Positions 1 to 64,000 of a DNA stretch of 64,000 nt are shown here, piece by piece. The stretch is from Bryobacteraceae bacterium (GTDB lineage Bacteria; Acidobacteriota; Terriglobia; Bryobacterales; Bryobacteraceae). The notes beneath the pieces were generated by a model. The model saw only the letters and a program-made list of their open reading frames with translations. It had not been told where the DNA came from and searched no databases. Position 1 is the stretch's first letter; each line of letters opens with the position of its first letter. A program made the position numbers and the translations under genes. The DNA lies in assembly GCA_965277435.1 (NCBI GenBank), contig OZ255821.1:1784930-1848929 (forward strand). Reading direction: 5' to 3'.

Positions 1-1
1 T

Positions 2-370
2 AATCCGACGTTGTTGACGTGGTTGCGGCGTCCTGAGGCCGGAATAGAACACTTGGAGCGGTGGATAAGCGGGAAGCTAGGCAGGGAACTGCGGCATGGC
101 GTATTGACAACCGTGGAGACCGAAGCAAAGTATGCCGGCTATCTGGCACAGCAAGAGCGGCAGATCCGGGAACTAAAGGCGTCGGAGGGACGGACGATCC
201 CGGCGGGGTTTGTCTTTGAGGGTATTCCAGGGTTATCCAATGAGGTGCGGCAAAAACTGATGCGCGTACGGCCCGAAACTCTGGGGCAGGCAGGGCGGAT
301 TCCAGGGGTAACGCCGGCGGCGGTAGCGGTGTTGGATATTTATCTGAGCTTGGCAGCGGTTCCTGTTTAG
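2..370 (+). CDS. mnmG: tRNA uridine 5-carboxymethylaminomethyl modification enzyme MnmG (GidA), C-terminal fragment; the 5' end lies outside the window
   Basis: The frame is open from the window edge to TAG at 368-370. Residues VETEAKYAGYLAQQERQIRELK...GIPGLSNEVRQKL...LGQAGRIPGVTPAAVAVL match the conserved MnmG C-terminal domain. The position just upstream of parAB is canonical. Confidence 0.85.
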   Translation, partial: NPTLLTWLRRPEAGIEHLERWISGKLGRELRHGVLTTVETEAKYAGYLAQQERQIRELKASEGRTIPAGFVFEGIPGLSNEVRQKLMRVRPETLGQAGRIPGVTPAAVAVLDIYLSLAAVPV

Positions 371-371
371 A

Positions 372-387
372 TGTTCCACGTGGAACA
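372..387. promoter_or_regulatory. parS centromere-like site 1 (TGTTCCACGTGGAACA, perfect 16-bp palindrome)
   Basis: It matches the widely conserved ParB-binding consensus TGTTNCACGTGAAACA except for one symmetric change. It lies directly upstream of parA-parB. Confidence 0.8.
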
Positions 388-396
388 CGGGGTGGG

Positions 397-412
397 CGTT
401 CCACGTGGAACA
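397..412. promoter_or_regulatory. parS centromere-like site 2 (CGTTCCACGTGGAACA)
   Basis: This is a second copy of the same palindrome, starting 25 bp after the first. Only the outermost base differs. Confidence 0.75.
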
Positions 413-567
413 CTCAAGGCAGACTTTAGCCGCAGATAAACGCGGATCAACACAGATCAAACACGCTAATTTTCAATCGGCGTTTTATCCGCGTCTTCAG
501 CGTCCAATAAGTTTCGGCAATCTCCAAAGCTTGCGTTACGAGGGCAGCGTGATACGATGCGGGAGTC

Positions 568-1398
568 TTGGCCCGTGTCATCTCTATTGCAAACCAAAAA
601 GGTGGAGTCGGAAAAACCACCACTGCGATTAATTTAGCTGCCTCGCTCGCCGCTTCCGAACTCAAAGTCTTGCTGGTCGATTCCGATCCGCAAGGGAATT
701 CCACGACCGGAGTGGGAGTTCACAAAACCGACGAGACGAAAACCCTGTATCACGTTCTCCTCGGAGAAGCCGAAATCAAAGACGTTGTCGCCCCTACCGA
801 GTGGGAGGGTTTATTCCTTGTCCCCGCCGATCAGAATCTAGTGGCAACGAATCTGGACCTGGTGGATGTCGACCGGCGAGAACAGAAACTTAAAGATGCC
901 TTGGTGTCCATCCGAGCGGATTATCAATACATCCTGATTGACTGCCCTCCCGCACTTGATTTGCTAACCCTGAATGCGCTGGTTGCCTCGGATTCCGTAT
1001 TGGTCCCCATTCAATGCGAATTCTTCGCGCTCGAAGGGATTTCGCAGCTCATGGATACTATCGACCGGATCAAAGATGGCTTTAATCCTCAATTGAAGGT
1101 CGAAGGCGTGCTATTGACCATGTACGACGACAGAACGAACCTGACCAGGCAGGTAGAATCCGATCTGCGGGAATTCTTCGCGGACGAGGTGTTTCGCACG
1201 GTGGTTCCGCGTAGCGTTCGGTTAGCGGAAGCGCCTAGTTTTGGCAAGACCATCTTGGCCTACGATCCGCGTTCTCGTGGAGCGGAGGCTTATATACAAC
1301 TCGCAAAGGAAATACTGGCCCATGAACAAAGAGCCCGACCGAAGTCAGCGAAAGGCGCTGGGCAAGGGACTGTCGGCGCTCCTGCCGAATCGAAGTAA
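568..1398 (+). CDS. parA: chromosome partitioning ATPase ParA/Soj
   Basis: The N-terminus ARVISIANQKGGVGKTTTAINLAASLA is a deviant Walker A motif. Similarity to ParA runs the full length. TTG start taken from the ORF track. Confidence 0.95.
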   Translation: MARVISIANQKGGVGKTTTAINLAASLAASELKVLLVDSDPQGNSTTGVGVHKTDETKTLYHVLLGEAEIKDVVAPTEWEGLFLVPADQNLVATNLDLVDVDRREQKLKDALVSIRADYQYILIDCPPALDLLTLNALVASDSVLVPIQCEFFALEGISQLMDTIDRIKDGFNPQLKVEGVLLTMYDDRTNLTRQVESDLREFFADEVFRTVVPRSVRLAEAPSFGKTILAYDPRSRGAEAYIQLAKEILAHEQRARPKSAKGAGQGTVGAPAESK

Positions 1399-2269
1399 GG
1401 ACGTACCCCAACAGACTACTTCGGAACGTCCGACTGCTGCCCCGCCTATTGAGCCAGAGCCGGCAGGACCGATGCAGATGCTGGCGATTCATTCCGTTGA
1501 GCCGGACAGAAAGCAGCCACGGGAGCGGTTCGATGACATCAAACTCGAAGAATTGGCCCAATCGATCCGCAGCCTGGGCGTGATTCAGCCCATCACGGTG
1601 GGGGCGCTCGAAAACGGCAAGTATCGCATCGTCGCCGGCGAGCGTCGCTGGCGTGCCGCGGTAATCGCCGGACTAACGGAGATCCCGGCCATGGTGCGGT
1701 CGCTCGAAAAGCATGAAGCGCTCGAGATGGCGCTCATCGAGAATATACAACGGGAAGATCTGAATCCGATCGAAATCGCTCTTGCGTTCGCGCGTTTGTG
1801 TGTCGAATATCACCTGAGCCATGAGCAGGTAGCCCAAAAGACAGGCAAGGATCGTTCGACGGTCACCAACTTCCTCCGTTTGCTTAAGTTGACGGCTGAA
1901 GTCAGGCAGGAATTAATCGACGGGGCGCTTACGATGGGTCATGCCAAGGCCTTGGTCAACATTCCAGATGCGGAGAGGCAGAAGTCGCTTTGCGCGGCTA
2001 TCAAAGAGCGCCAGCTGTCGGTCAGAGAAACAGAAGCGTTAGTACGGCAGATCACTGAACCAGCTGGTGAGAGGGCACAAACTACTGATAAGAAAGAAGT
2101 TAAGGAAGAGGTTGACCCGAACATTCGAGCCGCCATCGAGGAAATGTCGATGGCATTGGGCACTAAGGTAAAGCTCGTTGCAAGAACCGCCAAATCAGGG
2201 CGCTTGGAAGTGGAGTACTATTCGCCGGAAGATCTTGACCGGATCTATTCTGTAATAGTAAAGCAGTAG
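1322..2269 (+). CDS. parB: chromosome partitioning protein ParB/Spo0J
   Basis: The internal ATG at 1322 gives MNKEPDRSQRKALGKGLSALLP, a typical ParB N-terminus. It has the ParB-box GERRWRAA and the HTH DRSTVTNFLRLLKL. The longer ORF-track start (1241) overlaps parA and looks spurious. Confidence 0.92.
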   Translation: MNKEPDRSQRKALGKGLSALLPNRSKDVPQQTTSERPTAAPPIEPEPAGPMQMLAIHSVEPDRKQPRERFDDIKLEELAQSIRSLGVIQPITVGALENGKYRIVAGERRWRAAVIAGLTEIPAMVRSLEKHEALEMALIENIQREDLNPIEIALAFARLCVEYHLSHEQVAQKTGKDRSTVTNFLRLLKLTAEVRQELIDGALTMGHAKALVNIPDAERQKSLCAAIKERQLSVRETEALVRQITEPAGERAQTTDKKEVKEEVDPNIRAAIEEMSMALGTKVKLVARTAKSGRLEVEYYSPEDLDRIYSVIVKQ

Positions 2270-2279
2270 GGCGAGAACC

Positions 2280-2356
2280 TGGTGCCGGCGGCAGGAGTTG
2301 AACCTGCGACCTACGGATTATGAGACCGTCGCTCTAACCACCTGAGCTACACCGGC
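2280..2356 (-). tRNA. tRNA with CAT anticodon (elongator tRNA-Met, or tRNA-Ile2 if lysidine-modified)
   Basis: The reverse complement folds by hand into a cloverleaf: acceptor GCCGGTG/CGCCGGC, D stem GCTC/GAGC, anticodon loop CTCATAA, T arm GCAGG-TTCAACT-CCTGC, encoded CCA. There is one T-T mismatch at the base of the anticodon stem. Confidence 0.85.
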
Positions 2357-2368
2357 AACAAGCGTATT

Positions 2369-4639
2369 CTAGCGCAGGACGGCTTTCGCGAGACCCGCGT
2401 TGCCGGCCGAATCGTACACACGAATCACCACCAGGTGTTCGCCGGTCCGGAGTTTATCGAGTTGCACATGGAAGCGTTCCTTAGGCGAGTCCGTAATGCC
2501 GTCGACCGATTCGATGGGTTGCCAGGCGCCGGCGTCGAGCGAATATTCGCACAGGCGCAGCGGGCTGGTCTGGTCGCTGGCTTCGATTTCGATTTCCGCC
2601 ACGGCGCCGTGGCGCTCTTGATTGGCAATCAAGACAACCGGGGGCGTGTTGTCGATCAGGACGGGCGTGCTGATGAGTTCGGTTTGGTGCGCGTATTCAG
2701 GCGCGTTCGAAGGCGCATCGGACGCCACCACGCGAAAGAAATAGCGGCCGTCGGCGAAGACGTCGGGGTCGAGCAGCAGCGTGTTTTCAAACATGTGATT
2801 GCGAATCATTTGCCATTGATTCGCGTCTTCCGCGCGAAAGTAAACCGAGTAGACCAGCTTGTCACTGTCCGGATCGTCAGCCTGCCAGGAGATCTGGGTT
2901 TGCGTGGTTTGGAGGCGGGAGACCGTCTGGCTGCTGGAGGTAGCGGAACTGGCGGCGGGGGCTTCGCCGGTATCGGTGACCGTGATGGAGTACGCGGAGG
3001 AGGCAGGCGTCGCGGGAACGCCTGTTTTGGCGGTATTCGTACCGGCGACGGACGTGACGGCGATGCTGCGGACGATCGGTGCGGAGTTTTGAGACAAATA
3101 GGGCAGATCAATGGAATTGAGCTGGGCGTCACTCCCGGCGACCCATTCGGCGCGGAACTGAATGTAGCGGCCGGAAGGGCTCTGGATGAGCGACTCGGCA
3201 GCCGAACGAATTGGGGCAGACCACGGGCTCCAGGTGGCGTCCGGGCGGGCAGCATATCCGGTACGGGTACGGAAAAGAACACCTGACCCGGTGCCGTGCC
3301 ACTGAAAGTGGCCCCAGCGGGCGACCGACGAGGAATCGTGGACGGACGATTCATAAGCGCCGGAGGAAGTACCGGCCGGATCGAGCGAGAGCAGGCGAGC
3401 CGAGTTGCTGAGGGAGGCAAAGAGGCGTGGGCCGATCTGGACGAGATCGGTCGCCTCGCCGGAGCCCAGTTCGGCGAGCAGACTGGTGCGGCCATCAGCC
3501 AACCGATAGATCCGGCCATGGTCGTCGGTCGAGAAGAGAAGCGCTTTGCCGTCCAGCAACAGCGAATAGACGTTGTCTTCCTTGGAGCTTCGGATGTTCT
3601 CGATGGCGCCGTTCGGGCGGATACGGTAGATGGCGGATTTTTCCACGCCGCTGATCTCCGTAACGCCGGTAGCTGCCGCAGCAGGAGTGGATGCGCCTGA
3701 GGAGACGCCGCTCCGAGTTTGATCGGTGGTTTTGGCGGCCTGATCGTCGATGGCGGCAGGAATGCCGTTGCTTTTATCCGCTGTAACAGTAATTACGGTG
3801 GGCGCTGCCGTCACGGTAGGAGTAGCAGCGGGCGGAGGCGCGGTCTGACCGGGCGCGGTGCGGCTGGCGACTGCGCCTCCCATGGCCGCGGCATAGACCG
3901 TCCCATCAGGATCGACGGCAATGGAGTGGATTTCGGGCAGGGAAGAGTCGTACAGCACAGTCGCGCGTCGCGGACCGGTGATGTCGTAGAGCAAACCATT
4001 CGGGTCGGAACCTGCATAGAGGTGATTGCCGGGACCGAGGGCCAGAGAAGTGATATTTGACTGCCCGGTTTCATAGTAGATTTCAGTTTGGCCCGAGGCG
4101 GCATAGCGGAAAACGCGTCCGCCTTGCCCGGTACCTAGATAGATGGAACCGTCCGGCGTCGGCTGAAGGCTCCAGATGTACTTGGCGGTTGAATGCCAGA
4201 CCTCCCGGGCCTGCCCGTTTTCAATGCGATAGAGGCCGCCGGAAGGCGAGGTGGCGGCAAAAAGCACCCCCTGAGAATCGAAACAGATCGAGAAGATTTC
4301 CGATTGTGGAGCTGTCCAGACCAGAGACGACTGGCCGCTGGGTTCGATTTTGAAAACCTTGCCGCTATGTCCGGTGGCGGCGTAGACTGCCCCATCGGGG
4401 CTGCGGGCCAAGTCCCAGAGAGCGGGTTGGTCGAGAGGAGCTGTCCAGCGAATGGACGGTCCAGGCCCGAGGCGTCCGTTGGCGTCGAGAGCCAGACCCG
4501 TGAGGCGGCCTTTTAAAAAATCGTTAAAACCGCTGACTTGCCAGGCGGTACTCGTCGCAGCGGCGGAGCTAGAGGAAAAGGAACACAGTGCCGATACGAG
4601 GAGCAAGGCGTTCGAAAAGGGGCGTGGGATGAGGGTCAC
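2369..4639 (-). CDS. secreted beta-propeller repeat protein with a C-terminal Y_Y_Y/Ig-like region (regulator-propeller-like, no kinase domain)
   Basis: The GTG at 4639 gives a signal-peptide-like N-terminus (VTLIPRPFSNALLLVSALCSFSSSSAAA) and overlaps the upstream stop as GTGA. Repeated SPDG/GxxGxVY blades are present. The C-terminus LVYSVYFRAEDANQWQMI resembles the Y_Y_Y domain. The function call is weak. Confidence 0.6.
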   Translation of the reverse strand: MTLIPRPFSNALLLVSALCSFSSSSAAATSTAWQVSGFNDFLKGRLTGLALDANGRLGPGPSIRWTAPLDQPALWDLARSPDGAVYAATGHSGKVFKIEPSGQSSLVWTAPQSEIFSICFDSQGVLFAATSPSGGLYRIENGQAREVWHSTAKYIWSLQPTPDGSIYLGTGQGGRVFRYAASGQTEIYYETGQSNITSLALGPGNHLYAGSDPNGLLYDITGPRRATVLYDSSLPEIHSIAVDPDGTVYAAAMGGAVASRTAPGQTAPPPAATPTVTAAPTVITVTADKSNGIPAAIDDQAAKTTDQTRSGVSSGASTPAAAATGVTEISGVEKSAIYRIRPNGAIENIRSSKEDNVYSLLLDGKALLFSTDDHGRIYRLADGRTSLLAELGSGEATDLVQIGPRLFASLSNSARLLSLDPAGTSSGAYESSVHDSSSVARWGHFQWHGTGSGVLFRTRTGYAARPDATWSPWSAPIRSAAESLIQSPSGRYIQFRAEWVAGSDAQLNSIDLPYLSQNSAPIVRSIAVTSVAGTNTAKTGVPATPASSAYSITVTDTGEAPAASSATSSSQTVSRLQTTQTQISWQADDPDSDKLVYSVYFRAEDANQWQMIRNHMFENTLLLDPDVFADGRYFFRVVASDAPSNAPEYAHQTELISTPVLIDNTPPVVLIANQERHGAVAEIEIEASDQTSPLRLCEYSLDAGAWQPIESVDGITDSPKERFHVQLDKLRTGEHLVVIRVYDSAGNAGLAKAVLR

Positions 4640-6690
4640 TCCTTGACTTCCACCTGAAGAGTTTTTGCGCCGGTGACAACGAAGCCAGGGGTGGAAACGG
4701 AAAGCTGAGCCACTTCCGAGCCGCGAATGAGCGCTAACCCGGCGTTGTTGGTGGCGGAATTGGATGGGTCGGACAGGACCAAAGCAACCGAAGGCGGCGG
4801 GTCGTCCAGTTCGCTGGAACTGGTGGGGCTGGAGATGGTGAAAGAAGGTTGCGGACGCCACACACGGACGTACAGAGCGTTGTTATCGCGAAAGGAGTTG
4901 ATGGTGCGAATCAGATCAGCAGCCGAGTGGCTCGACGATTGGCTCAGGCCGGCAAATTCGGGGTAGTTGAGCGTGTTGCCATCGCTCAAAGTCAAATTGA
5001 GCGGCCCGTCGGGAGCACCACTGGGGATCTGGTAGTGAAGAGTGCGTGACATCTGAAATCCGTTCTCGCCTTCGAGCAGCGCGCTGATCTGGAGAGCCTC
5101 GCCGGGGTGGACATCGTGCGTGGAGGTCCAGGCCTGGGCTAGATGAAGTTGCTGCTTGGACTCGTTGGCTTCGAGCCGGAAAGTGATTTTCTTGAGGTGT
5201 ATGTCGCCGAAGCCAGCGCCCAGGACAAAACCAAGGGGTACCACGGCGTCGGTCGAAGCCTGCTGGACTAAGCCACTGTCGCTGACGAAGGTGCCGGTGA
5301 TTTCGAGGGGCGGCAACTGATCTTCCCATTCCACGCGGCCGGCGAGCTGCACGGTTCCCCGGCCGGCGGTACGCTCGGTGGCATCGAGTACGGAGAAAAG
5401 CGCCGCCTGGGTGACAAACGGTGTGAGAAAGCGATCGTTTACGACCTGAAACCGGTAGGCGTGATTGCCGGTGGAACTAGAGTGTACGTTGACTTCCAGC
5501 GGCACGGTGTGAGCCGAACGGCCAATTTCACCGGCGACGGCGCTGGCGCGGTCGCTGAGAATAGCGCCCGTCCAAGCCGATGGGGCGGAGAGTTTAAAAG
5601 AACTGTTGAGGTTCGGGACCAGCGCGATGACCTCCGAGTGCGCGAAGGGCATTTCCACCGAGCCGATATCGAGAAAGCGATGGCCAAAGGCGTAAACGCG
5701 TTTGCCGTCGACATAAGTGACGGTTCCATCGGCCGTCATATTAAGATCGCCAGTCAGCAGGCCGACGCTGATCATGGAGCCGGGGACGATCGTTTGGGCG
5801 GTTTTAGAGGTTGCCTGGCTGGCGGAAGCGTCAGATGTCTGTCCGCTCAAGCCGGCAGCCGGCTGAAAGCCGAGACCCTGGAAACCGGCTGACAGCGTCT
5901 GAAGAGTAGCGGGTGTGAAGCCGGAGAAAGACAAAGGAATAGTGAGCGGAGTGAGATGACCGAAAGGGGTGGACACGGGTGCCTGAGCAGGCGCAACGGC
6001 ATTGAGGGCAGGGATGCCATGGCGATAAAAATTCCAGAACGAGGCTTGGCTTGGGGAGGGGAAGCGCGGTCGAGGAACGGGAGCATCGAGGCTGGACTCG
6101 GAGACCATCTGCTCGATGGGCTGTATGCCGGCGATGGGCTCTTTTGAGAAGGGGAAGCCTAAAGCGACTGCGCCGAGAAGCTTGCCGTCGATGTAAACCG
6201 GGCTGCCGCTCATACCCTGCAGAATGCCGGTCTGCGCTAAGGGACCGCCACTGAGGCGCGCGAGGATAATGACCTGCTTGGGCGAGATGTTGTTTAACAG
6301 CCCAAGAATCTCGACCTGAAACTCCTCAACGCGGTTGCCGGAGAAAACAGTGCGACCGATGCCGTGAAGTCCGGGCTTGATGTCAGCCAGCCGAAAAAAT
6401 TGCTGGGACTGGCTCTTGAGAGGAGTTGCGGCGGAAGCTACAACCAACAAGATGACAAAGGCGCAGCGCGACAACCGTCGAGCCGATGGTTGCTGAAATG
6501 CACGGAGTTTGAGGGACAAGGGTGTTATAAGCTTTCTTCGCCTGGCACTTAGCTTACTTTTATCGTAAGCATGTGACGGCGGGAGAGGCGGGTGTCGACT
6601 CGTTTTTCTTGCAGGAGCAGTGCCGGCAACCCTAAAGATTTGACGATTGCAGACGATACGAATAGTGGAGAGTATCGTTTGCTGATTCAA
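4636..6690 (-). CDS. SpoIVB-type (S55 family) serine peptidase domain protein, secreted; start uncertain (alternative TTG at 6519)
   Basis: The motif GILQGMSGSPVYIDGKLLGAVALGF matches the SpoIVB/S55 catalytic-serine region. The hydrophobic stretch CAFVILLVVASAATPL acts as a signal anchor. The first ~55 codons of the ORF-track model look non-native. Confidence 0.65.
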   Translation of the reverse strand: MNQQTILSTIRIVCNRQIFRVAGTAPARKTSRHPPLPPSHAYDKSKLSARRRKLITPLSLKLRAFQQPSARRLSRCAFVILLVVASAATPLKSQSQQFFRLADIKPGLHGIGRTVFSGNRVEEFQVEILGLLNNISPKQVIILARLSGGPLAQTGILQGMSGSPVYIDGKLLGAVALGFPFSKEPIAGIQPIEQMVSESSLDAPVPRPRFPSPSQASFWNFYRHGIPALNAVAPAQAPVSTPFGHLTPLTIPLSFSGFTPATLQTLSAGFQGLGFQPAAGLSGQTSDASASQATSKTAQTIVPGSMISVGLLTGDLNMTADGTVTYVDGKRVYAFGHRFLDIGSVEMPFAHSEVIALVPNLNSSFKLSAPSAWTGAILSDRASAVAGEIGRSAHTVPLEVNVHSSSTGNHAYRFQVVNDRFLTPFVTQAALFSVLDATERTAGRGTVQLAGRVEWEDQLPPLEITGTFVSDSGLVQQASTDAVVPLGFVLGAGFGDIHLKKITFRLEANESKQQLHLAQAWTSTHDVHPGEALQISALLEGENGFQMSRTLHYQIPSGAPDGPLNLTLSDGNTLNYPEFAGLSQSSSHSAADLIRTINSFRDNNALYVRVWRPQPSFTISSPTSSSELDDPPPSVALVLSDPSNSATNNAGLALIRGSEVAQLSVSTPGFVVTGAKTLQVEVKE

Positions 6691-6731
6691 TTAGAGCAAG
6701 TGTGGTTAACTAAAGGAGATTCAGCGAACCC

Positions 6732-7622
6732 ATGGTAAGCGCGCCCCCGGCCCCGTCGACGAGCGCTTCGACAGCAAGGCCGATTATTTCCTGGCAGCCA
6801 ATCGCCTGGTTTGGCGCACTGCTCCTTATTTGTTACGCCCCTATTCTCTACCGCATGGGAGTGCAGTGGGCGACCGACGAGAACATGGGGCACGGATTTT
6901 TCGTCCCTGTGGTTGCGGGATATATTGCCTGGCAGCGCCGGGAACTGCTGTTAGCCACGCCGCGCAAGTCCAATGGTTGGGGCTTATTCCTGGTGATTTT
7001 TGCGGCAGCGGAAGCGCTGGCAGGAACGCTAGGGGCGGAGCTCTTTACGGCCCGGCTGGCATTCGTCATCGCGTTGGTTGGTGTAATTCTCTACCTGGGC
7101 GGCACACGCTGGATACGGATTCTTTCGTTCCCTTTGCTTCTGCTGCTCTTCATGATCCCGATTCCGGCGATCATCTACGCGCAATTGACACTGAAGCTGC
7201 AAATGCTTGCCAGTCAATTGGGCGAGATCATGATCAGTGCCGCTGGGATTCCCGTGCTGCGTGCGGGAAATACGTTGCAGTTGCCGAGTCAGACACTCGA
7301 CATAGCAGAAGCGTGCAGCGGGATACGTTCGTTGATGTCGCTCGCTTTTCTTTCGCTTGTTTACAGCTATTTTGCCGACAAACGCGTATGGATGCGCTGG
7401 GTCCTGCTGGCGGCGACGATACCGATCGCGATCGGGGCGAACGGAGTGCGGGTAGCAGTCACCGGAATGCTTTCGGAAATCAATACCAAGCTGGCGCAAG
7501 GCGCGTACCACGAGACGGAAGGTTATATCGTGTTTATCGTGGCGATGGCCGCCCTTCTATTGACGCACCGGCTGATCAGTTTCGGAGCGAAGAAGTGGAG
7601 TCGGGCAGGAACAAATGAATAA
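6732..7622 (+). CDS. exosortase (EpsH/Xrt family transmembrane transpeptidase)
   Basis: Polytopic membrane protein with the exosortase signature residues: GHGFFVP near the N-terminus, catalytic-Cys motif EACSGIRSL, and NGVRV. Confidence 0.85.
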   Translation: MVSAPPAPSTSASTARPIISWQPIAWFGALLLICYAPILYRMGVQWATDENMGHGFFVPVVAGYIAWQRRELLLATPRKSNGWGLFLVIFAAAEALAGTLGAELFTARLAFVIALVGVILYLGGTRWIRILSFPLLLLLFMIPIPAIIYAQLTLKLQMLASQLGEIMISAAGIPVLRAGNTLQLPSQTLDIAEACSGIRSLMSLAFLSLVYSYFADKRVWMRWVLLAATIPIAIGANGVRVAVTGMLSEINTKLAQGAYHETEGYIVFIVAMAALLLTHRLISFGAKKWSRAGTNE

Positions 7623-8271
7623 TTTCTGGCAGTCAAAGAGCGTCAAAATACTTAGCCTGGTTCTCATCCTACAAGCCGCGACTTTTTACGGATTTTCGCG
7701 TTCTGAAAAGACACCGCCGCATAAGGCGCTCGCGCAATTCACGCTTAATAACAGTGACTGGACGATGTCCCAGGAAATGGAAATGGACAAAGAGTCGCTG
7801 GACGTCCTGAAGGCGGACGATATCTTGTCGCGCGTCTACGTGGATCAGAAAAACGGACAGACGGCGACCCTTTTTGTGGCTTATTTTTCTACCCAACGCA
7901 CGGGAAAAGCGCCACATTCGCCCAAGAATTGCCTGCCCGGGAGCGGATGGGTGCCTGCTCAGTCGGGCGATGTCTCGATTTCCATTAAAGGTCAGGACAC
8001 CCCAATCACGGTCAACGAATACGTGATCGCACGGGGCGACAACGAAAGTGTGGTCTTGTATTGGTACCAGTCGCACAATCGCGTAGTCGCGAGTGAATAT
8101 TCGGCCAAGATTTACACCGTGACCGATTCCATACGGTATAACCGGAGCGACACGGCGCTAGTCCGGGTGGTGGTAGGCGTCGCCAACGGGGACCGTCAGC
8201 GGGCGATACGGACGGCCACGTCTTTCGTGCAGACGTTTTTCGAACCCCTCAAAGAATTCCTGCCAGCCTGA
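7615..8271 (+). CDS. epsI: exosortase-associated EpsI family protein
   Basis: N-terminal TM segment plus the EpsI signature HSPKNCLPGSGW. It overlaps the exosortase stop by 8 nt. Confidence 0.8.
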   Translation: MNNFWQSKSVKILSLVLILQAATFYGFSRSEKTPPHKALAQFTLNNSDWTMSQEMEMDKESLDVLKADDILSRVYVDQKNGQTATLFVAYFSTQRTGKAPHSPKNCLPGSGWVPAQSGDVSISIKGQDTPITVNEYVIARGDNESVVLYWYQSHNRVVASEYSAKIYTVTDSIRYNRSDTALVRVVVGVANGDRQRAIRTATSFVQTFFEPLKEFLPA

Positions 8272-8287
8272 TCCAATCTGTATCCGA

Positions 8288-8668
8288 TCAGGTTCCGGAT
8301 GCTGTAAACAGGCCGGAAAAGTGACTGCTGAGCCGCCAAAACACCACAAGCCAGAGCAGTATTACAAGAATCGCCAGCGGCAAACCGCTTGGGGCCGTGA
8401 ACACATGGAAGAAGAAGATGTTGAAAATAACAGCTCCGAGAATCGTAAGTGCCAGCGGCACATAGCGATTCAGCAAAAGAAGGATTCCGCCCAGAACCTG
8501 CACAGCAAAAATGGGAATCGCGAGATGCGACGCAACCAACGCGCCCAGGAACTGGCCGGCCACTCCCGGCGGAGGCTGCATGGGAATGAAGTGCAGGAAT
8601 CCGTTCAACCCAAAGACAAGGAACACGAGCCCGAGCAGTATTCGAGCAATTAGAACGATGATTTTCAT
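8288..8668 (-). CDS. DoxX-like small integral membrane protein
   Basis: 126 aa with four predicted TM helices and a DoxX-like N-terminus (IARILLGLVFLVFGLNGF). Its start overlaps the azoR stop (ATGA). Confidence 0.55.
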   Translation of the reverse strand: MKIIVLIARILLGLVFLVFGLNGFLHFIPMQPPPGVAGQFLGALVASHLAIPIFAVQVLGGILLLLNRYVPLALTILGAVIFNIFFFHVFTAPSGLPLAILVILLWLVVFWRLSSHFSGLFTASGT

Positions 8669-9291
8669 GCGGCGCTCCTGGCTCTAACGAGTTCGTGGGT
8701 CGGCTGCAAATAGGCTTGGGGATCAACTTGACCCATGGCGATTTGTGCCACGCCGTCGGCCGCGATAAAAGAGACCTCCGAGACACCCAAAAAGCCAAAA
8801 ACAGCCCGCAGGTAAGGCTCGACAAAGTTCATAACAGCAAAAGGAGTTCCTTCGCGATAGACTCCACCGCTGGCTATCAGGAACGTCGCCTTTTTGTCTC
8901 GAAGAAGCCCGACCGGACCGTCTTTGCCGTACGAGAACGTGCGTCCGGATCGCGCAATATGATCGATCCACAGCTTAAGCACCGAGGGTATACCGAAGTT
9001 GTGCATAGGAACACCGATGACGTACTCATCGGCCGTTTGCAGTTCCGAGATGAGCTCATCGGAGAGTTGCGAAAGGCGCTGCTGCTCCGCAGTCTGGTTC
9101 TCTTTCGGGGTGCGAATTGCCATAATCCAATCCGCTGTGGGGACGGGTAGATGCGATTTTGACAGGTCACGGGTCGTGACGGTTCCGTCCGGGTGAGCCT
9201 CCCGCCAGGTTTGAACAAATGTATCAGTGAGCTGGCGCGAAATCGATTTTTCGGCGAGTGGGCTCGAATCGAGGCGTAATAGTTTGGCCAT
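8665..9291 (-). CDS. azoR: FMN-dependent NADH-azoreductase
   Basis: The start at ATG 9291 (MAKLLRLDSSPLAEKSISRQL) is preceded by AGGAGA. Similarity to AzoR/flavodoxin-like-fold proteins runs the full length. Confidence 0.85.
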   Translation of the reverse strand: MAKLLRLDSSPLAEKSISRQLTDTFVQTWREAHPDGTVTTRDLSKSHLPVPTADWIMAIRTPKENQTAEQQRLSQLSDELISELQTADEYVIGVPMHNFGIPSVLKLWIDHIARSGRTFSYGKDGPVGLLRDKKATFLIASGGVYREGTPFAVMNFVEPYLRAVFGFLGVSEVSFIAADGVAQIAMGQVDPQAYLQPTHELVRARSAA

Positions 9292-9401
9292 AGTAGATTC
9301 TCCTTTAGACAACATGCTGAAAAGTACAGCACTTGGCGACTATACAACAGATGTTGCCTTCTTTGGATTTGATGCAGGTGTTACGTTGAGAAGAGTCATC
9401 T

Positions 9402-10001
9402 ATGGCTGTTGGCGATTGCGAAGTGCTCGACCCCCGGATCCGGAGGACACGGCAACTGCTTCAGCAAGCGTTAGATAAGCTATTGGAAACTCGGAGCTTC
9501 GATCAGATTTCGGTACAGGACATTGCCGAGCTGGCGACTGTGAACCGGGCAACCTTTTACGATCATTACCCGGATAAGTTTGCGTTACTCAAATCTTCCG
9601 TTGCCGGGCGGTTTCATAGTTTGCTGGCGGAACGGCAGGTGCGTTTTGACGGAACCTGTAGTTGGGCAATCGGCTCTCTGATTCGGGCAGTCTGCGATTT
9701 TCTAGCCCGGGCACAGGGCGGATGCTGTGAGCGCCAGCGGCAGTTCGATCCGTTTATGGAATCGAGCATTATCGAGTTGAGCCGGGGAATCTTGCTGGAG
9801 GGAGTGGAACGACATCCGCCGGCCAATGGAATTGCGCCCGAGTTGGTTGCGACCACGGTAGCGTGGGCCATCTATGGCGCGGCCAGGGAGTGGGTGGACA
9901 GCGTTCCGCGAATTGCGTTAGACGAACTGGTGAATACGGTACTGCGTCTGATCCTGCCGATGCTGTCGACAGTTGAGAGGTTAGAGCTTCATCACGAGTA
10001 A
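9402..10001 (+). CDS. TetR/AcrR family transcriptional regulator
   Basis: N-terminal HTH FDQISVQDIAELATVNRATFYDHYPDKFALL. It is divergent from azoR-DoxX. Confidence 0.85.
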   Translation: MAVGDCEVLDPRIRRTRQLLQQALDKLLETRSFDQISVQDIAELATVNRATFYDHYPDKFALLKSSVAGRFHSLLAERQVRFDGTCSWAIGSLIRAVCDFLARAQGGCCERQRQFDPFMESSIIELSRGILLEGVERHPPANGIAPELVATTVAWAIYGAAREWVDSVPRIALDELVNTVLRLILPMLSTVERLELHHE

Positions 10002-12557
10002 GGTCATGTCATCCTGTTGCGGTGCGCCGTTGGTGAAGAGATCGGCGTCAGCAAACAGCTTTGCCACGATGGCATCGGCGGGCCTGGTTCGCACGGTAAG
10101 CGCGGCAGCTACCATGCGCGCTTCGCCCCATTCTTCGTCGGTTGCGGTCATGGCTTCGCTGATGCCATCGGTATAGGCGATAAGAAGATCACCGGACTCG
10201 AGAGCGACTGTTTGCTCTTCATACTGAAGATTGGGAATCAGGCCGATCACCGGGCCGCCCGCCTCAAGGAGAAGGGGGCTGCAGCCTTCGCGCAGGATGA
10301 CAGGCGGATTATGGCCCGCGTTTACGTAGCTAAGTTGCTTTGGGACCGGATCGAAGATGGCAAAGAAGAAGGTGGCGTAGCGAGTAATGGTCGAACCTTC
10401 GTAAATGACGCGGTTCACATTCGCCATGAGTTTCGACAGATTGTGAACGCCCTCTTCGAGCATCATGCCGTGGATAGAAGCACGCAATCCGGCCATCACC
10501 AGGGCAGCAGAAACACCTTTGCCGGAGACATCCCCGACCGCGAGCGCAAGACGGCCATCGGCGAGTTGGATGAAGTCGAAATAGTCTCCGCCGACGGCTT
10601 GAGCGGGGCGGCAGGCGCCAGCGAGACTAATGCCGGGCAGCTGCGGGATCGACTGCGGAAACAGATGCTCCTGGACTTCGCGGGCGATTTCAATTTCGCG
10701 ATTGATACGTTCCCGCTGGGCGGCTTCACGGGCGAGCGAATGGGCGAGCTCGCTGACTTCGAGTGCCAGGCCAGTTTGCTGGGCAACCGACTGAAGAAGA
10801 CGCAGGTCGGACGGTGAATAGGGCTCGTCGGAGAGCTTAGGGCCGAGGGTCATCAGGCCAAGCAGCTTGTCGCGGCCGGGCAACGGCAGCAGAAGTTCCG
10901 CATTCACCGCATCGAGCGTGTGTCTTTCAGCTGTACCGGCCTGGGCAAACCAGCTCTCCGGATCTTCGCGATAGAGCGTGGTGGGGCGTTGGTCACGAGT
11001 CAGCGTCTCAACGGCTTTAGAAGATTCATCGAGAAGAAGCGGAGTAGCGAAATCGATGCCGACAGCCTGCTGCAGACGAAACACCTGGCTGCCGCGCAGG
11101 AGAACAGAGATCTGCGGCACGTGCAGGACTTCCGAGATGCGGCGGCATACGGTGGAGAGGAGAGAATCGCTTTCGGTGAGAGTGCGGGCCTGCTCGGAGA
11201 GCTCGCTGAGCACGAGTTCAGAGTGGTAGGCTTCACGAAAAAATTTGCGATCGAGCCAGAACTGCAGCCGGCGGCCGAGACCAAAGTGAGCGAGCGCGAC
11301 GAAAACGGCGGCCAGTGCGAGCGGGATGATGACGTCGTGCAGCTGGATCGATTGGCGCGAGAGCAGAGGAGCGGTGAGTTGCCAGAGAACGATCACCAAA
11401 ACGATGAGCTGAAAGATCCGAAGAGAGAGGCGCGCCAGAACATATTTGGTCCCCATGCGGAGCAGGATGCGGAGATCGAGCGCTCGCTGCACGACGACCA
11501 CATAGGCGAGGGAGAAAGGAAAAAAGAGGGTGAAAATCGCTCCGATGCTAAACAGCCAGGCAGCTACCGGCCGCGGGATCGCAATGTGCAGCGTTTGCGG
11601 GAGGACAAAGACGAGGAGCAGTGCGCCGATCCCAATCACGGAGCCTCCGCAGAGAACCTGTAGTCTGCGGCGGACATCCGAAGTCGATGCCGAACGGAGC
11701 TTGTCGAAGATGGCGACCCAGTAGAGGAGTACGCATCCTAGCGCCAGCCAACCGCCTACTTTGTCGACGAGCAAAAGGTGGGTTTGAATTTGAAGGCCCA
11801 GGGACGGGTAATAGAGTTCGCCGAATCTGACCGCCAATGAGAGCACCAGGCCGGCCAATTGCGGGGCGATCAGAACCCATTTGAGCCAGGGCCAGCGACG
11901 ATCGAGACGCCAGCGTTCGGGGAAATAAATCCCGATGAGAAGGACCAGGACACCGGAGGTGTTTTGTAGAATTTGGAACCAAACCTCCTGGAAGACTCGC
12001 AAGCCGCCTGTCCACCAGTCAGGCCTTCCAAAGAGCGCTTCGGGAAGGCTCAAAAGCAGGAGAATCAGCCAGGCATTGCGCTCGGCCGGTTTGGCTACAA
12101 TCACCCAGTAACCCACCAGCAGGCAAACCAAAGGGCAGACAAACTGTAATGCGAGATGGTTGATCCACTCGAGCGTGGACCAGGGAGGACGGTGCGAGGT
12201 CCGAAGGCGGATCACTGCCGTCCGGCGATGGCCATTCGCATCATGTACGCCGATGCGGAGAATCTGGCCGGCGTGAGCTTTACGGTCAATCGAAATCCAC
12301 TGCGCTTCGCCACGATAAGGTTGGCCATCAATCGACTCGATCACAGCCCCTTCCTTCAAACCGGCGGCGCGCGCTTCTTCGCTGACGCGGGTTACGGTTA
12401 GCGTGTCGTAGTTCATTTCGAACGGATCTTGGGTATGTTGATCGGCGTGTGCAAAACGGTCGTATAGCGCGACGACATTCGCGCCGAAATAGGTGATGCT
12501 GGCGGTGAAGTAGAGAGCGATCAATAGCCAGAGAATTGGGGACGGGCGGGAGCGCAT
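9981..12557 (-). CDS. membrane-bound PDZ / multi-TM sensor / GAF / PP2C (SpoIIE-family) protein serine phosphatase, paralog 1
   Basis: C-terminal PP2C motifs VGGDYFDF, VGDVSGKGVSAALVMA, YVNAGHNPP, AYTDGISEA and QQDDMTLLV. It has a PDZ-like segment near the N-terminus and the shared motif YFPERWRLDRRWPWLKW. Confidence 0.85.
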   Translation of the reverse strand: MRSRPSPILWLLIALYFTASITYFGANVVALYDRFAHADQHTQDPFEMNYDTLTVTRVSEEARAAGLKEGAVIESIDGQPYRGEAQWISIDRKAHAGQILRIGVHDANGHRRTAVIRLRTSHRPPWSTLEWINHLALQFVCPLVCLLVGYWVIVAKPAERNAWLILLLLSLPEALFGRPDWWTGGLRVFQEVWFQILQNTSGVLVLLIGIYFPERWRLDRRWPWLKWVLIAPQLAGLVLSLAVRFGELYYPSLGLQIQTHLLLVDKVGGWLALGCVLLYWVAIFDKLRSASTSDVRRRLQVLCGGSVIGIGALLLVFVLPQTLHIAIPRPVAAWLFSIGAIFTLFFPFSLAYVVVVQRALDLRILLRMGTKYVLARLSLRIFQLIVLVIVLWQLTAPLLSRQSIQLHDVIIPLALAAVFVALAHFGLGRRLQFWLDRKFFREAYHSELVLSELSEQARTLTESDSLLSTVCRRISEVLHVPQISVLLRGSQVFRLQQAVGIDFATPLLLDESSKAVETLTRDQRPTTLYREDPESWFAQAGTAERHTLDAVNAELLLPLPGRDKLLGLMTLGPKLSDEPYSPSDLRLLQSVAQQTGLALEVSELAHSLAREAAQRERINREIEIAREVQEHLFPQSIPQLPGISLAGACRPAQAVGGDYFDFIQLADGRLALAVGDVSGKGVSAALVMAGLRASIHGMMLEEGVHNLSKLMANVNRVIYEGSTITRYATFFFAIFDPVPKQLSYVNAGHNPPVILREGCSPLLLEAGGPVIGLIPNLQYEEQTVALESGDLLIAYTDGISEAMTATDEEWGEARMVAAALTVRTRPADAIVAKLFADADLFTNGAPQQDDMTLLVMKL

Positions 12558-12621
12558 GGGTACGCAAACATGTTACTGGGAAATCAGGCGGTTCCGAAAA
12601 GTGAATGGGGATAATGCAGGA

Positions 12622-13143
12622 ATGAAGCTGCTGCTGTGTTCGATGACCACCTTACTGCTGGCCGGTGTCGCGGCTGGTCAGGATGTGCCGAAAGTGGCGA
12701 GCCGGCCCGAGATGGCGGCTACGGTTTCGGTACATGTTCACGTAGGCGACCGCCCGGACGTTGAAATTACCGAGAAGGATCTGGCGAAGATGGCGCGCCA
12801 TGAAGTAAAGGCGCAGGAGCATGGCAATACGGTGGAGTATGAAGGCGTGCTCCTGCACGATGTGCTGGCGAGTTTGGGCGTTCCGTTTGGTCCTGCGTTA
12901 CGTGGAAAGGCGCTATCGACTTACGTGCTGGCTACGGGACGCGACGGATACGCGGTGGTTTACACGTTGACCGAAATGGATACAGCGTTCAGCGAAGGTG
13001 ATTTACTGTTGGCCGATCAGAGCGGCGGAAAACCGCTGGCCGAGAAAGATGGGCCGCTACGCATTGTGGCGCCGCACGATAAGAAACCAGCCCGATCCCT
13101 GCGGATGCTCGACCGGATCGACGTGGTGCAGTTGCGAAAATAG
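12622..13143 (+). CDS. small periplasmic protein with a sulfite-oxidase-fold (molybdopterin-binding oxidoreductase-like) domain
   Basis: The start at ATG 12622 gives the signal peptide MKLLLCSMTTLLLAGVAAG. The pattern EGVLLHDVL...GRDGYAVVYTLTEMD...GKPL...GPLRIVAP...ARSLRMLDRIDV matches the SUOX-family fold. Confidence 0.55.
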   Translation: MKLLLCSMTTLLLAGVAAGQDVPKVASRPEMAATVSVHVHVGDRPDVEITEKDLAKMARHEVKAQEHGNTVEYEGVLLHDVLASLGVPFGPALRGKALSTYVLATGRDGYAVVYTLTEMDTAFSEGDLLLADQSGGKPLAEKDGPLRIVAPHDKKPARSLRMLDRIDVVQLRK

Positions 13144-13161
13144 CCGAAGGAGATTGCGCGG

Positions 13162-15639
13162 ATGAACTGGCTGGAGGATTTCCGAAAAGATCTGAAGTAT
13201 GCAGTAAGAAGTTTGGGCGCAAACCCGCTGTTTGCGATCGTGGCCGTGTTGACGCTGGCGCTGGGCATCGGAGCGAATGCCGCCATCTTCAGCGTGATCA
13301 ATGCGGTAGTGCTGCGGACGTTGCCGGTGCGCGATCCACAGCAGCTTTACTATCTGCGCTCTGATGGAGAGCCCAACGGAGCCAGTAACACGGGCAGCTC
13401 CGATTCTTCGTTTAGTGAGTCCGTATTCGAGCGGATGCGTGCCGATAAGCGGGTGTTCTCGGACGTGATGGCTTATGTGCCGCTAGGCCTTAACAAAATA
13501 GCCGTGCGTGCGGGCAATCTGCCGGAGGAAGCCTCGGCTCAAATGGTGAGTGGTAATTTCTTCAGCGGGTTGGGCGTGCGCTCGCGCTGCGGGCGGCTGC
13601 TCACGGCGGCTGATGAGCGCGATCACACACCCGTCGCCGTGCTGAATTACGGGTATTGGAGCCGGCGTTTTGCGGGCAATTGCGACGCGATCGGCCAAAC
13701 GATGTCGATCAATGGAGTGGCGTTGACGATCGTGGGTGTGGCGGGTTCACGGTTTGAAGGCCTCGGCGGCGATGCGACCGATTTGTGGATTCCGCTGCAA
13801 ACCCGGCCGCAGTTGAATGCCTGGGGCATGCAGGGTGAACAGTTCTATGCGACGCCCAATTGGTGGTGCCTGCTGCTGACGGCGCGGCTCGCCCCCGGTG
13901 TAAACAAGGCGCAAGCGGAAGCGGCTGCCAATCCGGTTTTTCAACGGGCCGCCTATGAGCATCTGGGCGGGAAGCCGATGCGCGGGGAGAAGCCGACCCG
14001 TTTGCATCTGCTCGAAGCGCGCGGATTAGGCGGCTATAAAGAAGCTTACGAAAAGCCGCTGACGCTGCTGCTGATCATGGTCGGGGTGATTCTGGTCATC
14101 GCGTGCGGCAATGTGTCGTTGCTGCTGGCGGCGCGGAACACGGCCCGGCGGCGGGAGTTCAGCGTACGCCTGGCGTTGGGCGGCAGCCGGGGACGGCTGT
14201 TTCGCCAATTGCTGGTTGAGAGCCTCCTGCTGGTGTCGGTGGGAGCGGCGCTTGGCTGGCTGTTTGCCGTTGCAGCAACGCAGGTGCTGGCGAAATGGTC
14301 CGAAATAGAGGCTGATCTTACGCCCGATTGGCGGGTCCTGGCGTTCACGCTGGCGATTTCGCTGGTAGCCGGGACAATTTCAGGTTTGATGCCGATGCTG
14401 GGTGCGGTGAAAGTGTCAATAGCGGAGACTTTGAAGACGACAGCGTCGACGGCTTTTCGCGATCAAGCGAAACGACGCGTGGGGCAATTCACGACCGCGC
14501 TGCAGGTGGCGTTATGCCTGGTGTTGCTGGTGGGCGCCGCGTTGCTGGTCCGCACTTTGCAGAACTTGAAGGACGTGGATCTTGGCTTCCGTTCCGAAAG
14601 CTTGCTGGTGTTCGGAGTAAGTCCGCATTTACAGGCGAACGCACACGATAAGGCCACCGGCTTTTATCGCGGGTTGATCGACAAACTGCGCTCTCTGCCG
14701 CAAGTGGAAGCTGTGACGCTCATGCAGAATCGTCTGGGGTCGCAGTGGAGCAACAATGGAGGAACAGTTCTCGATGGAAAAGATCCGCAGCCTGGCCAGC
14801 AATCGCTGATGCGTTGGAATGCGGTTGGTCCAAATTATTTTGGGACGCTTCACATCCGGCTTATCGAAGGCCGTGATTTCAACGACGGCGACACGCAGAA
14901 CTCGGCCAAAGCGGCGGTTGTCAACCGCACGTTTGTAGATCGTTACCTTAAAGGGCGGAGCGCGCTCGGGCATACCGTGTCGTTTACAAGCAGGCTGTCG
15001 TTCGCGATTGTGGGCGTGGCCGCCGACAGTAAATACACGAGCGTGCAAGAACAAGGGCAACCGATGGCTTACTTCCCGTATACGCAAATCTCGGATCTCG
15101 GCACGATGCATGTGGAGGTGCGCGCGCAGGGTAACCCGAAACTGCTGCTTCCAGAGATCCAGCGGGTATTGGCAAGCTTTGCGCCGGACCTGGCGATGTT
15201 GCAGCCCATGACACAGCGGGAACAGTTCGACGAATCGATCACCGCAGAGGCGCTGATCGCCCGTTTGTCGGCCTGTTTTGGACTGCTGGCCGTCACGCTG
15301 GTGGCGACGGGTCTTTATGGAACGATTGCTTATAACGTAAACCGGCGAACTTCGGAACTGGGGATCCGTCTGGCGCTGGGGGCGAGCCGTGGCCGGGTGC
15401 TTTGGATGATCCTGCGCGAAGGATTGCAGATTTGCGGTGTAGGGTTATTGATCGGATTGCCGCTGGCGTTTGCGGCGGCGCGACTGCTTCGTTCCCTGCT
15501 GTATGGATTGACGCCGTATGACCCGGGATCGATGGGCGCAGCGATTGTCGGCATTCTCGTGGTGACCATGGCAGCTTGTCTGATTCCGGCCAGGCGCGCT
15601 GCTTCGATCGACCCGGCAATCGCGCTGCGTAACGAATAA
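13162..15639 (+). CDS. ADOP family duplicated orphan permease (MacB/FtsX-like, two permease halves)
   Basis: The N-terminus MNWLEDFRKDLKYAVRSLGANPLFAIVAVLTLALGIGANAAIFSV is characteristic of the acidobacterial duplicated orphan permease family. It carries two MacB-periplasmic/FtsX modules. Confidence 0.85.
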   Translation: MNWLEDFRKDLKYAVRSLGANPLFAIVAVLTLALGIGANAAIFSVINAVVLRTLPVRDPQQLYYLRSDGEPNGASNTGSSDSSFSESVFERMRADKRVFSDVMAYVPLGLNKIAVRAGNLPEEASAQMVSGNFFSGLGVRSRCGRLLTAADERDHTPVAVLNYGYWSRRFAGNCDAIGQTMSINGVALTIVGVAGSRFEGLGGDATDLWIPLQTRPQLNAWGMQGEQFYATPNWWCLLLTARLAPGVNKAQAEAAANPVFQRAAYEHLGGKPMRGEKPTRLHLLEARGLGGYKEAYEKPLTLLLIMVGVILVIACGNVSLLLAARNTARRREFSVRLALGGSRGRLFRQLLVESLLLVSVGAALGWLFAVAATQVLAKWSEIEADLTPDWRVLAFTLAISLVAGTISGLMPMLGAVKVSIAETLKTTASTAFRDQAKRRVGQFTTALQVALCLVLLVGAALLVRTLQNLKDVDLGFRSESLLVFGVSPHLQANAHDKATGFYRGLIDKLRSLPQVEAVTLMQNRLGSQWSNNGGTVLDGKDPQPGQQSLMRWNAVGPNYFGTLHIRLIEGRDFNDGDTQNSAKAAVVNRTFVDRYLKGRSALGHTVSFTSRLSFAIVGVAADSKYTSVQEQGQPMAYFPYTQISDLGTMHVEVRAQGNPKLLLPEIQRVLASFAPDLAMLQPMTQREQFDESITAEALIARLSACFGLLAVTLVATGLYGTIAYNVNRRTSELGIRLALGASRGRVLWMILREGLQICGVGLLIGLPLAFAAARLLRSLLYGLTPYDPGSMGAAIVGILVVTMAACLIPARRAASIDPAIALRNE

Positions 15640-15734
15640 GCGTCCCACTAGTGGAGTGTCGCGATGAAAACGTTACCACGCGATGCAACTCCGGTCGCTC
15701 CGCTCGCGGCTCTGAAGCAGCGTATTCTTCGGAG

Positions 15735-16120
15735 CCATGAGCCACGTCAGTGGCTCTCCAACCGGAAGCACGGAAACCATGAGCCACGTCAGTGGCTCTC
15801 CAACCGGAAGCACGGAAACCATGAGCCACGTCAGTGGCTCTCCAACCGGAAGCACGGAAACCATGAGCCACGTCAGTGGCTCTCCAACCGGAAGCACGGA
15901 AACCATGAGCCACGTCAGTGGCTCTCCAACCGGAAGCACGGAAACCATGAGCCACGTCAGTGGCTCTCCAACCGGAAGCACGGAAACAATGAGCCACGTC
16001 AGTGGCTCTCCAACCGGAAGCACGGAAACCATGAGCCACGTCAGTGGCTCTCCAACCGGAAGCACGGAAACAATGAGCCACGTCAGTGGCTCTCCAACCG
16101 GAAGCACGGAAACAATGAGC
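15735..16120. repeat. tandem array: 9 full copies plus an 8-nt partial copy of the 42-bp unit CCATGAGCCACGTCAGTGGCTCTCCAACCGGAAGCACGGAAA
   Basis: Read directly from the sequence. Each unit contains the perfect inverted repeat GAGCCAC-GTCA-GTGGCTC. The only polymorphism is C/A at unit position 2 (A in units 7 and 9 and in the partial copy). Confidence 0.95.
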
Positions 16121-16311
16121 GAAGCGATTGGAGTTCTTTACCTCAATATCAAACGAAATGGTTGTGACACCCCACTCGATACATCCTTGCCTCCCCTCAG
16201 TAGGGGTAATCCTACCTGTTTTTGTCTGTAGACTTTCTGCCTCGCAGCCGATAGCTGAACTGTACGGCGTCAGGTGTCTTCTCGCCTGGCGTTGACGACA
16301 CAAAAGCCGCG

Positions 16312-19300
16312 ATGCAAATTCAAGACAACAAGACAAACGAGCGTGACGGGAAGCCGCTGAGTTTTGCTCCTCGCTTAGGATCTTTACAAAGATCGCCAGA
16401 CGCCGAGTGGGTTCTACCCGAGCCGGAGTGGAGATCTTGCACCAGGTCACTCTCTCGCCGGACTGCAGCCGCTATCGAAGCCCGCTGCCGTGAAACAGGT
16501 GTGTCCCTGGAATGTTTGCTGGCTGCTGCCTGGAGTCAGATTCTTGCTTGCTACCCGACCGCTGAAGCCGCTCCACAGATGTGGGTTTATCAGCGGAACG
16601 AGTTCGCTAAGCCCTGGTGCGCCGTCAAGGTTCCCGCGGAATGCGACGCTACCGTTTCCGGCTTCCTGCAAGCCGTATCAACGTCGCTGCGAAACGAAGC
16701 CAGACGAGAAACGCCGGAATGGCCAGAGCGGAACGCGGAAAAGATTGCCCGCGACAGGCTGGATTGTGCTTTCCATGTCGTTCTGAGCGGTGAAGCCTCA
16801 GCGGAAATAATTTCAGAAGCCATTAGAGCGCAAACTGCCGTATTGCTCTCGTTGTCAATGAACCACAAGGCAAGTCTCTCGCTTTCGTACCATGCTCAAT
16901 ACTTCAGCGCTGAATTCGCCGGAATCCTAATCGATTGCCTTTTGCACTTGCTGTCACAGATGGTGACGCCAGGTTGTTCGCTTGTTTCGGAATTGACTTT
17001 CTTACCCGCTTCTACGTCGGTTATCGCGAGAGAACGACGCCCGAGCGCGTTTGTTCAGGATGTCTTTGAGTCTCGCGTGGCGTGCGATCCGGCTAAGGTG
17101 GCCGCGAGCTTCCGGAACCAGGAAATCAGCTACCGGGAATTGAATGAGCGTGCGAACCAGCTGGCTCGATACTTGCGAACTCTCGGGTGTGGCCCTGACG
17201 TAATTGTGGCCATTCATCTGGCGAGATCGATCGATCTTTTGATCGCAATGTTGGGTGTCGTTAAAGCGGGCGGGGCTTTCCTGCCGCTGGATGCCTCCCT
17301 TCCTCCGGGCAGGATTGATGCGGTGATGGAGGACTCGGGCGCGCCTCTCGTGATTACGTCTAGCAAACTGACGCATCGCTTTGCGGAGTCAACGGCTCAT
17401 CGCGTGACGATAGATTCGCTGGACGCTATCTGGCGAAACGAAGCCACCGGTTCGCTCGATTCGGTTACGTCCGACCATGATCTCGCTTACGTGATTTACA
17501 CGTCCGGTTCGACCGGCACGCCTAAGGGCGTGATGATTGAGCATCGCAACCTGGCGGTTTTCTTAGATGCGCTGGATCCGGTTTTCGGGCCAGAGCCCGG
17601 GGTCATGCTGGCCATTGCCAGTTCCTCGTTCGATATCAGCATTATGGAACTGCTTTGGAGTTTGTCTCGCGGGTTCCACATCGTCTTGCACGAAGGAGAC
17701 GAAGGGCTGCCCATCGTTTCCGGACCAGGCTCAGTGCCTGAACAAATCCGGCGACACGGGGTGACTCATATGATGGGCACTCCCACTTTGATGCGTATGC
17801 TGGCGAGCGATCCTGATGGGGCAGCGGCCTTCGGACAACTGCGAGTTTGCCTGGTGGGCGGAGAGGCGTTTCCCGAGAGCCTGGCTGCGCTGTTGCTCGA
17901 TTGCATGCCGGGGAAGATCGTAAATGCGTATGGGCCCACTGAAACTACGGTCTGTGCGACCTGTTATGAGGTGACCAGCACCGGTGAAGCCATCCCGATC
18001 GGTCGTCCGCTCAAGGACGTCACAGTGTACGTTGTGGATAAGTGGGGTCGACAGCTGCCGCCGTTGGCGTCCGGTGAGCTTTGGATCGGCGGACCGATGG
18101 TGGGCCGGGGATATCTGCACCGGCCGGAACTGACCGCCGAACGATTCCTGGATGATCCCTTTGACAAAGAAGGCCGGATCTATCGCACAGGCGATCTCGT
18201 TCGCTTTGATCTTTACGGACGCCTGGAGTTTATCGACCGGCTGGACTCGCAGGTGAAGGTCAGAGGTTATCGGATCGAACTCGGCGAGGTGGAAGCGGCG
18301 TTACAGAGACATCCGGCCGTGCAACAGGCTGTGGTGGTTGTTCGTTCGGAGGGGAATGGGGCGAAGAGCCTTGTCGGATATTGCACGCCTTCCAATGTGC
18401 GGGCCCTCGACTCGCACAAGCTTCGCGGCTTCCTGCAGGAAAGTTTGCCGGGCTACATGGTGCCCTCAGCGCTGCACTGTCTGCGCGAATTCCCGGTGAC
18501 GTCGAGCGGGAAAGTCGATCGAGTCCGGCTCGCGCAACTTGATCTGTCATCACAAGAGAAGGGTCAGATGGAGAACGCCGCTGGTGTGACTCCCATTGAT
18601 CCGGCGCTGCAAAAGATCGAAGCGGTTCTGTGCGCCTGGTGCCGCGAACTTCTGCGTCTGCCGCAGGTACAGGCATCGGACGATTATTTTGCGATCGGTG
18701 GAGAGTCTTTGAGCGCAGCGCGGCTCATGAGGAAGATCGCCGAGACGTATGGCGCGAATATCCGCCTGAGCGAGTTGGTGCAGCGTCGCACGATGCGCGC
18801 CTTGGCGCAGTTAGTAGCGGTAGCGAATCAGGATTTGGCGTGGTCGCCGGTGGTGCCGTTCCAGACAGATGGAGAGAAGCCAACGTTGTTCCTGATTGCT
18901 GGACTGGGCGGTAACATTCTCAACTTCCAATTCGTCGCCGAAGCCCTGGAGAACAGACCCGTTTATGGAGTGGAGGCGCAGGCGTCAGGCAAAGATTCGG
19001 AAGTACTGGCGAGCGTGGAAGAGATGGCGCGCACATATCTGGAAGAAATCCGGCGTATCCAGCCCCACGGCCCCTACCATTTTGCCGGCTATTCGTTCGG
19101 CGGCGTGCTGGCTTTCGAGATGGCGCAGCAGCTTCGATCAGCCGGGCAGGAAATCGGATTTCTTGGACTGCTGGACACTTGCGAATGGCACTATACCCGG
19201 TCCGTGTTGGGGAATTTGAGTCCGCTCGAACGATTTCAGATCCAGTATGGCAACACGCTGAAACAAATCGTTTTCGGGCCGAAGCGCCGGGCCACCCTCA

Positions 19301-19659
19301 GCAAGCGTCTGAAGGCGACCATAGATAATCGCAAGCTTGCGGCGAGCCGCCGTTCAGGAAGCCGGATACGAGCTTTGGAGGCTAGCGTGGAACATCGCAA
19401 TTACTATGCTTTGACTCATTACAAGCCAAAGCGGTACCACGGAGAGATTCACCTGTTCAGTTGCCCCGATAGTTCGCCGCTGCGAGGCAACGACCCAACG
19501 CTCGGGTGGGGACATCTTGCCGGCAAGGTCAATATTTCGGAAATAGCAGGTGAGCACGAGAAATTGACCGCCCCACCGTTCGCCGGCATGCTGGGACGCG
19601 CGATTGATAAGTCACTCGACAGCATTGCGGCTCCTCAGTTAGTCGAGGAGGCAGCTTAA
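16312..19659 (+). CDS. single-module NRPS-like enzyme: partial condensation lobe, adenylation, peptidyl carrier, thioesterase
   Basis: A-domain cores LAYVIYTSGSTGTPKGV, YGPTE, YRTGDL, GYRIELGEVE and SGKVDR. PCP motif FAIGGESLSAARL. TE motif GYSFGGVLAFE. The N-terminal ~250 aa resemble only the C-terminal lobe of a C domain, and no HHxxxDG motif was seen. Confidence 0.85.
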   Translation: MQIQDNKTNERDGKPLSFAPRLGSLQRSPDAEWVLPEPEWRSCTRSLSRRTAAAIEARCRETGVSLECLLAAAWSQILACYPTAEAAPQMWVYQRNEFAKPWCAVKVPAECDATVSGFLQAVSTSLRNEARRETPEWPERNAEKIARDRLDCAFHVVLSGEASAEIISEAIRAQTAVLLSLSMNHKASLSLSYHAQYFSAEFAGILIDCLLHLLSQMVTPGCSLVSELTFLPASTSVIARERRPSAFVQDVFESRVACDPAKVAASFRNQEISYRELNERANQLARYLRTLGCGPDVIVAIHLARSIDLLIAMLGVVKAGGAFLPLDASLPPGRIDAVMEDSGAPLVITSSKLTHRFAESTAHRVTIDSLDAIWRNEATGSLDSVTSDHDLAYVIYTSGSTGTPKGVMIEHRNLAVFLDALDPVFGPEPGVMLAIASSSFDISIMELLWSLSRGFHIVLHEGDEGLPIVSGPGSVPEQIRRHGVTHMMGTPTLMRMLASDPDGAAAFGQLRVCLVGGEAFPESLAALLLDCMPGKIVNAYGPTETTVCATCYEVTSTGEAIPIGRPLKDVTVYVVDKWGRQLPPLASGELWIGGPMVGRGYLHRPELTAERFLDDPFDKEGRIYRTGDLVRFDLYGRLEFIDRLDSQVKVRGYRIELGEVEAALQRHPAVQQAVVVVRSEGNGAKSLVGYCTPSNVRALDSHKLRGFLQESLPGYMVPSALHCLREFPVTSSGKVDRVRLAQLDLSSQEKGQMENAAGVTPIDPALQKIEAVLCAWCRELLRLPQVQASDDYFAIGGESLSAARLMRKIAETYGANIRLSELVQRRTMRALAQLVAVANQDLAWSPVVPFQTDGEKPTLFLIAGLGGNILNFQFVAEALENRPVYGVEAQASGKDSEVLASVEEMARTYLEEIRRIQPHGPYHFAGYSFGGVLAFEMAQQLRSAGQEIGFLGLLDTCEWHYTRSVLGNLSPLERFQIQYGNTLKQIVFGPKRRATLSKRLKATIDNRKLAASRRSGSRIRALEASVEHRNYYALTHYKPKRYHGEIHLFSCPDSSPLRGNDPTLGWGHLAGKVNISEIAGEHEKLTAPPFAGMLGRAIDKSLDSIAAPQLVEEAA

Positions 19660-20396
19660 GCGAAACGTTCAAGCAGTTCTGCTGTCCCGGCTAGTGGCCA
19701 AACGTGCAAGCGACGGCAACGATCGTGATAAGCGATCGCACCTTCGTAGCCGCCCACATGAGTAACGGCCTGCAAGGTCCACTCGTCGCAAGGCGGGCAT
19801 AGCTGTGCAGGTTCAGCCGGTCGCAGGGTAACTCGAAAGCTGTTCAGGGGAACGGAAAGACCGCCGCCAAGCGCCTTTATATAGGCTTCTTTACGAGTCC
19901 AACAAGCGAAGAACGCTTTTTCACGATCTTGTTCGGGAAGGGAAAAGAAGTCGCGGGCTTCATCTACGTGGAAAAACTGTTCGACTAGCCGCGGCATTTC
20001 TTCTAGTGGCCTGACGCGTTCGATATCGACACCCAGTTCGCAGCCGGTAGTAAATCCAAAGAGCGCGGCGCCTTGCGACTCCGAGATATTGAATTGCAAG
20101 TCGGACGCAGGCTCGACGAGGCAGGGCTTACCCGCGGTTCCAAAGGCAAATTCGATTGCCTGTGCGGATTGCGCCAGATACGACCCCAGAAATACGCGGA
20201 GGAGACCGCGCGACGCGATGAAACGATCTGTCAGCTGTTGCGACCGATAGCGGTCCGCTCGCGCCTCTTCAGCGGGCGAAAGCAGGCGGCGGCAGCGATC
20301 AAGGGTGCGGGCATCGGCATCCAGATCGACCGTCCAAAGGTGGATTACTTTGCCCTTCAGTGCTAGAGCGTCATTGAAAGGAAACGTCGGAGCCAA
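19656..20396 (-). CDS. Sfp-type 4'-phosphopantetheinyl transferase
   Basis: Motifs GKPCL, GVDIERV and FFACWTRKEAYIKALG. TTG start. Its stop overlaps the NRPS stop. Confidence 0.85.
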   Translation of the reverse strand: MAPTFPFNDALALKGKVIHLWTVDLDADARTLDRCRRLLSPAEEARADRYRSQQLTDRFIASRGLLRVFLGSYLAQSAQAIEFAFGTAGKPCLVEPASDLQFNISESQGAALFGFTTGCELGVDIERVRPLEEMPRLVEQFFHVDEARDFFSLPEQDREKAFFACWTRKEAYIKALGGGLSVPLNSFRVTLRPAEPAQLCPPCDEWTLQAVTHVGGYEGAIAYHDRCRRLHVWPLAGTAELLERFA

Positions 20397-20639
20397 CTAA
20401 ATCGTAGCCCTCGTCAGCCGCGGTTTGGACGGCAGAGGCAGTCAACTTTGCTTTGTCGGCCTCGTGCGGATCGTCGCAGTAACGGCGAATTACTTCCTCG
20501 CCCACCACGATCCGGACCAGCCATTCTTCTTCTGCTCATCCCAGGAGACGCTCGCGCGGTCAGCTTTCATGCCTCTACAATACTGCAAAGCCCGATGTCG
20601 GCTAGCTGTTCGGCGAAGGCAGCAACATAAACTGGAGGT

Positions 20640-21569
20640 ATGCCTGTCGCTGTGGAAATCGCATCCGAGCAGAGTCTGCTTGGACGCATCGGCAATACGC
20701 CGCTTCTCAAGATTGGGCTGGCTGGCCGTGGCGACGTGACGGTATGGGGCAAAGCGGAGTTCCTGAATCCGGGTGGTTCCGTGAAGGATCGCCCGGCGCT
20801 GAACATGATTCGTGACGGTGAAGCGCGCGGTCTTTTGACCCCGGGGAAAACTCTGCTTGACTCGACCAGCGGGAACACCGGCATTGCTTACGCCATGATC
20901 TGCGCGGCGAAGGGTTATGCGGTGAGGCTGTGCCTGCCTGCAAGTGCGTCGCCGGAGCGCAAACAAATTCTCAAGGCATACGGCGCTGAGCTCGTGTTGA
21001 CCGGCGCAGCCGAAGGTTCTGACGGAGCGTTCCGCACTTGTCAGGCGATCTATGCGGCCGATCCGGAAAAATACTTCTATCCAAATCAATATGGCAATCC
21101 CGCCAACTGGCAGGCGCACTATGAGACGACGGCGCCCGAAATCATCGAGCAGACTGCGGGCGGCGTCACACACTTCGTGGCGATCTTAGGAACGACTGGA
21201 ACTTTCACGGGTGTCACACGGAGACTCAAACGAGAGTTGCCCGGTGTCGAGTGTTACTCGGTGCAACCCGCCTCACCCCTGCATGGTTTAGAAGGCACGA
21301 AGCACATGCCAAGTTCGCTGCAACCGGCCATTTACGACCTGACCCTCGCGGACGATAATCTCTGGGTGGAAACGGAGGATGCGTACGAGATGGCGCGACG
21401 CCTGGCGAGAGAAGAAGGCTTGCTGGTGGGTGTTTCAGCGGCGGCCAATGTGGTGGCGGCCAGCCGCGTGGCGGAAACACTGGCTGCGGAAGGGAACGGC
21501 GGACTGGTGGTCACGATCCTTTGCGATGGCGGCCAGAAATATCTCAGCGAGCAGTTTCGGACCGGATGA
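20640..21569 (+). CDS. cysM: PLP-dependent cysteine synthase (CysM/CysK family; context suggests the thiocarboxylate-dependent CysM type)
   Basis: Motifs GNTPLL, PLP-lysine NPGGSVKDRPA and TSGNTGIAYA. It is followed by JAMM and Ubl-E1 genes, as in the mycobacterial CysO/CysM/Mec context. Confidence 0.8.
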   Translation: MPVAVEIASEQSLLGRIGNTPLLKIGLAGRGDVTVWGKAEFLNPGGSVKDRPALNMIRDGEARGLLTPGKTLLDSTSGNTGIAYAMICAAKGYAVRLCLPASASPERKQILKAYGAELVLTGAAEGSDGAFRTCQAIYAADPEKYFYPNQYGNPANWQAHYETTAPEIIEQTAGGVTHFVAILGTTGTFTGVTRRLKRELPGVECYSVQPASPLHGLEGTKHMPSSLQPAIYDLTLADDNLWVETEDAYEMARRLAREEGLLVGVSAAANVVAASRVAETLAAEGNGGLVVTILCDGGQKYLSEQFRTG

Positions 21570-21573
21570 CGGC

Positions 21574-21999
21574 ATGATCGAAATCGAACTGAAGCCCTGG
21601 CAAGCGATGTTGCTACATGCCGAACGAACCTACCCAAACGAGTGCTGCGGGGCGATGCTGGGGCACACGCAAGGCGGAACCAAAATGGTGACCGAGGCAA
21701 TCGCTCTCGAAAACGCGTACGCCGGCGAGCAGGGCGAACGATATGAATTGCGGCCGGAAGATTTGCGCAACGCTGACATCGCAGCCCGGGAGCGCGGCCT
21801 CGATTTGATCGGAATATTTCATTCGCATCCCGATTGCGATGCCTATTTTTCTCAAACAGATTTGCAGAACTCCTGTCCCTGGTATTCGTTCGTGGTGCTC
21901 TCCATTCAGCGAGGCAAGTTCGACCACGCTAACAGTTTCTTGCCGGATATGGACCAGACAGCAGCAGAACAAGAGGAACTCAAATGGCCAAGATCTTAA
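21574..21999 (+). CDS. mec: JAMM/MPN+ metallopeptidase (Mec-like)
   Basis: The start at ATG 21574 gives MIEIELKPW. JAMM signature: ECCG glutamate followed by HSHPDCDAYFSQTD (HxH...S..D). Confidence 0.8.
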   Translation: MIEIELKPWQAMLLHAERTYPNECCGAMLGHTQGGTKMVTEAIALENAYAGEQGERYELRPEDLRNADIAARERGLDLIGIFHSHPDCDAYFSQTDLQNSCPWYSFVVLSIQRGKFDHANSFLPDMDQTAAEQEELKWPRS

Positions 22000-23423
22000 T
22001 CCCCACAGCACTGCGGCAGTTTACTGAGCAACAGGATTCGGTGGATGTGACCGGCGCGACCGTAGCGGATGCCTTGAACGCGTTGACCGCACACTATCCG
22101 AACATAAAAAGAAACCTCTTCAACGATGCCGGCAAGCTGCGCAGTTTCGTGAATGTTTATGTGAATGACGAAGATATTCGCTATCTAGATAAGGAAGCAA
22201 CGGAACTCGAAGGCACGGAGACCATTTCGATTGTGCCGAGTATCGCGGGTGGAGCATCGGGCGTTGCTGAGCCACCGGCTTCCACCCTGACGAATGAAGA
22301 AATCGCCCGCTACAGTCGTCATCTGATTTTGCCCGAAGTGGGCGTGGAAGGGCAGCAGAAGCTGAAGCAGGCGAAAGTCGCCATGATCGGCGCTGGCGGC
22401 CTGGGTGCCCCGGTGGGCTTGTATCTGGCGGCAGCCGGCGTGGGTCGCGTGGGTATTGTCGACTTTGATGTCGTCGATGCTTCGAACCTGCAACGCCAGG
22501 TGATTCATGGAACACACGACATCGGCCGCAAGAAGCTCGATTCCGCCGCTGATCGCATGCTCGACATCAATCCGAATATTCAAATCGATAAGTTCGATAC
22601 TGGATTGACGAGCGCGAACGCTCTCGAGATCTTACAGGATTACGACGTCGTCATCGATGGCACTGATAACTTTCCAACGCGCTACCTGGTCAACGATGCC
22701 TGTGTGCTTCTAAAGAAGCCGAATGTGTATGGTTCGATCTTTCGCTTCGAAGGACAAGCCACTGTCTTTGCTTATGAAGATGGTCCATGCTACCGCTGCC
22801 TCTATCCTGAGCCGCCGCCTCCGGGCCTGGTGCCGAGTTGCGCCGAAGGTGGCGTGCTCGGTATTCTGCCGGGCATCATCGGAGTGATTCAAGCCACCGA
22901 AGCCGTGAAGATCATTCTCGGAGTCGGCGAAACACTCAAGAACCGGTTGTTGCTTTATGATGCTCTGGGGATGCGTTTTCGCGAACTGAAATTGCGCCGC
23001 GATCCCGAATGCCCCGTGTGTGGCGACCATCCCACCGTGACTACGTTAATCGATTACCAGGAGTTTTGCGGAATAAAGCCTATGGCCTCTCAACCAGCAC
23101 CAGCCGGCGACCAGATCGACGTGACAGAAGTGAAGAGCAAGCTGGATCGCGGCGATGCATTTACTTTGATCGATGTGCGCGAACCGCATGAATACCAGAT
23201 CGCCCGCATACCCGGCGCGAAGCTGATTCCACTCGGCGACTTACCAAAGCACCTAAGTGATCTCGACCCCAATGCCGAAATAGTGGCGCATTGTAAGAGT
23301 GGGGGGCGCAGCCAGAAAGCTGTTGACTTACTCAAAGCAAGTGGTTTTAAGAACGCCCGCAACATGACGGGCGGTATTACGGCCTGGAGCGACAAGGTTG
23401 ATCCAACCGTTCCGAAGTATTAA
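21984..23423 (+). CDS. moeZ: fusion protein: ThiS/MoaD/CysO-like ubiquitin-fold domain (ends ...SIAGG at residues 89-90), MoeB/ThiF-type E1 adenylyltransferase, and rhodanese (MoeZ-like)
   Basis: The N-terminal ~90 aa have a beta-grasp pattern ending in GG. This is followed by RYSRHLIL, the GAGGLG nucleotide loop, two CxxC pairs and the rhodanese active-site loop CKSGGRS. Confidence 0.8.
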   Translation: MAKILIPTALRQFTEQQDSVDVTGATVADALNALTAHYPNIKRNLFNDAGKLRSFVNVYVNDEDIRYLDKEATELEGTETISIVPSIAGGASGVAEPPASTLTNEEIARYSRHLILPEVGVEGQQKLKQAKVAMIGAGGLGAPVGLYLAAAGVGRVGIVDFDVVDASNLQRQVIHGTHDIGRKKLDSAADRMLDINPNIQIDKFDTGLTSANALEILQDYDVVIDGTDNFPTRYLVNDACVLLKKPNVYGSIFRFEGQATVFAYEDGPCYRCLYPEPPPPGLVPSCAEGGVLGILPGIIGVIQATEAVKIILGVGETLKNRLLLYDALGMRFRELKLRRDPECPVCGDHPTVTTLIDYQEFCGIKPMASQPAPAGDQIDVTEVKSKLDRGDAFTLIDVREPHEYQIARIPGAKLIPLGDLPKHLSDLDPNAEIVAHCKSGGRSQKAVDLLKASGFKNARNMTGGITAWSDKVDPTVPKY

Positions 23424-23475
23424 GTAACTAGGCCGCTTGGGCATCGCTCATGTAGAATCCATGTGATTCTGCTGG

Positions 23476-25821
23476 ATGCCCGATCCCTCGAAAACTCGCT
23501 TTCGGTCTGCGATCCTGCTGGCTGTTCTCTTTGCCGGATCCATAGGCTTTCAGTCAGCGCTTTCGTTAGACGACATCAAGCAGGTATGGTCGGATTCGCG
23601 GCATTTCGATTGGTCCATGCTGAGTTCCTGGGCCATTCTGCTCAACCTGCATATCGTAACGCCAGTCGCTTGTCTGCTGCTTGGATTCTACGTGGCTGGA
23701 GTACGCGCTTGGGACCCTAAAGCCTGGCTGCTCCTGGCAGTGCTGCTCACGTTCAGTGTCGTTTCGGACGGCAGCGATCGCATGGATCACGTAATGCGAT
23801 GGCACACTCCGATCAAGCATCTCGCGCTGGTCTACCGAAGCCTTGTCATCACAGCGTGGCCGATCTGCATGCTGCTTTTCGCGATCTATTTCCCGGAAAG
23901 AGCAAAGCTCGACAGGCAGTCTCCATGGCTGAAATGGACTTTACTCGTACCCGCCATTGCGATTTACACCCTGGTCGTTGCCGTGCGCCTTTGGGTGAAT
24001 GAAAGCAATTCCCTGCAAAAGACCCCGTACCCGATCGAGCACAGTGCAAGCCTTTTGCATCTCGGAATGATATCCGTGCTGCTGGCTGCATGTCTCGGAA
24101 TATTATCGGCAAAACTGGCCGGATCGAAAGATCATGATGATCGCCGGCGCCTGCGGGTATTATTTTCAGGGCTGGCCACGAGTTTCGTACCCGCAGTCGT
24201 GGTCGAGGGATTCATTCGCCGATTCTTGCCGCATCAAAGAATTTCGCCGTGGGTCGCTCTCCCCGTTTACTCCGTTCTGGTTCTCTTTCCTATCACGCTC
24301 GCTTACGTCACGGTGGTGCAGCGCGCCATGGACGTGCGTGTCATCCTGCGGCAGGGATTGCAGTATGCGCTGGCCCGCCGTGGACTCACAATCCTTCAAG
24401 TAGGCGTTTCCTGCCTGATCATTCTGCTTGTGGCGCTAATGTCCGGCCGCCTGAGTTTTCCCGAGCGGGTGGCTCTGACGACCGGCGGCATCGGCGTTAT
24501 GCTGCTGGTCGGCTTAACAGCGCGACGCCTGGGGAAGTGGGTTGATCGCCGCTTCTTTCGCGAAGCGCACAACACCGAGCAGTTGCTTGCCCGCCTGGCA
24601 GATACGGCAGGCTCGCTGGTAGAACTTCCACCGCTGCTTACCATGGTCACGACTCGTATTGCCGAGGCGCTTCATATCTCCGAAATAGCTGTCTTCTTGT
24701 GCGAACACAACGCCTATCGACTGGCCTTTGCGTTTGGCTATCCCGGCTCCCCGGTCGTTGAGTTCTCGGATCGCTCGCCCACGATCAACGAGCTGCAGCG
24801 CGCCAACAAGGCGGTTCCAGTGTACCTGGATGATCCGCAGTCCTGGACGGCGCACATCGACAATCAGGAACTCGCTGAATTGCATCAATTAAGAACGCAG
24901 TTATTGGTGCCGCTCTCCCGCCGGGACGAACTGCTCGGGTTCCTGAGCTTAGGCCGGCGTTATTCGGAAGCCCCTTACACCAGCACCGACGTTCAGTTAC
25001 TGCAATCGGTGGCACAGCAGACGGCGGTGGCCGTCGAGAATAGCCGCCTCACATCCACTATCGCCAGCGAAGCCGCAGAACGCGAGGGCCTGCAGCGCGA
25101 ACTTTCTATTGCGCGTGATGTGCAGCAGCGGCTGCTTCCACAGACCTTTCCCATAATTGCCGGTCTCGAGTGTTTTGGACTTTGCCGTCCCGCGCGCGAA
25201 GTAGGCGGCGACTACTATGATTTTCTCGAATTGCCCGATGAGGTGTTGGGCGTGGCCATTGGCGATGTAGCCGGCAAGGGCATCCCAGCATCGTTGCTGA
25301 TGGCCAGTTTGCAAGCTTCTCTGCGTGGCCAGACGATTGGTGGCTGCGACAACTTGCAAACGCTTACGAGAAACGTCAATCAGCTGGTATATGCCGCGTC
25401 GCCGGTGAACCGCTATGCGACTTTTTTCTATGCGCAGTACGACGCCGCACAGCAACAGCTCACCTACGTAAATGCAGGGCACAATGCTCCCCTGTTGTTG
25501 CGCTGCAATCAGGAGCCCGTACGGCTCGACGTGGGGGGGCCACCTGTGGGCCTGCTTCCCGTTTCCGAGTATCAGAGCGCCTCGGTACAGCTAAGAAGTG
25601 GAGATCTTATCATTCTCTTCACCGATGGCGTGTCGGAAGCCATGAATGTGGACGAGGAAGAATGGGGTGAAGAAAAATTACTTGCCACTCTGCAGCTCAA
25701 TGACAGGCGAGACCCGGAAGCACTTGTAGAAGCGGTATTTCAGGCTGCCGATACCTTCGCCGGCGCTGCTCCGCAGCATGACGATATGACAATTGTCATC
25801 CTGAGCGTCGGAGAGAAATGA
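23476..25821 (+). CDS. multi-TM sensor / GAF / PP2C (SpoIIE-family) protein serine phosphatase, paralog 2
   Basis: Motifs VGGDYYDF, IGDVAGKGIPASLLMA, YVNAGHNAP, LFTDGVSEA and QHDDMTIVI. It has the shared N-terminal motif YFPERAKLDRQSPWLKW. Confidence 0.85.
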   Translation: MPDPSKTRFRSAILLAVLFAGSIGFQSALSLDDIKQVWSDSRHFDWSMLSSWAILLNLHIVTPVACLLLGFYVAGVRAWDPKAWLLLAVLLTFSVVSDGSDRMDHVMRWHTPIKHLALVYRSLVITAWPICMLLFAIYFPERAKLDRQSPWLKWTLLVPAIAIYTLVVAVRLWVNESNSLQKTPYPIEHSASLLHLGMISVLLAACLGILSAKLAGSKDHDDRRRLRVLFSGLATSFVPAVVVEGFIRRFLPHQRISPWVALPVYSVLVLFPITLAYVTVVQRAMDVRVILRQGLQYALARRGLTILQVGVSCLIILLVALMSGRLSFPERVALTTGGIGVMLLVGLTARRLGKWVDRRFFREAHNTEQLLARLADTAGSLVELPPLLTMVTTRIAEALHISEIAVFLCEHNAYRLAFAFGYPGSPVVEFSDRSPTINELQRANKAVPVYLDDPQSWTAHIDNQELAELHQLRTQLLVPLSRRDELLGFLSLGRRYSEAPYTSTDVQLLQSVAQQTAVAVENSRLTSTIASEAAEREGLQRELSIARDVQQRLLPQTFPIIAGLECFGLCRPAREVGGDYYDFLELPDEVLGVAIGDVAGKGIPASLLMASLQASLRGQTIGGCDNLQTLTRNVNQLVYAASPVNRYATFFYAQYDAAQQQLTYVNAGHNAPLLLRCNQEPVRLDVGGPPVGLLPVSEYQSASVQLRSGDLIILFTDGVSEAMNVDEEEWGEEKLLATLQLNDRRDPEALVEAVFQAADTFAGAAPQHDDMTIVILSVGEK

Positions 25822-26144
25822 GAGATGCCGGAACCAGAAGTCTGCTGCTACAACCTACCCAGTTGGCAAGAGTGGACCGCTTCAGGTTTACGCCTGCTCT
25901 TCTGCAGGCTGCTTCGCTGGCTTCTGGTTATGAAGTCATGCCGATGGAGCTGCAACTACCACCAGTGCCGTACAGCCAGTTCGCTCACAACGGGCCGTTG
26001 TTTGAACATCTTGGCAGGCAGCCTTTTCGCCCATATATCTCCGCTTGGCGATGCAGAGCCGGCAGGTGAGCTTCGACTAGGCGGTGCCCTTCGTGCGGTT
26101 CACTTCACGAAGGTTCTTGATAAGTGACGCGCTTAAGTCAGTTA

Positions 26145-27323
26145 TCATTGCTGACTATCGCATAGTTCGGAGTAAATTTTCAGCAGGGACTCTTTGTAGG
26201 CCTCATGAGAGAAGTTCTTAATCAGTACTTCTTTAGCGTTCTTCGCGAGCGATTGCCCCAATTGCGGTGAAGCCAACAGGCGAGCCAGCGCAGAACTCAT
26301 CGCTTCTGCATTCCGTACAGGAACAAGTAATCCAGTTACCTCATTGGTGAGGATTTCCGGAACGCCCCCGGCCGCTGTTGCCAGTATTGGAACACCTGCC
26401 GACATTGCTTCCAGCACCACATGTGGAGATCCCTCGGTGTGAGACGGGAGAATCATAGCGTCTGCAAGCCCGTAGAATGGCAGAACGTTGGATTGGTGAG
26501 AAGTAAAAATAACCTGTGATTGCAGGCCCAAGTTCCGGGCCAGTTCCCGCAAATTGTTTTCTTCGGGTCCGGCCCCTACCAGCAACAGTGTCCAGCGTAG
26601 ATGACTGTGGGTAGCGCGCAAGTGTTGCAGCGCGTTTAGTAAATCGGCTTGTCCTTTTTCGAACGAAAAGCGCCCGATACTAAGCAGTATTTTCGTGCCA
26701 TCCGAGGGAATCTTAAACCGTCTTCGAACCTCGTTCGCTTGGTCGGCTGGCATGGAATCAATCACTTCCGCCGAATTGTGAAGTACACGAATTCGGGAGG
26801 GCTGAACCCCTATCGCCGTCAATTGGTCTCGGAAAGGGTTGCAAACGGCGACAACGCACTTAGCGCTCCGCAAAGACCAACGGTCCAGCTTGTTGTAGAG
26901 CCTCATCTTTAAATCAGGAGCTGTATAGCCATGGTGAAAACCAAGCCAATGATAGTTTCGGTGCAAGCCAGCCATCTTGATGAGTGCATGGGATTTGACG
27001 TTGTTTGTCTGGATTATATCGGGCTTTTCCTGTTTTACTAGGTCTTGCAGGGCTTGAAGCAATTGAGGATCGAACCGGAAGCGTTCGGGGATCACAAGTC
27101 CGCGAATACCACGGGATTGTACGGCTTCAACGAACTGGTTTGCAAGCTTCCCTTCGGGAACAGCACCACGATGAAATGTCGCGATAGCAACTTTTACCGG
27201 GATATCGCCTTTTGACTCTCGAAGGGAGTCGCAGAAATTTAACAGTGTCTTTGCCGCGCCGTTTATGACTGCGGCCTCCATGAAGGCGAGCACCTTTATA
27301 GAGACTTTTTGTTTCGTGATCAC
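26145..27323 (-). CDS. glycosyltransferase, GT4 (group 1) family
   Basis: The C-terminal EGSPHVVLEAMSAGVPILATAAGGVPEIL is the E-x7-E region typical of GT-B group 1 enzymes. Confidence 0.85.
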   Translation of the reverse strand: MITKQKVSIKVLAFMEAAVINGAAKTLLNFCDSLRESKGDIPVKVAIATFHRGAVPEGKLANQFVEAVQSRGIRGLVIPERFRFDPQLLQALQDLVKQEKPDIIQTNNVKSHALIKMAGLHRNYHWLGFHHGYTAPDLKMRLYNKLDRWSLRSAKCVVAVCNPFRDQLTAIGVQPSRIRVLHNSAEVIDSMPADQANEVRRRFKIPSDGTKILLSIGRFSFEKGQADLLNALQHLRATHSHLRWTLLLVGAGPEENNLRELARNLGLQSQVIFTSHQSNVLPFYGLADAMILPSHTEGSPHVVLEAMSAGVPILATAAGGVPEILTNEVTGLLVPVRNAEAMSSALARLLASPQLGQSLAKNAKEVLIKNFSHEAYKESLLKIYSELCDSQQ

Positions 27324-27417
27324 CGAAGTTCCAATCTTTTGCTATTTACTTTAGGACTCAAGAAGAGAATCCAGAATATGAGCAGCTATAGTAAGTCGTC
27401 CTGTTTGTCTCCCTCTA

Positions 27418-28362
27418 TTAAGCCGGCCGAACTCTTCGCCAAGCCGATCCCACCAAGGATCCGATTGGAGTAGTACAAACCAGCGATGCCATCGAGTAAG
27501 GTATTTGCCAGTTGGCCTCGTGGTGGTATTGATGCCGGATTCGCCGTGCCTCGCGCCAGTTTCCCCAAAACCCGAAAACACAGGCTGTCTTGAATGCACG
27601 AGCTGCAAGAAACTTCACCAGAAGTGATCGGAGCTCGGATGGGCAGGATGACTGCACTAACTCCGGGTGTACTAAGAACGGCTCTATTGGCCGACAGCCC
27701 GTTAAATTTTTGCTTAACTGGGCTGCATCCCGATAAATTAACGTGAGCGGCTCCAATGTAAAGTGCACGGGATGGTTAAGCGCAACTTGCAGGAACAGGA
27801 AAGCGTCCTCTGCATAACGACATCGTTCCCTATCGTAAAAGCCTCCCAGCTGCCTAATGACTTTCGCTCGTATCACCGTTGTGCAAGGATGCATGTACGC
27901 GACGGCATATACAAGAAAGCCTGGATCCGTGTCTTGTGATATCTGGCATGACCCTTCTCTAATTCCCCGTTTGTGCCAAAGCTCCTCGATGTCTGCCGTT
28001 GATGGATATTCGCGATATTGACAAGTGGTGGATGCCGCAGTTGGATGAGCATCCAGCAACGTAACCGCCCGCATCAGATATTCTGGCAGCCAGACATCAT
28101 CAGCGTCTAAAAAGGCCACGTACTCGCCTCTTGCTTCTGCCAAGCCCCGGTTGCGGGCTGCACCTGGTCCAGCGTTCTGTTGGTGAATCACGCGGATCCG
28201 TACATCAACAAACATCTCTGCTATCCGCTCGCTTCCGTCGGTAGACCCATCATTAACAACGATCAACTCGAACTCACTAAGTGTTTGGGCACAGATGCTG
28301 CTAAGGCATCGACTGATGAACTGAGCTTTATTGTAGAGCGGAACGATCACACTAACACGCAT
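27418..28362 (-). CDS. glycosyltransferase, GT2 family
   Basis: The start at ATG 28362 (MRVSVIVPLYNKAQFISRCL) is preceded by GAGGAG. Motifs VNDGSTDGS and LDADD. The longer ORF-track N-terminus looks spurious. Confidence 0.85.
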   Translation of the reverse strand: MRVSVIVPLYNKAQFISRCLSSICAQTLSEFELIVVNDGSTDGSERIAEMFVDVRIRVIHQQNAGPGAARNRGLAEARGEYVAFLDADDVWLPEYLMRAVTLLDAHPTAASTTCQYREYPSTADIEELWHKRGIREGSCQISQDTDPGFLVYAVAYMHPCTTVIRAKVIRQLGGFYDRERCRYAEDAFLFLQVALNHPVHFTLEPLTLIYRDAAQLSKNLTGCRPIEPFLVHPELVQSSCPSELRSLLVKFLAARAFKTACVFGFWGNWREARRIRHQYHHEANWQIPYSMASLVCTTPIGSLVGSAWRRVRPA

Positions 28363-28569
28363 AGGGCAACTCCTCTTTACCTTGGAAATAAAGGTGCCGA
28401 GTTGATCAGGCAGAAACACTAGATCCCGGCTACAGAGTTCATCGGCAAACCGCGGCCGAAACTTTAGGTTTTGTTTGTTGACTGGTGAACGGAAAAGCGG
28501 GGACAATCGTGCGGCGTCCGACTATCGGCGAAGTTGTCTGGGAGCGCGGCAGATGTGGTATCTGGAGAG

Positions 28570-29005
28570 CAGCTGAAGGCGGCAGATATGGACTCAGAAA
28601 TCAATCCGTTGCTGTGGTCCTGGGCGGCGCGCCTTGACAACCAAGAGCTCGTGGAGTTGCATCATTAGGAAGGCAGTTATTGGTGCCGCTCTCTCCGGCC
28701 GGGAAGAACAGCTCGGGTTCTTAACCTTGGAGCGGCGCTACTCGGAAGCGCTTATACGAAGCGCCACGGTGCAGCTCGGAAGCGGAGATCTCATCGTACT
28801 CTTCACATATGGCGTGTCGGAAGCGATGAATATGGAAGAGGAAGAATGGGGCGAAGAGAAGTTGCTTGCCGCCTTGCAGCTCAGTGGCAGGCGAGACCCG
28901 GAAGGACTTGTGGAAGCAGTATTTCAGGCTGCCGATACCTTCGCCGGCGCTGCGCCGCAGCACGATGACATGACCATTGTCATCCTGAACGTCGGAGAGC
29001 AGTGA
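28570..29005 (+). pseudogene. decayed, internally deleted remnant of a PP2C phosphatase paralog (3' part only)
   Basis: The nucleotide and protein sequence parallels the 3' end of the 23476-25821 gene (EEEWGEEKLLAALQL...AVFQAADTFAGAAPQHDDMTIVIL). It has an in-frame stop (LHH*), lacks the whole catalytic core, and has no credible start. Confidence 0.7.
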
Positions 29006-29008
29006 GAG

Positions 29009-31368
29009 ATGCCGGAACCAAATTCCAATCGCTCTCGATACATTGCGCTCAGCCTTTGGTTTGTAATTGCGGTAGCCTTCCAGCTAGCGATATCGCTCTC
29101 GACTCTTTCGAGCATCTGGTCTGACGCGCATCATTTTCAAGTCAGCATGTTGCGGTCTTGGACTCTTGACGTACTCCTACGCGTTATAAATCCATTCCTT
29201 TGTTTGGTCCTCGGCTTTTACGTTGCCGTTGTCCGGACACGCGATCGCAGGGCCTGGTTACTGCTCGGGCTTCTCTGGAGTTTCAGTGTTGTTGGCGACG
29301 GCTCAAATTGGCCGGATGAGGTGATGGCGTGGAAAGCTCCCTTCAACCACCTCGCTCTGGTGTATCGCAGAACCGCAACCTGGAGCTGGCCAGTCTGGAT
29401 GATTTTGTTTTCTTTCTACTTTCCCGAAACGGCGGATTCGACCGCCGCGTGCCGGGTCTTAAATGGGGACTGCTGGCGCCGGCGACTCTGGCAGGCTTGT
29501 TTGTGGCCGTGACGGGAATTCTCCGCAATGAAATTCGCGCCTCCGACAATTTTCCGGCTTATGACGTTGTAGCGAGAATATTGATCTGGTTCACGGTCCT
29601 GATTTTTGTTGTCGTATTTGCGAGAAAGCTCGTTCTGACGCGGGATCCCGATGATCGCCGCCGGCTGCGTGTCTTAGCTGCGGGTTTGTTAATCAGTTTT
29701 GTTCCGCAATCTCTGGCAGACTCTTACTCGAGATTCATGCATGTGCCCGAGATATCGTTTCCTTTCTGGTTCACCATCCCGGTGGTTGCACTGTTGCTGC
29801 TCTTTCCTATTACGCTCGCATACGTAACCGTAGTGCAGCGCGCCCTCGACGTAAGGGTGATCGTGCGCCAAGGCCTGCAATACGCGCTAGCGAGGCGCGG
29901 TTTGATCGTAATACAGATTTTTGTGTCTTTGATTGTTGTTCTGCTCGTCGCCCTCCTATCGGGAAGAATGACCTTTGCGCAACGCGCTACTCTCACCGCT
30001 GCCGGTATCGGCACGATCCTGATTATCGGTCTCGGAGCGCAAAAACTGGCTTCCTGGATCGACCGGCGTTTCTTTCGCGAAGCCAACTACGCCGAACAAC
30101 TGCTCGCTAACCTAGCCGACTCAGTGAGCTCTCTAATTGAACTCGCGCCGCTGCTGACGACGGTAGCAACGCGCATCAAGGAGGCGCTGCATATCTCGGA
30201 AGTCGCCGTCTTCCTGTGTGAACAAAACGCTTACCGGCTCGCCTTCGCGAGCGGCTATACAGAACCGCCCTCGATTGAGTTCGCCAATAGCTCAGTGACC
30301 GTGAACACACTCCAGCAAGCCCGGCAAGCATTACCGGTCTATCTTGATGACTCCCGATCCTGGATAACGCAGCTCAGCAAAGTGGAACGCGCCGAACTCG
30401 ATCTATTAGGCACGCAGTTGCTCGTGCCACTCGCGCGCCGAGAGGAGTTGCTGGGATTCTTGAGCTTAGGCCGGCGTGACGCGGAAGCGCCCTACACCAG
30501 CAACGACGTGCGCTTGCTGCAATCGGTGGCGCAGCAGACGGCTGTGGCGGTCGAGAACAGTCGTCTTACGACTACCATTGCAAACGAAGCCGCCGAGCGG
30601 GAAGTGCTGCAGCGTGAACTCTCGATCGCACGCGATGTGCAGCAGCGGCTGCTTCCTCAAACTCTGCCTCGGGTTGCTGGTCTCGACTGCTTCGGATTGT
30701 GTCGTCCCGCGCGGGAAGTAGGCGGCGATTACTACGACTTTTTGGAGCTGCCTAATCAAGTACTCGGTCTTGCCATCGGCGATGTAGCGGGAAAAGGCAT
30801 TCCAGCCTCCTTGCTGATGGCCAGCCTGCAGGCTTCTCTACGCGGCCAGACAATGGGCGGCTGCGACAACCTGGAAACGCTCGTCAAGAATGTGAATCAA
30901 CTGGTGTATGCCGCATCGCCCGTTAATCGCTACGCGACTTTTTTCTATGCGCAATACGATGCCGCGCAGCTAAAACTCACTTACGTGAATGCCGGGCACA
31001 ACGCTCCCCTATTGCTGCGCTGCGATGCCGGCCGGCGAGAGTTACTCCGGCTCGAGACCGGCGGTCCACCCGTAGGGCTTGTGCCATTCTCCGCTTATCA
31101 GAGCGGCGCCATGCAGCTGCGAAGCGGAGATCTCATTGTTTTCTTTACTGACGGCATATCGGAAGCGATGAATTCGCAAGAGGAAGAATGGGGCGAAGAG
31201 AATCTGATTGGCATCCTGCAGGGCAGCGACAACAGACGCCCTGAAACGCTGGTGGATGAAATCTTCCGCGCCGCCGACAGTTTTGCAGGCGGGGCGCCAC
31301 AGCATGACGATATGACGATTGTGATTCTCAGCTTGACCGGGGTGCCTGGTTATCAGCCGCTTGCCTGA
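29009..31368 (+). CDS. multi-TM sensor / GAF / PP2C phosphatase, paralog 3, interrupted by a 1-nt frameshift near 29423-29431 (a real pseudogene or a sequencing error)
   Basis: ORF 29009-29512 matches the paralog N-terminus up to FYFPE. ORF 29329-31368, in another frame, resumes at FDRRVPGLKW and carries all the PP2C motifs through QHDDMTIVI. Confidence 0.7.
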
Positions 31369-31435
31369 TGATTTAAGGCGCGTCTTGAGACTACTCGTAC
31401 GCTTGCGGCACTACTTGCTCATGGACAACGGCGGC

Positions 31436-32188
31436 ATGATCGTTCGAGGACTTTTTCTTACGAGCGCGTTGGCGGCGGTTCTAGCCGCCCAGGAAAAGAT
31501 CCCGGCCGACGTGCAGGCGAGCGTCGCTCAATTATTCAAGATGCATGAAGCCTGGGGGCCAGGACTGAACTCGCCGAACGCGGCCATGACTCTGAAAGAG
31601 ATTTCGCGATCGGGGCAGACGATCAGGTATCGGATTTTCGCCAGCGGCTTGCCTCGGGAAGCCGTTTACACGCTGGTGAATTGGCCAGTCACTTTTCGGA
31701 GCCCGGTTCAAGCGCTTTCCGGTGTCACGCTGGATAAAACGGGACTCGCCATCTGCGCGGGAAAGCCTGGGACATGTGGCGACCCTAAGACGCCCAATGA
31801 CCCGATTGACCTGCCGATAAACCCAGCCAAGGGAGAGCCAGTCCGGTTAGGATTGATTTCGGGCGAAACGCTAAAAGCGTTCTACAAAATCGTTCCAGTG
31901 CCAATTGCCGGCACCGACAAAACTTGCCGGGCAGAGATCGTGTTGCTGACGCCGAAGGCAGAGGCTGTGTTGCTGGAGGCCAGCGGCTTTCGTGCGCAAA
32001 GTCCGCTCAAAATGTTGACCGAATCGGAAGGAGAGCGCCACGAATTGTCCGTAATGGCCGATGCAACAGGAAACTACAAGTCCATGGTGCTTCCGTTTGT
32101 CCAGGGCAAGCAGCATGGAACAATGCATGTCACCGTTTCATCCGACGCCTGTTCACCCGCGCTGAACTTCCCCTGGGGCGCTGAGTAA
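31436..32188 (+). CDS. hypothetical secreted protein
   Basis: The ATG at 31436 gives the signal-like MIVRGLFLTSALAAVLAAQ. I recognised no family. An alternative start is at 31421. Confidence 0.5.
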   Translation: MIVRGLFLTSALAAVLAAQEKIPADVQASVAQLFKMHEAWGPGLNSPNAAMTLKEISRSGQTIRYRIFASGLPREAVYTLVNWPVTFRSPVQALSGVTLDKTGLAICAGKPGTCGDPKTPNDPIDLPINPAKGEPVRLGLISGETLKAFYKIVPVPIAGTDKTCRAEIVLLTPKAEAVLLEASGFRAQSPLKMLTESEGERHELSVMADATGNYKSMVLPFVQGKQHGTMHVTVSSDACSPALNFPWGAE

Positions 32189-32196
32189 GATTCTGC

Positions 32197-33621
32197 CTAG
32201 CGCAGCGAAAGCGTTTGTAACATCCTCTGAAAAATCGGCCGCAGCTTTTCAAAATCCTGCGGGGGCGCTACAAACACAAAGTATCTAAGCGCGTTATCAT
32301 CCTGCGGAAAAGCCACCACCCAGTCCTTTTCACCTTTACCGTCGTTGCCCGAAGCATTGCTGCACTCAACGGAACGTCCGCTCACTCCGCCCGCAGTAAC
32401 ATCGCTCTGCGCGCCGGGAATCAGTCCGGGGTTATCGCGCGCCATACCTCTTATTAGCGAATCGAGCGCCGCGCCCATCGTCATGCGCCCCTGAATTTGA
32501 TACACATCCGTCAACATGCCGTAGACGACCCCGCCCGCGCCACCATCGGATGATCGAGTGAACCCGCCGGATGGCGCAGTCATCGCCTCCACCTTGTTCC
32601 CGTAAGCCTGCCACGTGCCAGGGACGCCAATCGAAAATCCATTCCCGCGCAGCGTTTTCCAATCGCCGGCAGGTGCTAAGTCGACCGCGGACGGACTGGC
32701 AACCAGCTGTGCCGGTTGACTCACGCCCGCGCCGACCGTCTGATTCGGACTTTGCTGCTTCCAGGCACCTGAGGAGACTTCCCTAGACGTATAGGCGTGC
32801 ATCCCAGAGACCTGCGAATGGATGCTCGTGAATTCCGGCGTATTGGTCACGTTGTTGGCGCGAGGCACAAACGTGGCGATCTCTTTGTTCACGTATTCCG
32901 TGCGATTACCTGGATTTGGATGATCGCTCATGAACTGCGAGCCGCCCTTGCCGTATTTCGCCTGAATAGTCTCGAAGAACTGCGCCATGCCATGCGGATC
33001 GTAGCCGGCATCGTAGAGAATGCCGACGCCCAACAGATCCGCCTGCTGTTCGGCCCCGCGCGACATCTTCAAGAAACCTAACCCCGCGCCCATACCGATG
33101 CCTTCCTGGGCCAGTTGCCCGGCTGCGCCACCTAATAGAACGCCCGCCGCAATTTGTCCGAGACCCGCGGCCAGCCCAACTTTCTGCTGCTTGGAGGCGT
33201 TGCAGACGGAGTGCTGCAGAACGACGTGCGAAATTTCGTGCGCCATCACGCCCGCAAGCTGCGCCTCATTGTCCGCCGCCTGAATCGTTCCCAGATTTAC
33301 GAAGACGGTTCCGCCCGGCAGCGCGAAGGCGTTGATCTCGGCCACGTTGGCCACATGGAAGTTATACGGCCACTTATAGCCCGGCGCTTGCGCCGTAAGC
33401 TTCTCGCCCAAATGCTGGATATATTGGGTGATCGGACTCGAATCGGGCAGCACCGGCATCTGCTTATAAACCTGTTGCGCGGCTTTTTGTCCGAGCGCGA
33501 TCTGCTGTTCCGGCGAATAGTTGTTTTTGCAAGGCGCGATCTCCACGCGCGCCCAGCCAGGCAACGGGCACATGGTTACCAATGCAAAAAGCACCAAACT
33601 GCTGCGAAGAAGGCGGCCCAT
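32197..33621 (-). CDS. M48 family zinc metallopeptidase with a C-terminal extension
   Basis: HEISHVVLQH zinc motif. The start at M19 of the ORF-track model gives the signal peptide MGRLLRSSLVLFALV. Confidence 0.85.
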   Translation of the reverse strand: MGRLLRSSLVLFALVTMCPLPGWARVEIAPCKNNYSPEQQIALGQKAAQQVYKQMPVLPDSSPITQYIQHLGEKLTAQAPGYKWPYNFHVANVAEINAFALPGGTVFVNLGTIQAADNEAQLAGVMAHEISHVVLQHSVCNASKQQKVGLAAGLGQIAAGVLLGGAAGQLAQEGIGMGAGLGFLKMSRGAEQQADLLGVGILYDAGYDPHGMAQFFETIQAKYGKGGSQFMSDHPNPGNRTEYVNKEIATFVPRANNVTNTPEFTSIHSQVSGMHAYTSREVSSGAWKQQSPNQTVGAGVSQPAQLVASPSAVDLAPAGDWKTLRGNGFSIGVPGTWQAYGNKVEAMTAPSGGFTRSSDGGAGGVVYGMLTDVYQIQGRMTMGAALDSLIRGMARDNPGLIPGAQSDVTAGGVSGRSVECSNASGNDGKGEKDWVVAFPQDDNALRYFVFVAPPQDFEKLRPIFQRMLQTLSLR

Positions 33622-33625
33622 CACA

Positions 33626-34468
33626 CTAATCGCCCGCAATGCTCGATGGTTGCCGGGTGAGCTTGGCCGAACCATTGGCGAAGTGATTCACCGGGCCCAT
33701 GCCACGGCCCAGCTTCGGCGCGGTTTCAATCGCCAGCTGTACGTACTGTCTGGAAAGCAAAATCGCCTCCGGCAGCGTGTTGCCAAACGCCAGGGCGGCC
33801 GCGATCGCCGCCGAGTATGTGCAGCCAGTGCCGTGTGTGTGCTTTGTCGGTACGCGGCTGCCGGAATACGGAGAGCCGTTATTGAAGGGAGCCGAGCGAG
33901 AAGAGGGCGACCGCAGAATGTCAACCGGCTCACCGGGCAAGTGGCCGCCTTTCACCAGCACCGCCTTGCAACCAAACTGCAAAATCCGATCGCCTGCCTC
34001 GCACATTTCTTCTTCGTTTCGAATTTTCATGCCGGCCAGCGACTCGGCTTCCGGAATATTCGGTGTCACCAGAAATGCGTGCGGCAGCAGCCTGTGTTTC
34101 AAAACTTCCTCACCTTTTTGCGAGAGCAGGCGGCCGCCGGACTTGCTGATCATAACCGGGTCGACCACCAGCGGGAAGGTAAAAGTTTTGGCCAGCGCAG
34201 CCACCGCCTCGACCACTTCCGCGCTGCCAAGCGCACCGGTCTTGGCGGCCTTTGGCGGAATGTCGTCGAGCACGGACAGGATCTGCTCGGTGACCAGGTC
34301 AGCCGGCATATACTCGACTCGCGAGAATCGCTGCGTGTTCTGCACGGTAACGAGTGTCACTACCGCCTCGCCGTACACACCGAACTGATGGAAAGTTTTG
34401 AGATCAGCTTGTATGCCGGCGCCCCCACTGGGGTCGGAGCCGGCAATGGTCAGGGCTACCGTTGCCAT
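33626..34468 (-). CDS. thiD: hydroxymethylpyrimidine/phosphomethylpyrimidine kinase
   Basis: N-terminus VALTIAGSDPSGGAGIQADLKTF, with ThiD similarity along the full length. Confidence 0.9.
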   Translation of the reverse strand: MATVALTIAGSDPSGGAGIQADLKTFHQFGVYGEAVVTLVTVQNTQRFSRVEYMPADLVTEQILSVLDDIPPKAAKTGALGSAEVVEAVAALAKTFTFPLVVDPVMISKSGGRLLSQKGEEVLKHRLLPHAFLVTPNIPEAESLAGMKIRNEEEMCEAGDRILQFGCKAVLVKGGHLPGEPVDILRSPSSRSAPFNNGSPYSGSRVPTKHTHGTGCTYSAAIAAALAFGNTLPEAILLSRQYVQLAIETAPKLGRGMGPVNHFANGSAKLTRQPSSIAGD

Positions 34469-34526
34469 GTTTAAACGTTAGCGCAAGGCGAAGCGCGAAA
34501 AACCAACCGCATCGTGAAAAAAGTGC

Positions 34527-35300
34527 CTATGCATTGCGGCGGTAGTCGCCGCGGCTGAAGTATTTTTCCAGCCACACATAGAGGACGATGAAGAGATAGC
34601 GGCTGCCCATTTCCTTAATCTTTAATTTGGGTACCCCGGACCTGCGGTTGCGCCAGGTTATAGGGATCACCGTCCAGCTATAGCCGCGCACGATCGTCTT
34701 GAGTGGCAGTTCGACTGTAAGATTGAAGTGCGGTGACATCAGCGGGCGGCAGCCGTCGATCACGGTGGCACGATAGGCCTTGAAGGCGTTCGTGGTGTCG
34801 TTGAGGCGAATGTTGAAGAGCAGCCGGATGAAGAAATTCGCCAGTCGGTTGACGCGCATCTTGATCCACGGATAGTCGATGGTCCCGCCTCCCTTCACAA
34901 AACGAGAACCGAAGACAGCATCCCAGCCTTCATTCAGCAGTTGCCAGTAGCGGACCACATCGCGCGCATCGTCCGATTCGTCAGCCATCATCACGACTGC
35001 CGCATCGCCCCCCATGTGGTCGAGACCATAAATGATGGCGCGGCCAAAGCCATGCTCTCCTGTGTTCAACACAGGACGCAGCGGAGGAACACGCGTGCAT
35101 GCATCCTGCAAACGCTCCCAAGTGGTGTCGGTGCTACCGTCATCAACGACGATGATCTCGTGAGGAACTTTATGAAGACGAAGTTCGACATGCAGGTGCT
35201 CGACGGTAGAGGCGATGCAGCCTTCCTCATCGCGCGCCGGAATAACGATACTCAACAGGCGCAGTGGGGGGCGGTCGGGATCGGGTTTGGTGCTCGTCAT
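34527..35300 (-). CDS. GT2 polyprenol-phosphate glycosyltransferase (Dpm1/ArnC/GtrB-like)
   Basis: The start at ATG 35300 (MTSTKPDPDRPPLRLLSIVIPARDEE) overlaps the upstream stop as ATGA. It has the VVDDGSTD motif and a hydrophobic C-terminus. Confidence 0.8.
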   Translation of the reverse strand: MTSTKPDPDRPPLRLLSIVIPARDEEGCIASTVEHLHVELRLHKVPHEIIVVDDGSTDTTWERLQDACTRVPPLRPVLNTGEHGFGRAIIYGLDHMGGDAAVVMMADESDDARDVVRYWQLLNEGWDAVFGSRFVKGGGTIDYPWIKMRVNRLANFFIRLLFNIRLNDTTNAFKAYRATVIDGCRPLMSPHFNLTVELPLKTIVRGYSWTVIPITWRNRRSGVPKLKIKEMGSRYLFIVLYVWLEKYFSRGDYRRNA

Positions 35301-36364
35301 ACAGCACCGGTGCGTGTGAGCCAGTCCGGGTTGGCGTGCACGTGAGCTCCGATTTCGTCGAGAATATTTGTGAGCGAACGCCGCGGAGCCCAGCCAAAAT
35401 CTGCCGTGGTACGAGCAGAATCCATGACCAGCCAAGGGATGTCGAAGGGACGGGGACGCGTGTCGGGCTGCGGCGCGTGTGGGCCAAATCGCTGGTCACA
35501 CCAGGCGGTCAACTGAGCAAGAGACATCGAATTAGAAGCGCCGCCCCCGACATTATAGATGGGATCGGCGGGAGGATCGCGCTGCAATTGCAAGGCAACC
35601 AGACCGGCCAGATCGGAGGGGTGGAAAGCATCGCGCACCTGATAACCATGTCCCCCGAAGCCGATGTAGCGGAGTGGCAGACGCGCCGCATGAGCATGCA
35701 GCCAGTAGGAGAAAATCCCCTGCTCGGCGGTACCGAATTGACCGGCGCCCGCCAGCACGCCGCAGCGATTGATCCAGACAGGGAAATTAAAGGTCAGGCC
35801 ATATTCGACCGCCATGATCTCGGAAGCTAATTTGGTTGCGCCGTATAGCGAGATGGGCGGCCGGGTGGAAAAAGATTCCAGGAGGCCAGAGGCGCTCACA
35901 TTCACGGGCGCGCCCGGCCCTTCGTCATAGACAAAGGCGTTCGCCTGGGGATGAACGGGTAAAGCGGCCAGATCACGCACCGAATAAACCCGGCTGCTGC
36001 TGAGAAGAACAAATCCGGCTTTGTGTTCCCGGCAGTATTCAAGTATGTTCAGCGTGCCGCCCAGATTATGTTCCGAGAGCTGCCTGGGGCTCGAACGGCC
36101 GTCGACGCCCGCGAGAACACTGGGATGAGCCGCCGCGTCGATCACCCAATCGCAAGCCGGCAATGCTTCGAGATCGCTGCGCAGGCGCAGGTCGCCGTGC
36201 ACGTAACGCACGCCGAGCCGGGACAAATTGCGGCGATTGGTCTCCGAGCCGGGACGCAGGAGATTGTCCACGCCGACGATTTCGCAGCCCGTAAAATGTT
36301 CGCGGAGACTCGCGGCCAGACGGCTCCCAACGAACCCGCAAACACCGGTAATCAGGACCTTCAT
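35297..36364 (-). CDS. NAD-dependent epimerase/dehydratase (extended SDR)
   Basis: The start at ATG 36364 gives [16 protein letters not shown] (GxxGxxG). Catalytic YGATK is present. It shares one base with the upstream stop (TGATG). Confidence 0.85.
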   Translation of the reverse strand: MKVLITGVCGFVGSRLAASLREHFTGCEIVGVDNLLRPGSETNRRNLSRLGVRYVHGDLRLRSDLEALPACDWVIDAAAHPSVLAGVDGRSSPRQLSEHNLGGTLNILEYCREHKAGFVLLSSSRVYSVRDLAALPVHPQANAFVYDEGPGAPVNVSASGLLESFSTRPPISLYGATKLASEIMAVEYGLTFNFPVWINRCGVLAGAGQFGTAEQGIFSYWLHAHAARLPLRYIGFGGHGYQVRDAFHPSDLAGLVALQLQRDPPADPIYNVGGGASNSMSLAQLTAWCDQRFGPHAPQPDTRPRPFDIPWLVMDSARTTADFGWAPRRSLTNILDEIGAHVHANPDWLTRTGAV

Positions 36365-37452
36365 CAACGAGCAGTAGCTGCAGCGATTGGTTGCGCCTCG
36401 GCCAGACGGATCTCCCAGGACTCGGTAATTTCTCGAAACACGTCGCGCAGCGATCGCGTGATTGTCCAGCCGGGGTAGTGCGCTTTCATCTTGCGAAGGT
36501 CGCTGTAGTAGCAGATGTGGTCGCCGATGCGATTCTCTTCCACGTACCTGTACTTTTGCGGAATGCCGGTAAACTCTTCGACAATTTGGAAGGCTTCGAG
36601 AATAGAACACGAGTTCTCTTTGCCCCCACCAATGTTGTAGACCTCTCCGCTGCGGGGCGCGTCACAGAAGGCGACGATGAAGTTAGCAACATCTTCTGAA
36701 TGAATGTTGTCGCGCACCTGCTTGCCTTTGTAGCCGAAGACCTTGTATTCGCGATTTTGCAGGTTGCAGCGAATCAGGTAACTTAGAAAGCCATGCAACT
36801 CGACGCCGGCATGATTGGGTCCGGTAAGACAGCCGCCGCGCAGAGCACAGGTAGGCATGCCGAAATACCGGCCGTATTCCTGCACCATCACGTCCGACGC
36901 CACTTTTGATGCGCCGAAGAGCGAGTGCTTCGATTGATCGATCGAGAAGCTTTCCGGGATGCCGTGCTCGAAAGCTGGATCGGCGTAATCCCAGCGAGTG
37001 TCTAGTTCACGCAACGCAATCGTGTTGGGGCGATCGCCATATACTTTGTTCGTCGACATATGAACGAACGGAGATTCAGGGCAGGCGCGGCGGGCCGCTT
37101 CGAGAAAGTTCAGCGTGCCAACTGCATTGGTATCGAAATCGTCGAACGGAATGGCTGCCGCACGATCATGCGAAGGCTGAGCGGCGGTATGCACAATCAC
37201 GTCCGGCTTAATTTCATTGACGAGTTTGAGGACCCCGGCGCGATCGCGAATATCGATTTGCGAATGACGGTAGCCGCTAATCTGTGATTGAAGACGATGA
37301 AGAGAGCGGCGCGTATCGCCCTCGGGACCGAAGAATACGGAGCGCTCGTTATTGTCGACACCGTAAATCTCGAATCCATGCCGGGAAAGGTGAAGACATA
37401 CCTCTGAGCCAATGAGACCGCAAGAACCCGTAACTAACGCTTTTTTCACCAC
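36364..37452 (-). CDS. NAD-dependent epimerase/dehydratase (extended SDR, CDP-paratose-2-epimerase-like); the expected YxxxK position reads FGASK
   Basis: Motifs [16 protein letters not shown] and STNKVYGD, with full-length similarity to extended SDR sugar-nucleotide enzymes. Confidence 0.8.
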
Positions 37453-37488
37453 AGAAGTAGTCTAACGTAGCGATCGCCCATTTCAATT

Positions 37489-39585
37489 ATGTTTATGCGC
37501 TCCCCGGGACCCGCTCTGGCTGCACGATTTCTGCTGATTCTGCTCGCGGCCTGGGCAGCCTGCAACTGGGGAGCGACGATTTACCGGATCACTCAACTCT
37601 ACGTCGCCATTCCGACGTGGGATTATTGGCGCGTCGCGGCCAATGCATCGAATATACGAGCGTTTGACTTCCGCTATCTCTGGCAGCAGCACAACGAGCA
37701 CCGGATTGTCGGTCCGGACATTGTGTTTGCGATCGACCTGCTCCTGTTTCATGCGCGCCGGATTTTGCCTATCGTCCTTAGTTTCGTTTTTTATCTCGGA
37801 TGCTGGCTATTCATTGCGCGCTGCATAGCAGCAGACACTCTGCTCTCGGTAGAGACGCGAGGATTTGCCATCGCGCTGGCGGGAATCATGATCGGCTGGC
37901 GAGGTAGCGCTCTGGCGCTCGCGGATCCCTTCCTGATTGCTTGGACGCTTATGGAGTTCGCTTTCCTGTTTGCCTTGTGGCTGGTTTCCCGGGCGATCTC
38001 GGGCTCTGCCAGTCGATGGCTGCCGGCGGGTGTAGTTGCTTTGGGATTTATCGCGACTTACTCGTCGGGAAACGGACTGCTGGTCTGGCCGGTGCTCGTG
38101 GTCGCGGCTTACCTATGTGGCTGGACGAAACGGTTAACAGGTGCGCTGGCGATCAGCGGCGTAGTGGCCGACGGCGTGTATTTCGTGGGCTATCGCTTCG
38201 ACGGAAATCTGCAGCCGGCAATTCTGTTCCGGCACCCTGCCTACACGATGGCGTTTCTAGCTTCCTATCTCAGCATGCCGTTTGGAGGCATGAAGAGTCC
38301 GCAATTTGGCGTCTATGTGGGACTGTGCCAGCTGGCTGTCATGCTGCTGCTATTCAGCGTGGCGCTGCGCCACAGACTGCTGGCCACGAGAACCGGAATC
38401 GTCCTCTTCGGCTCGTATCTTTTTACGATTCTGGCGGCCTTGCTGACGGCCGCGGGCCGCATGGAACCGGGAGACGGTTTTTATACGAACGCCAAAGCTA
38501 CGCGCTATCTGACGCTATTGATGATCAACTGGGGCGTTTGTGCCGCAGCGCTCCTCTGGCTCTGCGCACGCCGTGGCTGGCGTGTAACGCCGCCAGTTTT
38601 AGCAGTGCTGCTGGGTGTCCTTATAGCGATTGGATTTCTCAAACTGCGCTGGTGGGAACGGACAGGCATCCGCCCGTATGTTGATGCGCAGGTGACGCAG
38701 CTCAGTGTGGAGAACGGGGTTCAAGACCCTCGGCTTCTGCGGAATATTTTCCCCAGTCCCGAGTTTGCCGAACAGTACCTTAAAGTCCTTCAGGCCGATG
38801 ATCTTTCGATTTATTCCAATGCTCAGATGCAACCTCAAACGCGCGTCGTGCGAAAAGACGCTTCAAAAATCGCAGGTGAAATCACGCGCATCTTTCCGCT
38901 TCAATCCGGGGTGGAGATTGTGGGCTGGACTAGAGCCACTACCAATCGCGTGACGGTAGTGAATGAATCCGGCGAATTGGTTGGCAGTGGACGACGACTA
39001 TCGCTCGGCCTCCCCTCGGAATTGCTGACACTCGATACGCCGCCCAGCCTGGCCTGGATTGCGTTTGTGCCGGCTCAGTATGCCAGCGGGCTTTTCTCTG
39101 TCGATAGCGGGCCGTTCCAAATCGGCGAATCCCGCCCCTTTCCGCAAGTCACAGTTGTGGATGAATCGCAAGTGGGCGCTGATATTTCTCCTATCGAGTG
39201 GCGCAAAGATCCAGCGTGGACGCAGAACGGTCAGCCGCCATTCAAACTACGCGGACCGGCGCCACGCGGACCGGTCTACGGTAGTTGGAGCGGAGCCGAC
39301 AGCCAAGTGGGCGCGATTCAATCGAGCAGCATCACAGTGCCAATTGATGGCTGCCTCATCGTGCCTGTGTTGCATGGGCCATCGACCAAGCCGTTGAACG
39401 TAGAAGTGCGCGACTCCGCTAACGGGACGATTCTGGAACGACTTCCGATGCAGGACGAAGATATGCAATGGGAATTCTGGCGCATCCCCATTCGTGGTTC
39501 AAGCAAAGTGCAGATCGTAGCCAGTGACCAAGGCAGAAACGATGGAGAATGGCTGGCGATTGGTACACCTGCGCGGTGCAAGTAG
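37489..39585 (+). CDS. large polytopic membrane protein with a C-terminal soluble domain; possibly a GT-C-type (ArnT/PMT-like) glycosyltransferase
   Basis: There are at least 10 hydrophobic helices in the first ~400 aa, followed by a ~280-aa non-membrane domain. It is divergent from the GT2/SDR operon. I recognised no diagnostic motif, so the function is inferred from context only. Confidence 0.45.
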   Translation: MFMRSPGPALAARFLLILLAAWAACNWGATIYRITQLYVAIPTWDYWRVAANASNIRAFDFRYLWQQHNEHRIVGPDIVFAIDLLLFHARRILPIVLSFVFYLGCWLFIARCIAADTLLSVETRGFAIALAGIMIGWRGSALALADPFLIAWTLMEFAFLFALWLVSRAISGSASRWLPAGVVALGFIATYSSGNGLLVWPVLVVAAYLCGWTKRLTGALAISGVVADGVYFVGYRFDGNLQPAILFRHPAYTMAFLASYLSMPFGGMKSPQFGVYVGLCQLAVMLLLFSVALRHRLLATRTGIVLFGSYLFTILAALLTAAGRMEPGDGFYTNAKATRYLTLLMINWGVCAAALLWLCARRGWRVTPPVLAVLLGVLIAIGFLKLRWWERTGIRPYVDAQVTQLSVENGVQDPRLLRNIFPSPEFAEQYLKVLQADDLSIYSNAQMQPQTRVVRKDASKIAGEITRIFPLQSGVEIVGWTRATTNRVTVVNESGELVGSGRRLSLGLPSELLTLDTPPSLAWIAFVPAQYASGLFSVDSGPFQIGESRPFPQVTVVDESQVGADISPIEWRKDPAWTQNGQPPFKLRGPAPRGPVYGSWSGADSQVGAIQSSSITVPIDGCLIVPVLHGPSTKPLNVEVRDSANGTILERLPMQDEDMQWEFWRIPIRGSSKVQIVASDQGRNDGEWLAIGTPARCK

Positions 39586-39654
39586 GTTTAGAAGAGGGCG
39601 CGTTTATGAATGCTGATCCGCATATTGGGCCGCACTATCGGATAGTGCGAGCCA

Positions 39655-40287
39655 TTGTCGATGCTGATGTACTTTGATACTGTGAACTTCGAAAGATTCC
39701 TTGGGATTTCGGCGCTGGCTGTATTTGGTTTATATGAATACACAAGTCGTCAGACTCACCAGAGACTAAAATTACCCTTCCTAGGGTTTGTTTGTGTAAT
39801 TTCCGCGTACGCGCTTTTTGGCAAATACATTTTACGGTGGCTCGCCACTAGCCGCATACCAAGCGGGCTCGCAGCTAGTCGATTCCTAGAGTGGCCCGTC
39901 AACAAACTCCGCAATTGGCTTCGCGTAAGGGACGAAACGCGATTAGCTAACTTTAGTGCGCCAGACTTCATGGAGTCTGAACGACACCTCCGTGACGGTA
40001 ATGTGCTCAGTGGGCTATTACTGATAGCCATGTTCCTGCTTTTAAGCGTCTTTACTTTCATGAACTCACGCTCACTTATGAATCCGATAGCGCCTCCGGT
40101 AAACCCTGGCTCTTTTGCTTTTTCGGTGATAAGTCAGCTCTTATGTGCTTTAGGGGCTTTGTTAGCCCTTTCAAACGCAATGGACCATCACAAATGGACT
40201 ACTTCGCAAAATGTGGAAAAAGAAAGCGCCCGCCTAAAAACGAAACTCGAGCTGCATTCAATGGCGGCAGCGGTACCTGATTCCTAA
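39655..40287 (+). CDS. hypothetical membrane protein in an AT-rich islet
   Basis: 210-aa ORF with several hydrophobic segments. The composition is visibly AT-richer than the flanks. No family recognised. Confidence 0.4.
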   Translation: MSMLMYFDTVNFERFLGISALAVFGLYEYTSRQTHQRLKLPFLGFVCVISAYALFGKYILRWLATSRIPSGLAASRFLEWPVNKLRNWLRVRDETRLANFSAPDFMESERHLRDGNVLSGLLLIAMFLLLSVFTFMNSRSLMNPIAPPVNPGSFAFSVISQLLCALGALLALSNAMDHHKWTTSQNVEKESARLKTKLELHSMAAAVPDS

Positions 40288-40392
40288 CCATCGGTACAAT
40301 CATTTTGAAATTAGCGTTGAGTCACACGCTTAAGAAGCATCAACAAAAATTTGTTCAACTACCTATCAGCGAGAGAACAACCATTCGTCGAA

Positions 40393-41692
40393 TGACCGAC
40401 CCGAGACATAGGTAACAGAACGTACCGGAGACATGGGTTACACTTTTCCGCCTGAGGGGAGGCGGGAGAAGGGAATGCCATGGAAGGAGAGTTCTGTTAT
40501 GGACGAACGAATGCGGTTTGTCATTCGGCTCAAGATGGCGAAAGCATGGCTTCGCTGTGCCGGGAGTTTGGGATCTCGCGCAAGACTGGATACAAGATCG
40601 CCGAGCGTTACGAGCAATGCGGTCTGGAAGGGCTCAGCGATCGCGCGCGCCGACCATTCCGCTACGCCAACCAACTGCCTGAGCAAATCGAAGCGACCAT
40701 TGTGGCGGCCAAACGGGAGAAGCCGCACTGGGGCGCACGCAAGATCCGCGAGCGGTTGCTGCGACAAGTGCCGCACGCGATCAAAGTGCCCGCCGCCAGT
40801 ACCGTGCATGCGGTGCTCGATCGTCATGGCCTCGTTCAGCGCATGGCGCGGCCCCGCACGCGAGCCGAAGGCACGCCCCTTTCGGATGGCTTGCGGCCGA
40901 ACGATCTGTGGTCGACCGACTACAAGGGCGAGTTCCAGCTCGGCGACAAGCGCTACTGCTATCCGCTCACCGTGACCGACCACGCTTCCCGTTATTTACT
41001 TCTGTGTGAAGCTTTGGAATCGAATCGCGAAGAGCTGGCGTTGCGGGCCTTTGACCGGCTGTTTCGCGAACGCGGCTTACCGCAGGCCATTCGTTCGGAC
41101 AACGGCGTACCATTTGCTTCCCCGAACGGCTTGTTCCAGCTTTCCAAGCTGTCGGTGTGGTGGCTGCGCCTGGGCATCTCGATCGAACGTATTCGCCCCG
41201 GTCATCCGCAACAGAATGGCCGGCAGGAGCGCATGCACCTGACTCTGAAGAAAGAAGCTACCCGCCCGGCAGGCGCCAACTTCCTCCAGCAACAGGGAAA
41301 GTTCGATACGTTCCTAGAAGAATTTAATAACGAACGTCCGCAGGAGGCGCTAGCGATGCAGTGTCCCGCCGAGTTGTATGCGGCTTCTCCCCGACCGTAT
41401 CTCGGCATCCCGGAACCGCACTACCCGTTTCACGATAAAACGGTGCTGGTGACCTGTTGCGGACGCCTCTGCTTGCATCGCAAGAAAATCAATCTGAGCA
41501 CATCGCTAGCCGGCCAAGCCGCCGGCATCAAGGAAGTCGAAGACGGCATCTGGCTGGTCAGCTTTATGGACTACGACTTGGGTTATATCGACTTGGAGGA
41601 AAAAACTTTGCAGCCCCTCGAAAACCCCTTCGGGCCAAAAGTGTTACCTATGTCTTAGGAACAATCTGTTACCTATGTGTCCGGTTCGGACA
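40393..41692 (+). mobile_element. IS481-like insertion sequence (~1.3 kb) with imperfect terminal inverted repeats
   Basis: The left end TGACCGACCCGAGACATAGGTAACAGAACG... pairs with the reverse complement of the right end, TGTCCGAACCGGACACATAGGTAACAGATTG.... It contains a single DDE transposase gene. No clear target-site duplication was found. Confidence 0.75.
40475..41658 (+). CDS. IS481-family DDE transposase (rve integrase core); the native N-terminus is in another frame, with a frameshift near 40529-40536, and the intact ORF runs from ATG 40480
   Basis: MPWKESSVMDERMRFVIRLK (frame of 40475) continues as DGESMASLCREFGISRKTGYKI (frame of 40480), together forming the typical IS481 HTH N-terminus. 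DDE region: WSTDYKG, IRSDNGVPF, QQNGRQERMH. Confidence 0.85.
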
Positions 41693-41701
41693 AAGTTTCG
41701 C

Positions 41702-41779
41702 TGGTCGGGCCGCCGGGATTTGAACCCGGGACCTCTTGCACCCCAAGCAAGCGCGCTAGCCAGGCTGCGCCACGGCCCG
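41702..41779 (-). tRNA. tRNA-Pro (GGG anticodon)
   Basis: Hand-folded cloverleaf: acceptor CGGGCCG/CGGCCCG, D stem GCGC/GCGC, anticodon stem CTTGC/GCAAG with loop TTGGGGT, T arm CCGGG-TTCAAAT-CCCGG, encoded CCA. Confidence 0.9.
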
Positions 41780-41808
41780 AAGACCCTAGTTTATCGCAAG
41801 GGACAAAA

Positions 41809-42939
41809 CTAGTAGGAAGTATTGGCTTGGCGGCGATCCGCCACGATGGTGACCTCCATGTCGCGAGCGAGCTGAACGACCTCATTCACCAGACTCTTTT
41901 GCGTCATTCGTTCGAGCCCCTTCGCTACAATCCGGGGCAGGAAGATTTGACGTGCGTTGTGCAGCCGCGCGAAGTCGACAATTGCTTGCGCGTGATCGGT
42001 ACCGGCCAGGACACGAGTTTCTATGTGCAGATTGCGGGCAAAATTGAGGTGCCGCTCGATGGCTTTGCGCTGGGCCGGCGGCGAGGTCTGCAAGTCGCCT
42101 TTCTCTGCCACCAACACGGCAAAACAATTCCCGCCCATAATGTCCGCTACTCGTTTGCCGCGGCGGATCAGCATGGCTGTCGAAGGATCGTCGCTGATAT
42201 AGATGACAACTGCGTCATCCTGGCGGCGCGTCCGCACCTTAGCCGGCCACGGCTGCTCGGAAAGAATCAGCGGAGCGGATTCACCTTGCTCAATTCTGCC
42301 TTCCAGTTCGTGCGCCGTCTGCCGCAGCGCCAGTTCCCGGAGGGCGACCAGCGTGGATTCTTTGAAAAAATTCTCAAGAGCGAGTTTGGCTTTGTCGGGC
42401 GCGTAAACAACACCGCGCTCCAGCCGGTTCAGCAGAGCGCGCGGCGTCAGGTCAACCATGATCACTTCGTCCGCCCGTTTCACCACCCAGTCGGGAATCG
42501 TTTCGCGGACCCTCACTCCCGTGATCTGTCCCATTTGATCGTTCAAACTTTCCAGGTGCTGCACGTTCATCGTGGTGAGCACATCGATACCGGCATCGAG
42601 CAGCACCAGCACGTCCTCCCACCGCTTCTCACGTGCTGAACCGGGCACGTTCGTATGCGGAAACTCATCAACGACTGCAATCTCGGGATGCCGCTCGAGA
42701 ATGCCTTCGGTGTTCATCTCTTCGAACACCGAACCGCGATAGCTCACCAGTTTGCGTGGAACCATCTCCAAGCCTTCGGTCTTCGCGATGGTATCTTTGC
42801 GGCCATGCGGCTCAAAGTAGCCGATGAGAACATCCGAGCCGCGCGCTTTCAGGCCTTGCGCCTCTTCGAGCATCTGGTAGGTCTTTCCTACTCCGGCTGC
42901 GTAACCGAGGAAGATCTTGAGCTTCCCGCTGCCGTTCAT
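41809..42939 (-). CDS. stand-alone KdpD N-terminal sensor domain plus USP domain protein (no kinase domain)
   Basis: KIFLGYAAGVGKTYQMLEEA...VVDEFPHTN matches the KdpD N-terminal domain. The ATG at 42939 overlaps the kdpE stop as ATGA. Confidence 0.85.
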   Translation of the reverse strand: MNGSGKLKIFLGYAAGVGKTYQMLEEAQGLKARGSDVLIGYFEPHGRKDTIAKTEGLEMVPRKLVSYRGSVFEEMNTEGILERHPEIAVVDEFPHTNVPGSAREKRWEDVLVLLDAGIDVLTTMNVQHLESLNDQMGQITGVRVRETIPDWVVKRADEVIMVDLTPRALLNRLERGVVYAPDKAKLALENFFKESTLVALRELALRQTAHELEGRIEQGESAPLILSEQPWPAKVRTRRQDDAVVIYISDDPSTAMLIRRGKRVADIMGGNCFAVLVAEKGDLQTSPPAQRKAIERHLNFARNLHIETRVLAGTDHAQAIVDFARLHNARQIFLPRIVAKGLERMTQKSLVNEVVQLARDMEVTIVADRRQANTSY

Positions 42940-43640
42940 GACGTCGCTGGCATGGCGAACCGGTAGCCCACCCAAGGTTCTGTCAACACGTACTGCGGAT
43001 GCGCAGGATCGATCTCAATCTTCTTGCGCAGTTGGCTGACAAATACCCGCAGATACTCTACTTCGTTACCGTACTCCGGTCCCCAAAGTGTTTGCAGGAG
43101 CTTGCGATGTGTAACTGGACGGTTCGCGTTCGATACGAGGTACTGCAACAGGTCGAATTCTTTTGGTGTGAGGCGGACCGGCTTGCCTGCCACGATCACC
43201 TGCCGGGCGGCAAAATTGATCGAGAGCTGATCGGAAACAACGATCGGCTCAGGACTCTCTTCCTGAACAGGTTGACGTCGCAGATTGGCCCGGATACGAG
43301 CAGTGAGCTCGTTCACGCTGAAGGGCTTAGTCACGTAGTCGTCGGCGCCTGCATCGAGTCCGGTGATCTTATCGGCTTCGCTGTTCCGCACCGAAAGCAG
43401 GATGATAGCGGCTTCGGAGATAGCTCGGATCTCGCGGCAGGCAGCAATACCACCCATCCCCGGCATGTTGATGTCGAGCAGTATCAGATCGGGGTCGGCC
43501 CCTTTCAGCAGGCCAAGAGCTTCTTCGCCGGTGCCGGCTTCGACCACCTCATACTTCTGCGCGGTCAATGCGGTTTTCACAACGCGCCGAATCTGCGGCT
43601 CGTCGTCGACGAGGAGAATGCGTGCCTTGGTATCGATCAT
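42936..43640 (-). CDS. kdpE: OmpR-family response regulator, KdpE-like
   Basis: Receiver domain (ILLVDDEPQIRR, LLDINMPGMGG) plus a winged-helix output domain (LTPKEFDLLQYL...GYRF). It is flanked by the two KdpD-derived genes. Confidence 0.85.
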   Translation of the reverse strand: MIDTKARILLVDDEPQIRRVVKTALTAQKYEVVEAGTGEEALGLLKGADPDLILLDINMPGMGGIAACREIRAISEAAIILLSVRNSEADKITGLDAGADDYVTKPFSVNELTARIRANLRRQPVQEESPEPIVVSDQLSINFAARQVIVAGKPVRLTPKEFDLLQYLVSNANRPVTHRKLLQTLWGPEYGNEVEYLRVFVSQLRKKIEIDPAHPQYVLTEPWVGYRFAMPATS

Positions 43641-43650
43641 CGCAGCAAGA

Positions 43651-45207
43651 TCAAGCGGGATGAGTCACCTGGCGATCAACCGGCAGCTCTTTGGAAGCAG
43701 CGTGTAAGGTGATCGTAAAACGCGACCCCTGACCCACCAGGCTTTCTACAGCGATCGCGCCGCCATGAGCCTCCACGATTTCCTTGGCGATTGCCAGGCC
43801 CATGCCGGTGCCCTGGATGCGGGAGCTGTCGTAACGTCCCCGAAAGAATTTCTCAAAGACGCGGCTCTGTTCCACATCCGTCAAACCCTGGCCGCGATCT
43901 TGCACCGCGATCGAGACAAGCCCGTTCAACTCTTCGGCCGTGACCACAATATCCGAGCGTGCCGGGCTGTACTTCAGCGCATTGTCCAGCAATTGTTTGA
44001 GGGCCTGCACAAGCAGTTCGCGATCGACAAACACGGGCGGCAGGTCTGCCTGTAGCTGGATTTGGATACGCCCAGCGCTAGCGCGTTCCGCAATACTCTC
44101 CAGAGCGGCTTGAAGAAGAGTTTCGATCGAAAGCGGTTCCGCTTCCAGCTTTAGTTTCTTAGCATCAATGCGAGCCAGATGAATGGCCTCTTCCACCAAA
44201 CGCCTGAGCCCCTTGGTTTCTGTCTTCACCACCGCAATCAAATCTGTCTGCTGTTCGAGCGTGGTCTGGGCTGCCGGCAGCAGCATATCGGTAGCAGCCT
44301 CGATGATGGTGAGCGGTGTTTTCAGATCGTGCGCCAGCGCGTCGATCATAACCGATTTAAGCTCTTCCCCCTGGCGAATTGCGTTCGCCCGCGTGCTTGC
44401 TTCGAGGGCCATTGCCTGAGCCAAGGCAACCGCGACCGTGTTCGCAAGAACCTGCATGCTCGATTCGGGGAGCGCCTTGCCCGAAAAAGCCAGGCTGCCG
44501 AATGTTTTGTTCCCAAGCGCAATGGGAATCACGGAGGTACACACATCTTTGCGGCAGTCGAAAAAGCCGCACACGGCTGCCCGCTTTAACACTTCGTCTG
44601 GAAATGAACCGGGGATCTGCGAGCGCTGAATCAATCCCGATGAGCTTTCGTACAGCGCGACTTCCGAGAATTCGAAGAGCTCCATGCATTTGTTCACAAT
44701 GAGGCGACGAACATCTTCTCCACTAATCAGCAGCATGGCGCGGCTCAACGCGTGCAGTTTTTCGGTTTCCTTTTGCTGGGCAATCAATTCCTGCCGTTGC
44801 TGGCGGGCGCGCGTGGAAAGCCTGGTGGCCAGCAGTGAGACAGCCAGAAACACCAGCAAGCTGAACCAGCCTTGCAGGTCGCCGATCGTAATCGTTCGAA
44901 TCGGCGGAACAAAAAAGTAGTCGAGACACAGAGCAGCCGTCAGAGAAGCCGCCACCGCTTCGCCCAAACGGGCATAGGTTCCGGCAATCAGAACGGCGAG
45001 AAGAAGAACCATGGCCGCCACTGCCGCCGTGGCTCCCACCGCGTAGCCAAGGCAGGACAGGCCGATGATTCCGGCAATGACAGCTGCAACGGCACGCACG
45101 CGAAGCGCGCTTATTTTCAGGTCGCGCAGCGCGCCCACATCGAACCTGCGCAATGCGCCCATGTCAATCACAAGTGTAGCGATTTCGCGACAAATAAGCG
45201 TAAGCAT
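43651..45207 (-). CDS. kdpD: histidine kinase corresponding to the C-terminal half of KdpD (DUF4118 TM region, GAF-like, HisKA, HATPase_c); start uncertain
   Basis: TM block ending LCLDYFFVPP. H-box ALAHDLKTPLT, N-box LLDNALKYS, G-boxes DRGQGL and GTGMGLAI. Confidence 0.85.
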   Translation of the reverse strand: MLTLICREIATLVIDMGALRRFDVGALRDLKISALRVRAVAAVIAGIIGLSCLGYAVGATAAVAAMVLLLAVLIAGTYARLGEAVAASLTAALCLDYFFVPPIRTITIGDLQGWFSLLVFLAVSLLATRLSTRARQQRQELIAQQKETEKLHALSRAMLLISGEDVRRLIVNKCMELFEFSEVALYESSSGLIQRSQIPGSFPDEVLKRAAVCGFFDCRKDVCTSVIPIALGNKTFGSLAFSGKALPESSMQVLANTVAVALAQAMALEASTRANAIRQGEELKSVMIDALAHDLKTPLTIIEAATDMLLPAAQTTLEQQTDLIAVVKTETKGLRRLVEEAIHLARIDAKKLKLEAEPLSIETLLQAALESIAERASAGRIQIQLQADLPPVFVDRELLVQALKQLLDNALKYSPARSDIVVTAEELNGLVSIAVQDRGQGLTDVEQSRVFEKFFRGRYDSSRIQGTGMGLAIAKEIVEAHGGAIAVESLVGQGSRFTITLHAASKELPVDRQVTHPA

Positions 45208-45233
45208 TTCATAAATGTGAGTAGACTGAAACC

Positions 45234-46877
45234 ATGTCGAAATGGTGGCTCGCGTTGGCGTTGCTCGCTTTTACAGCGACAGCAGCGGAAACTTTTCAGC
45301 TTTCGGGCGAAAAGATGCGGAACGATGTGCGCTACCTCGCGAGCGATAAGCTGGAAGGCCGCGGCGTCGGAACCAACGGCGAAAAGCTGGCTACCGAGTA
45401 TTTAGCGGCGCAATTGAAAACAGCAGGCGCAAAACCTGCGGGCGACAACGGCAGTTATTTTCAACGTGTGCCGCTGGTGGGATCGACCACGCAGCCTTCC
45501 GCCACGTTGAAGGCTGTCAATGGTTCGAAAAACGTGTCGTTCAGCTTCGTGAAAGACTTTGTCGGAACCGCGCTGTCCCAGGTGACGGACAACGATTTCG
45601 ATGCGGAGGCCGTTTTCGTCGGACATGGCATCGCGGCGCCTGAATTTGGCTGGGACGATTATAAAGGGCAGGATTTACGCGGGAAAGTTCTGGTGTACTT
45701 CACCAATGAGCCTCCCTCAGACGACCCAAAATTTTTCGGCGGCCGCGCCCTCACGTACTATGGCCGGTGGATCTATAAGTTCGAAGAAGCCGCTCGCCGG
45801 GGCGCCGCGGCCGCGCTGATCATCCACACAACACCCACCGCCGGCTACGGTTGGGGCGTGGTGAGTGGTTCGTTCAGCCGGGAAATTCCCGAGTTGAAGC
45901 TGAATCCGGGACAGAACGGCCTGAAACTCGCCGCGTGGCTTTCGGAAGAAGCAGGCTCGCGGCTCGTCCAAGCCAGCGGCAAATCGCTCGACGAGCTATT
46001 GAATATGGCGAACGAAAAATCGTTCGAGCCTATGCCTCTCGGTGTACATGTGGTGGGCCACATACCAGTAAAGTTGCGCGAAATTGAAAGCAGGAACGTG
46101 GTCGGCCGCATCGATGGATCGAGTGCGACATTGAAATCACAAGCCGTGTTGTATACCGCGCATTGGGATCACCTCGGCATCAGCGTGCCCGTGAACGGCG
46201 ACAAAATTTATAACGGTGCGGTAGATAATGCGACGGGTTGCGCGGTGGTCTTGGATCTAGCGCGCGCCTGGGCGGCTTTGCCAAAGAAGCCGGAACGAAG
46301 CGCGCTGTTTCTGTTCGTCACGGCGGAAGAATCAGGTCTGCTGGGCTCCCAATATTACGGCGAACATCCCGAAATTCCGGCCGGCAAAACCGCCGTCGAC
46401 ATTAACTACGACGCACTCTATCCATTCGGCAAAACTCACGATGTCCTGGTCGGCGGCGCAGAGCGCATCTCGCTCTGGCCCTTGATCCAGCGCGATGCCA
46501 AGAATATGGACCTGCAGATTGCTTCGGATCCGACGCCCGAACAGGGCCACTATTACCGGTCGGACCATTTTTCGCTGGCGCGGGTGGGCATACCAGCCTT
46601 CAGTGTTTCGCAAGGTACGCGCTACCTCGGCAAACCGGCAGACTTCGGCACGGCGATTTTCGAAAAGTACAACGCCGAGCATTACCACCGTCCGTCAGAC
46701 GAATATCACGCCGATTGGAATTTCGATGGAATGGTCCAGATGGCAACACTTGGCATGAGAATAGGCATCGATACGGCCAATTTGCCGCAGTTGCCCACCT
46801 GGCACGCCGGAGATGAATTTTTAGCGGCGCGCGAGAAGAGCGAGAGACTAGCGGCGCGCGAGAAGAGCGAGAGATGA
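45234..46877 (+). CDS. M28 family aminopeptidase with a PA domain, secreted
   Basis: Signal peptide MSKWWLALALLAFTATAA. Motifs HWDHLG, GAVDNATGCAV, VTAEESGLLGS and SDHFSLARVGIPA. Confidence 0.85.
   Translation: MSKWWLALALLAFTATAAETFQLSGEKMRNDVRYLASDKLEGRGVGTNGEKLATEYLAAQLKTAGAKPAGDNGSYFQRVPLVGSTTQPSATLKAVNGSKNVSFSFVKDFVGTALSQVTDNDFDAEAVFVGHGIAAPEFGWDDYKGQDLRGKVLVYFTNEPPSDDPKFFGGRALTYYGRWIYKFEEAARRGAAAALIIHTTPTAGYGWGVVSGSFSREIPELKLNPGQNGLKLAAWLSEEAGSRLVQASGKSLDELLNMANEKSFEPMPLGVHVVGHIPVKLREIESRNVVGRIDGSSATLKSQAVLYTAHWDHLGISVPVNGDKIYNGAVDNATGCAVVLDLARAWAALPKKPERSALFLFVTAEESGLLGSQYYGEHPEIPAGKTAVDINYDALYPFGKTHDVLVGGAERISLWPLIQRDAKNMDLQIASDPTPEQGHYYRSDHFSLARVGIPAFSVSQGTRYLGKPADFGTAIFEKYNAEHYHRPSDEYHADWNFDGMVQMATLGMRIGIDTANLPQLPTWHAGDEFLAAREKSERLAAREKSER
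46822..46875 (+). repeat. 27-bp direct tandem duplication (2 copies, 26/27 identical) at the 3' end of the M28 peptidase gene
   Basis: TAGCGGCGCGCGAGAAGAGCGAGAGA occurs twice, head to tail. It encodes LAAREKSER twice immediately before the stop. Confidence 0.85.
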
Positions 46878-46924
46878 GATGCAATGCATTCTGCAGAATG
46901 GAACCGGATGGTAGAATTTGAGCG

Positions 46925-47146
46925 ATGGAAAATGCCACGATCAACATCCTCATCAGCACGTCTGGATCGGTTATTGTTGGCATTTTTGGCATGTTCTTTA
47001 CCGCCAATCAGCTAGGTAAGCGCATTGACGATCTGCGGACCGACTTTAAAGAACTCAGGACTGAATTCTACACGTTCAAAGATGTAGTGAACGGCAAGTT
47101 TGCCGCCCTCGATTTGGACATTTCCAAGCTGATGGATCGCAAGTAG
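46925..47146 (+). CDS. small hypothetical protein (one TM helix plus a charged helical tail)
   Basis: 73-aa ORF with IVGIFGMFFTANQL followed by KRIDDLRTDFKELRTEFYTFKD. No family recognised, and coding status is unproven. Confidence 0.35.
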   Translation: MENATINILISTSGSVIVGIFGMFFTANQLGKRIDDLRTDFKELRTEFYTFKDVVNGKFAALDLDISKLMDRK

Positions 47147-47198
47147 TAGGCCGCTCTATATCCGAGAGTTTCGGAGCGCCGGGCATGCGCGGTTCGTC

Positions 47199-48110
47199 TC
47201 AACCACCCGCGCGCCCAACTCTCGCCACAGCGCGCTCCGCATTAACAGCCGCACCAATTATGGCCACGTCCTCGCCGCCAGGCACCACTTCGAGAGAATA
47301 CCCTTGCAAAGGGCTGAGCTTCACCATTTCATGCAGGTATTCGTTGAACAGATTGATATTGAGGAAGCGAGCGTTGAAGCCAGTTAAGAAGAACTTGCCC
47401 GGACCATCCAGATGGATACTGGTGGCCGTGGCGGCCGCTAACGCCCGATGCCACAGCTTGGCGAAATCTACGCAGCGCGCTTCCCCGGCCTGGGCCTGAG
47501 CAAACACTTCATCCGGCTCCATATCCATAAATCGCAGGCGCATGGAACGGTGGCCGACAATGCCTTCGAGATGTCCGCGTCCGCCGCATCCGCAGAAATG
47601 TTCCTTCGGATCGAGCGTGACTACGGAGTGGCCGGCTTCCCAAACGCCGTCATTCGAGGGATAGCGGCCGTAACCCACGCCCGTGCCCAGCGTCCAGACG
47701 CGAATCAGTTTGTCGAGATGACCGCGCGTGGCCGCCATGCCGGCCGCCATTACGTCGGCGTCGTTGAAGATCGAGACGGGCACTTGACCGAAGAGCGGTT
47801 CGAGCGCTTCGGCCATGATGGTTTTTATGTGAATGCCCTTGAACTGAACTAGATTGGGAGAGTCCTCCACAATACCGTTGCGGATAATGCCTGGCATCCC
47901 AATGCCCACATGAGTAGGCGCGTCGGCGAGTTTAAGGTTTTCAAGCTCAGACACAATGCGCTGTACAATGCTGTCGGCTGGAACGCCTAATAGGGAGTCG
48001 GAGACCGACCGGTCGTCGGGAGTGATCCGTGGCTCGCCCACCAGTGCGTTGCCTGAGACTACACCGACCGTAACTCTTTCCGTGATAACGACACCTACGC
48101 TGTTCGCCAT
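47199..48110 (-). CDS. ROK family sugar kinase (glucokinase-like)
   Basis: ROK zinc motif CGCGGRGHLEGIVG and glycine-rich ATP-binding segments. Confidence 0.8.
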   Translation of the reverse strand: MANSVGVVITERVTVGVVSGNALVGEPRITPDDRSVSDSLLGVPADSIVQRIVSELENLKLADAPTHVGIGMPGIIRNGIVEDSPNLVQFKGIHIKTIMAEALEPLFGQVPVSIFNDADVMAAGMAATRGHLDKLIRVWTLGTGVGYGRYPSNDGVWEAGHSVVTLDPKEHFCGCGGRGHLEGIVGHRSMRLRFMDMEPDEVFAQAQAGEARCVDFAKLWHRALAAATATSIHLDGPGKFFLTGFNARFLNINLFNEYLHEMVKLSPLQGYSLEVVPGGEDVAIIGAAVNAERAVARVGRAGG

Positions 48111-48123
48111 ATAAGTTGTGCCG

Positions 48124-49521
48124 TCAGTTGCGAGACAATTTGTTTAGTCCATTGAACGCTGCTGCCTTGTAGCATTCCGCCAGCGTGGGATAGTTAAAGA
48201 CTGTGTCCACGAAGTAATCGACTTTACCTTTCAAGATCAGCACTGCCTGCCCGATGTGAAGCAGTTCCGACGCGCCCTCACCAATAATATGGACACCCAG
48301 CAGGTCCAGAGTGTCGCGATTAAAAATCAGCTTGAGGCGGCCGGTCGTGTCGCCGCGAATCTGACCGCGTGCGATCTCTCGATAATATGCTACGCCTACC
48401 TCGTACGGTACGTCTTCGTCGGTTAGCTGCTCTTCTGTTTTGCCGATAAACGAAATTTCGGGGATGGTGTAGATGCCGAAAGGGAAATAACTCGGGTTCG
48501 ACGAAAACGGTTTATCGTAAGCGTGCGCCACGGCAATGCGGCCTTGCTCCATGGAAACGGAAGCCAGGCTCGGGAAACCGATCACGTCGCCCACCGCGTA
48601 AATGTTGGGCTGGGTAGTCTGGTAATTTTCGTTTACGCTGATCCGGCCGCGGTTGTCGGCCGTAAGTCCAGCCGCCGCGAGGTTGAGTTCATCTACGTTG
48701 CCCTGGCGGCCGACCGCATACAGCAGCGCATCGCCCGGCACTTTCTTGTTGCTTTCGAGATACGCCACCACGCCCCCGACGCCGTTGGGATTCGTCTCTT
48801 CCACACTCTGCACTTCCTCGTTGAGGCGCATCGTCACGCGATGATCGCGGAGGTGGTAAGAAAGGGCTTCCACGATTTCGGCATCGGCAAATTCGAGTAG
48901 CCGTGGCCGTTTTTCGATCAGCGTCACGCGCACGCCCAGCGTCGCAAACATGCACGTGTATTCCACGCCGATCACACCGCCGCCCACCACCAGCAGAGTG
49001 CGCGGAATACTGGGCATGTCGAGAATCTGATCGCTATTGATGATCGTTCGCGCGTTGATAGGAACCTTGGCGGATGAGGCCGGCTTGGTGCCGGTAGCGA
49101 TAACGATCTTTTCGGCGTTAATCTCCGACGCCCCGCGCACTCCACTTACCAGTACCGACGTCGGACTCTTGAAACTAGCGACCCCGGTAAGCACTTCAAT
49201 GCCATTGCGCGCGAGTTGCGCCTGCGTGACATCGATTTCCGTTTTGATCACATGCTGGACGCGAAAGGCGAGATCAGCCATGGTGATCTTCTCCTTCACG
49301 CGATAGCTCACGCCGTAAATATTCTGGTAGTTATAGCCGGACAAGTGCAGTACGGCTTCCCGCATCGTCTTGCTTGGGATGGTGCCGGTGTTGATGCAGA
49401 CCCCGCCAATCACTTCCCGCTGTTCGACGAGTGCTACTTTTTTACCTGTCTTGGCGCCCTGTATCGCGGCGCGCTGCCCGGCAGGTCCGGAGCCGATTAC
49501 GACTAGATCATATTGGGACAT
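48124..49521 (-). CDS. sthA: soluble pyridine nucleotide transhydrogenase (Si-specific NAD(P)+ transhydrogenase)
   Basis: 465 aa. It has YDLVVIGSGPAGQRAA and GGVCINTGTIPSK with a single Cys, where lipoamide dehydrogenases have CxxxxC. This pattern and the length are typical of SthA/UdhA. Confidence 0.75.
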   Translation of the reverse strand: MSQYDLVVIGSGPAGQRAAIQGAKTGKKVALVEQREVIGGVCINTGTIPSKTMREAVLHLSGYNYQNIYGVSYRVKEKITMADLAFRVQHVIKTEIDVTQAQLARNGIEVLTGVASFKSPTSVLVSGVRGASEINAEKIVIATGTKPASSAKVPINARTIINSDQILDMPSIPRTLLVVGGGVIGVEYTCMFATLGVRVTLIEKRPRLLEFADAEIVEALSYHLRDHRVTMRLNEEVQSVEETNPNGVGGVVAYLESNKKVPGDALLYAVGRQGNVDELNLAAAGLTADNRGRISVNENYQTTQPNIYAVGDVIGFPSLASVSMEQGRIAVAHAYDKPFSSNPSYFPFGIYTIPEISFIGKTEEQLTDEDVPYEVGVAYYREIARGQIRGDTTGRLKLIFNRDTLDLLGVHIIGEGASELLHIGQAVLILKGKVDYFVDTVFNYPTLAECYKAAAFNGLNKLSRN

Positions 49522-49667
49522 GGAAGCTAATGTTCCAATTTCATGAAGGCGCTTATTCTCATACTCAGACTTTTACCCGCAACATTTCCGAGTATAGCTT
49601 TGGAAAAAGAGCCAAAAGCCGGAACAACGAAAATTGATCCACCGATGGCTCGAACCGGGACGGTTTT

Positions 49668-50582
49668 CTAAGCGAGCGCTTTTAGGCATTTTGCAATCAA
49701 CTCTTTGGTGCCTGGATACGGATCGCCTTCGCTATCCCATTCCATCGAAAAATAGCCTTTGTAGCCGGCTTCTTTCGCTATGCCCAGAATGTGTTCCACG
49801 TTCACCCGATACACGTTCTGTTTGTCCTGCTCGAAATCCTTCACGTGGCTGATGTTGTATGCCAGCGGGAATAACGTGCTGAGCGCCTGATTGTTATAGT
49901 TCTCGTCGTTGTGGACCAGCATGGAATTACAGAAGTCGGGCAGCGAGCGCAGGTATGGGCTGTCGACGGCTTTGAGAACTCTTACTATGCGCTCGGGCAA
50001 TTCAATTTCCGGCTCATCGTTTTCGACATTAATCACGATGCCCTTCGACTCGCCATACGCAGCGAGCGCTTTGAGCCCGCTGACCGAGCAGCTGATCTCG
50101 CTGCCGGATTCACCGCGCGGCAGGTGGACGCGAATGCCGGGCGAATGCAACAGTACGGCCGCATCCACCCATTTGCGATACGCCGCGAGACCGGCCTCGC
50201 GCTGTTCCGGAGTGCCGCAAAGACGCGCATCGATATCAACCGGTATGTTGACGACATGAACACGGGCGGCGGCGAACTGTTTCTTTAGCCTGCCAATGTA
50301 AGAGGGCTCGGTTGACTTGAAGTGATGGCTCCACGGCTCTATTCCGGGCACGCCAAAGTCAGGAACAATGGTGTGCGCAAACTGCTCGAGCGGCATGCCG
50401 GAGCTGGCAGTTTCTTCCCCATTGGTATGAGGCGTTGCAATCAGGCGCCGAAACGGATAGGTCGAGACAGACAAGCGATCGCGCGCTGCTGTAGGAAAGT
50501 TCCAGTGCGGATCAGCGGCTTCGAGGGAAGCCGCCAGGGCCAGCGACAGGCCTAAGAATTCGCGGCGTTTCAGTGATTCCAT
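49668..50582 (-). CDS. xylose-isomerase-like TIM-barrel sugar (phosphate) isomerase/epimerase with a Tat signal
   Basis: The start at ATG 50582 gives MESLKRREFLGLSLALAASLEA (twin-arginine motif). The remainder resembles AP-endonuclease-2/TIM-barrel family proteins. Confidence 0.75.
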   Translation of the reverse strand: MESLKRREFLGLSLALAASLEAADPHWNFPTAARDRLSVSTYPFRRLIATPHTNGEETASSGMPLEQFAHTIVPDFGVPGIEPWSHHFKSTEPSYIGRLKKQFAAARVHVVNIPVDIDARLCGTPEQREAGLAAYRKWVDAAVLLHSPGIRVHLPRGESGSEISCSVSGLKALAAYGESKGIVINVENDEPEIELPERIVRVLKAVDSPYLRSLPDFCNSMLVHNDENYNNQALSTLFPLAYNISHVKDFEQDKQNVYRVNVEHILGIAKEAGYKGYFSMEWDSEGDPYPGTKELIAKCLKALA

Positions 50583-50586
50583 AAAG

Positions 50587-51507
50587 TCAGAGTTGCTTGT
50601 GCCAAAATGGCCAGGCTGCGCCGATAATCGTGGCGTTCGAACCGAGCGTGGCGGCCGCGAAGGTAACGCTCGATCGGGCAAAGAGAGAAGCGTTTTCGCG
50701 AAAGACGCGCTCTGCCGGTTCGAGGACGAATGCTCCACCGGCGGACAAACCTCCGGCGACGGCGATGTGGTCAGGGAAGAATATGTTCGCCATGGAAGCC
50801 ACCGCCACTCCCAGCCACTCGCCCGCTGATCGCAACACTTCTATGGCGGCTTCATCACCCGTTTTCGAGGCGTCGATCACATCGCGCAAAGTGAGCTGTC
50901 CTTCTCGACCAGACGCGCCCTTGTATCGTTCCGCCAGGACAGGCGCCGAGATCATGATTTCCGCGCAGCCTTTGCCGCCGCAAGTGCACAGGGGCCCATC
51001 GCGCAAAACGACTACATGCCCGATATCTCCCAGGCAGCCATACGCAAAACGAACAGGCACGCCCTCAATCGTCATGCCCACGCCCAAGCCGGTGCCCGCG
51101 GTCACGCACAAGAAGCGGCGGCTACCTTGCCCCGAGCCCATTTGATATTCGGCCATGGTGGAGGCATTCGAATCTACCTCAAGCTCGATCGCCAGATCAG
51201 GAAACACTTCGACCAGACACTCACGCAGCGGAAATCCCTCCAGCCACGCGAGGTTTGAGTTGTAGACGAGATGTTCCCGATGTGCATCCAGAAACCCCGC
51301 CACCGCGACGCCTAGCTGTCTAGGGTCGTCTTGCAACGTAGCGCGAGCGGCGGCTCGGGTTTGCGAAATTAGCTCACTCAGATTTGAGAAGAAGGCCTCT
51401 TTGCTGGGGCGAGTCGGAATGGAGTTGACCAGCGACAAGTCGCCGCCGGGGCTCAAGACTCCAGCCTTCGTGCTCGTGCCGCCGATGTCAACACACAGAA
51501 CGCTCAA
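50587..51507 (-). CDS. ROK family kinase (N-acetylglucosamine/glucose kinase-like)
   Basis: Motifs VLCVDIGGTSTKAG and CTCGGKGCAE. Confidence 0.8.
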   Translation of the reverse strand: MSVLCVDIGGTSTKAGVLSPGGDLSLVNSIPTRPSKEAFFSNLSELISQTRAAARATLQDDPRQLGVAVAGFLDAHREHLVYNSNLAWLEGFPLRECLVEVFPDLAIELEVDSNASTMAEYQMGSGQGSRRFLCVTAGTGLGVGMTIEGVPVRFAYGCLGDIGHVVVLRDGPLCTCGGKGCAEIMISAPVLAERYKGASGREGQLTLRDVIDASKTGDEAAIEVLRSAGEWLGVAVASMANIFFPDHIAVAGGLSAGGAFVLEPAERVFRENASLFARSSVTFAAATLGSNATIIGAAWPFWHKQL

Positions 51508-52571
51508 CGCGGCACCGGGACGGAAAAGCCCGCCTCCGTTTTAGTGACTAACGGCGCCCAGCGAAACTCGCCTGGACGTATTCCGCGTAATTCAGCATTG
51601 CGATAAGCCGCGAGCTGCAGCGGGATGATCTCAGCAATCGAAGTGAAGCGCGAAGGCATCGCTGAAGGCCACGAACAGAGCGGCTCCAGATCATGCTGCT
51701 CCGCATCCGGGCCCAGCCAGCGTGCCTGCCCGCCCATGCGTCCCAGATCTTTGGCCAGATCGATATCGAATTCGCGCGTTGCGGCCGCTGTGCCAATCAC
51801 GATCGCGCGAAAACTGCTATCGACCACTTCCACCGGACCATGCCGGAACTGCGCGACCGATAGTCCGATAGCCGGAGCTTTGGCGGTCTCGTGCATCAGC
51901 AGAACACCTTCCTGCACAGCTCCCAGAGCAGACCCGCGCGCGAGCAAATATAAAGGCGTCGCCCGCGACAGAAATTCACTCCAGCCCTCGCTCGCCGCTG
52001 CCCAGGAAGGCACAAAATGAGCCAGCAGATCGATGGCATGCGCCAGTTCTGTCTTGGCCTCATCCGCCTCACCGCTTACGACTGCAGAGAGCAGGGCGAA
52101 GGCCAGCAGTGTCGCGGTATACGACTGAATCGCCACCATCTGATCCGAAGGAGATTGGAGCACGATCGCCTGATCGGCTTGCCGCGCGAGTTTGCTATCG
52201 GGAACGTTGATAACTCCGATCACAGTCGCGCCGCGTTCACGCAAAAGCGGTAACGCTTTCGTGACCTCAACGCTTTCACCCGATCGGGACACCAGGATCA
52301 CGGCGGTATCGTGATCGATCGCCGCCGGAAGAAAGTAAAGCAGTTCGGCGCTCTCAATGGCCGACGCATGAATCCCCAGTGCCGACAACGTATATTGCAG
52401 TGGCACGCACGCATGAAAAGAAGCGCCCATCCCGCTGAGAACGACCCGCTTTTTCGATTGCAACAGGGCGGCCGCCCGTACCAGCGCATGCCAGCCGTCT
52501 CTGAACTGATACGCGGCCACCGCACGCAGAGACTCTGGCTGATTGAGAATGTTGGAGAGCAGCGGCGTCAT
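51504..52571 (-). CDS. double-SIS-domain sugar-phosphate isomerase/deaminase (GlmS C-terminal/AgaS/FrlB-like)
   Basis: The start at ATG 52571 gives MTPLLSNILNQPESL. SIS motifs VVLSGMGASFHA and VILVSRSGES. The longer ORF-track N-terminus is rejected. Confidence 0.8.
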   Translation of the reverse strand: MTPLLSNILNQPESLRAVAAYQFRDGWHALVRAAALLQSKKRVVLSGMGASFHACVPLQYTLSALGIHASAIESAELLYFLPAAIDHDTAVILVSRSGESVEVTKALPLLRERGATVIGVINVPDSKLARQADQAIVLQSPSDQMVAIQSYTATLLAFALLSAVVSGEADEAKTELAHAIDLLAHFVPSWAAASEGWSEFLSRATPLYLLARGSALGAVQEGVLLMHETAKAPAIGLSVAQFRHGPVEVVDSSFRAIVIGTAAATREFDIDLAKDLGRMGGQARWLGPDAEQHDLEPLCSWPSAMPSRFTSIAEIIPLQLAAYRNAELRGIRPGEFRWAPLVTKTEAGFSVPVPR

Positions 52572-53686
52572 TACTTGCTTGGCTTTTCGACCTGCAAAGG
52601 CCCAAGCCACTCCTCGATCGGTTTGCTCATTCTGGGCGTGTACGGCATTTGTATCTTTCGTCCTGCACCGGCCGATGCGTAAGCCGCATAGAGCGCCTGC
52701 ATCACAACTCGCCCATCTTCGCCCGAAGCCTGCAGCTTTTCTTTCCCTCGCACCACGCGCGCAAAGTGCCGCATCTCCTGCGGAATGCCGTAATTCCAAT
52801 GCTCTTCAAACACCGGCCAGCTCCAGCCATTGGTGGTGGGCGCCTTCTCCACCGCATACCCAAAACCATACTCGCTATAGGTCGGCAGCGCGTTGCCCAT
52901 ATGCAGATCCGCGTACGTAACGCCGCCTTCGCCATAGATCTCGGTACGGTCCGTCATGCCGCCGCGCTTGGCCCAGCTGCATTCGATCACGCCATTCGCG
53001 CCATTTTCGAATTCAACGATACAAACCGCGTCATCCTCTCCGCGCGTCTTATCTTTGTGAACGTAAGTGCCTAGCTGTGCGTAAACACTCTTGATTGCCG
53101 GCCGCCCCAGAAACCAATAACAGAAAGCAATCCCGTGACAGCCTAGGTCCATCATGGCGCCCCCGCCCGACTGCGCCATATCCCAGAACCAGGGGCTGTG
53201 CGGACCAAAATGTTTCTCACTCTGCTTCACCAGATAGACTTTGCCGAACCCGCCCTGGTCCGCCATTTCCTTCGCCTTGACATACTTTGGCGTAAAGAAA
53301 AGCTCTTCCGCGTAACCGAGCATCACGCCCTTTCGCCGGCACGTGTCAATCATCTCGTCGGCTTCCGCCAGCGTCATGCATAGCGGTTTTTCGCAGACCA
53401 CGTGTTTGCCGGCATTCGCGATGTCGATCGTCATCTGCGCATGCAGCCGGTTGGGCGCCGTGATAGTCACCATTTCTATATCCGGCTCTTTGAGCATCTC
53501 GCGGTAATCCAGGAAAGCGCGCGGAATGCCGTATTTCTTAGCCAGCTTCTCGGCATTGCCCGGCGTAGGAGACGCCACCGCGAGCACCTCGGCCTCCTCC
53601 GGCATCAACTGAAATGAAGCTGCGTGAATGTCAGCCTCGAATTGAGATCCGATGATCCCGACCTTTACTTTCTCCTGATTCGCCAT
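52571..53686 (-). CDS. Gfo/Idh/MocA family NAD(P)-dependent oxidoreductase
   Basis: N-terminal Rossmann motif KVGIIGSQFEADIHA and the EKPL motif (VVCEKPLCMT). Confidence 0.85.
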   Translation of the reverse strand: MANQEKVKVGIIGSQFEADIHAASFQLMPEEAEVLAVASPTPGNAEKLAKKYGIPRAFLDYREMLKEPDIEMVTITAPNRLHAQMTIDIANAGKHVVCEKPLCMTLAEADEMIDTCRRKGVMLGYAEELFFTPKYVKAKEMADQGGFGKVYLVKQSEKHFGPHSPWFWDMAQSGGGAMMDLGCHGIAFCYWFLGRPAIKSVYAQLGTYVHKDKTRGEDDAVCIVEFENGANGVIECSWAKRGGMTDRTEIYGEGGVTYADLHMGNALPTYSEYGFGYAVEKAPTTNGWSWPVFEEHWNYGIPQEMRHFARVVRGKEKLQASGEDGRVVMQALYAAYASAGAGRKIQMPYTPRMSKPIEEWLGPLQVEKPSK

Positions 53687-53707
53687 CCGCCCTCGTTCAC
53701 CATGTCT

Positions 53708-54712
53708 TCACTGATTCGCCGACGGCCCGGTCGACCGTCTGACGATCAACTCCGTCTCAAGAATATGTTGCCCGCCAAGCCGCCGTTTCGAGCGCAACAT
53801 TCCGGTAAGAACTTCAAACGCCCTCTGACCGAGCCTGTCGCGCGGAATGCGTACCGTAGTAAGGGGGGGATGGCAATAGCGCGACATCCAGACGTCGTCC
53901 GCTCCGATAATGGACACATCCGCCGGCACGCGTAAGCCGAGGTCTTCAGCCGCTCCAATCGCTCCAATCGCCATGCGGTCGTTCGCACAGAAAATGGCCG
54001 TCGGCCGGTCGGAGACAGACAGGAGCGTTTGTGCCGCCCAAGCCCCGCTTTCTGGCCGGTGATCCCCTTCCAGCACGGCGAAGGGTTTCAAGCGCATCTT
54101 GCGTAAAGCCTTCTCAATGGCTACCCGGTATTCCACCGCCGACACCTGCACCTGCGGACCTGCCGCGATTGCAATCCGCCTGTGCCCGAGTTCCACCAGA
54201 TGCCGGGCTGCGTCAAGCACGCCTTTCCAGTAATCGATCGCGATGTTGCTCCGGTTTCTCCGCGCTGCAACCGACCCCAGCAGCACTACCGGCACATTCT
54301 TCGCGGTCAACTGCGAAGCCAGCGCCTCGCCGAACTGAGACGTCATCACCGCCACGCCCTGGACCCGGTTCTCGAGCATCCGCCGCAGTGCATTCTCGGC
54401 CTGCACCGGGTCATAATTCGTGGCGCAGAGCAGAACCTGGAGTCCCCGGGCAGCGCACGCTTGTTCGAAGCTCTTAATCAGTTCGGGGAAGAAGGGGTTT
54501 TCGATGTCGGAAATGATGAGACCGAAAAGGTCGCTCTGCCCGCGCACCAGCAGGCGTGCCGACGAATTCTTGTAATAGCTGAGATGGTCGATGACGCGGA
54601 GCACTCGAGTCCGCGTCGTCTCGGCGACTGGCCGGGTTTTGTTAATCACGTGCGAGACGGTGGTGATCGATACGCCTGCTTTTCTGGCCACGTCGCGCAT
54701 CAACACCGGCAT
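53708..54712 (-). CDS. LacI family transcriptional regulator
   Basis: N-terminal HTH MRDVARKAGVSITTVSHVINK plus a periplasmic-binding-fold sugar-sensing domain. Confidence 0.9.
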   Translation of the reverse strand: MPVLMRDVARKAGVSITTVSHVINKTRPVAETTRTRVLRVIDHLSYYKNSSARLLVRGQSDLFGLIISDIENPFFPELIKSFEQACAARGLQVLLCATNYDPVQAENALRRMLENRVQGVAVMTSQFGEALASQLTAKNVPVVLLGSVAARRNRSNIAIDYWKGVLDAARHLVELGHRRIAIAAGPQVQVSAVEYRVAIEKALRKMRLKPFAVLEGDHRPESGAWAAQTLLSVSDRPTAIFCANDRMAIGAIGAAEDLGLRVPADVSIIGADDVWMSRYCHPPLTTVRIPRDRLGQRAFEVLTGMLRSKRRLGGQHILETELIVRRSTGPSANQ

Positions 54713-54762
54713 CTTGCTTAGTCTATTCGATCCCCCTCAGATCATGCCAGATCTAAGCGCAA

Positions 54763-54780
54763 CCCGCAAACGTTTGCGGG
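54763..54780. promoter_or_regulatory. LacI/PurR-type operator: perfect 18-bp palindrome CCCGCAAACGTTTGCGGG
   Basis: The core GCAAACGTTTGC with a central CG is the classic LacI-family operator architecture. It sits in the divergent region between the LacI gene and the TonB-dependent receptor gene. Confidence 0.7.
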
Positions 54781-54928
54781 TATCGACGACTTGGCAAAGC
54801 TTTTGCTTGACAGGCGTCGCCCGGTCTCTTATAGTGCTAAACACATAGCAACCCTTTGGCGAACTCGCGGTGCCGAGACGCTCAAGACTGTTTATTCAAA
54901 ACGCTTCGCGCTTTCAGGAAGAGGTTTC

Positions 54929-57900
54929 ATGGGGTCGATCTGCAGGGTTTTTTCGTTTAGCTTTCTACTGCTGCTCCTCGCGGCGATGATGTGTCAGGCG
55001 CAGGAAGGGTCGATTACCGGCTCGGTAACCGATGCCAGCGGCGCGACTGTCCCGAACGCGACCGTCATCGTCACAAGTAACCAACAGAGCTTTGTCAGAA
55101 CGGTAAACAGCAATGGTAGCGGCGATTATCTCGTTCCGGGCTTGCCGGCCGGAACGTACAACATCGAAGTCAAAGCAGCCGGATTCCAGCAGTTTCTCAT
55201 TAAAGATCTGGTCTTACGCGTGGCGGAGAAGGCTCGTGCCGACGCCTCACTCACTTTGGGCCAGACCAGCACCGAGGTCACCGTTGCCGGCGTTAATGTT
55301 GCTCAAGTGCAGACCGAATCGGCTGAGCTTTCGGGGACAATCACAAACAAGCAGATCAACCAGCTTGTATTAAACGGCCGAAACTTCACGCAGCTGGTCA
55401 CTCTTATCCCCGGCGTTAGCAATCAAACGGGCCAGGATGAAGGTACCGTGGGCGTGAACGGTAGCGTCTCGTTCAGCGTAAACGGAGGCCGCACAGAGTA
55501 CAACAACTGGGAATTGGATGGCGGCGACAACATGGACAATGGCAGTAACGCCACCCTCAACTCGTACCCCAACGTCGATGCCATCGCGGAAGTCAAGGTT
55601 TTAACCTCGAACTACGGCGCGCAGTATGGCCGCAACGGCTCCGCGACGATCGAGACCGTCACCAAGTCCGGCACGCGGGATTTTCATGGCGACGTGTTCG
55701 AATTTCTGCGCAACGATGCCTTTAACGCCCGCAATTACTTCCAGCCGACTGTCCCCGAGTACAAGAAACACGATTTCGGGTACACCATCGGTGGTCCCGT
55801 CTTCATTCCGAAGCTCTACAACACCAGCCGCCAAAAAACATTTTTCTTCTTTTCCGAAGAATGGCGAAAGGAACTTGTCCCCGGCCAGACGTTCAATCAG
55901 CAGGTGCCCTCGAATGCCGAGCGCGGCGGCGATTTTTCGGATGCTTGCCCTGGATCTAGTTGTCCGATGGATCCAACGACAGGCCAGCCTTTTCCGAACA
56001 ATCTTGTTCCGGTAAGCCCTCAAGCACAAGCTATGCTCCCCCTTATCCCAGCCGCGACGACTGGTTCCGGGGCAAACTCGTCTTACAACGCCGCGCCAGC
56101 GCAGAAAACCGATTTCCGTGAGGAACTGGTTCGAGTTGATCAGAACATTTCGGAGAAGGAACGCTTCTTTTTTCGATTCATTCACGATTCATGGAGCACC
56201 GTGAATCCTACGCCGCTTTGGGGCTCACCTTCTGGGAGTTTCCCCACCGTTCAGACTAGTTTCGTCGGACCTGGTGTCAGCATGGTGGCGAACCTGACTT
56301 CGACCATCTCTCCAACCCTCCTGAACGAATTCTCATTCAGTTACACCACCGACCACATTACTTTGAATGCAATCGGCCCCGTGCAGCGACCTAGTAATTT
56401 CAACCTGCCGGGTATCTTCAACAACGGGTTTCGCGGCCTTCTGCCGAACGTCTCTATCGTCAATACGGCGGAGTACGGAGGGGGATTCAATGCCGCCACC
56501 GGGTACTTCCCCTGGACCAATTCAAATCCGACTTTTACTTACAAGGACAACGTTACAAAGATACTCGGCAGTCACAATCTTCTATTCGGTGTTGCTTTCA
56601 TAGCTGCTCAAAAGAACGAAGAGAATTCCAACTTCCAAGATGCACAAGGCACTCTCACTTTTGATGGCTCCAACTCGATGATTTCCACTGGAAACGGTTT
56701 TGCCGACTTTCTGGTCGGCCGGATTTCAACTTTCGACCAAACGAATCAGCTCTTGAAGTATTACAACCGCTATAAAATTGTGGAGCCGTATATTCAAGAC
56801 GACTGGCATGTTACTAAGAAGTTGACCCTGAATCTCGGATTACGGCTCAGCCTATTCGGCACGTATCGGGAGAAGTACAAACAGGCGTATGCTTTCCGGC
56901 CGAGCGTCTATGATGCTACCCAGATTGCCCTCGATGGGAATGGCAACGTCCTGGGCAATCAGTTCACCGGACTTGTGCAATGTGGAGGTCCGGGCATTCC
57001 CGCCGGCTGTCTGACGGGCCACCTCTTCAATCCAGCTCCTCGCGTCGGATTTGCCTACGATCCGGTCGGCGACGGAAAAACTTCTATTCGCGGCGGTTAC
57101 GGAATCTTCTTTGAACACACCAACGGCAACGAAGGCAATACCGAATCGCTCGAAGGCACTCCTCCGCTCGTGCAAAACTCTTCGGTGTTCAACGTTCCAA
57201 ATTACACGAGCATCGGAGCTACCAGCGCCGGCGCTCCGGGCCCTCTCAACGTTATTGCTCTTCCCACCAAGGCCATTTGGCCTTATGTCCAGCAGTGGAA
57301 CTTCAGCGTGCAACGCGAACTGCCCGGCCACACGCTTCTCACGCTCGCCTATGCCGGCAGCAAAGGAACTCATCTCACCGATCAGCGCGACATCAACCAG
57401 CTTGCGCCCACTCCGGCCTCACAGAATCCCTATCTGCCGGGACAAGTGATTAACACCTCTACCGACTGCGGATCTCCGGCTACCGTTAGCGGCAACCCCG
57501 TGACTGGGCAAGCCGCGAATAACCTTCAGGTTGCCTGCGGAGCTAACCCCAACGTATTTCGACCGTATCAAGGCTTCGGTAACATCACGCTGCTCGAAGA
57601 TCAAGCCAACTCGATTTACAACTCGATGCAGGTATCAGCCCGGCGTAACGTGGGCCGTGTCACCCTTAGCCTTTCCTACACCTGGAGCCACTCGATCGAC
57701 GATTTCTCCGATCGTTCCGATGGCACCTTTGTAAACTCTTACGACCTGGCAAGTAATCGCGCGAGTTCTAACTTCGATCAACGCCATCTACTTAATATTA
57801 GTTACGTGTATGATCTTCCGTTCTTCACCAGCTCCGGCGCTCTCCACACTATCCTTGGCGGATGGCAATGGTCGGGCTTGGTCACTTATCAGTCGGGAAC

Positions 57901-58369
57901 TCCATTTACAATTAAGAACGGCGCGATCGGCGACAACGCCGGCGTTGGCAACAGCTTGGGAAATGGCTCTTACGTGGACGTGGTAGGGAATCCATTTTCC
58001 GTCCAAAACACGCAAGTTCTTGGAGCCGGACCCTTGCTGTTTAATCCTGCAGCCTTCTCCGAACCGACCGGGTTAACCTTCGGCAACAGCGGGCGTAACT
58101 CTCTTACAAACCCGGCGCGCACGAATTTCGACATGGGCCTGTTCAAGCATTTCCCTTTGAAAAGCGAAAGTCGATCCATCGAGTTTCGCGCAGAGGCCTT
58201 CAACGTCTTTAACCACACCCAATGGATAGGCTTAAATGGCGCAGGCAGCAACTCAAACGATCTTACGGCTACCTGCTCCGGCCTTTGCACCGACAACGGA
58301 AGCTTTCTACGGCCAAGTGCTGCTCATAACCCCCGAATTCTGCAACTAGGACTTAAGTTTATCTTCTAA
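54929..58369 (+). CDS. TonB-dependent outer-membrane receptor with an N-terminal CarboxypepD_reg domain
   Basis: The start at ATG 54929 gives the signal peptide MGSICRVFSFSFLLLLLAAMMCQA. It has ITGSVTDASGATVPNATVIV, the plug region NGRNFTQLVTLIPGV, and a C-terminal LGLKFIF with a terminal Phe. Confidence 0.85.
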   Translation: MGSICRVFSFSFLLLLLAAMMCQAQEGSITGSVTDASGATVPNATVIVTSNQQSFVRTVNSNGSGDYLVPGLPAGTYNIEVKAAGFQQFLIKDLVLRVAEKARADASLTLGQTSTEVTVAGVNVAQVQTESAELSGTITNKQINQLVLNGRNFTQLVTLIPGVSNQTGQDEGTVGVNGSVSFSVNGGRTEYNNWELDGGDNMDNGSNATLNSYPNVDAIAEVKVLTSNYGAQYGRNGSATIETVTKSGTRDFHGDVFEFLRNDAFNARNYFQPTVPEYKKHDFGYTIGGPVFIPKLYNTSRQKTFFFFSEEWRKELVPGQTFNQQVPSNAERGGDFSDACPGSSCPMDPTTGQPFPNNLVPVSPQAQAMLPLIPAATTGSGANSSYNAAPAQKTDFREELVRVDQNISEKERFFFRFIHDSWSTVNPTPLWGSPSGSFPTVQTSFVGPGVSMVANLTSTISPTLLNEFSFSYTTDHITLNAIGPVQRPSNFNLPGIFNNGFRGLLPNVSIVNTAEYGGGFNAATGYFPWTNSNPTFTYKDNVTKILGSHNLLFGVAFIAAQKNEENSNFQDAQGTLTFDGSNSMISTGNGFADFLVGRISTFDQTNQLLKYYNRYKIVEPYIQDDWHVTKKLTLNLGLRLSLFGTYREKYKQAYAFRPSVYDATQIALDGNGNVLGNQFTGLVQCGGPGIPAGCLTGHLFNPAPRVGFAYDPVGDGKTSIRGGYGIFFEHTNGNEGNTESLEGTPPLVQNSSVFNVPNYTSIGATSAGAPGPLNVIALPTKAIWPYVQQWNFSVQRELPGHTLLTLAYAGSKGTHLTDQRDINQLAPTPASQNPYLPGQVINTSTDCGSPATVSGNPVTGQAANNLQVACGANPNVFRPYQGFGNITLLEDQANSIYNSMQVSARRNVGRVTLSLSYTWSHSIDDFSDRSDGTFVNSYDLASNRASSNFDQRHLLNISYVYDLPFFTSSGALHTILGGWQWSGLVTYQSGTPFTIKNGAIGDNAGVGNSLGNGSYVDVVGNPFSVQNTQVLGAGPLLFNPAAFSEPTGLTFGNSGRNSLTNPARTNFDMGLFKHFPLKSESRSIEFRAEAFNVFNHTQWIGLNGAGSNSNDLTATCSGLCTDNGSFLRPSAAHNPRILQLGLKFIF

Positions 58370-58375
58370 AAACAA

Positions 58376-58401
58376 GCGCCTGCGAGATCTCCCGCAGGCG
58401 C
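58376..58401. terminator. stem-loop GCGCCTGCG-AGATCTCC-CGCAGGCGC between convergent genes
   Basis: A 9-bp perfect GC-rich stem that starts 7 nt after the receptor stop. It has no strong U-tract, so terminator function is tentative. Confidence 0.5.
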
Positions 58402-58426
58402 GTCAGTCACTTTAAAGCTGCTCAGA

Positions 58427-58666
58427 CTAAGTAGTAGCCGTCTTATCAGCCACCTTATCGGCGCCTTTATTAATGCCCTTCTTAGTAGCGTGAGTGCTCT
58501 TCTTAAACCCCTTCTTCACTGCAGAGGTGGTTTTCGTCGCACCCTTTTCCGTAGCGGTCTTGGTGTCGTGAGCGGCGTCTTTGGCGTCTTGTCCTACCTG
58601 GGCCATAGCCGGAAGAGTAGCGGCCAACCCGAGTGTTAATGCGAGCGAGAGAATCGTGGTTTTCAT
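58427..58666 (-). CDS. small secreted lysine/threonine-rich protein
   Basis: Signal peptide MKTTILSLALTLGLAATLPAMA followed by the low-complexity KKGFKKSTHATKKGINKGADKVADK. No family recognised. Confidence 0.45.
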   Translation of the reverse strand: MKTTILSLALTLGLAATLPAMAQVGQDAKDAAHDTKTATEKGATKTTSAVKKGFKKSTHATKKGINKGADKVADKTATT

Positions 58667-58743
58667 CAATTCCATCCTACTCGCGCTCAAGCAAGTTTAG
58701 ATCGTAAAAACCGCCAGATTACAGCAAATTAATCGCTCGTACG

Positions 58744-59823
58744 TTAAGCAGACCGCGTCTCGGCTATCTTCTCCGAATACCGGGCGAGCAATCCATCTTC
58801 GAAAGTGTAAGTAGGTTTGGGAAAACCCCTCTTACTCAAATATGCACGGTAAGTAGTACGCAGACCTTCCTCAAAATCTACCGGCTTGAAGCTCAGCATC
58901 CGCTGTGCCTTGGTAATGATCAGCGTGATCGCCGGCATATCGAAGTAGTCGCCGAAGTAGAGCTTATCGCCGCCGATCACTTTCCCGCCGGCCCGGTAGA
59001 TAGACTCGCGTGGCACAGGAACCAGCTCAGGCTGTCTAACGCCGGAAACTCGGGCCAACTCCAGCAGCAACTCATGTTGGGTAACGGCGCGCGGATTGGA
59101 AGTATTAAACGCATGTCCGGCCGTATTGCGGCTCTCCATCACACGTATCGCCAAGTCAACCAGATCATTCACGAAAATGAACTGCATCAACCTGTGGCCC
59201 TCGCTCGGCAGAATTACCGGCCGTCCAGCGCGAAAACGGTCCCAGAAAAACGCCTCCCGGTAAAACGGATTACCCGGCCCATACACAAAAGGCGGCCTCA
59301 GCGTCACGATGGGAAAACCCGTCTTCTGATGTAGCCGGAAAAGCGCCCGCTCACTCATGGCCTTGTGCCGGCAATAAGCATTCGGGTGATCGTCAGGCGC
59401 CAGCGCGTCGCCTTCGTGATGGTTTAAACCGTCACCATAGGCCGCCACGCTCGACATAAACACATATTTGCCGACCTTGCCGTCGAACAGGTGCGCCGTG
59501 GCGTCCACTTGCGCTCCGGTGGTTCCACGCTCCCAATCGTAGACAAAATCGTAGACCACATCGAAGCGTGCCGCGCCAACAGCCGCCTTTACGCTCTCCG
59601 CATCGTTCCGGTCGGCTACCAGGTTATGCACCCGCTTGGTAAAACAATGCCGCGGCTTGCGGTGCAGAACCGAGACCTCATGGCCGGCGCTCGACAGCCT
59701 CTCCACCAGCAAGCGGCCGATAAACTGCGTTCCGCCGAGAACAAGGATACGTTTTAAGTCGGAACCGGACCCGTTCAGCGGCTTCTGTGTGTTGGAATGG
59801 TAAGAGATCGGGCTGGTAGGCAT
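58744..59823 (-). CDS. NAD-dependent epimerase/dehydratase family protein
   Basis: Rossmann motif ILVLGGTQFIGRLL and an extended-SDR-like body. Confidence 0.8.
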   Translation of the reverse strand: MPTSPISYHSNTQKPLNGSGSDLKRILVLGGTQFIGRLLVERLSSAGHEVSVLHRKPRHCFTKRVHNLVADRNDAESVKAAVGAARFDVVYDFVYDWERGTTGAQVDATAHLFDGKVGKYVFMSSVAAYGDGLNHHEGDALAPDDHPNAYCRHKAMSERALFRLHQKTGFPIVTLRPPFVYGPGNPFYREAFFWDRFRAGRPVILPSEGHRLMQFIFVNDLVDLAIRVMESRNTAGHAFNTSNPRAVTQHELLLELARVSGVRQPELVPVPRESIYRAGGKVIGGDKLYFGDYFDMPAITLIITKAQRMLSFKPVDFEEGLRTTYRAYLSKRGFPKPTYTFEDGLLARYSEKIAETRSA

Positions 59824-59859
59824 CGAGCAACCTACCCATTAGACGGCGCACAACCCAAC

Positions 59860-61179
59860 TTAGTCGTAGTATTCCAGGCCCAGGTGAGTAATGAGGTCCT
59901 CACCCTTCATCCACCGCAGCGTATTCTTGAGCTTCATCAACTGAATAAAGATGTCGTGCTCGGGATAAAGACCCGGCGCAGTCATAGGACCCTTGAAGTA
60001 GAAGGAAAGCCATTCCTGTATGCCTTTCAAGCCCGCCCGCTGAGCCAAATCCATAAATAGAACCAGATCGAGCACGAGCGGAGCCGCCAGGATCGAATCA
60101 CGACAGAGGAAATCGATCTTAATCTGCATAGGATAGCCAAGCCAGCCGAAAATGTCGATGTTGTCCCAGCCCTCCTTCGCATCGCCGCGCGGCGGATAGT
60201 AATTGATTCGTACTGCATGATACAGGTCCCCATACAGCTCGGGATACAGATCGGGCTGCAGAATCTGCTCTAAAACGGATAACTTCGTTTCTTCTTTGGT
60301 TTTGAAGGAGCCTGGGTCCTCTAGTACTTCGCCGTCGCGGTTGCCGAGGATGTTCGTTGAAAACCAGCCGCGAACTCCCAGCATCCGCGCCTTGAAGCCG
60401 GGGGCCAGCAAAGTCTTCATGTAGGTCTGCCCGGTCTTGAAGTCCTTGCCGCAAATCGGCACTTCGTTCCGCCGCGCCAGATCCAAAAGTGCCGGAACAT
60501 CGGTCGTCAAGTTCGGCGCCCCATTGGCAAACGGAACCCCCAGCTTCAAAGCAGCGTACGCATAAATTTGGCTCGGCGCAATATGCGGATCGCTCTCGTG
60601 CAATCCCTTTTCAAAGGATTCGATCGTCTGGTGTACCGGCGCTGGTTTATGAAACACCTCGGTCGAACCGCACCAGATCATCACCAGCCGCGCGCATCCA
60701 TTATTCTTCTTGAAATCACGGATATCCTGCATCACGGCTTCCGCGAGTTCCATCTTGTTCGCGCCCGTTTTTACGTTTGGTCCATTGATCCGCTTCACGT
60801 ACTCGTGATCGAAGACGGCCTTCATCGGACGGATCGTCGATAGCGGTTCCTTCAGCTTGTCGAGTAAGGGCGTTTCGAGAACCCTGGCCTTTGAAGCGGC
60901 TTCGTAGGTGTTGTCGTCGTAAATGTCCCAACCACCGAATGAAAGGCAATCGAGAGGCGCCAGCGGCACAAAATCCTTGATACGTGGCGTGCGCCCCTCG
61001 GTCCGTTTACCAAGCCGGACCGTTCCCAGCTGCGTCAAAGATCCAATCGGCGCACCGAGTCCCTGCCGCACCGCTTCCACGCCAGCGATGAACGTCGAGG
61101 TCACTGCGCCCATGCCAGGAATCAACACCCCCAGCTTGCCGTCTGCTGACGCGATCTTGATGCTCCCTTTTCGTGACAA
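59860..61179 (-). CDS. ino1: myo-inositol-1-phosphate (inositol-3-phosphate) synthase
   Basis: Similarity to bacterial/archaeal MIPS runs the full length (GVLIPGMGAVTSTFIAGV..., NGAPNL..., C-terminal region). Confidence 0.9.
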   Translation of the reverse strand: MSRKGSIKIASADGKLGVLIPGMGAVTSTFIAGVEAVRQGLGAPIGSLTQLGTVRLGKRTEGRTPRIKDFVPLAPLDCLSFGGWDIYDDNTYEAASKARVLETPLLDKLKEPLSTIRPMKAVFDHEYVKRINGPNVKTGANKMELAEAVMQDIRDFKKNNGCARLVMIWCGSTEVFHKPAPVHQTIESFEKGLHESDPHIAPSQIYAYAALKLGVPFANGAPNLTTDVPALLDLARRNEVPICGKDFKTGQTYMKTLLAPGFKARMLGVRGWFSTNILGNRDGEVLEDPGSFKTKEETKLSVLEQILQPDLYPELYGDLYHAVRINYYPPRGDAKEGWDNIDIFGWLGYPMQIKIDFLCRDSILAAPLVLDLVLFMDLAQRAGLKGIQEWLSFYFKGPMTAPGLYPEHDIFIQLMKLKNTLRWMKGEDLITHLGLEYYD

Positions 61180-61280
61180 TTAAAACTCCTCGGATTCTGT
61201 TACGACTGCGTGTCCGGCTCTAACGAGTAAGGTGCCCCTCGCGGCGGGTGCCATGCAATCCTACGTTATACTAACATTCG

Positions 61281-62060
61281 ATGTCGACCGTCCCTACGGG
61301 GAACATACCCACCCTGATTGTGGATGACGAGCAGTTGGCCCGGGATGAACTTTCATTCCTTCTGAAAGAGTTCCCGGAAGTCGATATTTTGGCCATGGCC
61401 TCGAACGGACTCGAAGCTGTCTCGATGATCGAGCAGTTGGAACCCGAGTTGGTGCTGCTCGATGTGCAGATGCCCGGCATGGATGGCCTCGGCGTCATCT
61501 CGAAAGTTCGCGCATCCGATGGTCCCGTTCCACATTTCGTTTTGACCACTGCCTTCGATCAATATGCCGTCGAAGCGTTCCGCCTGGAAGCGCTGGACTA
61601 TTTGCTCAAGCCGATCGAAAAGGAGCGACTGGCCGAATCCGTCGCCCGCACGAAACGACTCCTGGAAGAGAAGCATAGCCAGGAAAAATCAGCAGACGCC
61701 TTCAACGGAAAAGCCAGTTCGCATCGCAACAAATTGATGGTCAGAACAAACAACCGGAATCTGATCGTCGACGTGCAGGACCTGGTTTACGCCACGATCG
61801 ACGATGGCATGATCACGGTCGCAACAGCCCAATTCGAAGGCCAATCTAATTACCGCACGATCGAGGAACTGCAGTCCAATCTGGACCCTGACCTTTTTTG
61901 GAGGGTCCATCGCTCGTTCCTGGTCAATATCAACAAAATCCGGGAGGTAATCCCGTGGTTCAAATCGAGCTTTCAACTGAAAATGAACGATCGTAAGCAG
62001 ACCGAAATCCCGGTGAGCCGCATCCAAACCCGCCGCCTGCGCACCTTGTTAAAGATTTAG
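61281..62060 (+). CDS. LytR/AlgR (LytTR) family response regulator
   Basis: Receiver domain (TLIVDDEQLARDEL, LLDVQMPGMDG) plus the LytTR DNA-binding domain (FWRVHRSFLVNINKI). Confidence 0.9.
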   Translation: MSTVPTGNIPTLIVDDEQLARDELSFLLKEFPEVDILAMASNGLEAVSMIEQLEPELVLLDVQMPGMDGLGVISKVRASDGPVPHFVLTTAFDQYAVEAFRLEALDYLLKPIEKERLAESVARTKRLLEEKHSQEKSADAFNGKASSHRNKLMVRTNNRNLIVDVQDLVYATIDDGMITVATAQFEGQSNYRTIEELQSNLDPDLFWRVHRSFLVNINKIREVIPWFKSSFQLKMNDRKQTEIPVSRIQTRRLRTLLKI

Positions 62061-62098
62061 GAAGGGTAGGCTAAAGCCAGGCTTTAGCCTACCCTTCC
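62060..62098. terminator. 39-nt perfect palindrome (19-bp arms) spanning exactly stop codon to stop codon of two convergent genes; candidate bidirectional terminator
   Basis: GGAAGGGTAGGCTAAAGCC-A-GGCTTTAGCCTACCCTTCC. Its first G is the last base of TAG (62058-62060) and its last C is the first base of the opposing stop (62098-62100). Confidence 0.55.
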
Positions 62099-64000
62099 TA
62101 GTTCACCCGCGGACCCTGCTGTTTAGCCAAACGAACCCGCGCGCCATCCAATTTTTTCTGCACCTTGGCAATCTCATCCGGCTCGGCATCTGTGGCAGCA
62201 CTGGTATTCCACTCTTTCAGAGACGATTGCCACTGGTTGATCGCCTCCTGCGTCTTACCCTGCTTGAAATAAACATCGCCGAGATGGTCGTGAATTGTCG
62301 GATCTTTCGACATTAACTGAACGGACTTCGTCAGCTGCTGCTCCGCATCGTCCAATTTGTTTAAACGATAGTACACCCACCCCAAGCTATCCAAAAACGC
62401 ATAGTTTTGCGGGTCAAGGCTGATCGCTTTTTGAATCAGATCGCGAGCTTCGGTCAGCCGGGTATTCTGATCCGCCAGCATGTAGCCAAGATAATTCATG
62501 GCAGAGGCATTGCTCGGATCATTGTCGATCACCTGGCGGAACGTCCGCTCTGCCTGTTCAAACTTCTTCTGGCGCTCCAGCATTTCACCGCGCAGAAACA
62601 GGATCGCGGTCTTTTCTTCCTTGGTTTGCGAGAGCTTATCGGCCGAATCGATCACCTTCGCCATCTCGCTGTAGTTCTTGGCCTTCTGGTACGTGTCGGC
62701 CATCTGCAAATAGATTTCCCGATCGCTCTTGCCGTTCAGCAGCTTCTTCAATTCCGCAATGGACTGATCGGTTTTGCCCTGATCGGCCAGCAGTTCCGCA
62801 CGAACCTGAGTCAGCGTGCGGTCATTCGGATACTTCTTCGCGGCGGCATCGCTCGCCGCCTGCGCTTTAGGAAAGTCTTTCGCCATGCGATACGTGTCGA
62901 TCACTTGCGCTTCCACCCGCGGCGTCAGATCCGGATCGAGCGCGGATATTTCACGGAACGAAGCCACCGCCTGGTCATACTGCTCGTTTGTGCGGTAGAG
63001 AACACCAAGCCGCTCCAGGGTTTCGGCGCGCGCCCCTTTTTGCTGCTGATCGTAGCTGCGATGCGCCGTTTTATCGAGCAAGGTCTTCAGCACGGCGATC
63101 GCATCCGTTGTCTTGCCCTCATCCGACAGTAAATTGGCGTCGGCGAAAAGCACCTCACCGTTGTCGGCATCCAGCTGTTTGGCCTTATCGATCATGCGCC
63201 GGGCATCCGGCAGTTTCTTTTGCTCGCGATAGATCTGCGCTGATCGCAAATAAGGCTCCGGATCTTGCGCGTTCGCCTCCATCAGTTCCTGATAGCTCTT
63301 CAAAGCGTCGTCATAGCGGCCGCCGAGCGCCAAGTCCTGCGCCATAGCGGTTTTCAATTCGGCACGGCTTGGGTCCAAATCCAGAGCCTTCTTGTAAGCA
63401 TCCGCCGCCAGCGAATACTCATGCATCGACTCGTAATTGTTCGCCAAGATCACCAGCGCCCGCGGAGACGGATTCGTCTGTGCCAGTTTCTCCAGCAGAG
63501 CGGAAGCCGATTTCACGTCACCCCGGTCCGAATAGACGCTCGCCAACCCTACGATCGCGTCTTCGTTGTCGGGATCGACCGCAGTCGCCTGTTTAAACGC
63601 AGCTTCGGCCGATACCGAATCGTTCACCACCCGGTCCAGACGCCCCAGCATCACCAGGCTTTCCGTATCCTTCGGATCTTTTTGCGTAACGAACTTGTAC
63701 TGCTCGATGGCTTTACGAGCCATGTTCTCGTCTACGTGATTCGTCTGTGAATCGCCAATCTGCTGGGTATAAATATGCGCCAAAACCCGGCGCGCATTCA
63801 GATCGTCCGGGTTCGTTTTTAAAGCTTGCTGCGCTTCCTCGACTGCTTCCCGCAGCCGGCCCGACATGCGGTACAGTTCGGCAATATTCTCGACCAGGAA
63901 TCCCGCGGCCGGATCTTCCTTCATCGCCAGCCGGAAATTATCGATCGCTTTGTTTACATAATCCGTACGGTTGCCATACGAAGCGGCCAAGTCCTGGTAC
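62098..64000 (-). CDS. tetratricopeptide (TPR) repeat protein; the 5' end lies outside the window
   Basis: TPR-like repeats run throughout (AxxxYxxAL..DP patterns). The frame is still open at the window edge, upstream of the ORF-track start. Confidence 0.8.
   Translation of the reverse strand, partial: YQDLAASYGNRTDYVNKAIDNFRLAMKEDPAAGFLVENIAELYRMSGRLREAVEEAQQALKTNPDDLNARRVLAHIYTQQIGDSQTNHVDENMARKAIEQYKFVTQKDPKDTESLVMLGRLDRVVNDSVSAEAAFKQATAVDPDNEDAIVGLASVYSDRGDVKSASALLEKLAQTNPSPRALVILANNYESMHEYSLAADAYKKALDLDPSRAELKTAMAQDLALGGRYDDALKSYQELMEANAQDPEPYLRSAQIYREQKKLPDARRMIDKAKQLDADNGEVLFADANLLSDEGKTTDAIAVLKTLLDKTAHRSYDQQQKGARAETLERLGVLYRTNEQYDQAVASFREISALDPDLTPRVEAQVIDTYRMAKDFPKAQAASDAAAKKYPNDRTLTQVRAELLADQGKTDQSIAELKKLLNGKSDREIYLQMADTYQKAKNYSEMAKVIDSADKLSQTKEEKTAILFLRGEMLERQKKFEQAERTFRQVIDNDPSNASAMNYLGYMLADQNTRLTEARDLIQKAISLDPQNYAFLDSLGWVYYRLNKLDDAEQQLTKSVQLMSKDPTIHDHLGDVYFKQGKTQEAINQWQSSLKEWNTSAATDAEPDEIAKVQKKLDGARVRLAKQQGPRVN

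What the first reader, a model, noticed from the sequence alone, without database searches (positions are those of the whole stretch)
15735..16120. Phased 42-bp x 9 hairpin-containing tandem array upstream of the NRPS-like gene
What the sequence shows:
- Nine perfect head-to-tail copies, plus an 8-nt partial tenth, of CCATGAGCCACGTCAGTGGCTCTCCAACCGGAAGCACGGAAA. They sit in the 672-nt gap between the ADOP permease and the NRPS gene.
- Each unit holds a perfect 7-bp inverted repeat with a 4-nt spacer (GAGCCAC GTCA GTGGCTC).
- The 42-bp period equals four turns of B-DNA, so every palindrome faces the same side of the helix.
- The single polymorphism (C/A at unit position 2, in units 7 and 9 and the partial copy) is silent only in the plus frame that starts at ATG 15737. 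That frame reads (MSHVSGSPTGSTET)x9. The change alters the residue in the other three open frames.
- Four of the six frames are open through the array.

Competing readings (all inference):
- (a) An iteron-like or phased array of dimeric regulator sites controlling the NRPS/PPTase locus.
- (b) A structured RNA of nine hairpins separated by linkers. Each linker carries two GGA motifs on the plus strand (18 in total), a layout reminiscent of CsrB/RsmZ-type protein-sponge RNAs.
- (c) A real repeat-peptide ORF (a multi-core precursor?) next to a biosynthetic gene.
- (d) A neutral minisatellite.

I know of no described element with this unit.
Basis: partly seen in the sequence, partly recalled or inferred. 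Interest (0 to 1): 0.75.

Follow-up and report, generated by a model that had tools for sequence, protein, structure and literature searches.

The report
Expanded repeat inside a small transposon
The 42-bp x 9 array is real, but it is an internal piece of a small non-coding mobile element (MITE-like, found at 15 or more other places in a sister genome) that has stuttered from one copy to nine, so it is an ordinary selfish repeat and not a switch, sponge RNA or peptide gene for the neighbouring NRPS-like gene.

Summary
In detail: 9.2 near-perfect 42-bp units lie at 15735-16120, each with a 7-bp/4-nt hairpin.

The array is the centre of a 525-bp element (15651-16175) with 22-nt terminal inverted repeats, sitting in a CTAG.

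An exact 22-mer of the unit occurs at 15 loci in one other genome, a Bryobacteraceae MAG about 90% identical to the window. Fourteen loci hold one unit and one holds 13. A further copy holds none.

In single-copy form the unit is bracketed by the 8-bp direct repeat CCATGAGC. That is a slippage seed, and it explains the "partial tenth copy".

- An orthologous locus in a third genome has 1 unit where the MAG has 13.
- Another orthologous locus is an empty site with a single CTAG, as expected for IS630-type insertion (TA duplication).
- The orthologous permease-NRPS spacer in three relatives lacks the element entirely.
- Neighbouring genes elsewhere are unrelated housekeeping genes.
- There is no Rfam match, no compensatory pairing and no protein family.

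Verdict: a new MITE family with a BOX-like variable central module. The array is a recent, probably neutral expansion. Interest is low.

The parts
15649..15650 (.). Left copy of the putative TA target-site duplication, inside CTAG 15648-15651.
   Evidence: Read directly. A filled/empty orthologous pair (L005 vs L021) shows one CTAG at the empty site and CTAG on both sides of the element. 8 of 8 class A copies have [C/A]TA on the left.
15651..15734 (+). Left arm of the class A element, including the left terminal inverted repeat GTGGAGTGTCGCGATGAAAACG (15651-15672).
   Evidence: 100% identical over 91 nt to the consensus left arm of copies in the sister genome. It pairs with the right arm in folds. 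The nhmmer profile match to the left arm and first unit is E=7.6e-50.
15687..15705 (+). Inner inverted-repeat arm AACTCCGGTCGCTCCGCTC. It pairs with 16117-16135 and closes a stem around the array.
   Evidence: the repeat finder I1: 19 nt, 84% complementary. Same pairing in the MFE fold.
15729..16137 (+). Core module (about 72 nt when single-copy: TCGGAGCC-[unit]-CCATGAGCGAAGCGATTGGAGTTCT), here expanded. The same core sits in class A, B and C elements.
   Evidence: The core is 98.6-100% identical at 14 single-copy loci with three unrelated kinds of arms.
15735..16120 (+). Tandem array: 9 x 42 bp plus an 8-nt remnant (CAATGAGC, 16113-16120). The remnant is the second copy of the 8-bp direct repeat that brackets the unit in single-copy elements.
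   Evidence: Single-copy elements read ..GAGCCATGAGC[34 nt]CCATGAGCGAAG...
15739..15756 (.). First of nine hairpin palindromes GAGCCAC-GTCA-GTGGCTC. The others follow every 42 bp, up to 16075-16092.
   Evidence: Predicted as isolated 7-bp hairpins on both strands.
16121..16175 (+). Right arm of the class A element, including the right terminal inverted repeat (16154-16175, ..GGTTGTGACACCCCAC).
   Evidence: 96.7% identical over 60 nt to the consensus right arm. nhmmer E=1.1e-35.
16176..16177 (.). Degenerate right copy of the TA duplication (now TC, followed by G).
   Evidence: Read directly. The right flank is TAG in five class A copies (L001, L005, L007, L013 and the zero-unit copy in L007) and mutated in the others.
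13162..15639 (+). Upstream neighbour, not part of the element: MacB_PCD/FtsX duplicated permease. Its stop codon is 9 nt before the CTAG.
   Evidence: Pfam.
16312..19659 (+). Downstream neighbour, not part of the element: A-T-TE NRPS-like protein. The spacer conserved with relatives begins at 16192.
   Evidence: Pfam. Sequence identity to the sister locus resumes at window 16192.

Best explanation
The array is the expanded central module of a non-autonomous transposable element (a MITE-like repeat, here called class A).

**The element.** In its basic form it is about 195 bp, non-coding, and folds end to end as a rod. It has 22-nt imperfect terminal inverted repeats (GTGGAGTGTCGCG... / ...CGCGACACCCCAC). 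It inserts at TA inside CTAG, often the TAG stop codon of a gene, and duplicates the TA. That is the behaviour of IS630/Tc1-mariner transposases. The transposase acting in trans is inferred and was not found.

**The unit.** In the basic element one 42-bp stretch is bracketed by the 8-bp direct repeat CCATGAGC.
- Replication slippage or unequal exchange between these repeats deletes the unit (0 copies) or duplicates it (inferred).
- Once two copies exist, the 42-bp homology, probably helped by the 7-bp hairpin in each unit, allows rapid further expansion. Here it reached 9 copies; at another locus in the sister genome it reached 13.

**Consequences.**
- The near-identity of the units, the single C/A variant shared by non-adjacent units, the 'partial tenth copy' and the exact 42-bp phasing are all expected from this history.
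- The position upstream of the NRPS-like gene is incidental.
- Any effect on neighbours would be a by-product: nine hairpins in a permease 3' UTR or NRPS leader.
For: **Dispersal**
- The exact 22-mer occurs at 15 loci of one Bryobacteraceae genome and in none of the other about 185,000 species genomes. Fourteen loci have one unit; L004 has 13.
- The window is about 88-91% identical to that genome in flanking genes.

**Anatomy**
- Eight class A copies in the sister genome share arms with the window: six intact single-unit copies plus the 13-unit and IS-interrupted ones. A zero-unit copy and an edge fragment were also found.
- The element folds as a rod on both strands, z = -6.4 and -5.6.

**Copy-number series**
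- 0 units at L007 6264-6400, 1 in most copies, 9 in the window, 13 in L004.
- At the orthologous ribBA-thiE locus, a third genome (L019) has the same element with its private variants but 1 unit where L004 has 13.
- The 8-bp direct repeat CCATGAGC brackets the unit in every single-copy element.

**Mobility**
- L021 is an empty site...GCAGACTAGTACTT..., where L005 has ...GCAGACTAG[element]CTAGTAGAT....
- Four class A copies overlap the stop codon of the adjacent ORF by 3-4 nt.
- CTAG is four-fold under-represented in the window, 62 observed against 241 expected.
- L013 and L004 have ATAG on the left, with CTAG (L013) or CTGG (L004) on the right. That fits a 2-bp TA duplication better than a 4-bp one.
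- IS630-family elements insert at TA, preferentially in CTAG, and duplicate the TA (PMC2170065, citing Tenzen & Ohtsubo 1991).

**Not tied to the NRPS gene**
- The orthologous spacers in L016, L017 and L018 (NRPS protein at least 90% identical) have no unit.
- Neighbours of other copies are a TonB-type outer-membrane protein, PurH, RibBA, ThiE, a GH36 glycosidase and a CAAX protease.

**Treated as repeat DNA by another mobile element**
- An IS110-family IS is inserted in the core at L008.
Against: - No autonomous IS with matching terminal repeats was found in the 64-kb window or in about 170 kb of sister-genome loci. The IS630-like remnants at the sister locus have different ends.
- Only one clean empty site is available.
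- The central core is more conserved than the arms: 3/51 against 29/122 variable columns, p=0.005. This is the reverse of the usual MITE pattern. The same core occurs in two further element types with unrelated arms.
- An orthologous copy pair is 99.4% identical amid 92-93% flanks.
- These last two points leave room for some constraint on, or homogenisation of, the core.
- The copy number in the window could not be checked against reads.
Confidence: 0.85

Rival explanations
1. It is the same dispersed element and the same internal expansion, but the element is mobilised by an IS5-family transposase (4-bp YTAR/CTAG duplication) or another enzyme, not by an IS630-family one.
For: The filled/empty pair fits a 4-bp CTAG duplication as well as a TA duplication, because the terminal G/C of the inverted repeats completes CTAG. 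No cognate transposase was identified.
Against: L013 has ATAG on the left and CTAG on the right. L004 and L019 have ATAG on the left and CTGG on the right. Both need fewer mutations under a TA duplication in an NTAG target. IS630-like transposase remnants exist in this lineage, though with different ends.
Confidence: 0.15
2. The core or unit is a functional, selected sequence that rides on mobile arms, either a protein-binding palindrome or a structured RNA module. The 9-unit and 13-unit arrays would then act as multivalent binding platforms (sponge or decoy) or as strong attenuators or stabilisers of the surrounding transcripts.
For: - The core is significantly less variable than the arms and is identical across three arm types.
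- The orthologous L004/L019 copy is nearly invariant amid 7-8% flank divergence.
- Both expanded arrays point the same way as their flanking genes.
- The + strand fold has z = -11.4 against -2.2 for the - strand.
- Each unit holds two GGA.
Against: - Absent from the orthologous NRPS spacer in three relatives.
- 1 unit against 13 at an orthologous site.
- 0 of 62 pairs show compensatory change.
- One copy carries a point mutation that breaks the hairpin (L020).
- No Rfam match.
- The low-divergence block around L004/L019 runs about 67 nt past the element, and L003/L020 shows a clear recombination mosaic, so recombination explains the conservation equally well.
- Ascertainment by an exact 22-mer inflates the apparent conservation of the core.
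Confidence: 0.07
3. It is a phased array of operator sites for a dimeric regulator that controls the NRPS/PPTase locus.
For: Perfect 7-4-7 palindromes spaced 42 bp apart (4.0 helical turns), 190 to 570 nt upstream of the NRPS-like start.
Against: - The orthologous NRPS genes in L016-L018 have no such sites.
- The palindrome occurs singly at 14 or more unrelated loci.
- There is no other copy in the 64-kb window even with 3 mismatches allowed.
- The spacing is set by the 8-bp direct repeats of the parent element.
Confidence: 0.02
4. It is a real repeat-peptide ORF, (MSHVSGSPTGSTET)x9, serving as a multi-core precursor.
For: The frame is open from ATG 15737 to 16231, and the only polymorphism is synonymous in that frame.
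Against: - Four frames are open.
- One polymorphic site has a 1-in-3 chance of being synonymous in a given frame.
- There is no Pfam family.
- GGAG lies only 2 nt from the ATG.
- The same frame exists with 0, 1 or 13 units at unrelated intergenic sites and runs into arbitrary flanks.
- Absent next to the orthologous NRPS gene.
- Gene callers demonstrably over-extend ORFs through these elements.
Confidence: 0.01
5. The copy number, or the array itself, is an assembly artefact.
For: Near-identical tandem units are error-prone in assembly, and reads were not available here.
Against: Arrays of the same unit occur at two different loci, in the window genome and in OZ255847.1 (9 and 13 units). The window array has an internal variant pattern (units 7, 9 and the partial tenth). 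At 386-546 bp the arrays are short relative to long reads. The OZ255847.1 contig has 247x coverage by its name.
Confidence: 0.05

Closest known systems
BOX elements of Streptococcus pneumoniae and S. suis (boxA-boxB(n)-boxC)
   Same: - Small, intergenic and dispersed, with terminal modules that pair into a stem.
- A central module (boxB) is absent, single or in tandem arrays, and its number varies between strains at the same locus.
- Larger arrays vary more.
- In S. suis, two families with different terminal modules (A/C and E/F) surround the same boxB (PMC3049150). Here classes A, B and C share one core in the same way.
- Both create spurious ORFs.
   Different: - No sequence relationship is claimed or tested.
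- This element is GC-rich (about 58%), comes from Acidobacteriota, and has a 42-bp unit with its own perfect hairpin.
- It has a clear CTAG/TA insertion signature.
- It is a low-copy family (about 16 exact-core copies per 6.8-Mb genome, against more than 100 BOX elements in a 2-Mb genome).
IS630/Tc1-mariner-derived bacterial MITEs (e.g. Nezha in cyanobacteria; Correia elements also use TA)
   Same: Non-coding, under 200 bp, with terminal inverted repeats and rod-like folding. They insert at TA with TA duplication, and IS630 itself prefers CTAG (PMC2170065; PMC3049150 background). Presence or absence is polymorphic between relatives.
   Different: No parent IS with matching ends has been identified. 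The centre is better conserved than the termini. The internal tandem expansion is not a typical feature of these families.
REP/BIME elements
   Same: Dispersed intergenic palindromes, mosaic combinations of modules, and targets for IS110-family insertion (PMC1525189; here L008).
   Different: REPs are 20-40-nt units without terminal inverted repeats or target duplications, and they are linked to RAYT transposases. This element has TIRs and a TA/CTAG duplication.
Bacterial VNTR/minisatellite loci used in MLVA
   Same: Near-perfect head-to-tail units whose number changes between close relatives through slippage or unequal exchange.
   Different: Here the unit is not locus-specific. It is a module of a mobile element that is present elsewhere in single copy.
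CsrB/RsmZ-type sponge RNAs
   Same: Many short hairpins and many GGA motifs in one stretch.
   Different: - The GGA motifs lie in the linkers, not in the hairpin loops (the loop is GUCA).
- There is no conserved locus, no Rfam match and no covariation.
- The number of units is unconstrained (0 to 13).

Membership tests
MITE (non-autonomous DNA transposon) | Small and without coding capacity | tested here: met
   About 195 bp in single-copy form. The ORFs through it have no Pfam match and differ in their ends between loci.
MITE (non-autonomous DNA transposon) | Terminal inverted repeats and a highly base-paired fold | tested here: met
   GTGGAGTGTCGCG... / ...CGCGACACCCCAC. Rod-like fold with z = -6.4 and -5.6 on the two strands.
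MITE (non-autonomous DNA transposon) | Multiple dispersed, near-identical copies | tested here: met
   Fifteen exact-core loci in OZ255847.1, of which eight are class A copies, plus a zero-unit copy and an edge fragment found by similarity. The window copy comes on top of these.
MITE (non-autonomous DNA transposon) | Target-site duplication, shown by a filled versus an empty site | tested here: met
   L005 (filled) against L021 (empty): a single CTAG becomes CTAG on both sides. Only one such pair is available.
MITE (non-autonomous DNA transposon) | Cognate autonomous IS with the same termini | not testable with these tools
   None found in the window or in loci L001-L021. The whole genomes could not be scanned, and the window genome is withheld.
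IS630/Tc1-mariner-mobilised element | Insertion at TA (CTAG preferred) with a 2-bp TA duplication | tested here: inconclusive
   The flanks fit C/A-TA-[element]-TA-G in 8 of 8 left and 5 of 5 intact right junctions. L013 and L004 favour a 2-bp over a 4-bp duplication. A 4-bp CTAG duplication (IS5-type) is not excluded.
BOX-type modular repeat | Terminal modules flanking a central module present in 0 to n tandem copies, variable between strains | tested here: met
   0, 1, 9 and 13 units. 13 against 1 at an orthologous locus. This is a functional and architectural analogy only.
BOX-type modular repeat | Sequence homology to boxA/B/C | not tested
   No BOX model was available. The hosts are from different phyla, so homology is not expected.
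CsrB/RsmZ-like sponge RNA | GGA motifs presented in hairpin loops; conserved gene in relatives; match to a known family | tested here: not met
   The hairpin loop is GUCA and the GGAs lie in the linkers. Absent at the orthologous locus. No Rfam match at E<=1. Presence of csrA in the genome was not testable.
Structured RNA in general | Compensatory base changes that maintain the pairs | tested here: not met
   0 of 62 predicted pairs have a two-sided change, and the covariation term is unfavourable (+4.06). This rests on 7 closely related copies, so power is low.
RiPP multi-core precursor | Translated ORF conserved beside its tailoring enzymes | tested here: not met
   The ORF is absent beside the orthologous NRPS-like genes. 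The same 'core' occurs at unrelated loci. No family match.
Iteron or operator array | Repeats specific to the controlled locus and conserved with it | tested here: not met

The most novel reading that the evidence does not exclude
The roughly 72-nt core, and with it the 42-bp hairpin unit, is not just cargo. It would be a selected functional module, for example the binding site of a host or transposon protein, or an RNA element. It is shared and kept identical across three otherwise unrelated repeat families and across two species that are about 10% diverged. Its tandem amplification to 9 or 13 copies would then create a multivalent decoy or attenuator that changes expression of the flanking operon (permease/NRPS here, ribBA-thiE in the sister genome).
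Probability: 0.07. Interest if true: 0.5.

Novelty: new member of a known kind. Interest (0 to 1): 0.2.

Why it matters
The main value is as a correction. A striking, perfectly phased hairpin array next to a biosynthetic gene invites regulatory, sponge-RNA or precursor-peptide readings. Comparison with relatives shows it to be the stuttered centre of a selfish element.

Practical points:
- It documents a previously undescribed MITE family in Bryobacteraceae (Acidobacteriota) with a BOX-like variable central module.
- It provides ready VNTR markers for telling apart co-occurring strains in long-read metagenomes.
- It warns that gene callers produce false repeat-protein ORFs across such elements.
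- It gives a clean CTAG/stop-codon insertion example.

The over-conserved core shared by three arm types is a small open question about how modular bacterial repeats are assembled.

Tried and rejected
- **Known RNA families.** Rfam scans with permissive E-value thresholds over the window array, a class A copy and a class B/C hybrid, plus a gathering-threshold scan of all 15 loci, gave nothing but a tRNA beside L001.
- **Other collections.** Two JGI metagenome scans, one with a unit 22-mer and one with the terminal repeat, gave 0 hits. IMG/VR gave 0. Distant blastn of a single-copy element against PLSDB plasmids and INPHARED phages gave no match. The family therefore looks confined to this lineage, and neither a parent IS nor a wider distribution was found.
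- **Window genome.** Attempts to retrieve its other loci (6,576,947-bp contig) through exact proteins failed, because that genome is withheld. The census of copies comes from the sister genome only.
- **Parent IS.** I considered the 1.6-kb insert in the L008 copy as the autonomous parent. This was rejected: it is an IS110-family element without matching ends, inserted into the core.
- **RNA-level selection.** I looked for G-U asymmetry between strands. The counts are too small to mean anything. fold_alignment found no compensatory pairs.
- **Promoters and terminators.** The scan found no sigma-70-like promoter in the spacer. Only terminator-like hits appeared, created by the unit hairpins on the minus strand plus one at 16200-16215. 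This is not informative.
- **Literature.** A search for acidobacterial MITEs found no description of this family.

Full report
**1.
- The 18-nt palindrome GAGCCAC-GTCA-GTGGCTC occurs nine times. All nine are in the array, against 0.05 expected even with three mismatches allowed, and there is no other copy in the 64-kb window.
- Units 7 and 9 and the 8-nt remnant carry A at unit position 2.
- The array lies in the 672-nt spacer between a MacB/FtsX-type duplicated permease (13162-15639) and an A-T-TE NRPS-like gene (16312-19659). A PPTase gene follows on the opposite strand.
- Four frames are open through the array. The C/A variant is synonymous only in the 15737 frame.

**2. The array is embedded in a longer palindromic element.**
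- Folding the spacer shows the sequences on either side of the array pairing with each other. The repeat finder reports a 19-nt inverted repeat at 15687-15705 / 16117-16135.
- The meaning became clear from a scan of 185,579 species-representative genomes with an exact 22-mer of the unit. It found 15 loci, all in one genome: the Bryobacteraceae MAG OZ255847.1. Fourteen loci carry one unit and one (L004) carries 13 tandem units at an unrelated locus.
- The window is not that genome. Its NRPS-like protein is on a 6,576,947-bp contig, and OZ255847.1 encodes an orthologue in the same 90% cluster. The flanking genes are 87.6-91.5% identical in DNA.

**3. Anatomy of the single-copy form.**
- Eight of the sister-genome loci share both arms with the window ("class A"): six intact single-unit copies, the 13-unit L004 and the IS-interrupted L008. 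Two further copies, one without the unit and one cut by a locus edge, were found by similarity.
- The consensus reads CTA|GTGGAGTGTCGCGATGAAAACG...TCGGAGCCATGAGC-CACGTCAGTGGCTCTCCAACCGGAAGCACGGAAA-CCATGAGCGAAGCGATTGGAGTTCT...CGAAATGGTTGCGACACCCCAC|TAG. It is about 195 bp.
- It folds as an end-to-end rod on either strand, z = -6.4 and -5.6.
- The window copy spans 15651-16175. Its left arm is 100% identical to the consensus and its right arm 96.7%.
- Seven other loci carry the same roughly 72-nt core between two different sets of arms: classes B and C, and one B/C hybrid.

**4. How the array arose.**
- In every single-copy element the 42-bp unit is bracketed by the 8-bp direct repeat CCATGAGC.
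- A copy in L007 (6264-6400) reads ...GGAGCCATGAGCGAAGCG..., that is, zero units.
- The series is therefore 0, 1, 9 and 13 units.
- At the ribBA-thiE locus, OZ255847.1 (L004) has 13 units. A third genome (L019, flanks 92-93% identical) carries the same insertion, with the same private substitutions in its arms, but exactly one unit. The expansion is therefore recent and lineage-specific.
- I infer slippage or unequal exchange seeded by the 8-bp repeats and then driven by the 42-bp homology. The unit's hairpin probably stabilises slipped intermediates.
- The 42-bp "four helical turns" phasing is a by-product of the spacing of those repeats.

**5. The element is, or recently was, mobile.**
- The L005 locus has an orthologue (L021) without the element. 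The empty site reads ...GCAGACTAGTACTT... The filled site reads ...GCAGACTAG[TGGGG...CTCCACTAG]TAGAT....
- Across copies the junctions fit [C/A]-TA-[GTGG...CCAC]-TA-G.
- Four class A copies overlap the stop codon of the adjacent ORF by 3-4 nt, so they sit in a TAG stop.
- CTAG is four-fold under-represented in the window, 62 observed against 241 expected.
- Insertion at TA, preferentially within CTAG, with TA duplication, is the signature of IS630/Tc1-mariner transposases (PMC2170065, which cites Tenzen & Ohtsubo 1991). A 4-bp CTAG duplication (IS5-like) is not excluded.
- No autonomous partner was found in the sequence I could reach.

**6. The element is not tied to the NRPS gene.**
- In OZ255847.1 (L016) and two low-coverage relatives (L017, L018) the permease-NRPS spacer contains no unit. 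Instead it holds IS630-like transposase remnants around a 160-aa ORF. Sequence identity to the window resumes at window 16192.
- Genes next to other copies are a TonB-type outer-membrane protein, PurH, RibBA, ThiE, a GH36 glycosidase and a CAAX protease.
- Orientation relative to neighbouring genes is mixed: 5 co-directional and 3 opposite.

**7. The functional readings were tested.**
- There is no Rfam match at permissive thresholds.
- An alignment of seven class A copies shows 0 of 62 pairs with compensatory change. Substitutions break pairs as often as they keep them. One copy has a hairpin-breaking mutation (L020).
- The GGA motifs lie in the linkers, not in the hairpin loop.
- The ORFs have no family match. 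Gene callers visibly over-extend ORFs through these elements: the "223-aa" gene of L019 is the element fused to a real small secreted protein.

**8. Closest known systems.**
- The best analogue is the pneumococcal and S. suis BOX element. There, terminal modules form a stem around a boxB module that is absent, single or tandemly repeated, and that varies between strains. In S. suis, two families with different ends share the same boxB (PMC3049150).
- In its mode of insertion it resembles IS630-derived MITEs.
- An IS110-family IS sits inside the core of one copy (L008). This echoes the known targeting of REP-like repeats by IS110 elements (PMC1525189, PMC11208160).
- I found no description of this family. 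It is a new member of a known kind.

**9. Unexplained residue.**
- The core is less variable than the arms: 3/51 against 29/122 columns, p=0.005, with the 22-mer used for ascertainment excluded.
- The L004/L019 orthologous copy is 175/176 identical amid 92-93% flanks. However, the low-divergence block runs about 67 nt past the element. L003/L020 shows an obvious recombination mosaic, with 92% identity on one side and 699/700 on the other.
- Recombination between co-occurring lineages is therefore at least as good an explanation as selection. I give about 7% to a functional core.

**10. Limits.**
- The window genome itself could not be searched beyond the 64 kb.
- The census relies on an exact-match seed.
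- Only one empty site is available.
- Reads were not available to verify the unit count.

Noticed in passing
L008 1390-3022 (sister genome OZ255847.1): An IS110-family insertion sequence (441-aa ORF with PF01548 and PF02371) is inserted inside the core of a class A element. The junctions are CCATGAG|ACATC...CTATA|AGCGAAG, with AG on both sides. This is consistent with IS110 elements targeting repeated palindromic DNA.
   Followed up: partly
L002, L010, L012 (class B); L006, L009, L015 (class C); L011 (B-left/C-right hybrid): The same roughly 72-nt core (98.6-100% identical) sits between two further, unrelated sets of arms. Class B still folds as a hairpin (z = -3.8); class C does not (z = 0). 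How one core came to be shared by three repeat families is unexplained.
   Followed up: partly
L016 8629-10000, L017 8303-9650, L018 3067-4420: At the spot where the window has the MITE, the sister genomes have remnants of an IS630-like transposase (C-terminal ...WLNQVERWF... region; ends CTAG[C/T]CTC[C/T]CGTCCCAAT) bracketing a 160-aa ORF with no Pfam hit. The spacer is a hot spot for mobile DNA.
   Followed up: partly
L004 (reverse strand) and L019 3329-3572: The orthologous element copies are 175/176 identical, while both flanks are 92-93% identical. The low-divergence block extends about 67 nt into the start of a small secreted-protein gene (MRRALLISMLLPFLAVAADQ...). L003/L020 shows 92% identity on one flank and 699/700 on the other, a recombination mosaic among co-occurring lineages.
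   Followed up: partly
window 19656-23423: The NRPS-like A-T-TE gene is followed by a PPTase, a PALP (CysK/CysM-like) enzyme, a JAB-domain protein (by synteny with L016 15294-15719) and a ThiS-ThiF-rhodanese fusion. This looks like a sulfur-carrier-protein type cassette next to a single-module NRPS.
   Followed up: no
window 16312-17060: Residues 1-250 of the NRPS-like protein have no Pfam hit. By eye they resemble the C-terminal half of a condensation domain, so this may be a truncated C domain or a mis-set start. The sister orthologue is called 10 aa longer.
   Followed up: no
window 9981-12557 (-) and 23476-25821 (+): Two paralogous GAF + SpoIIE (PP2C phosphatase) proteins flank the region. 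The sister genome has a third, tandem copy (L016 17196-21881).
   Followed up: no
window 46822-46874: A perfect 27-bp x 2 tandem duplication (TAGCGGCGCGCGAGAAGAGCGAGAGAC).
   Followed up: no
L001 3632-3942: A class A element lies 45 nt downstream of a tRNA gene (3872-3942, minus strand) and upstream of a TonB-type outer-membrane protein gene. A second, truncated class A left arm lies at the locus edge (5-95).
   Followed up: no
whole window: CTAG is four-fold under-represented (62 observed against 241 expected from base composition). This makes its recurrence at element borders and stop codons meaningful.
   Followed up: yes
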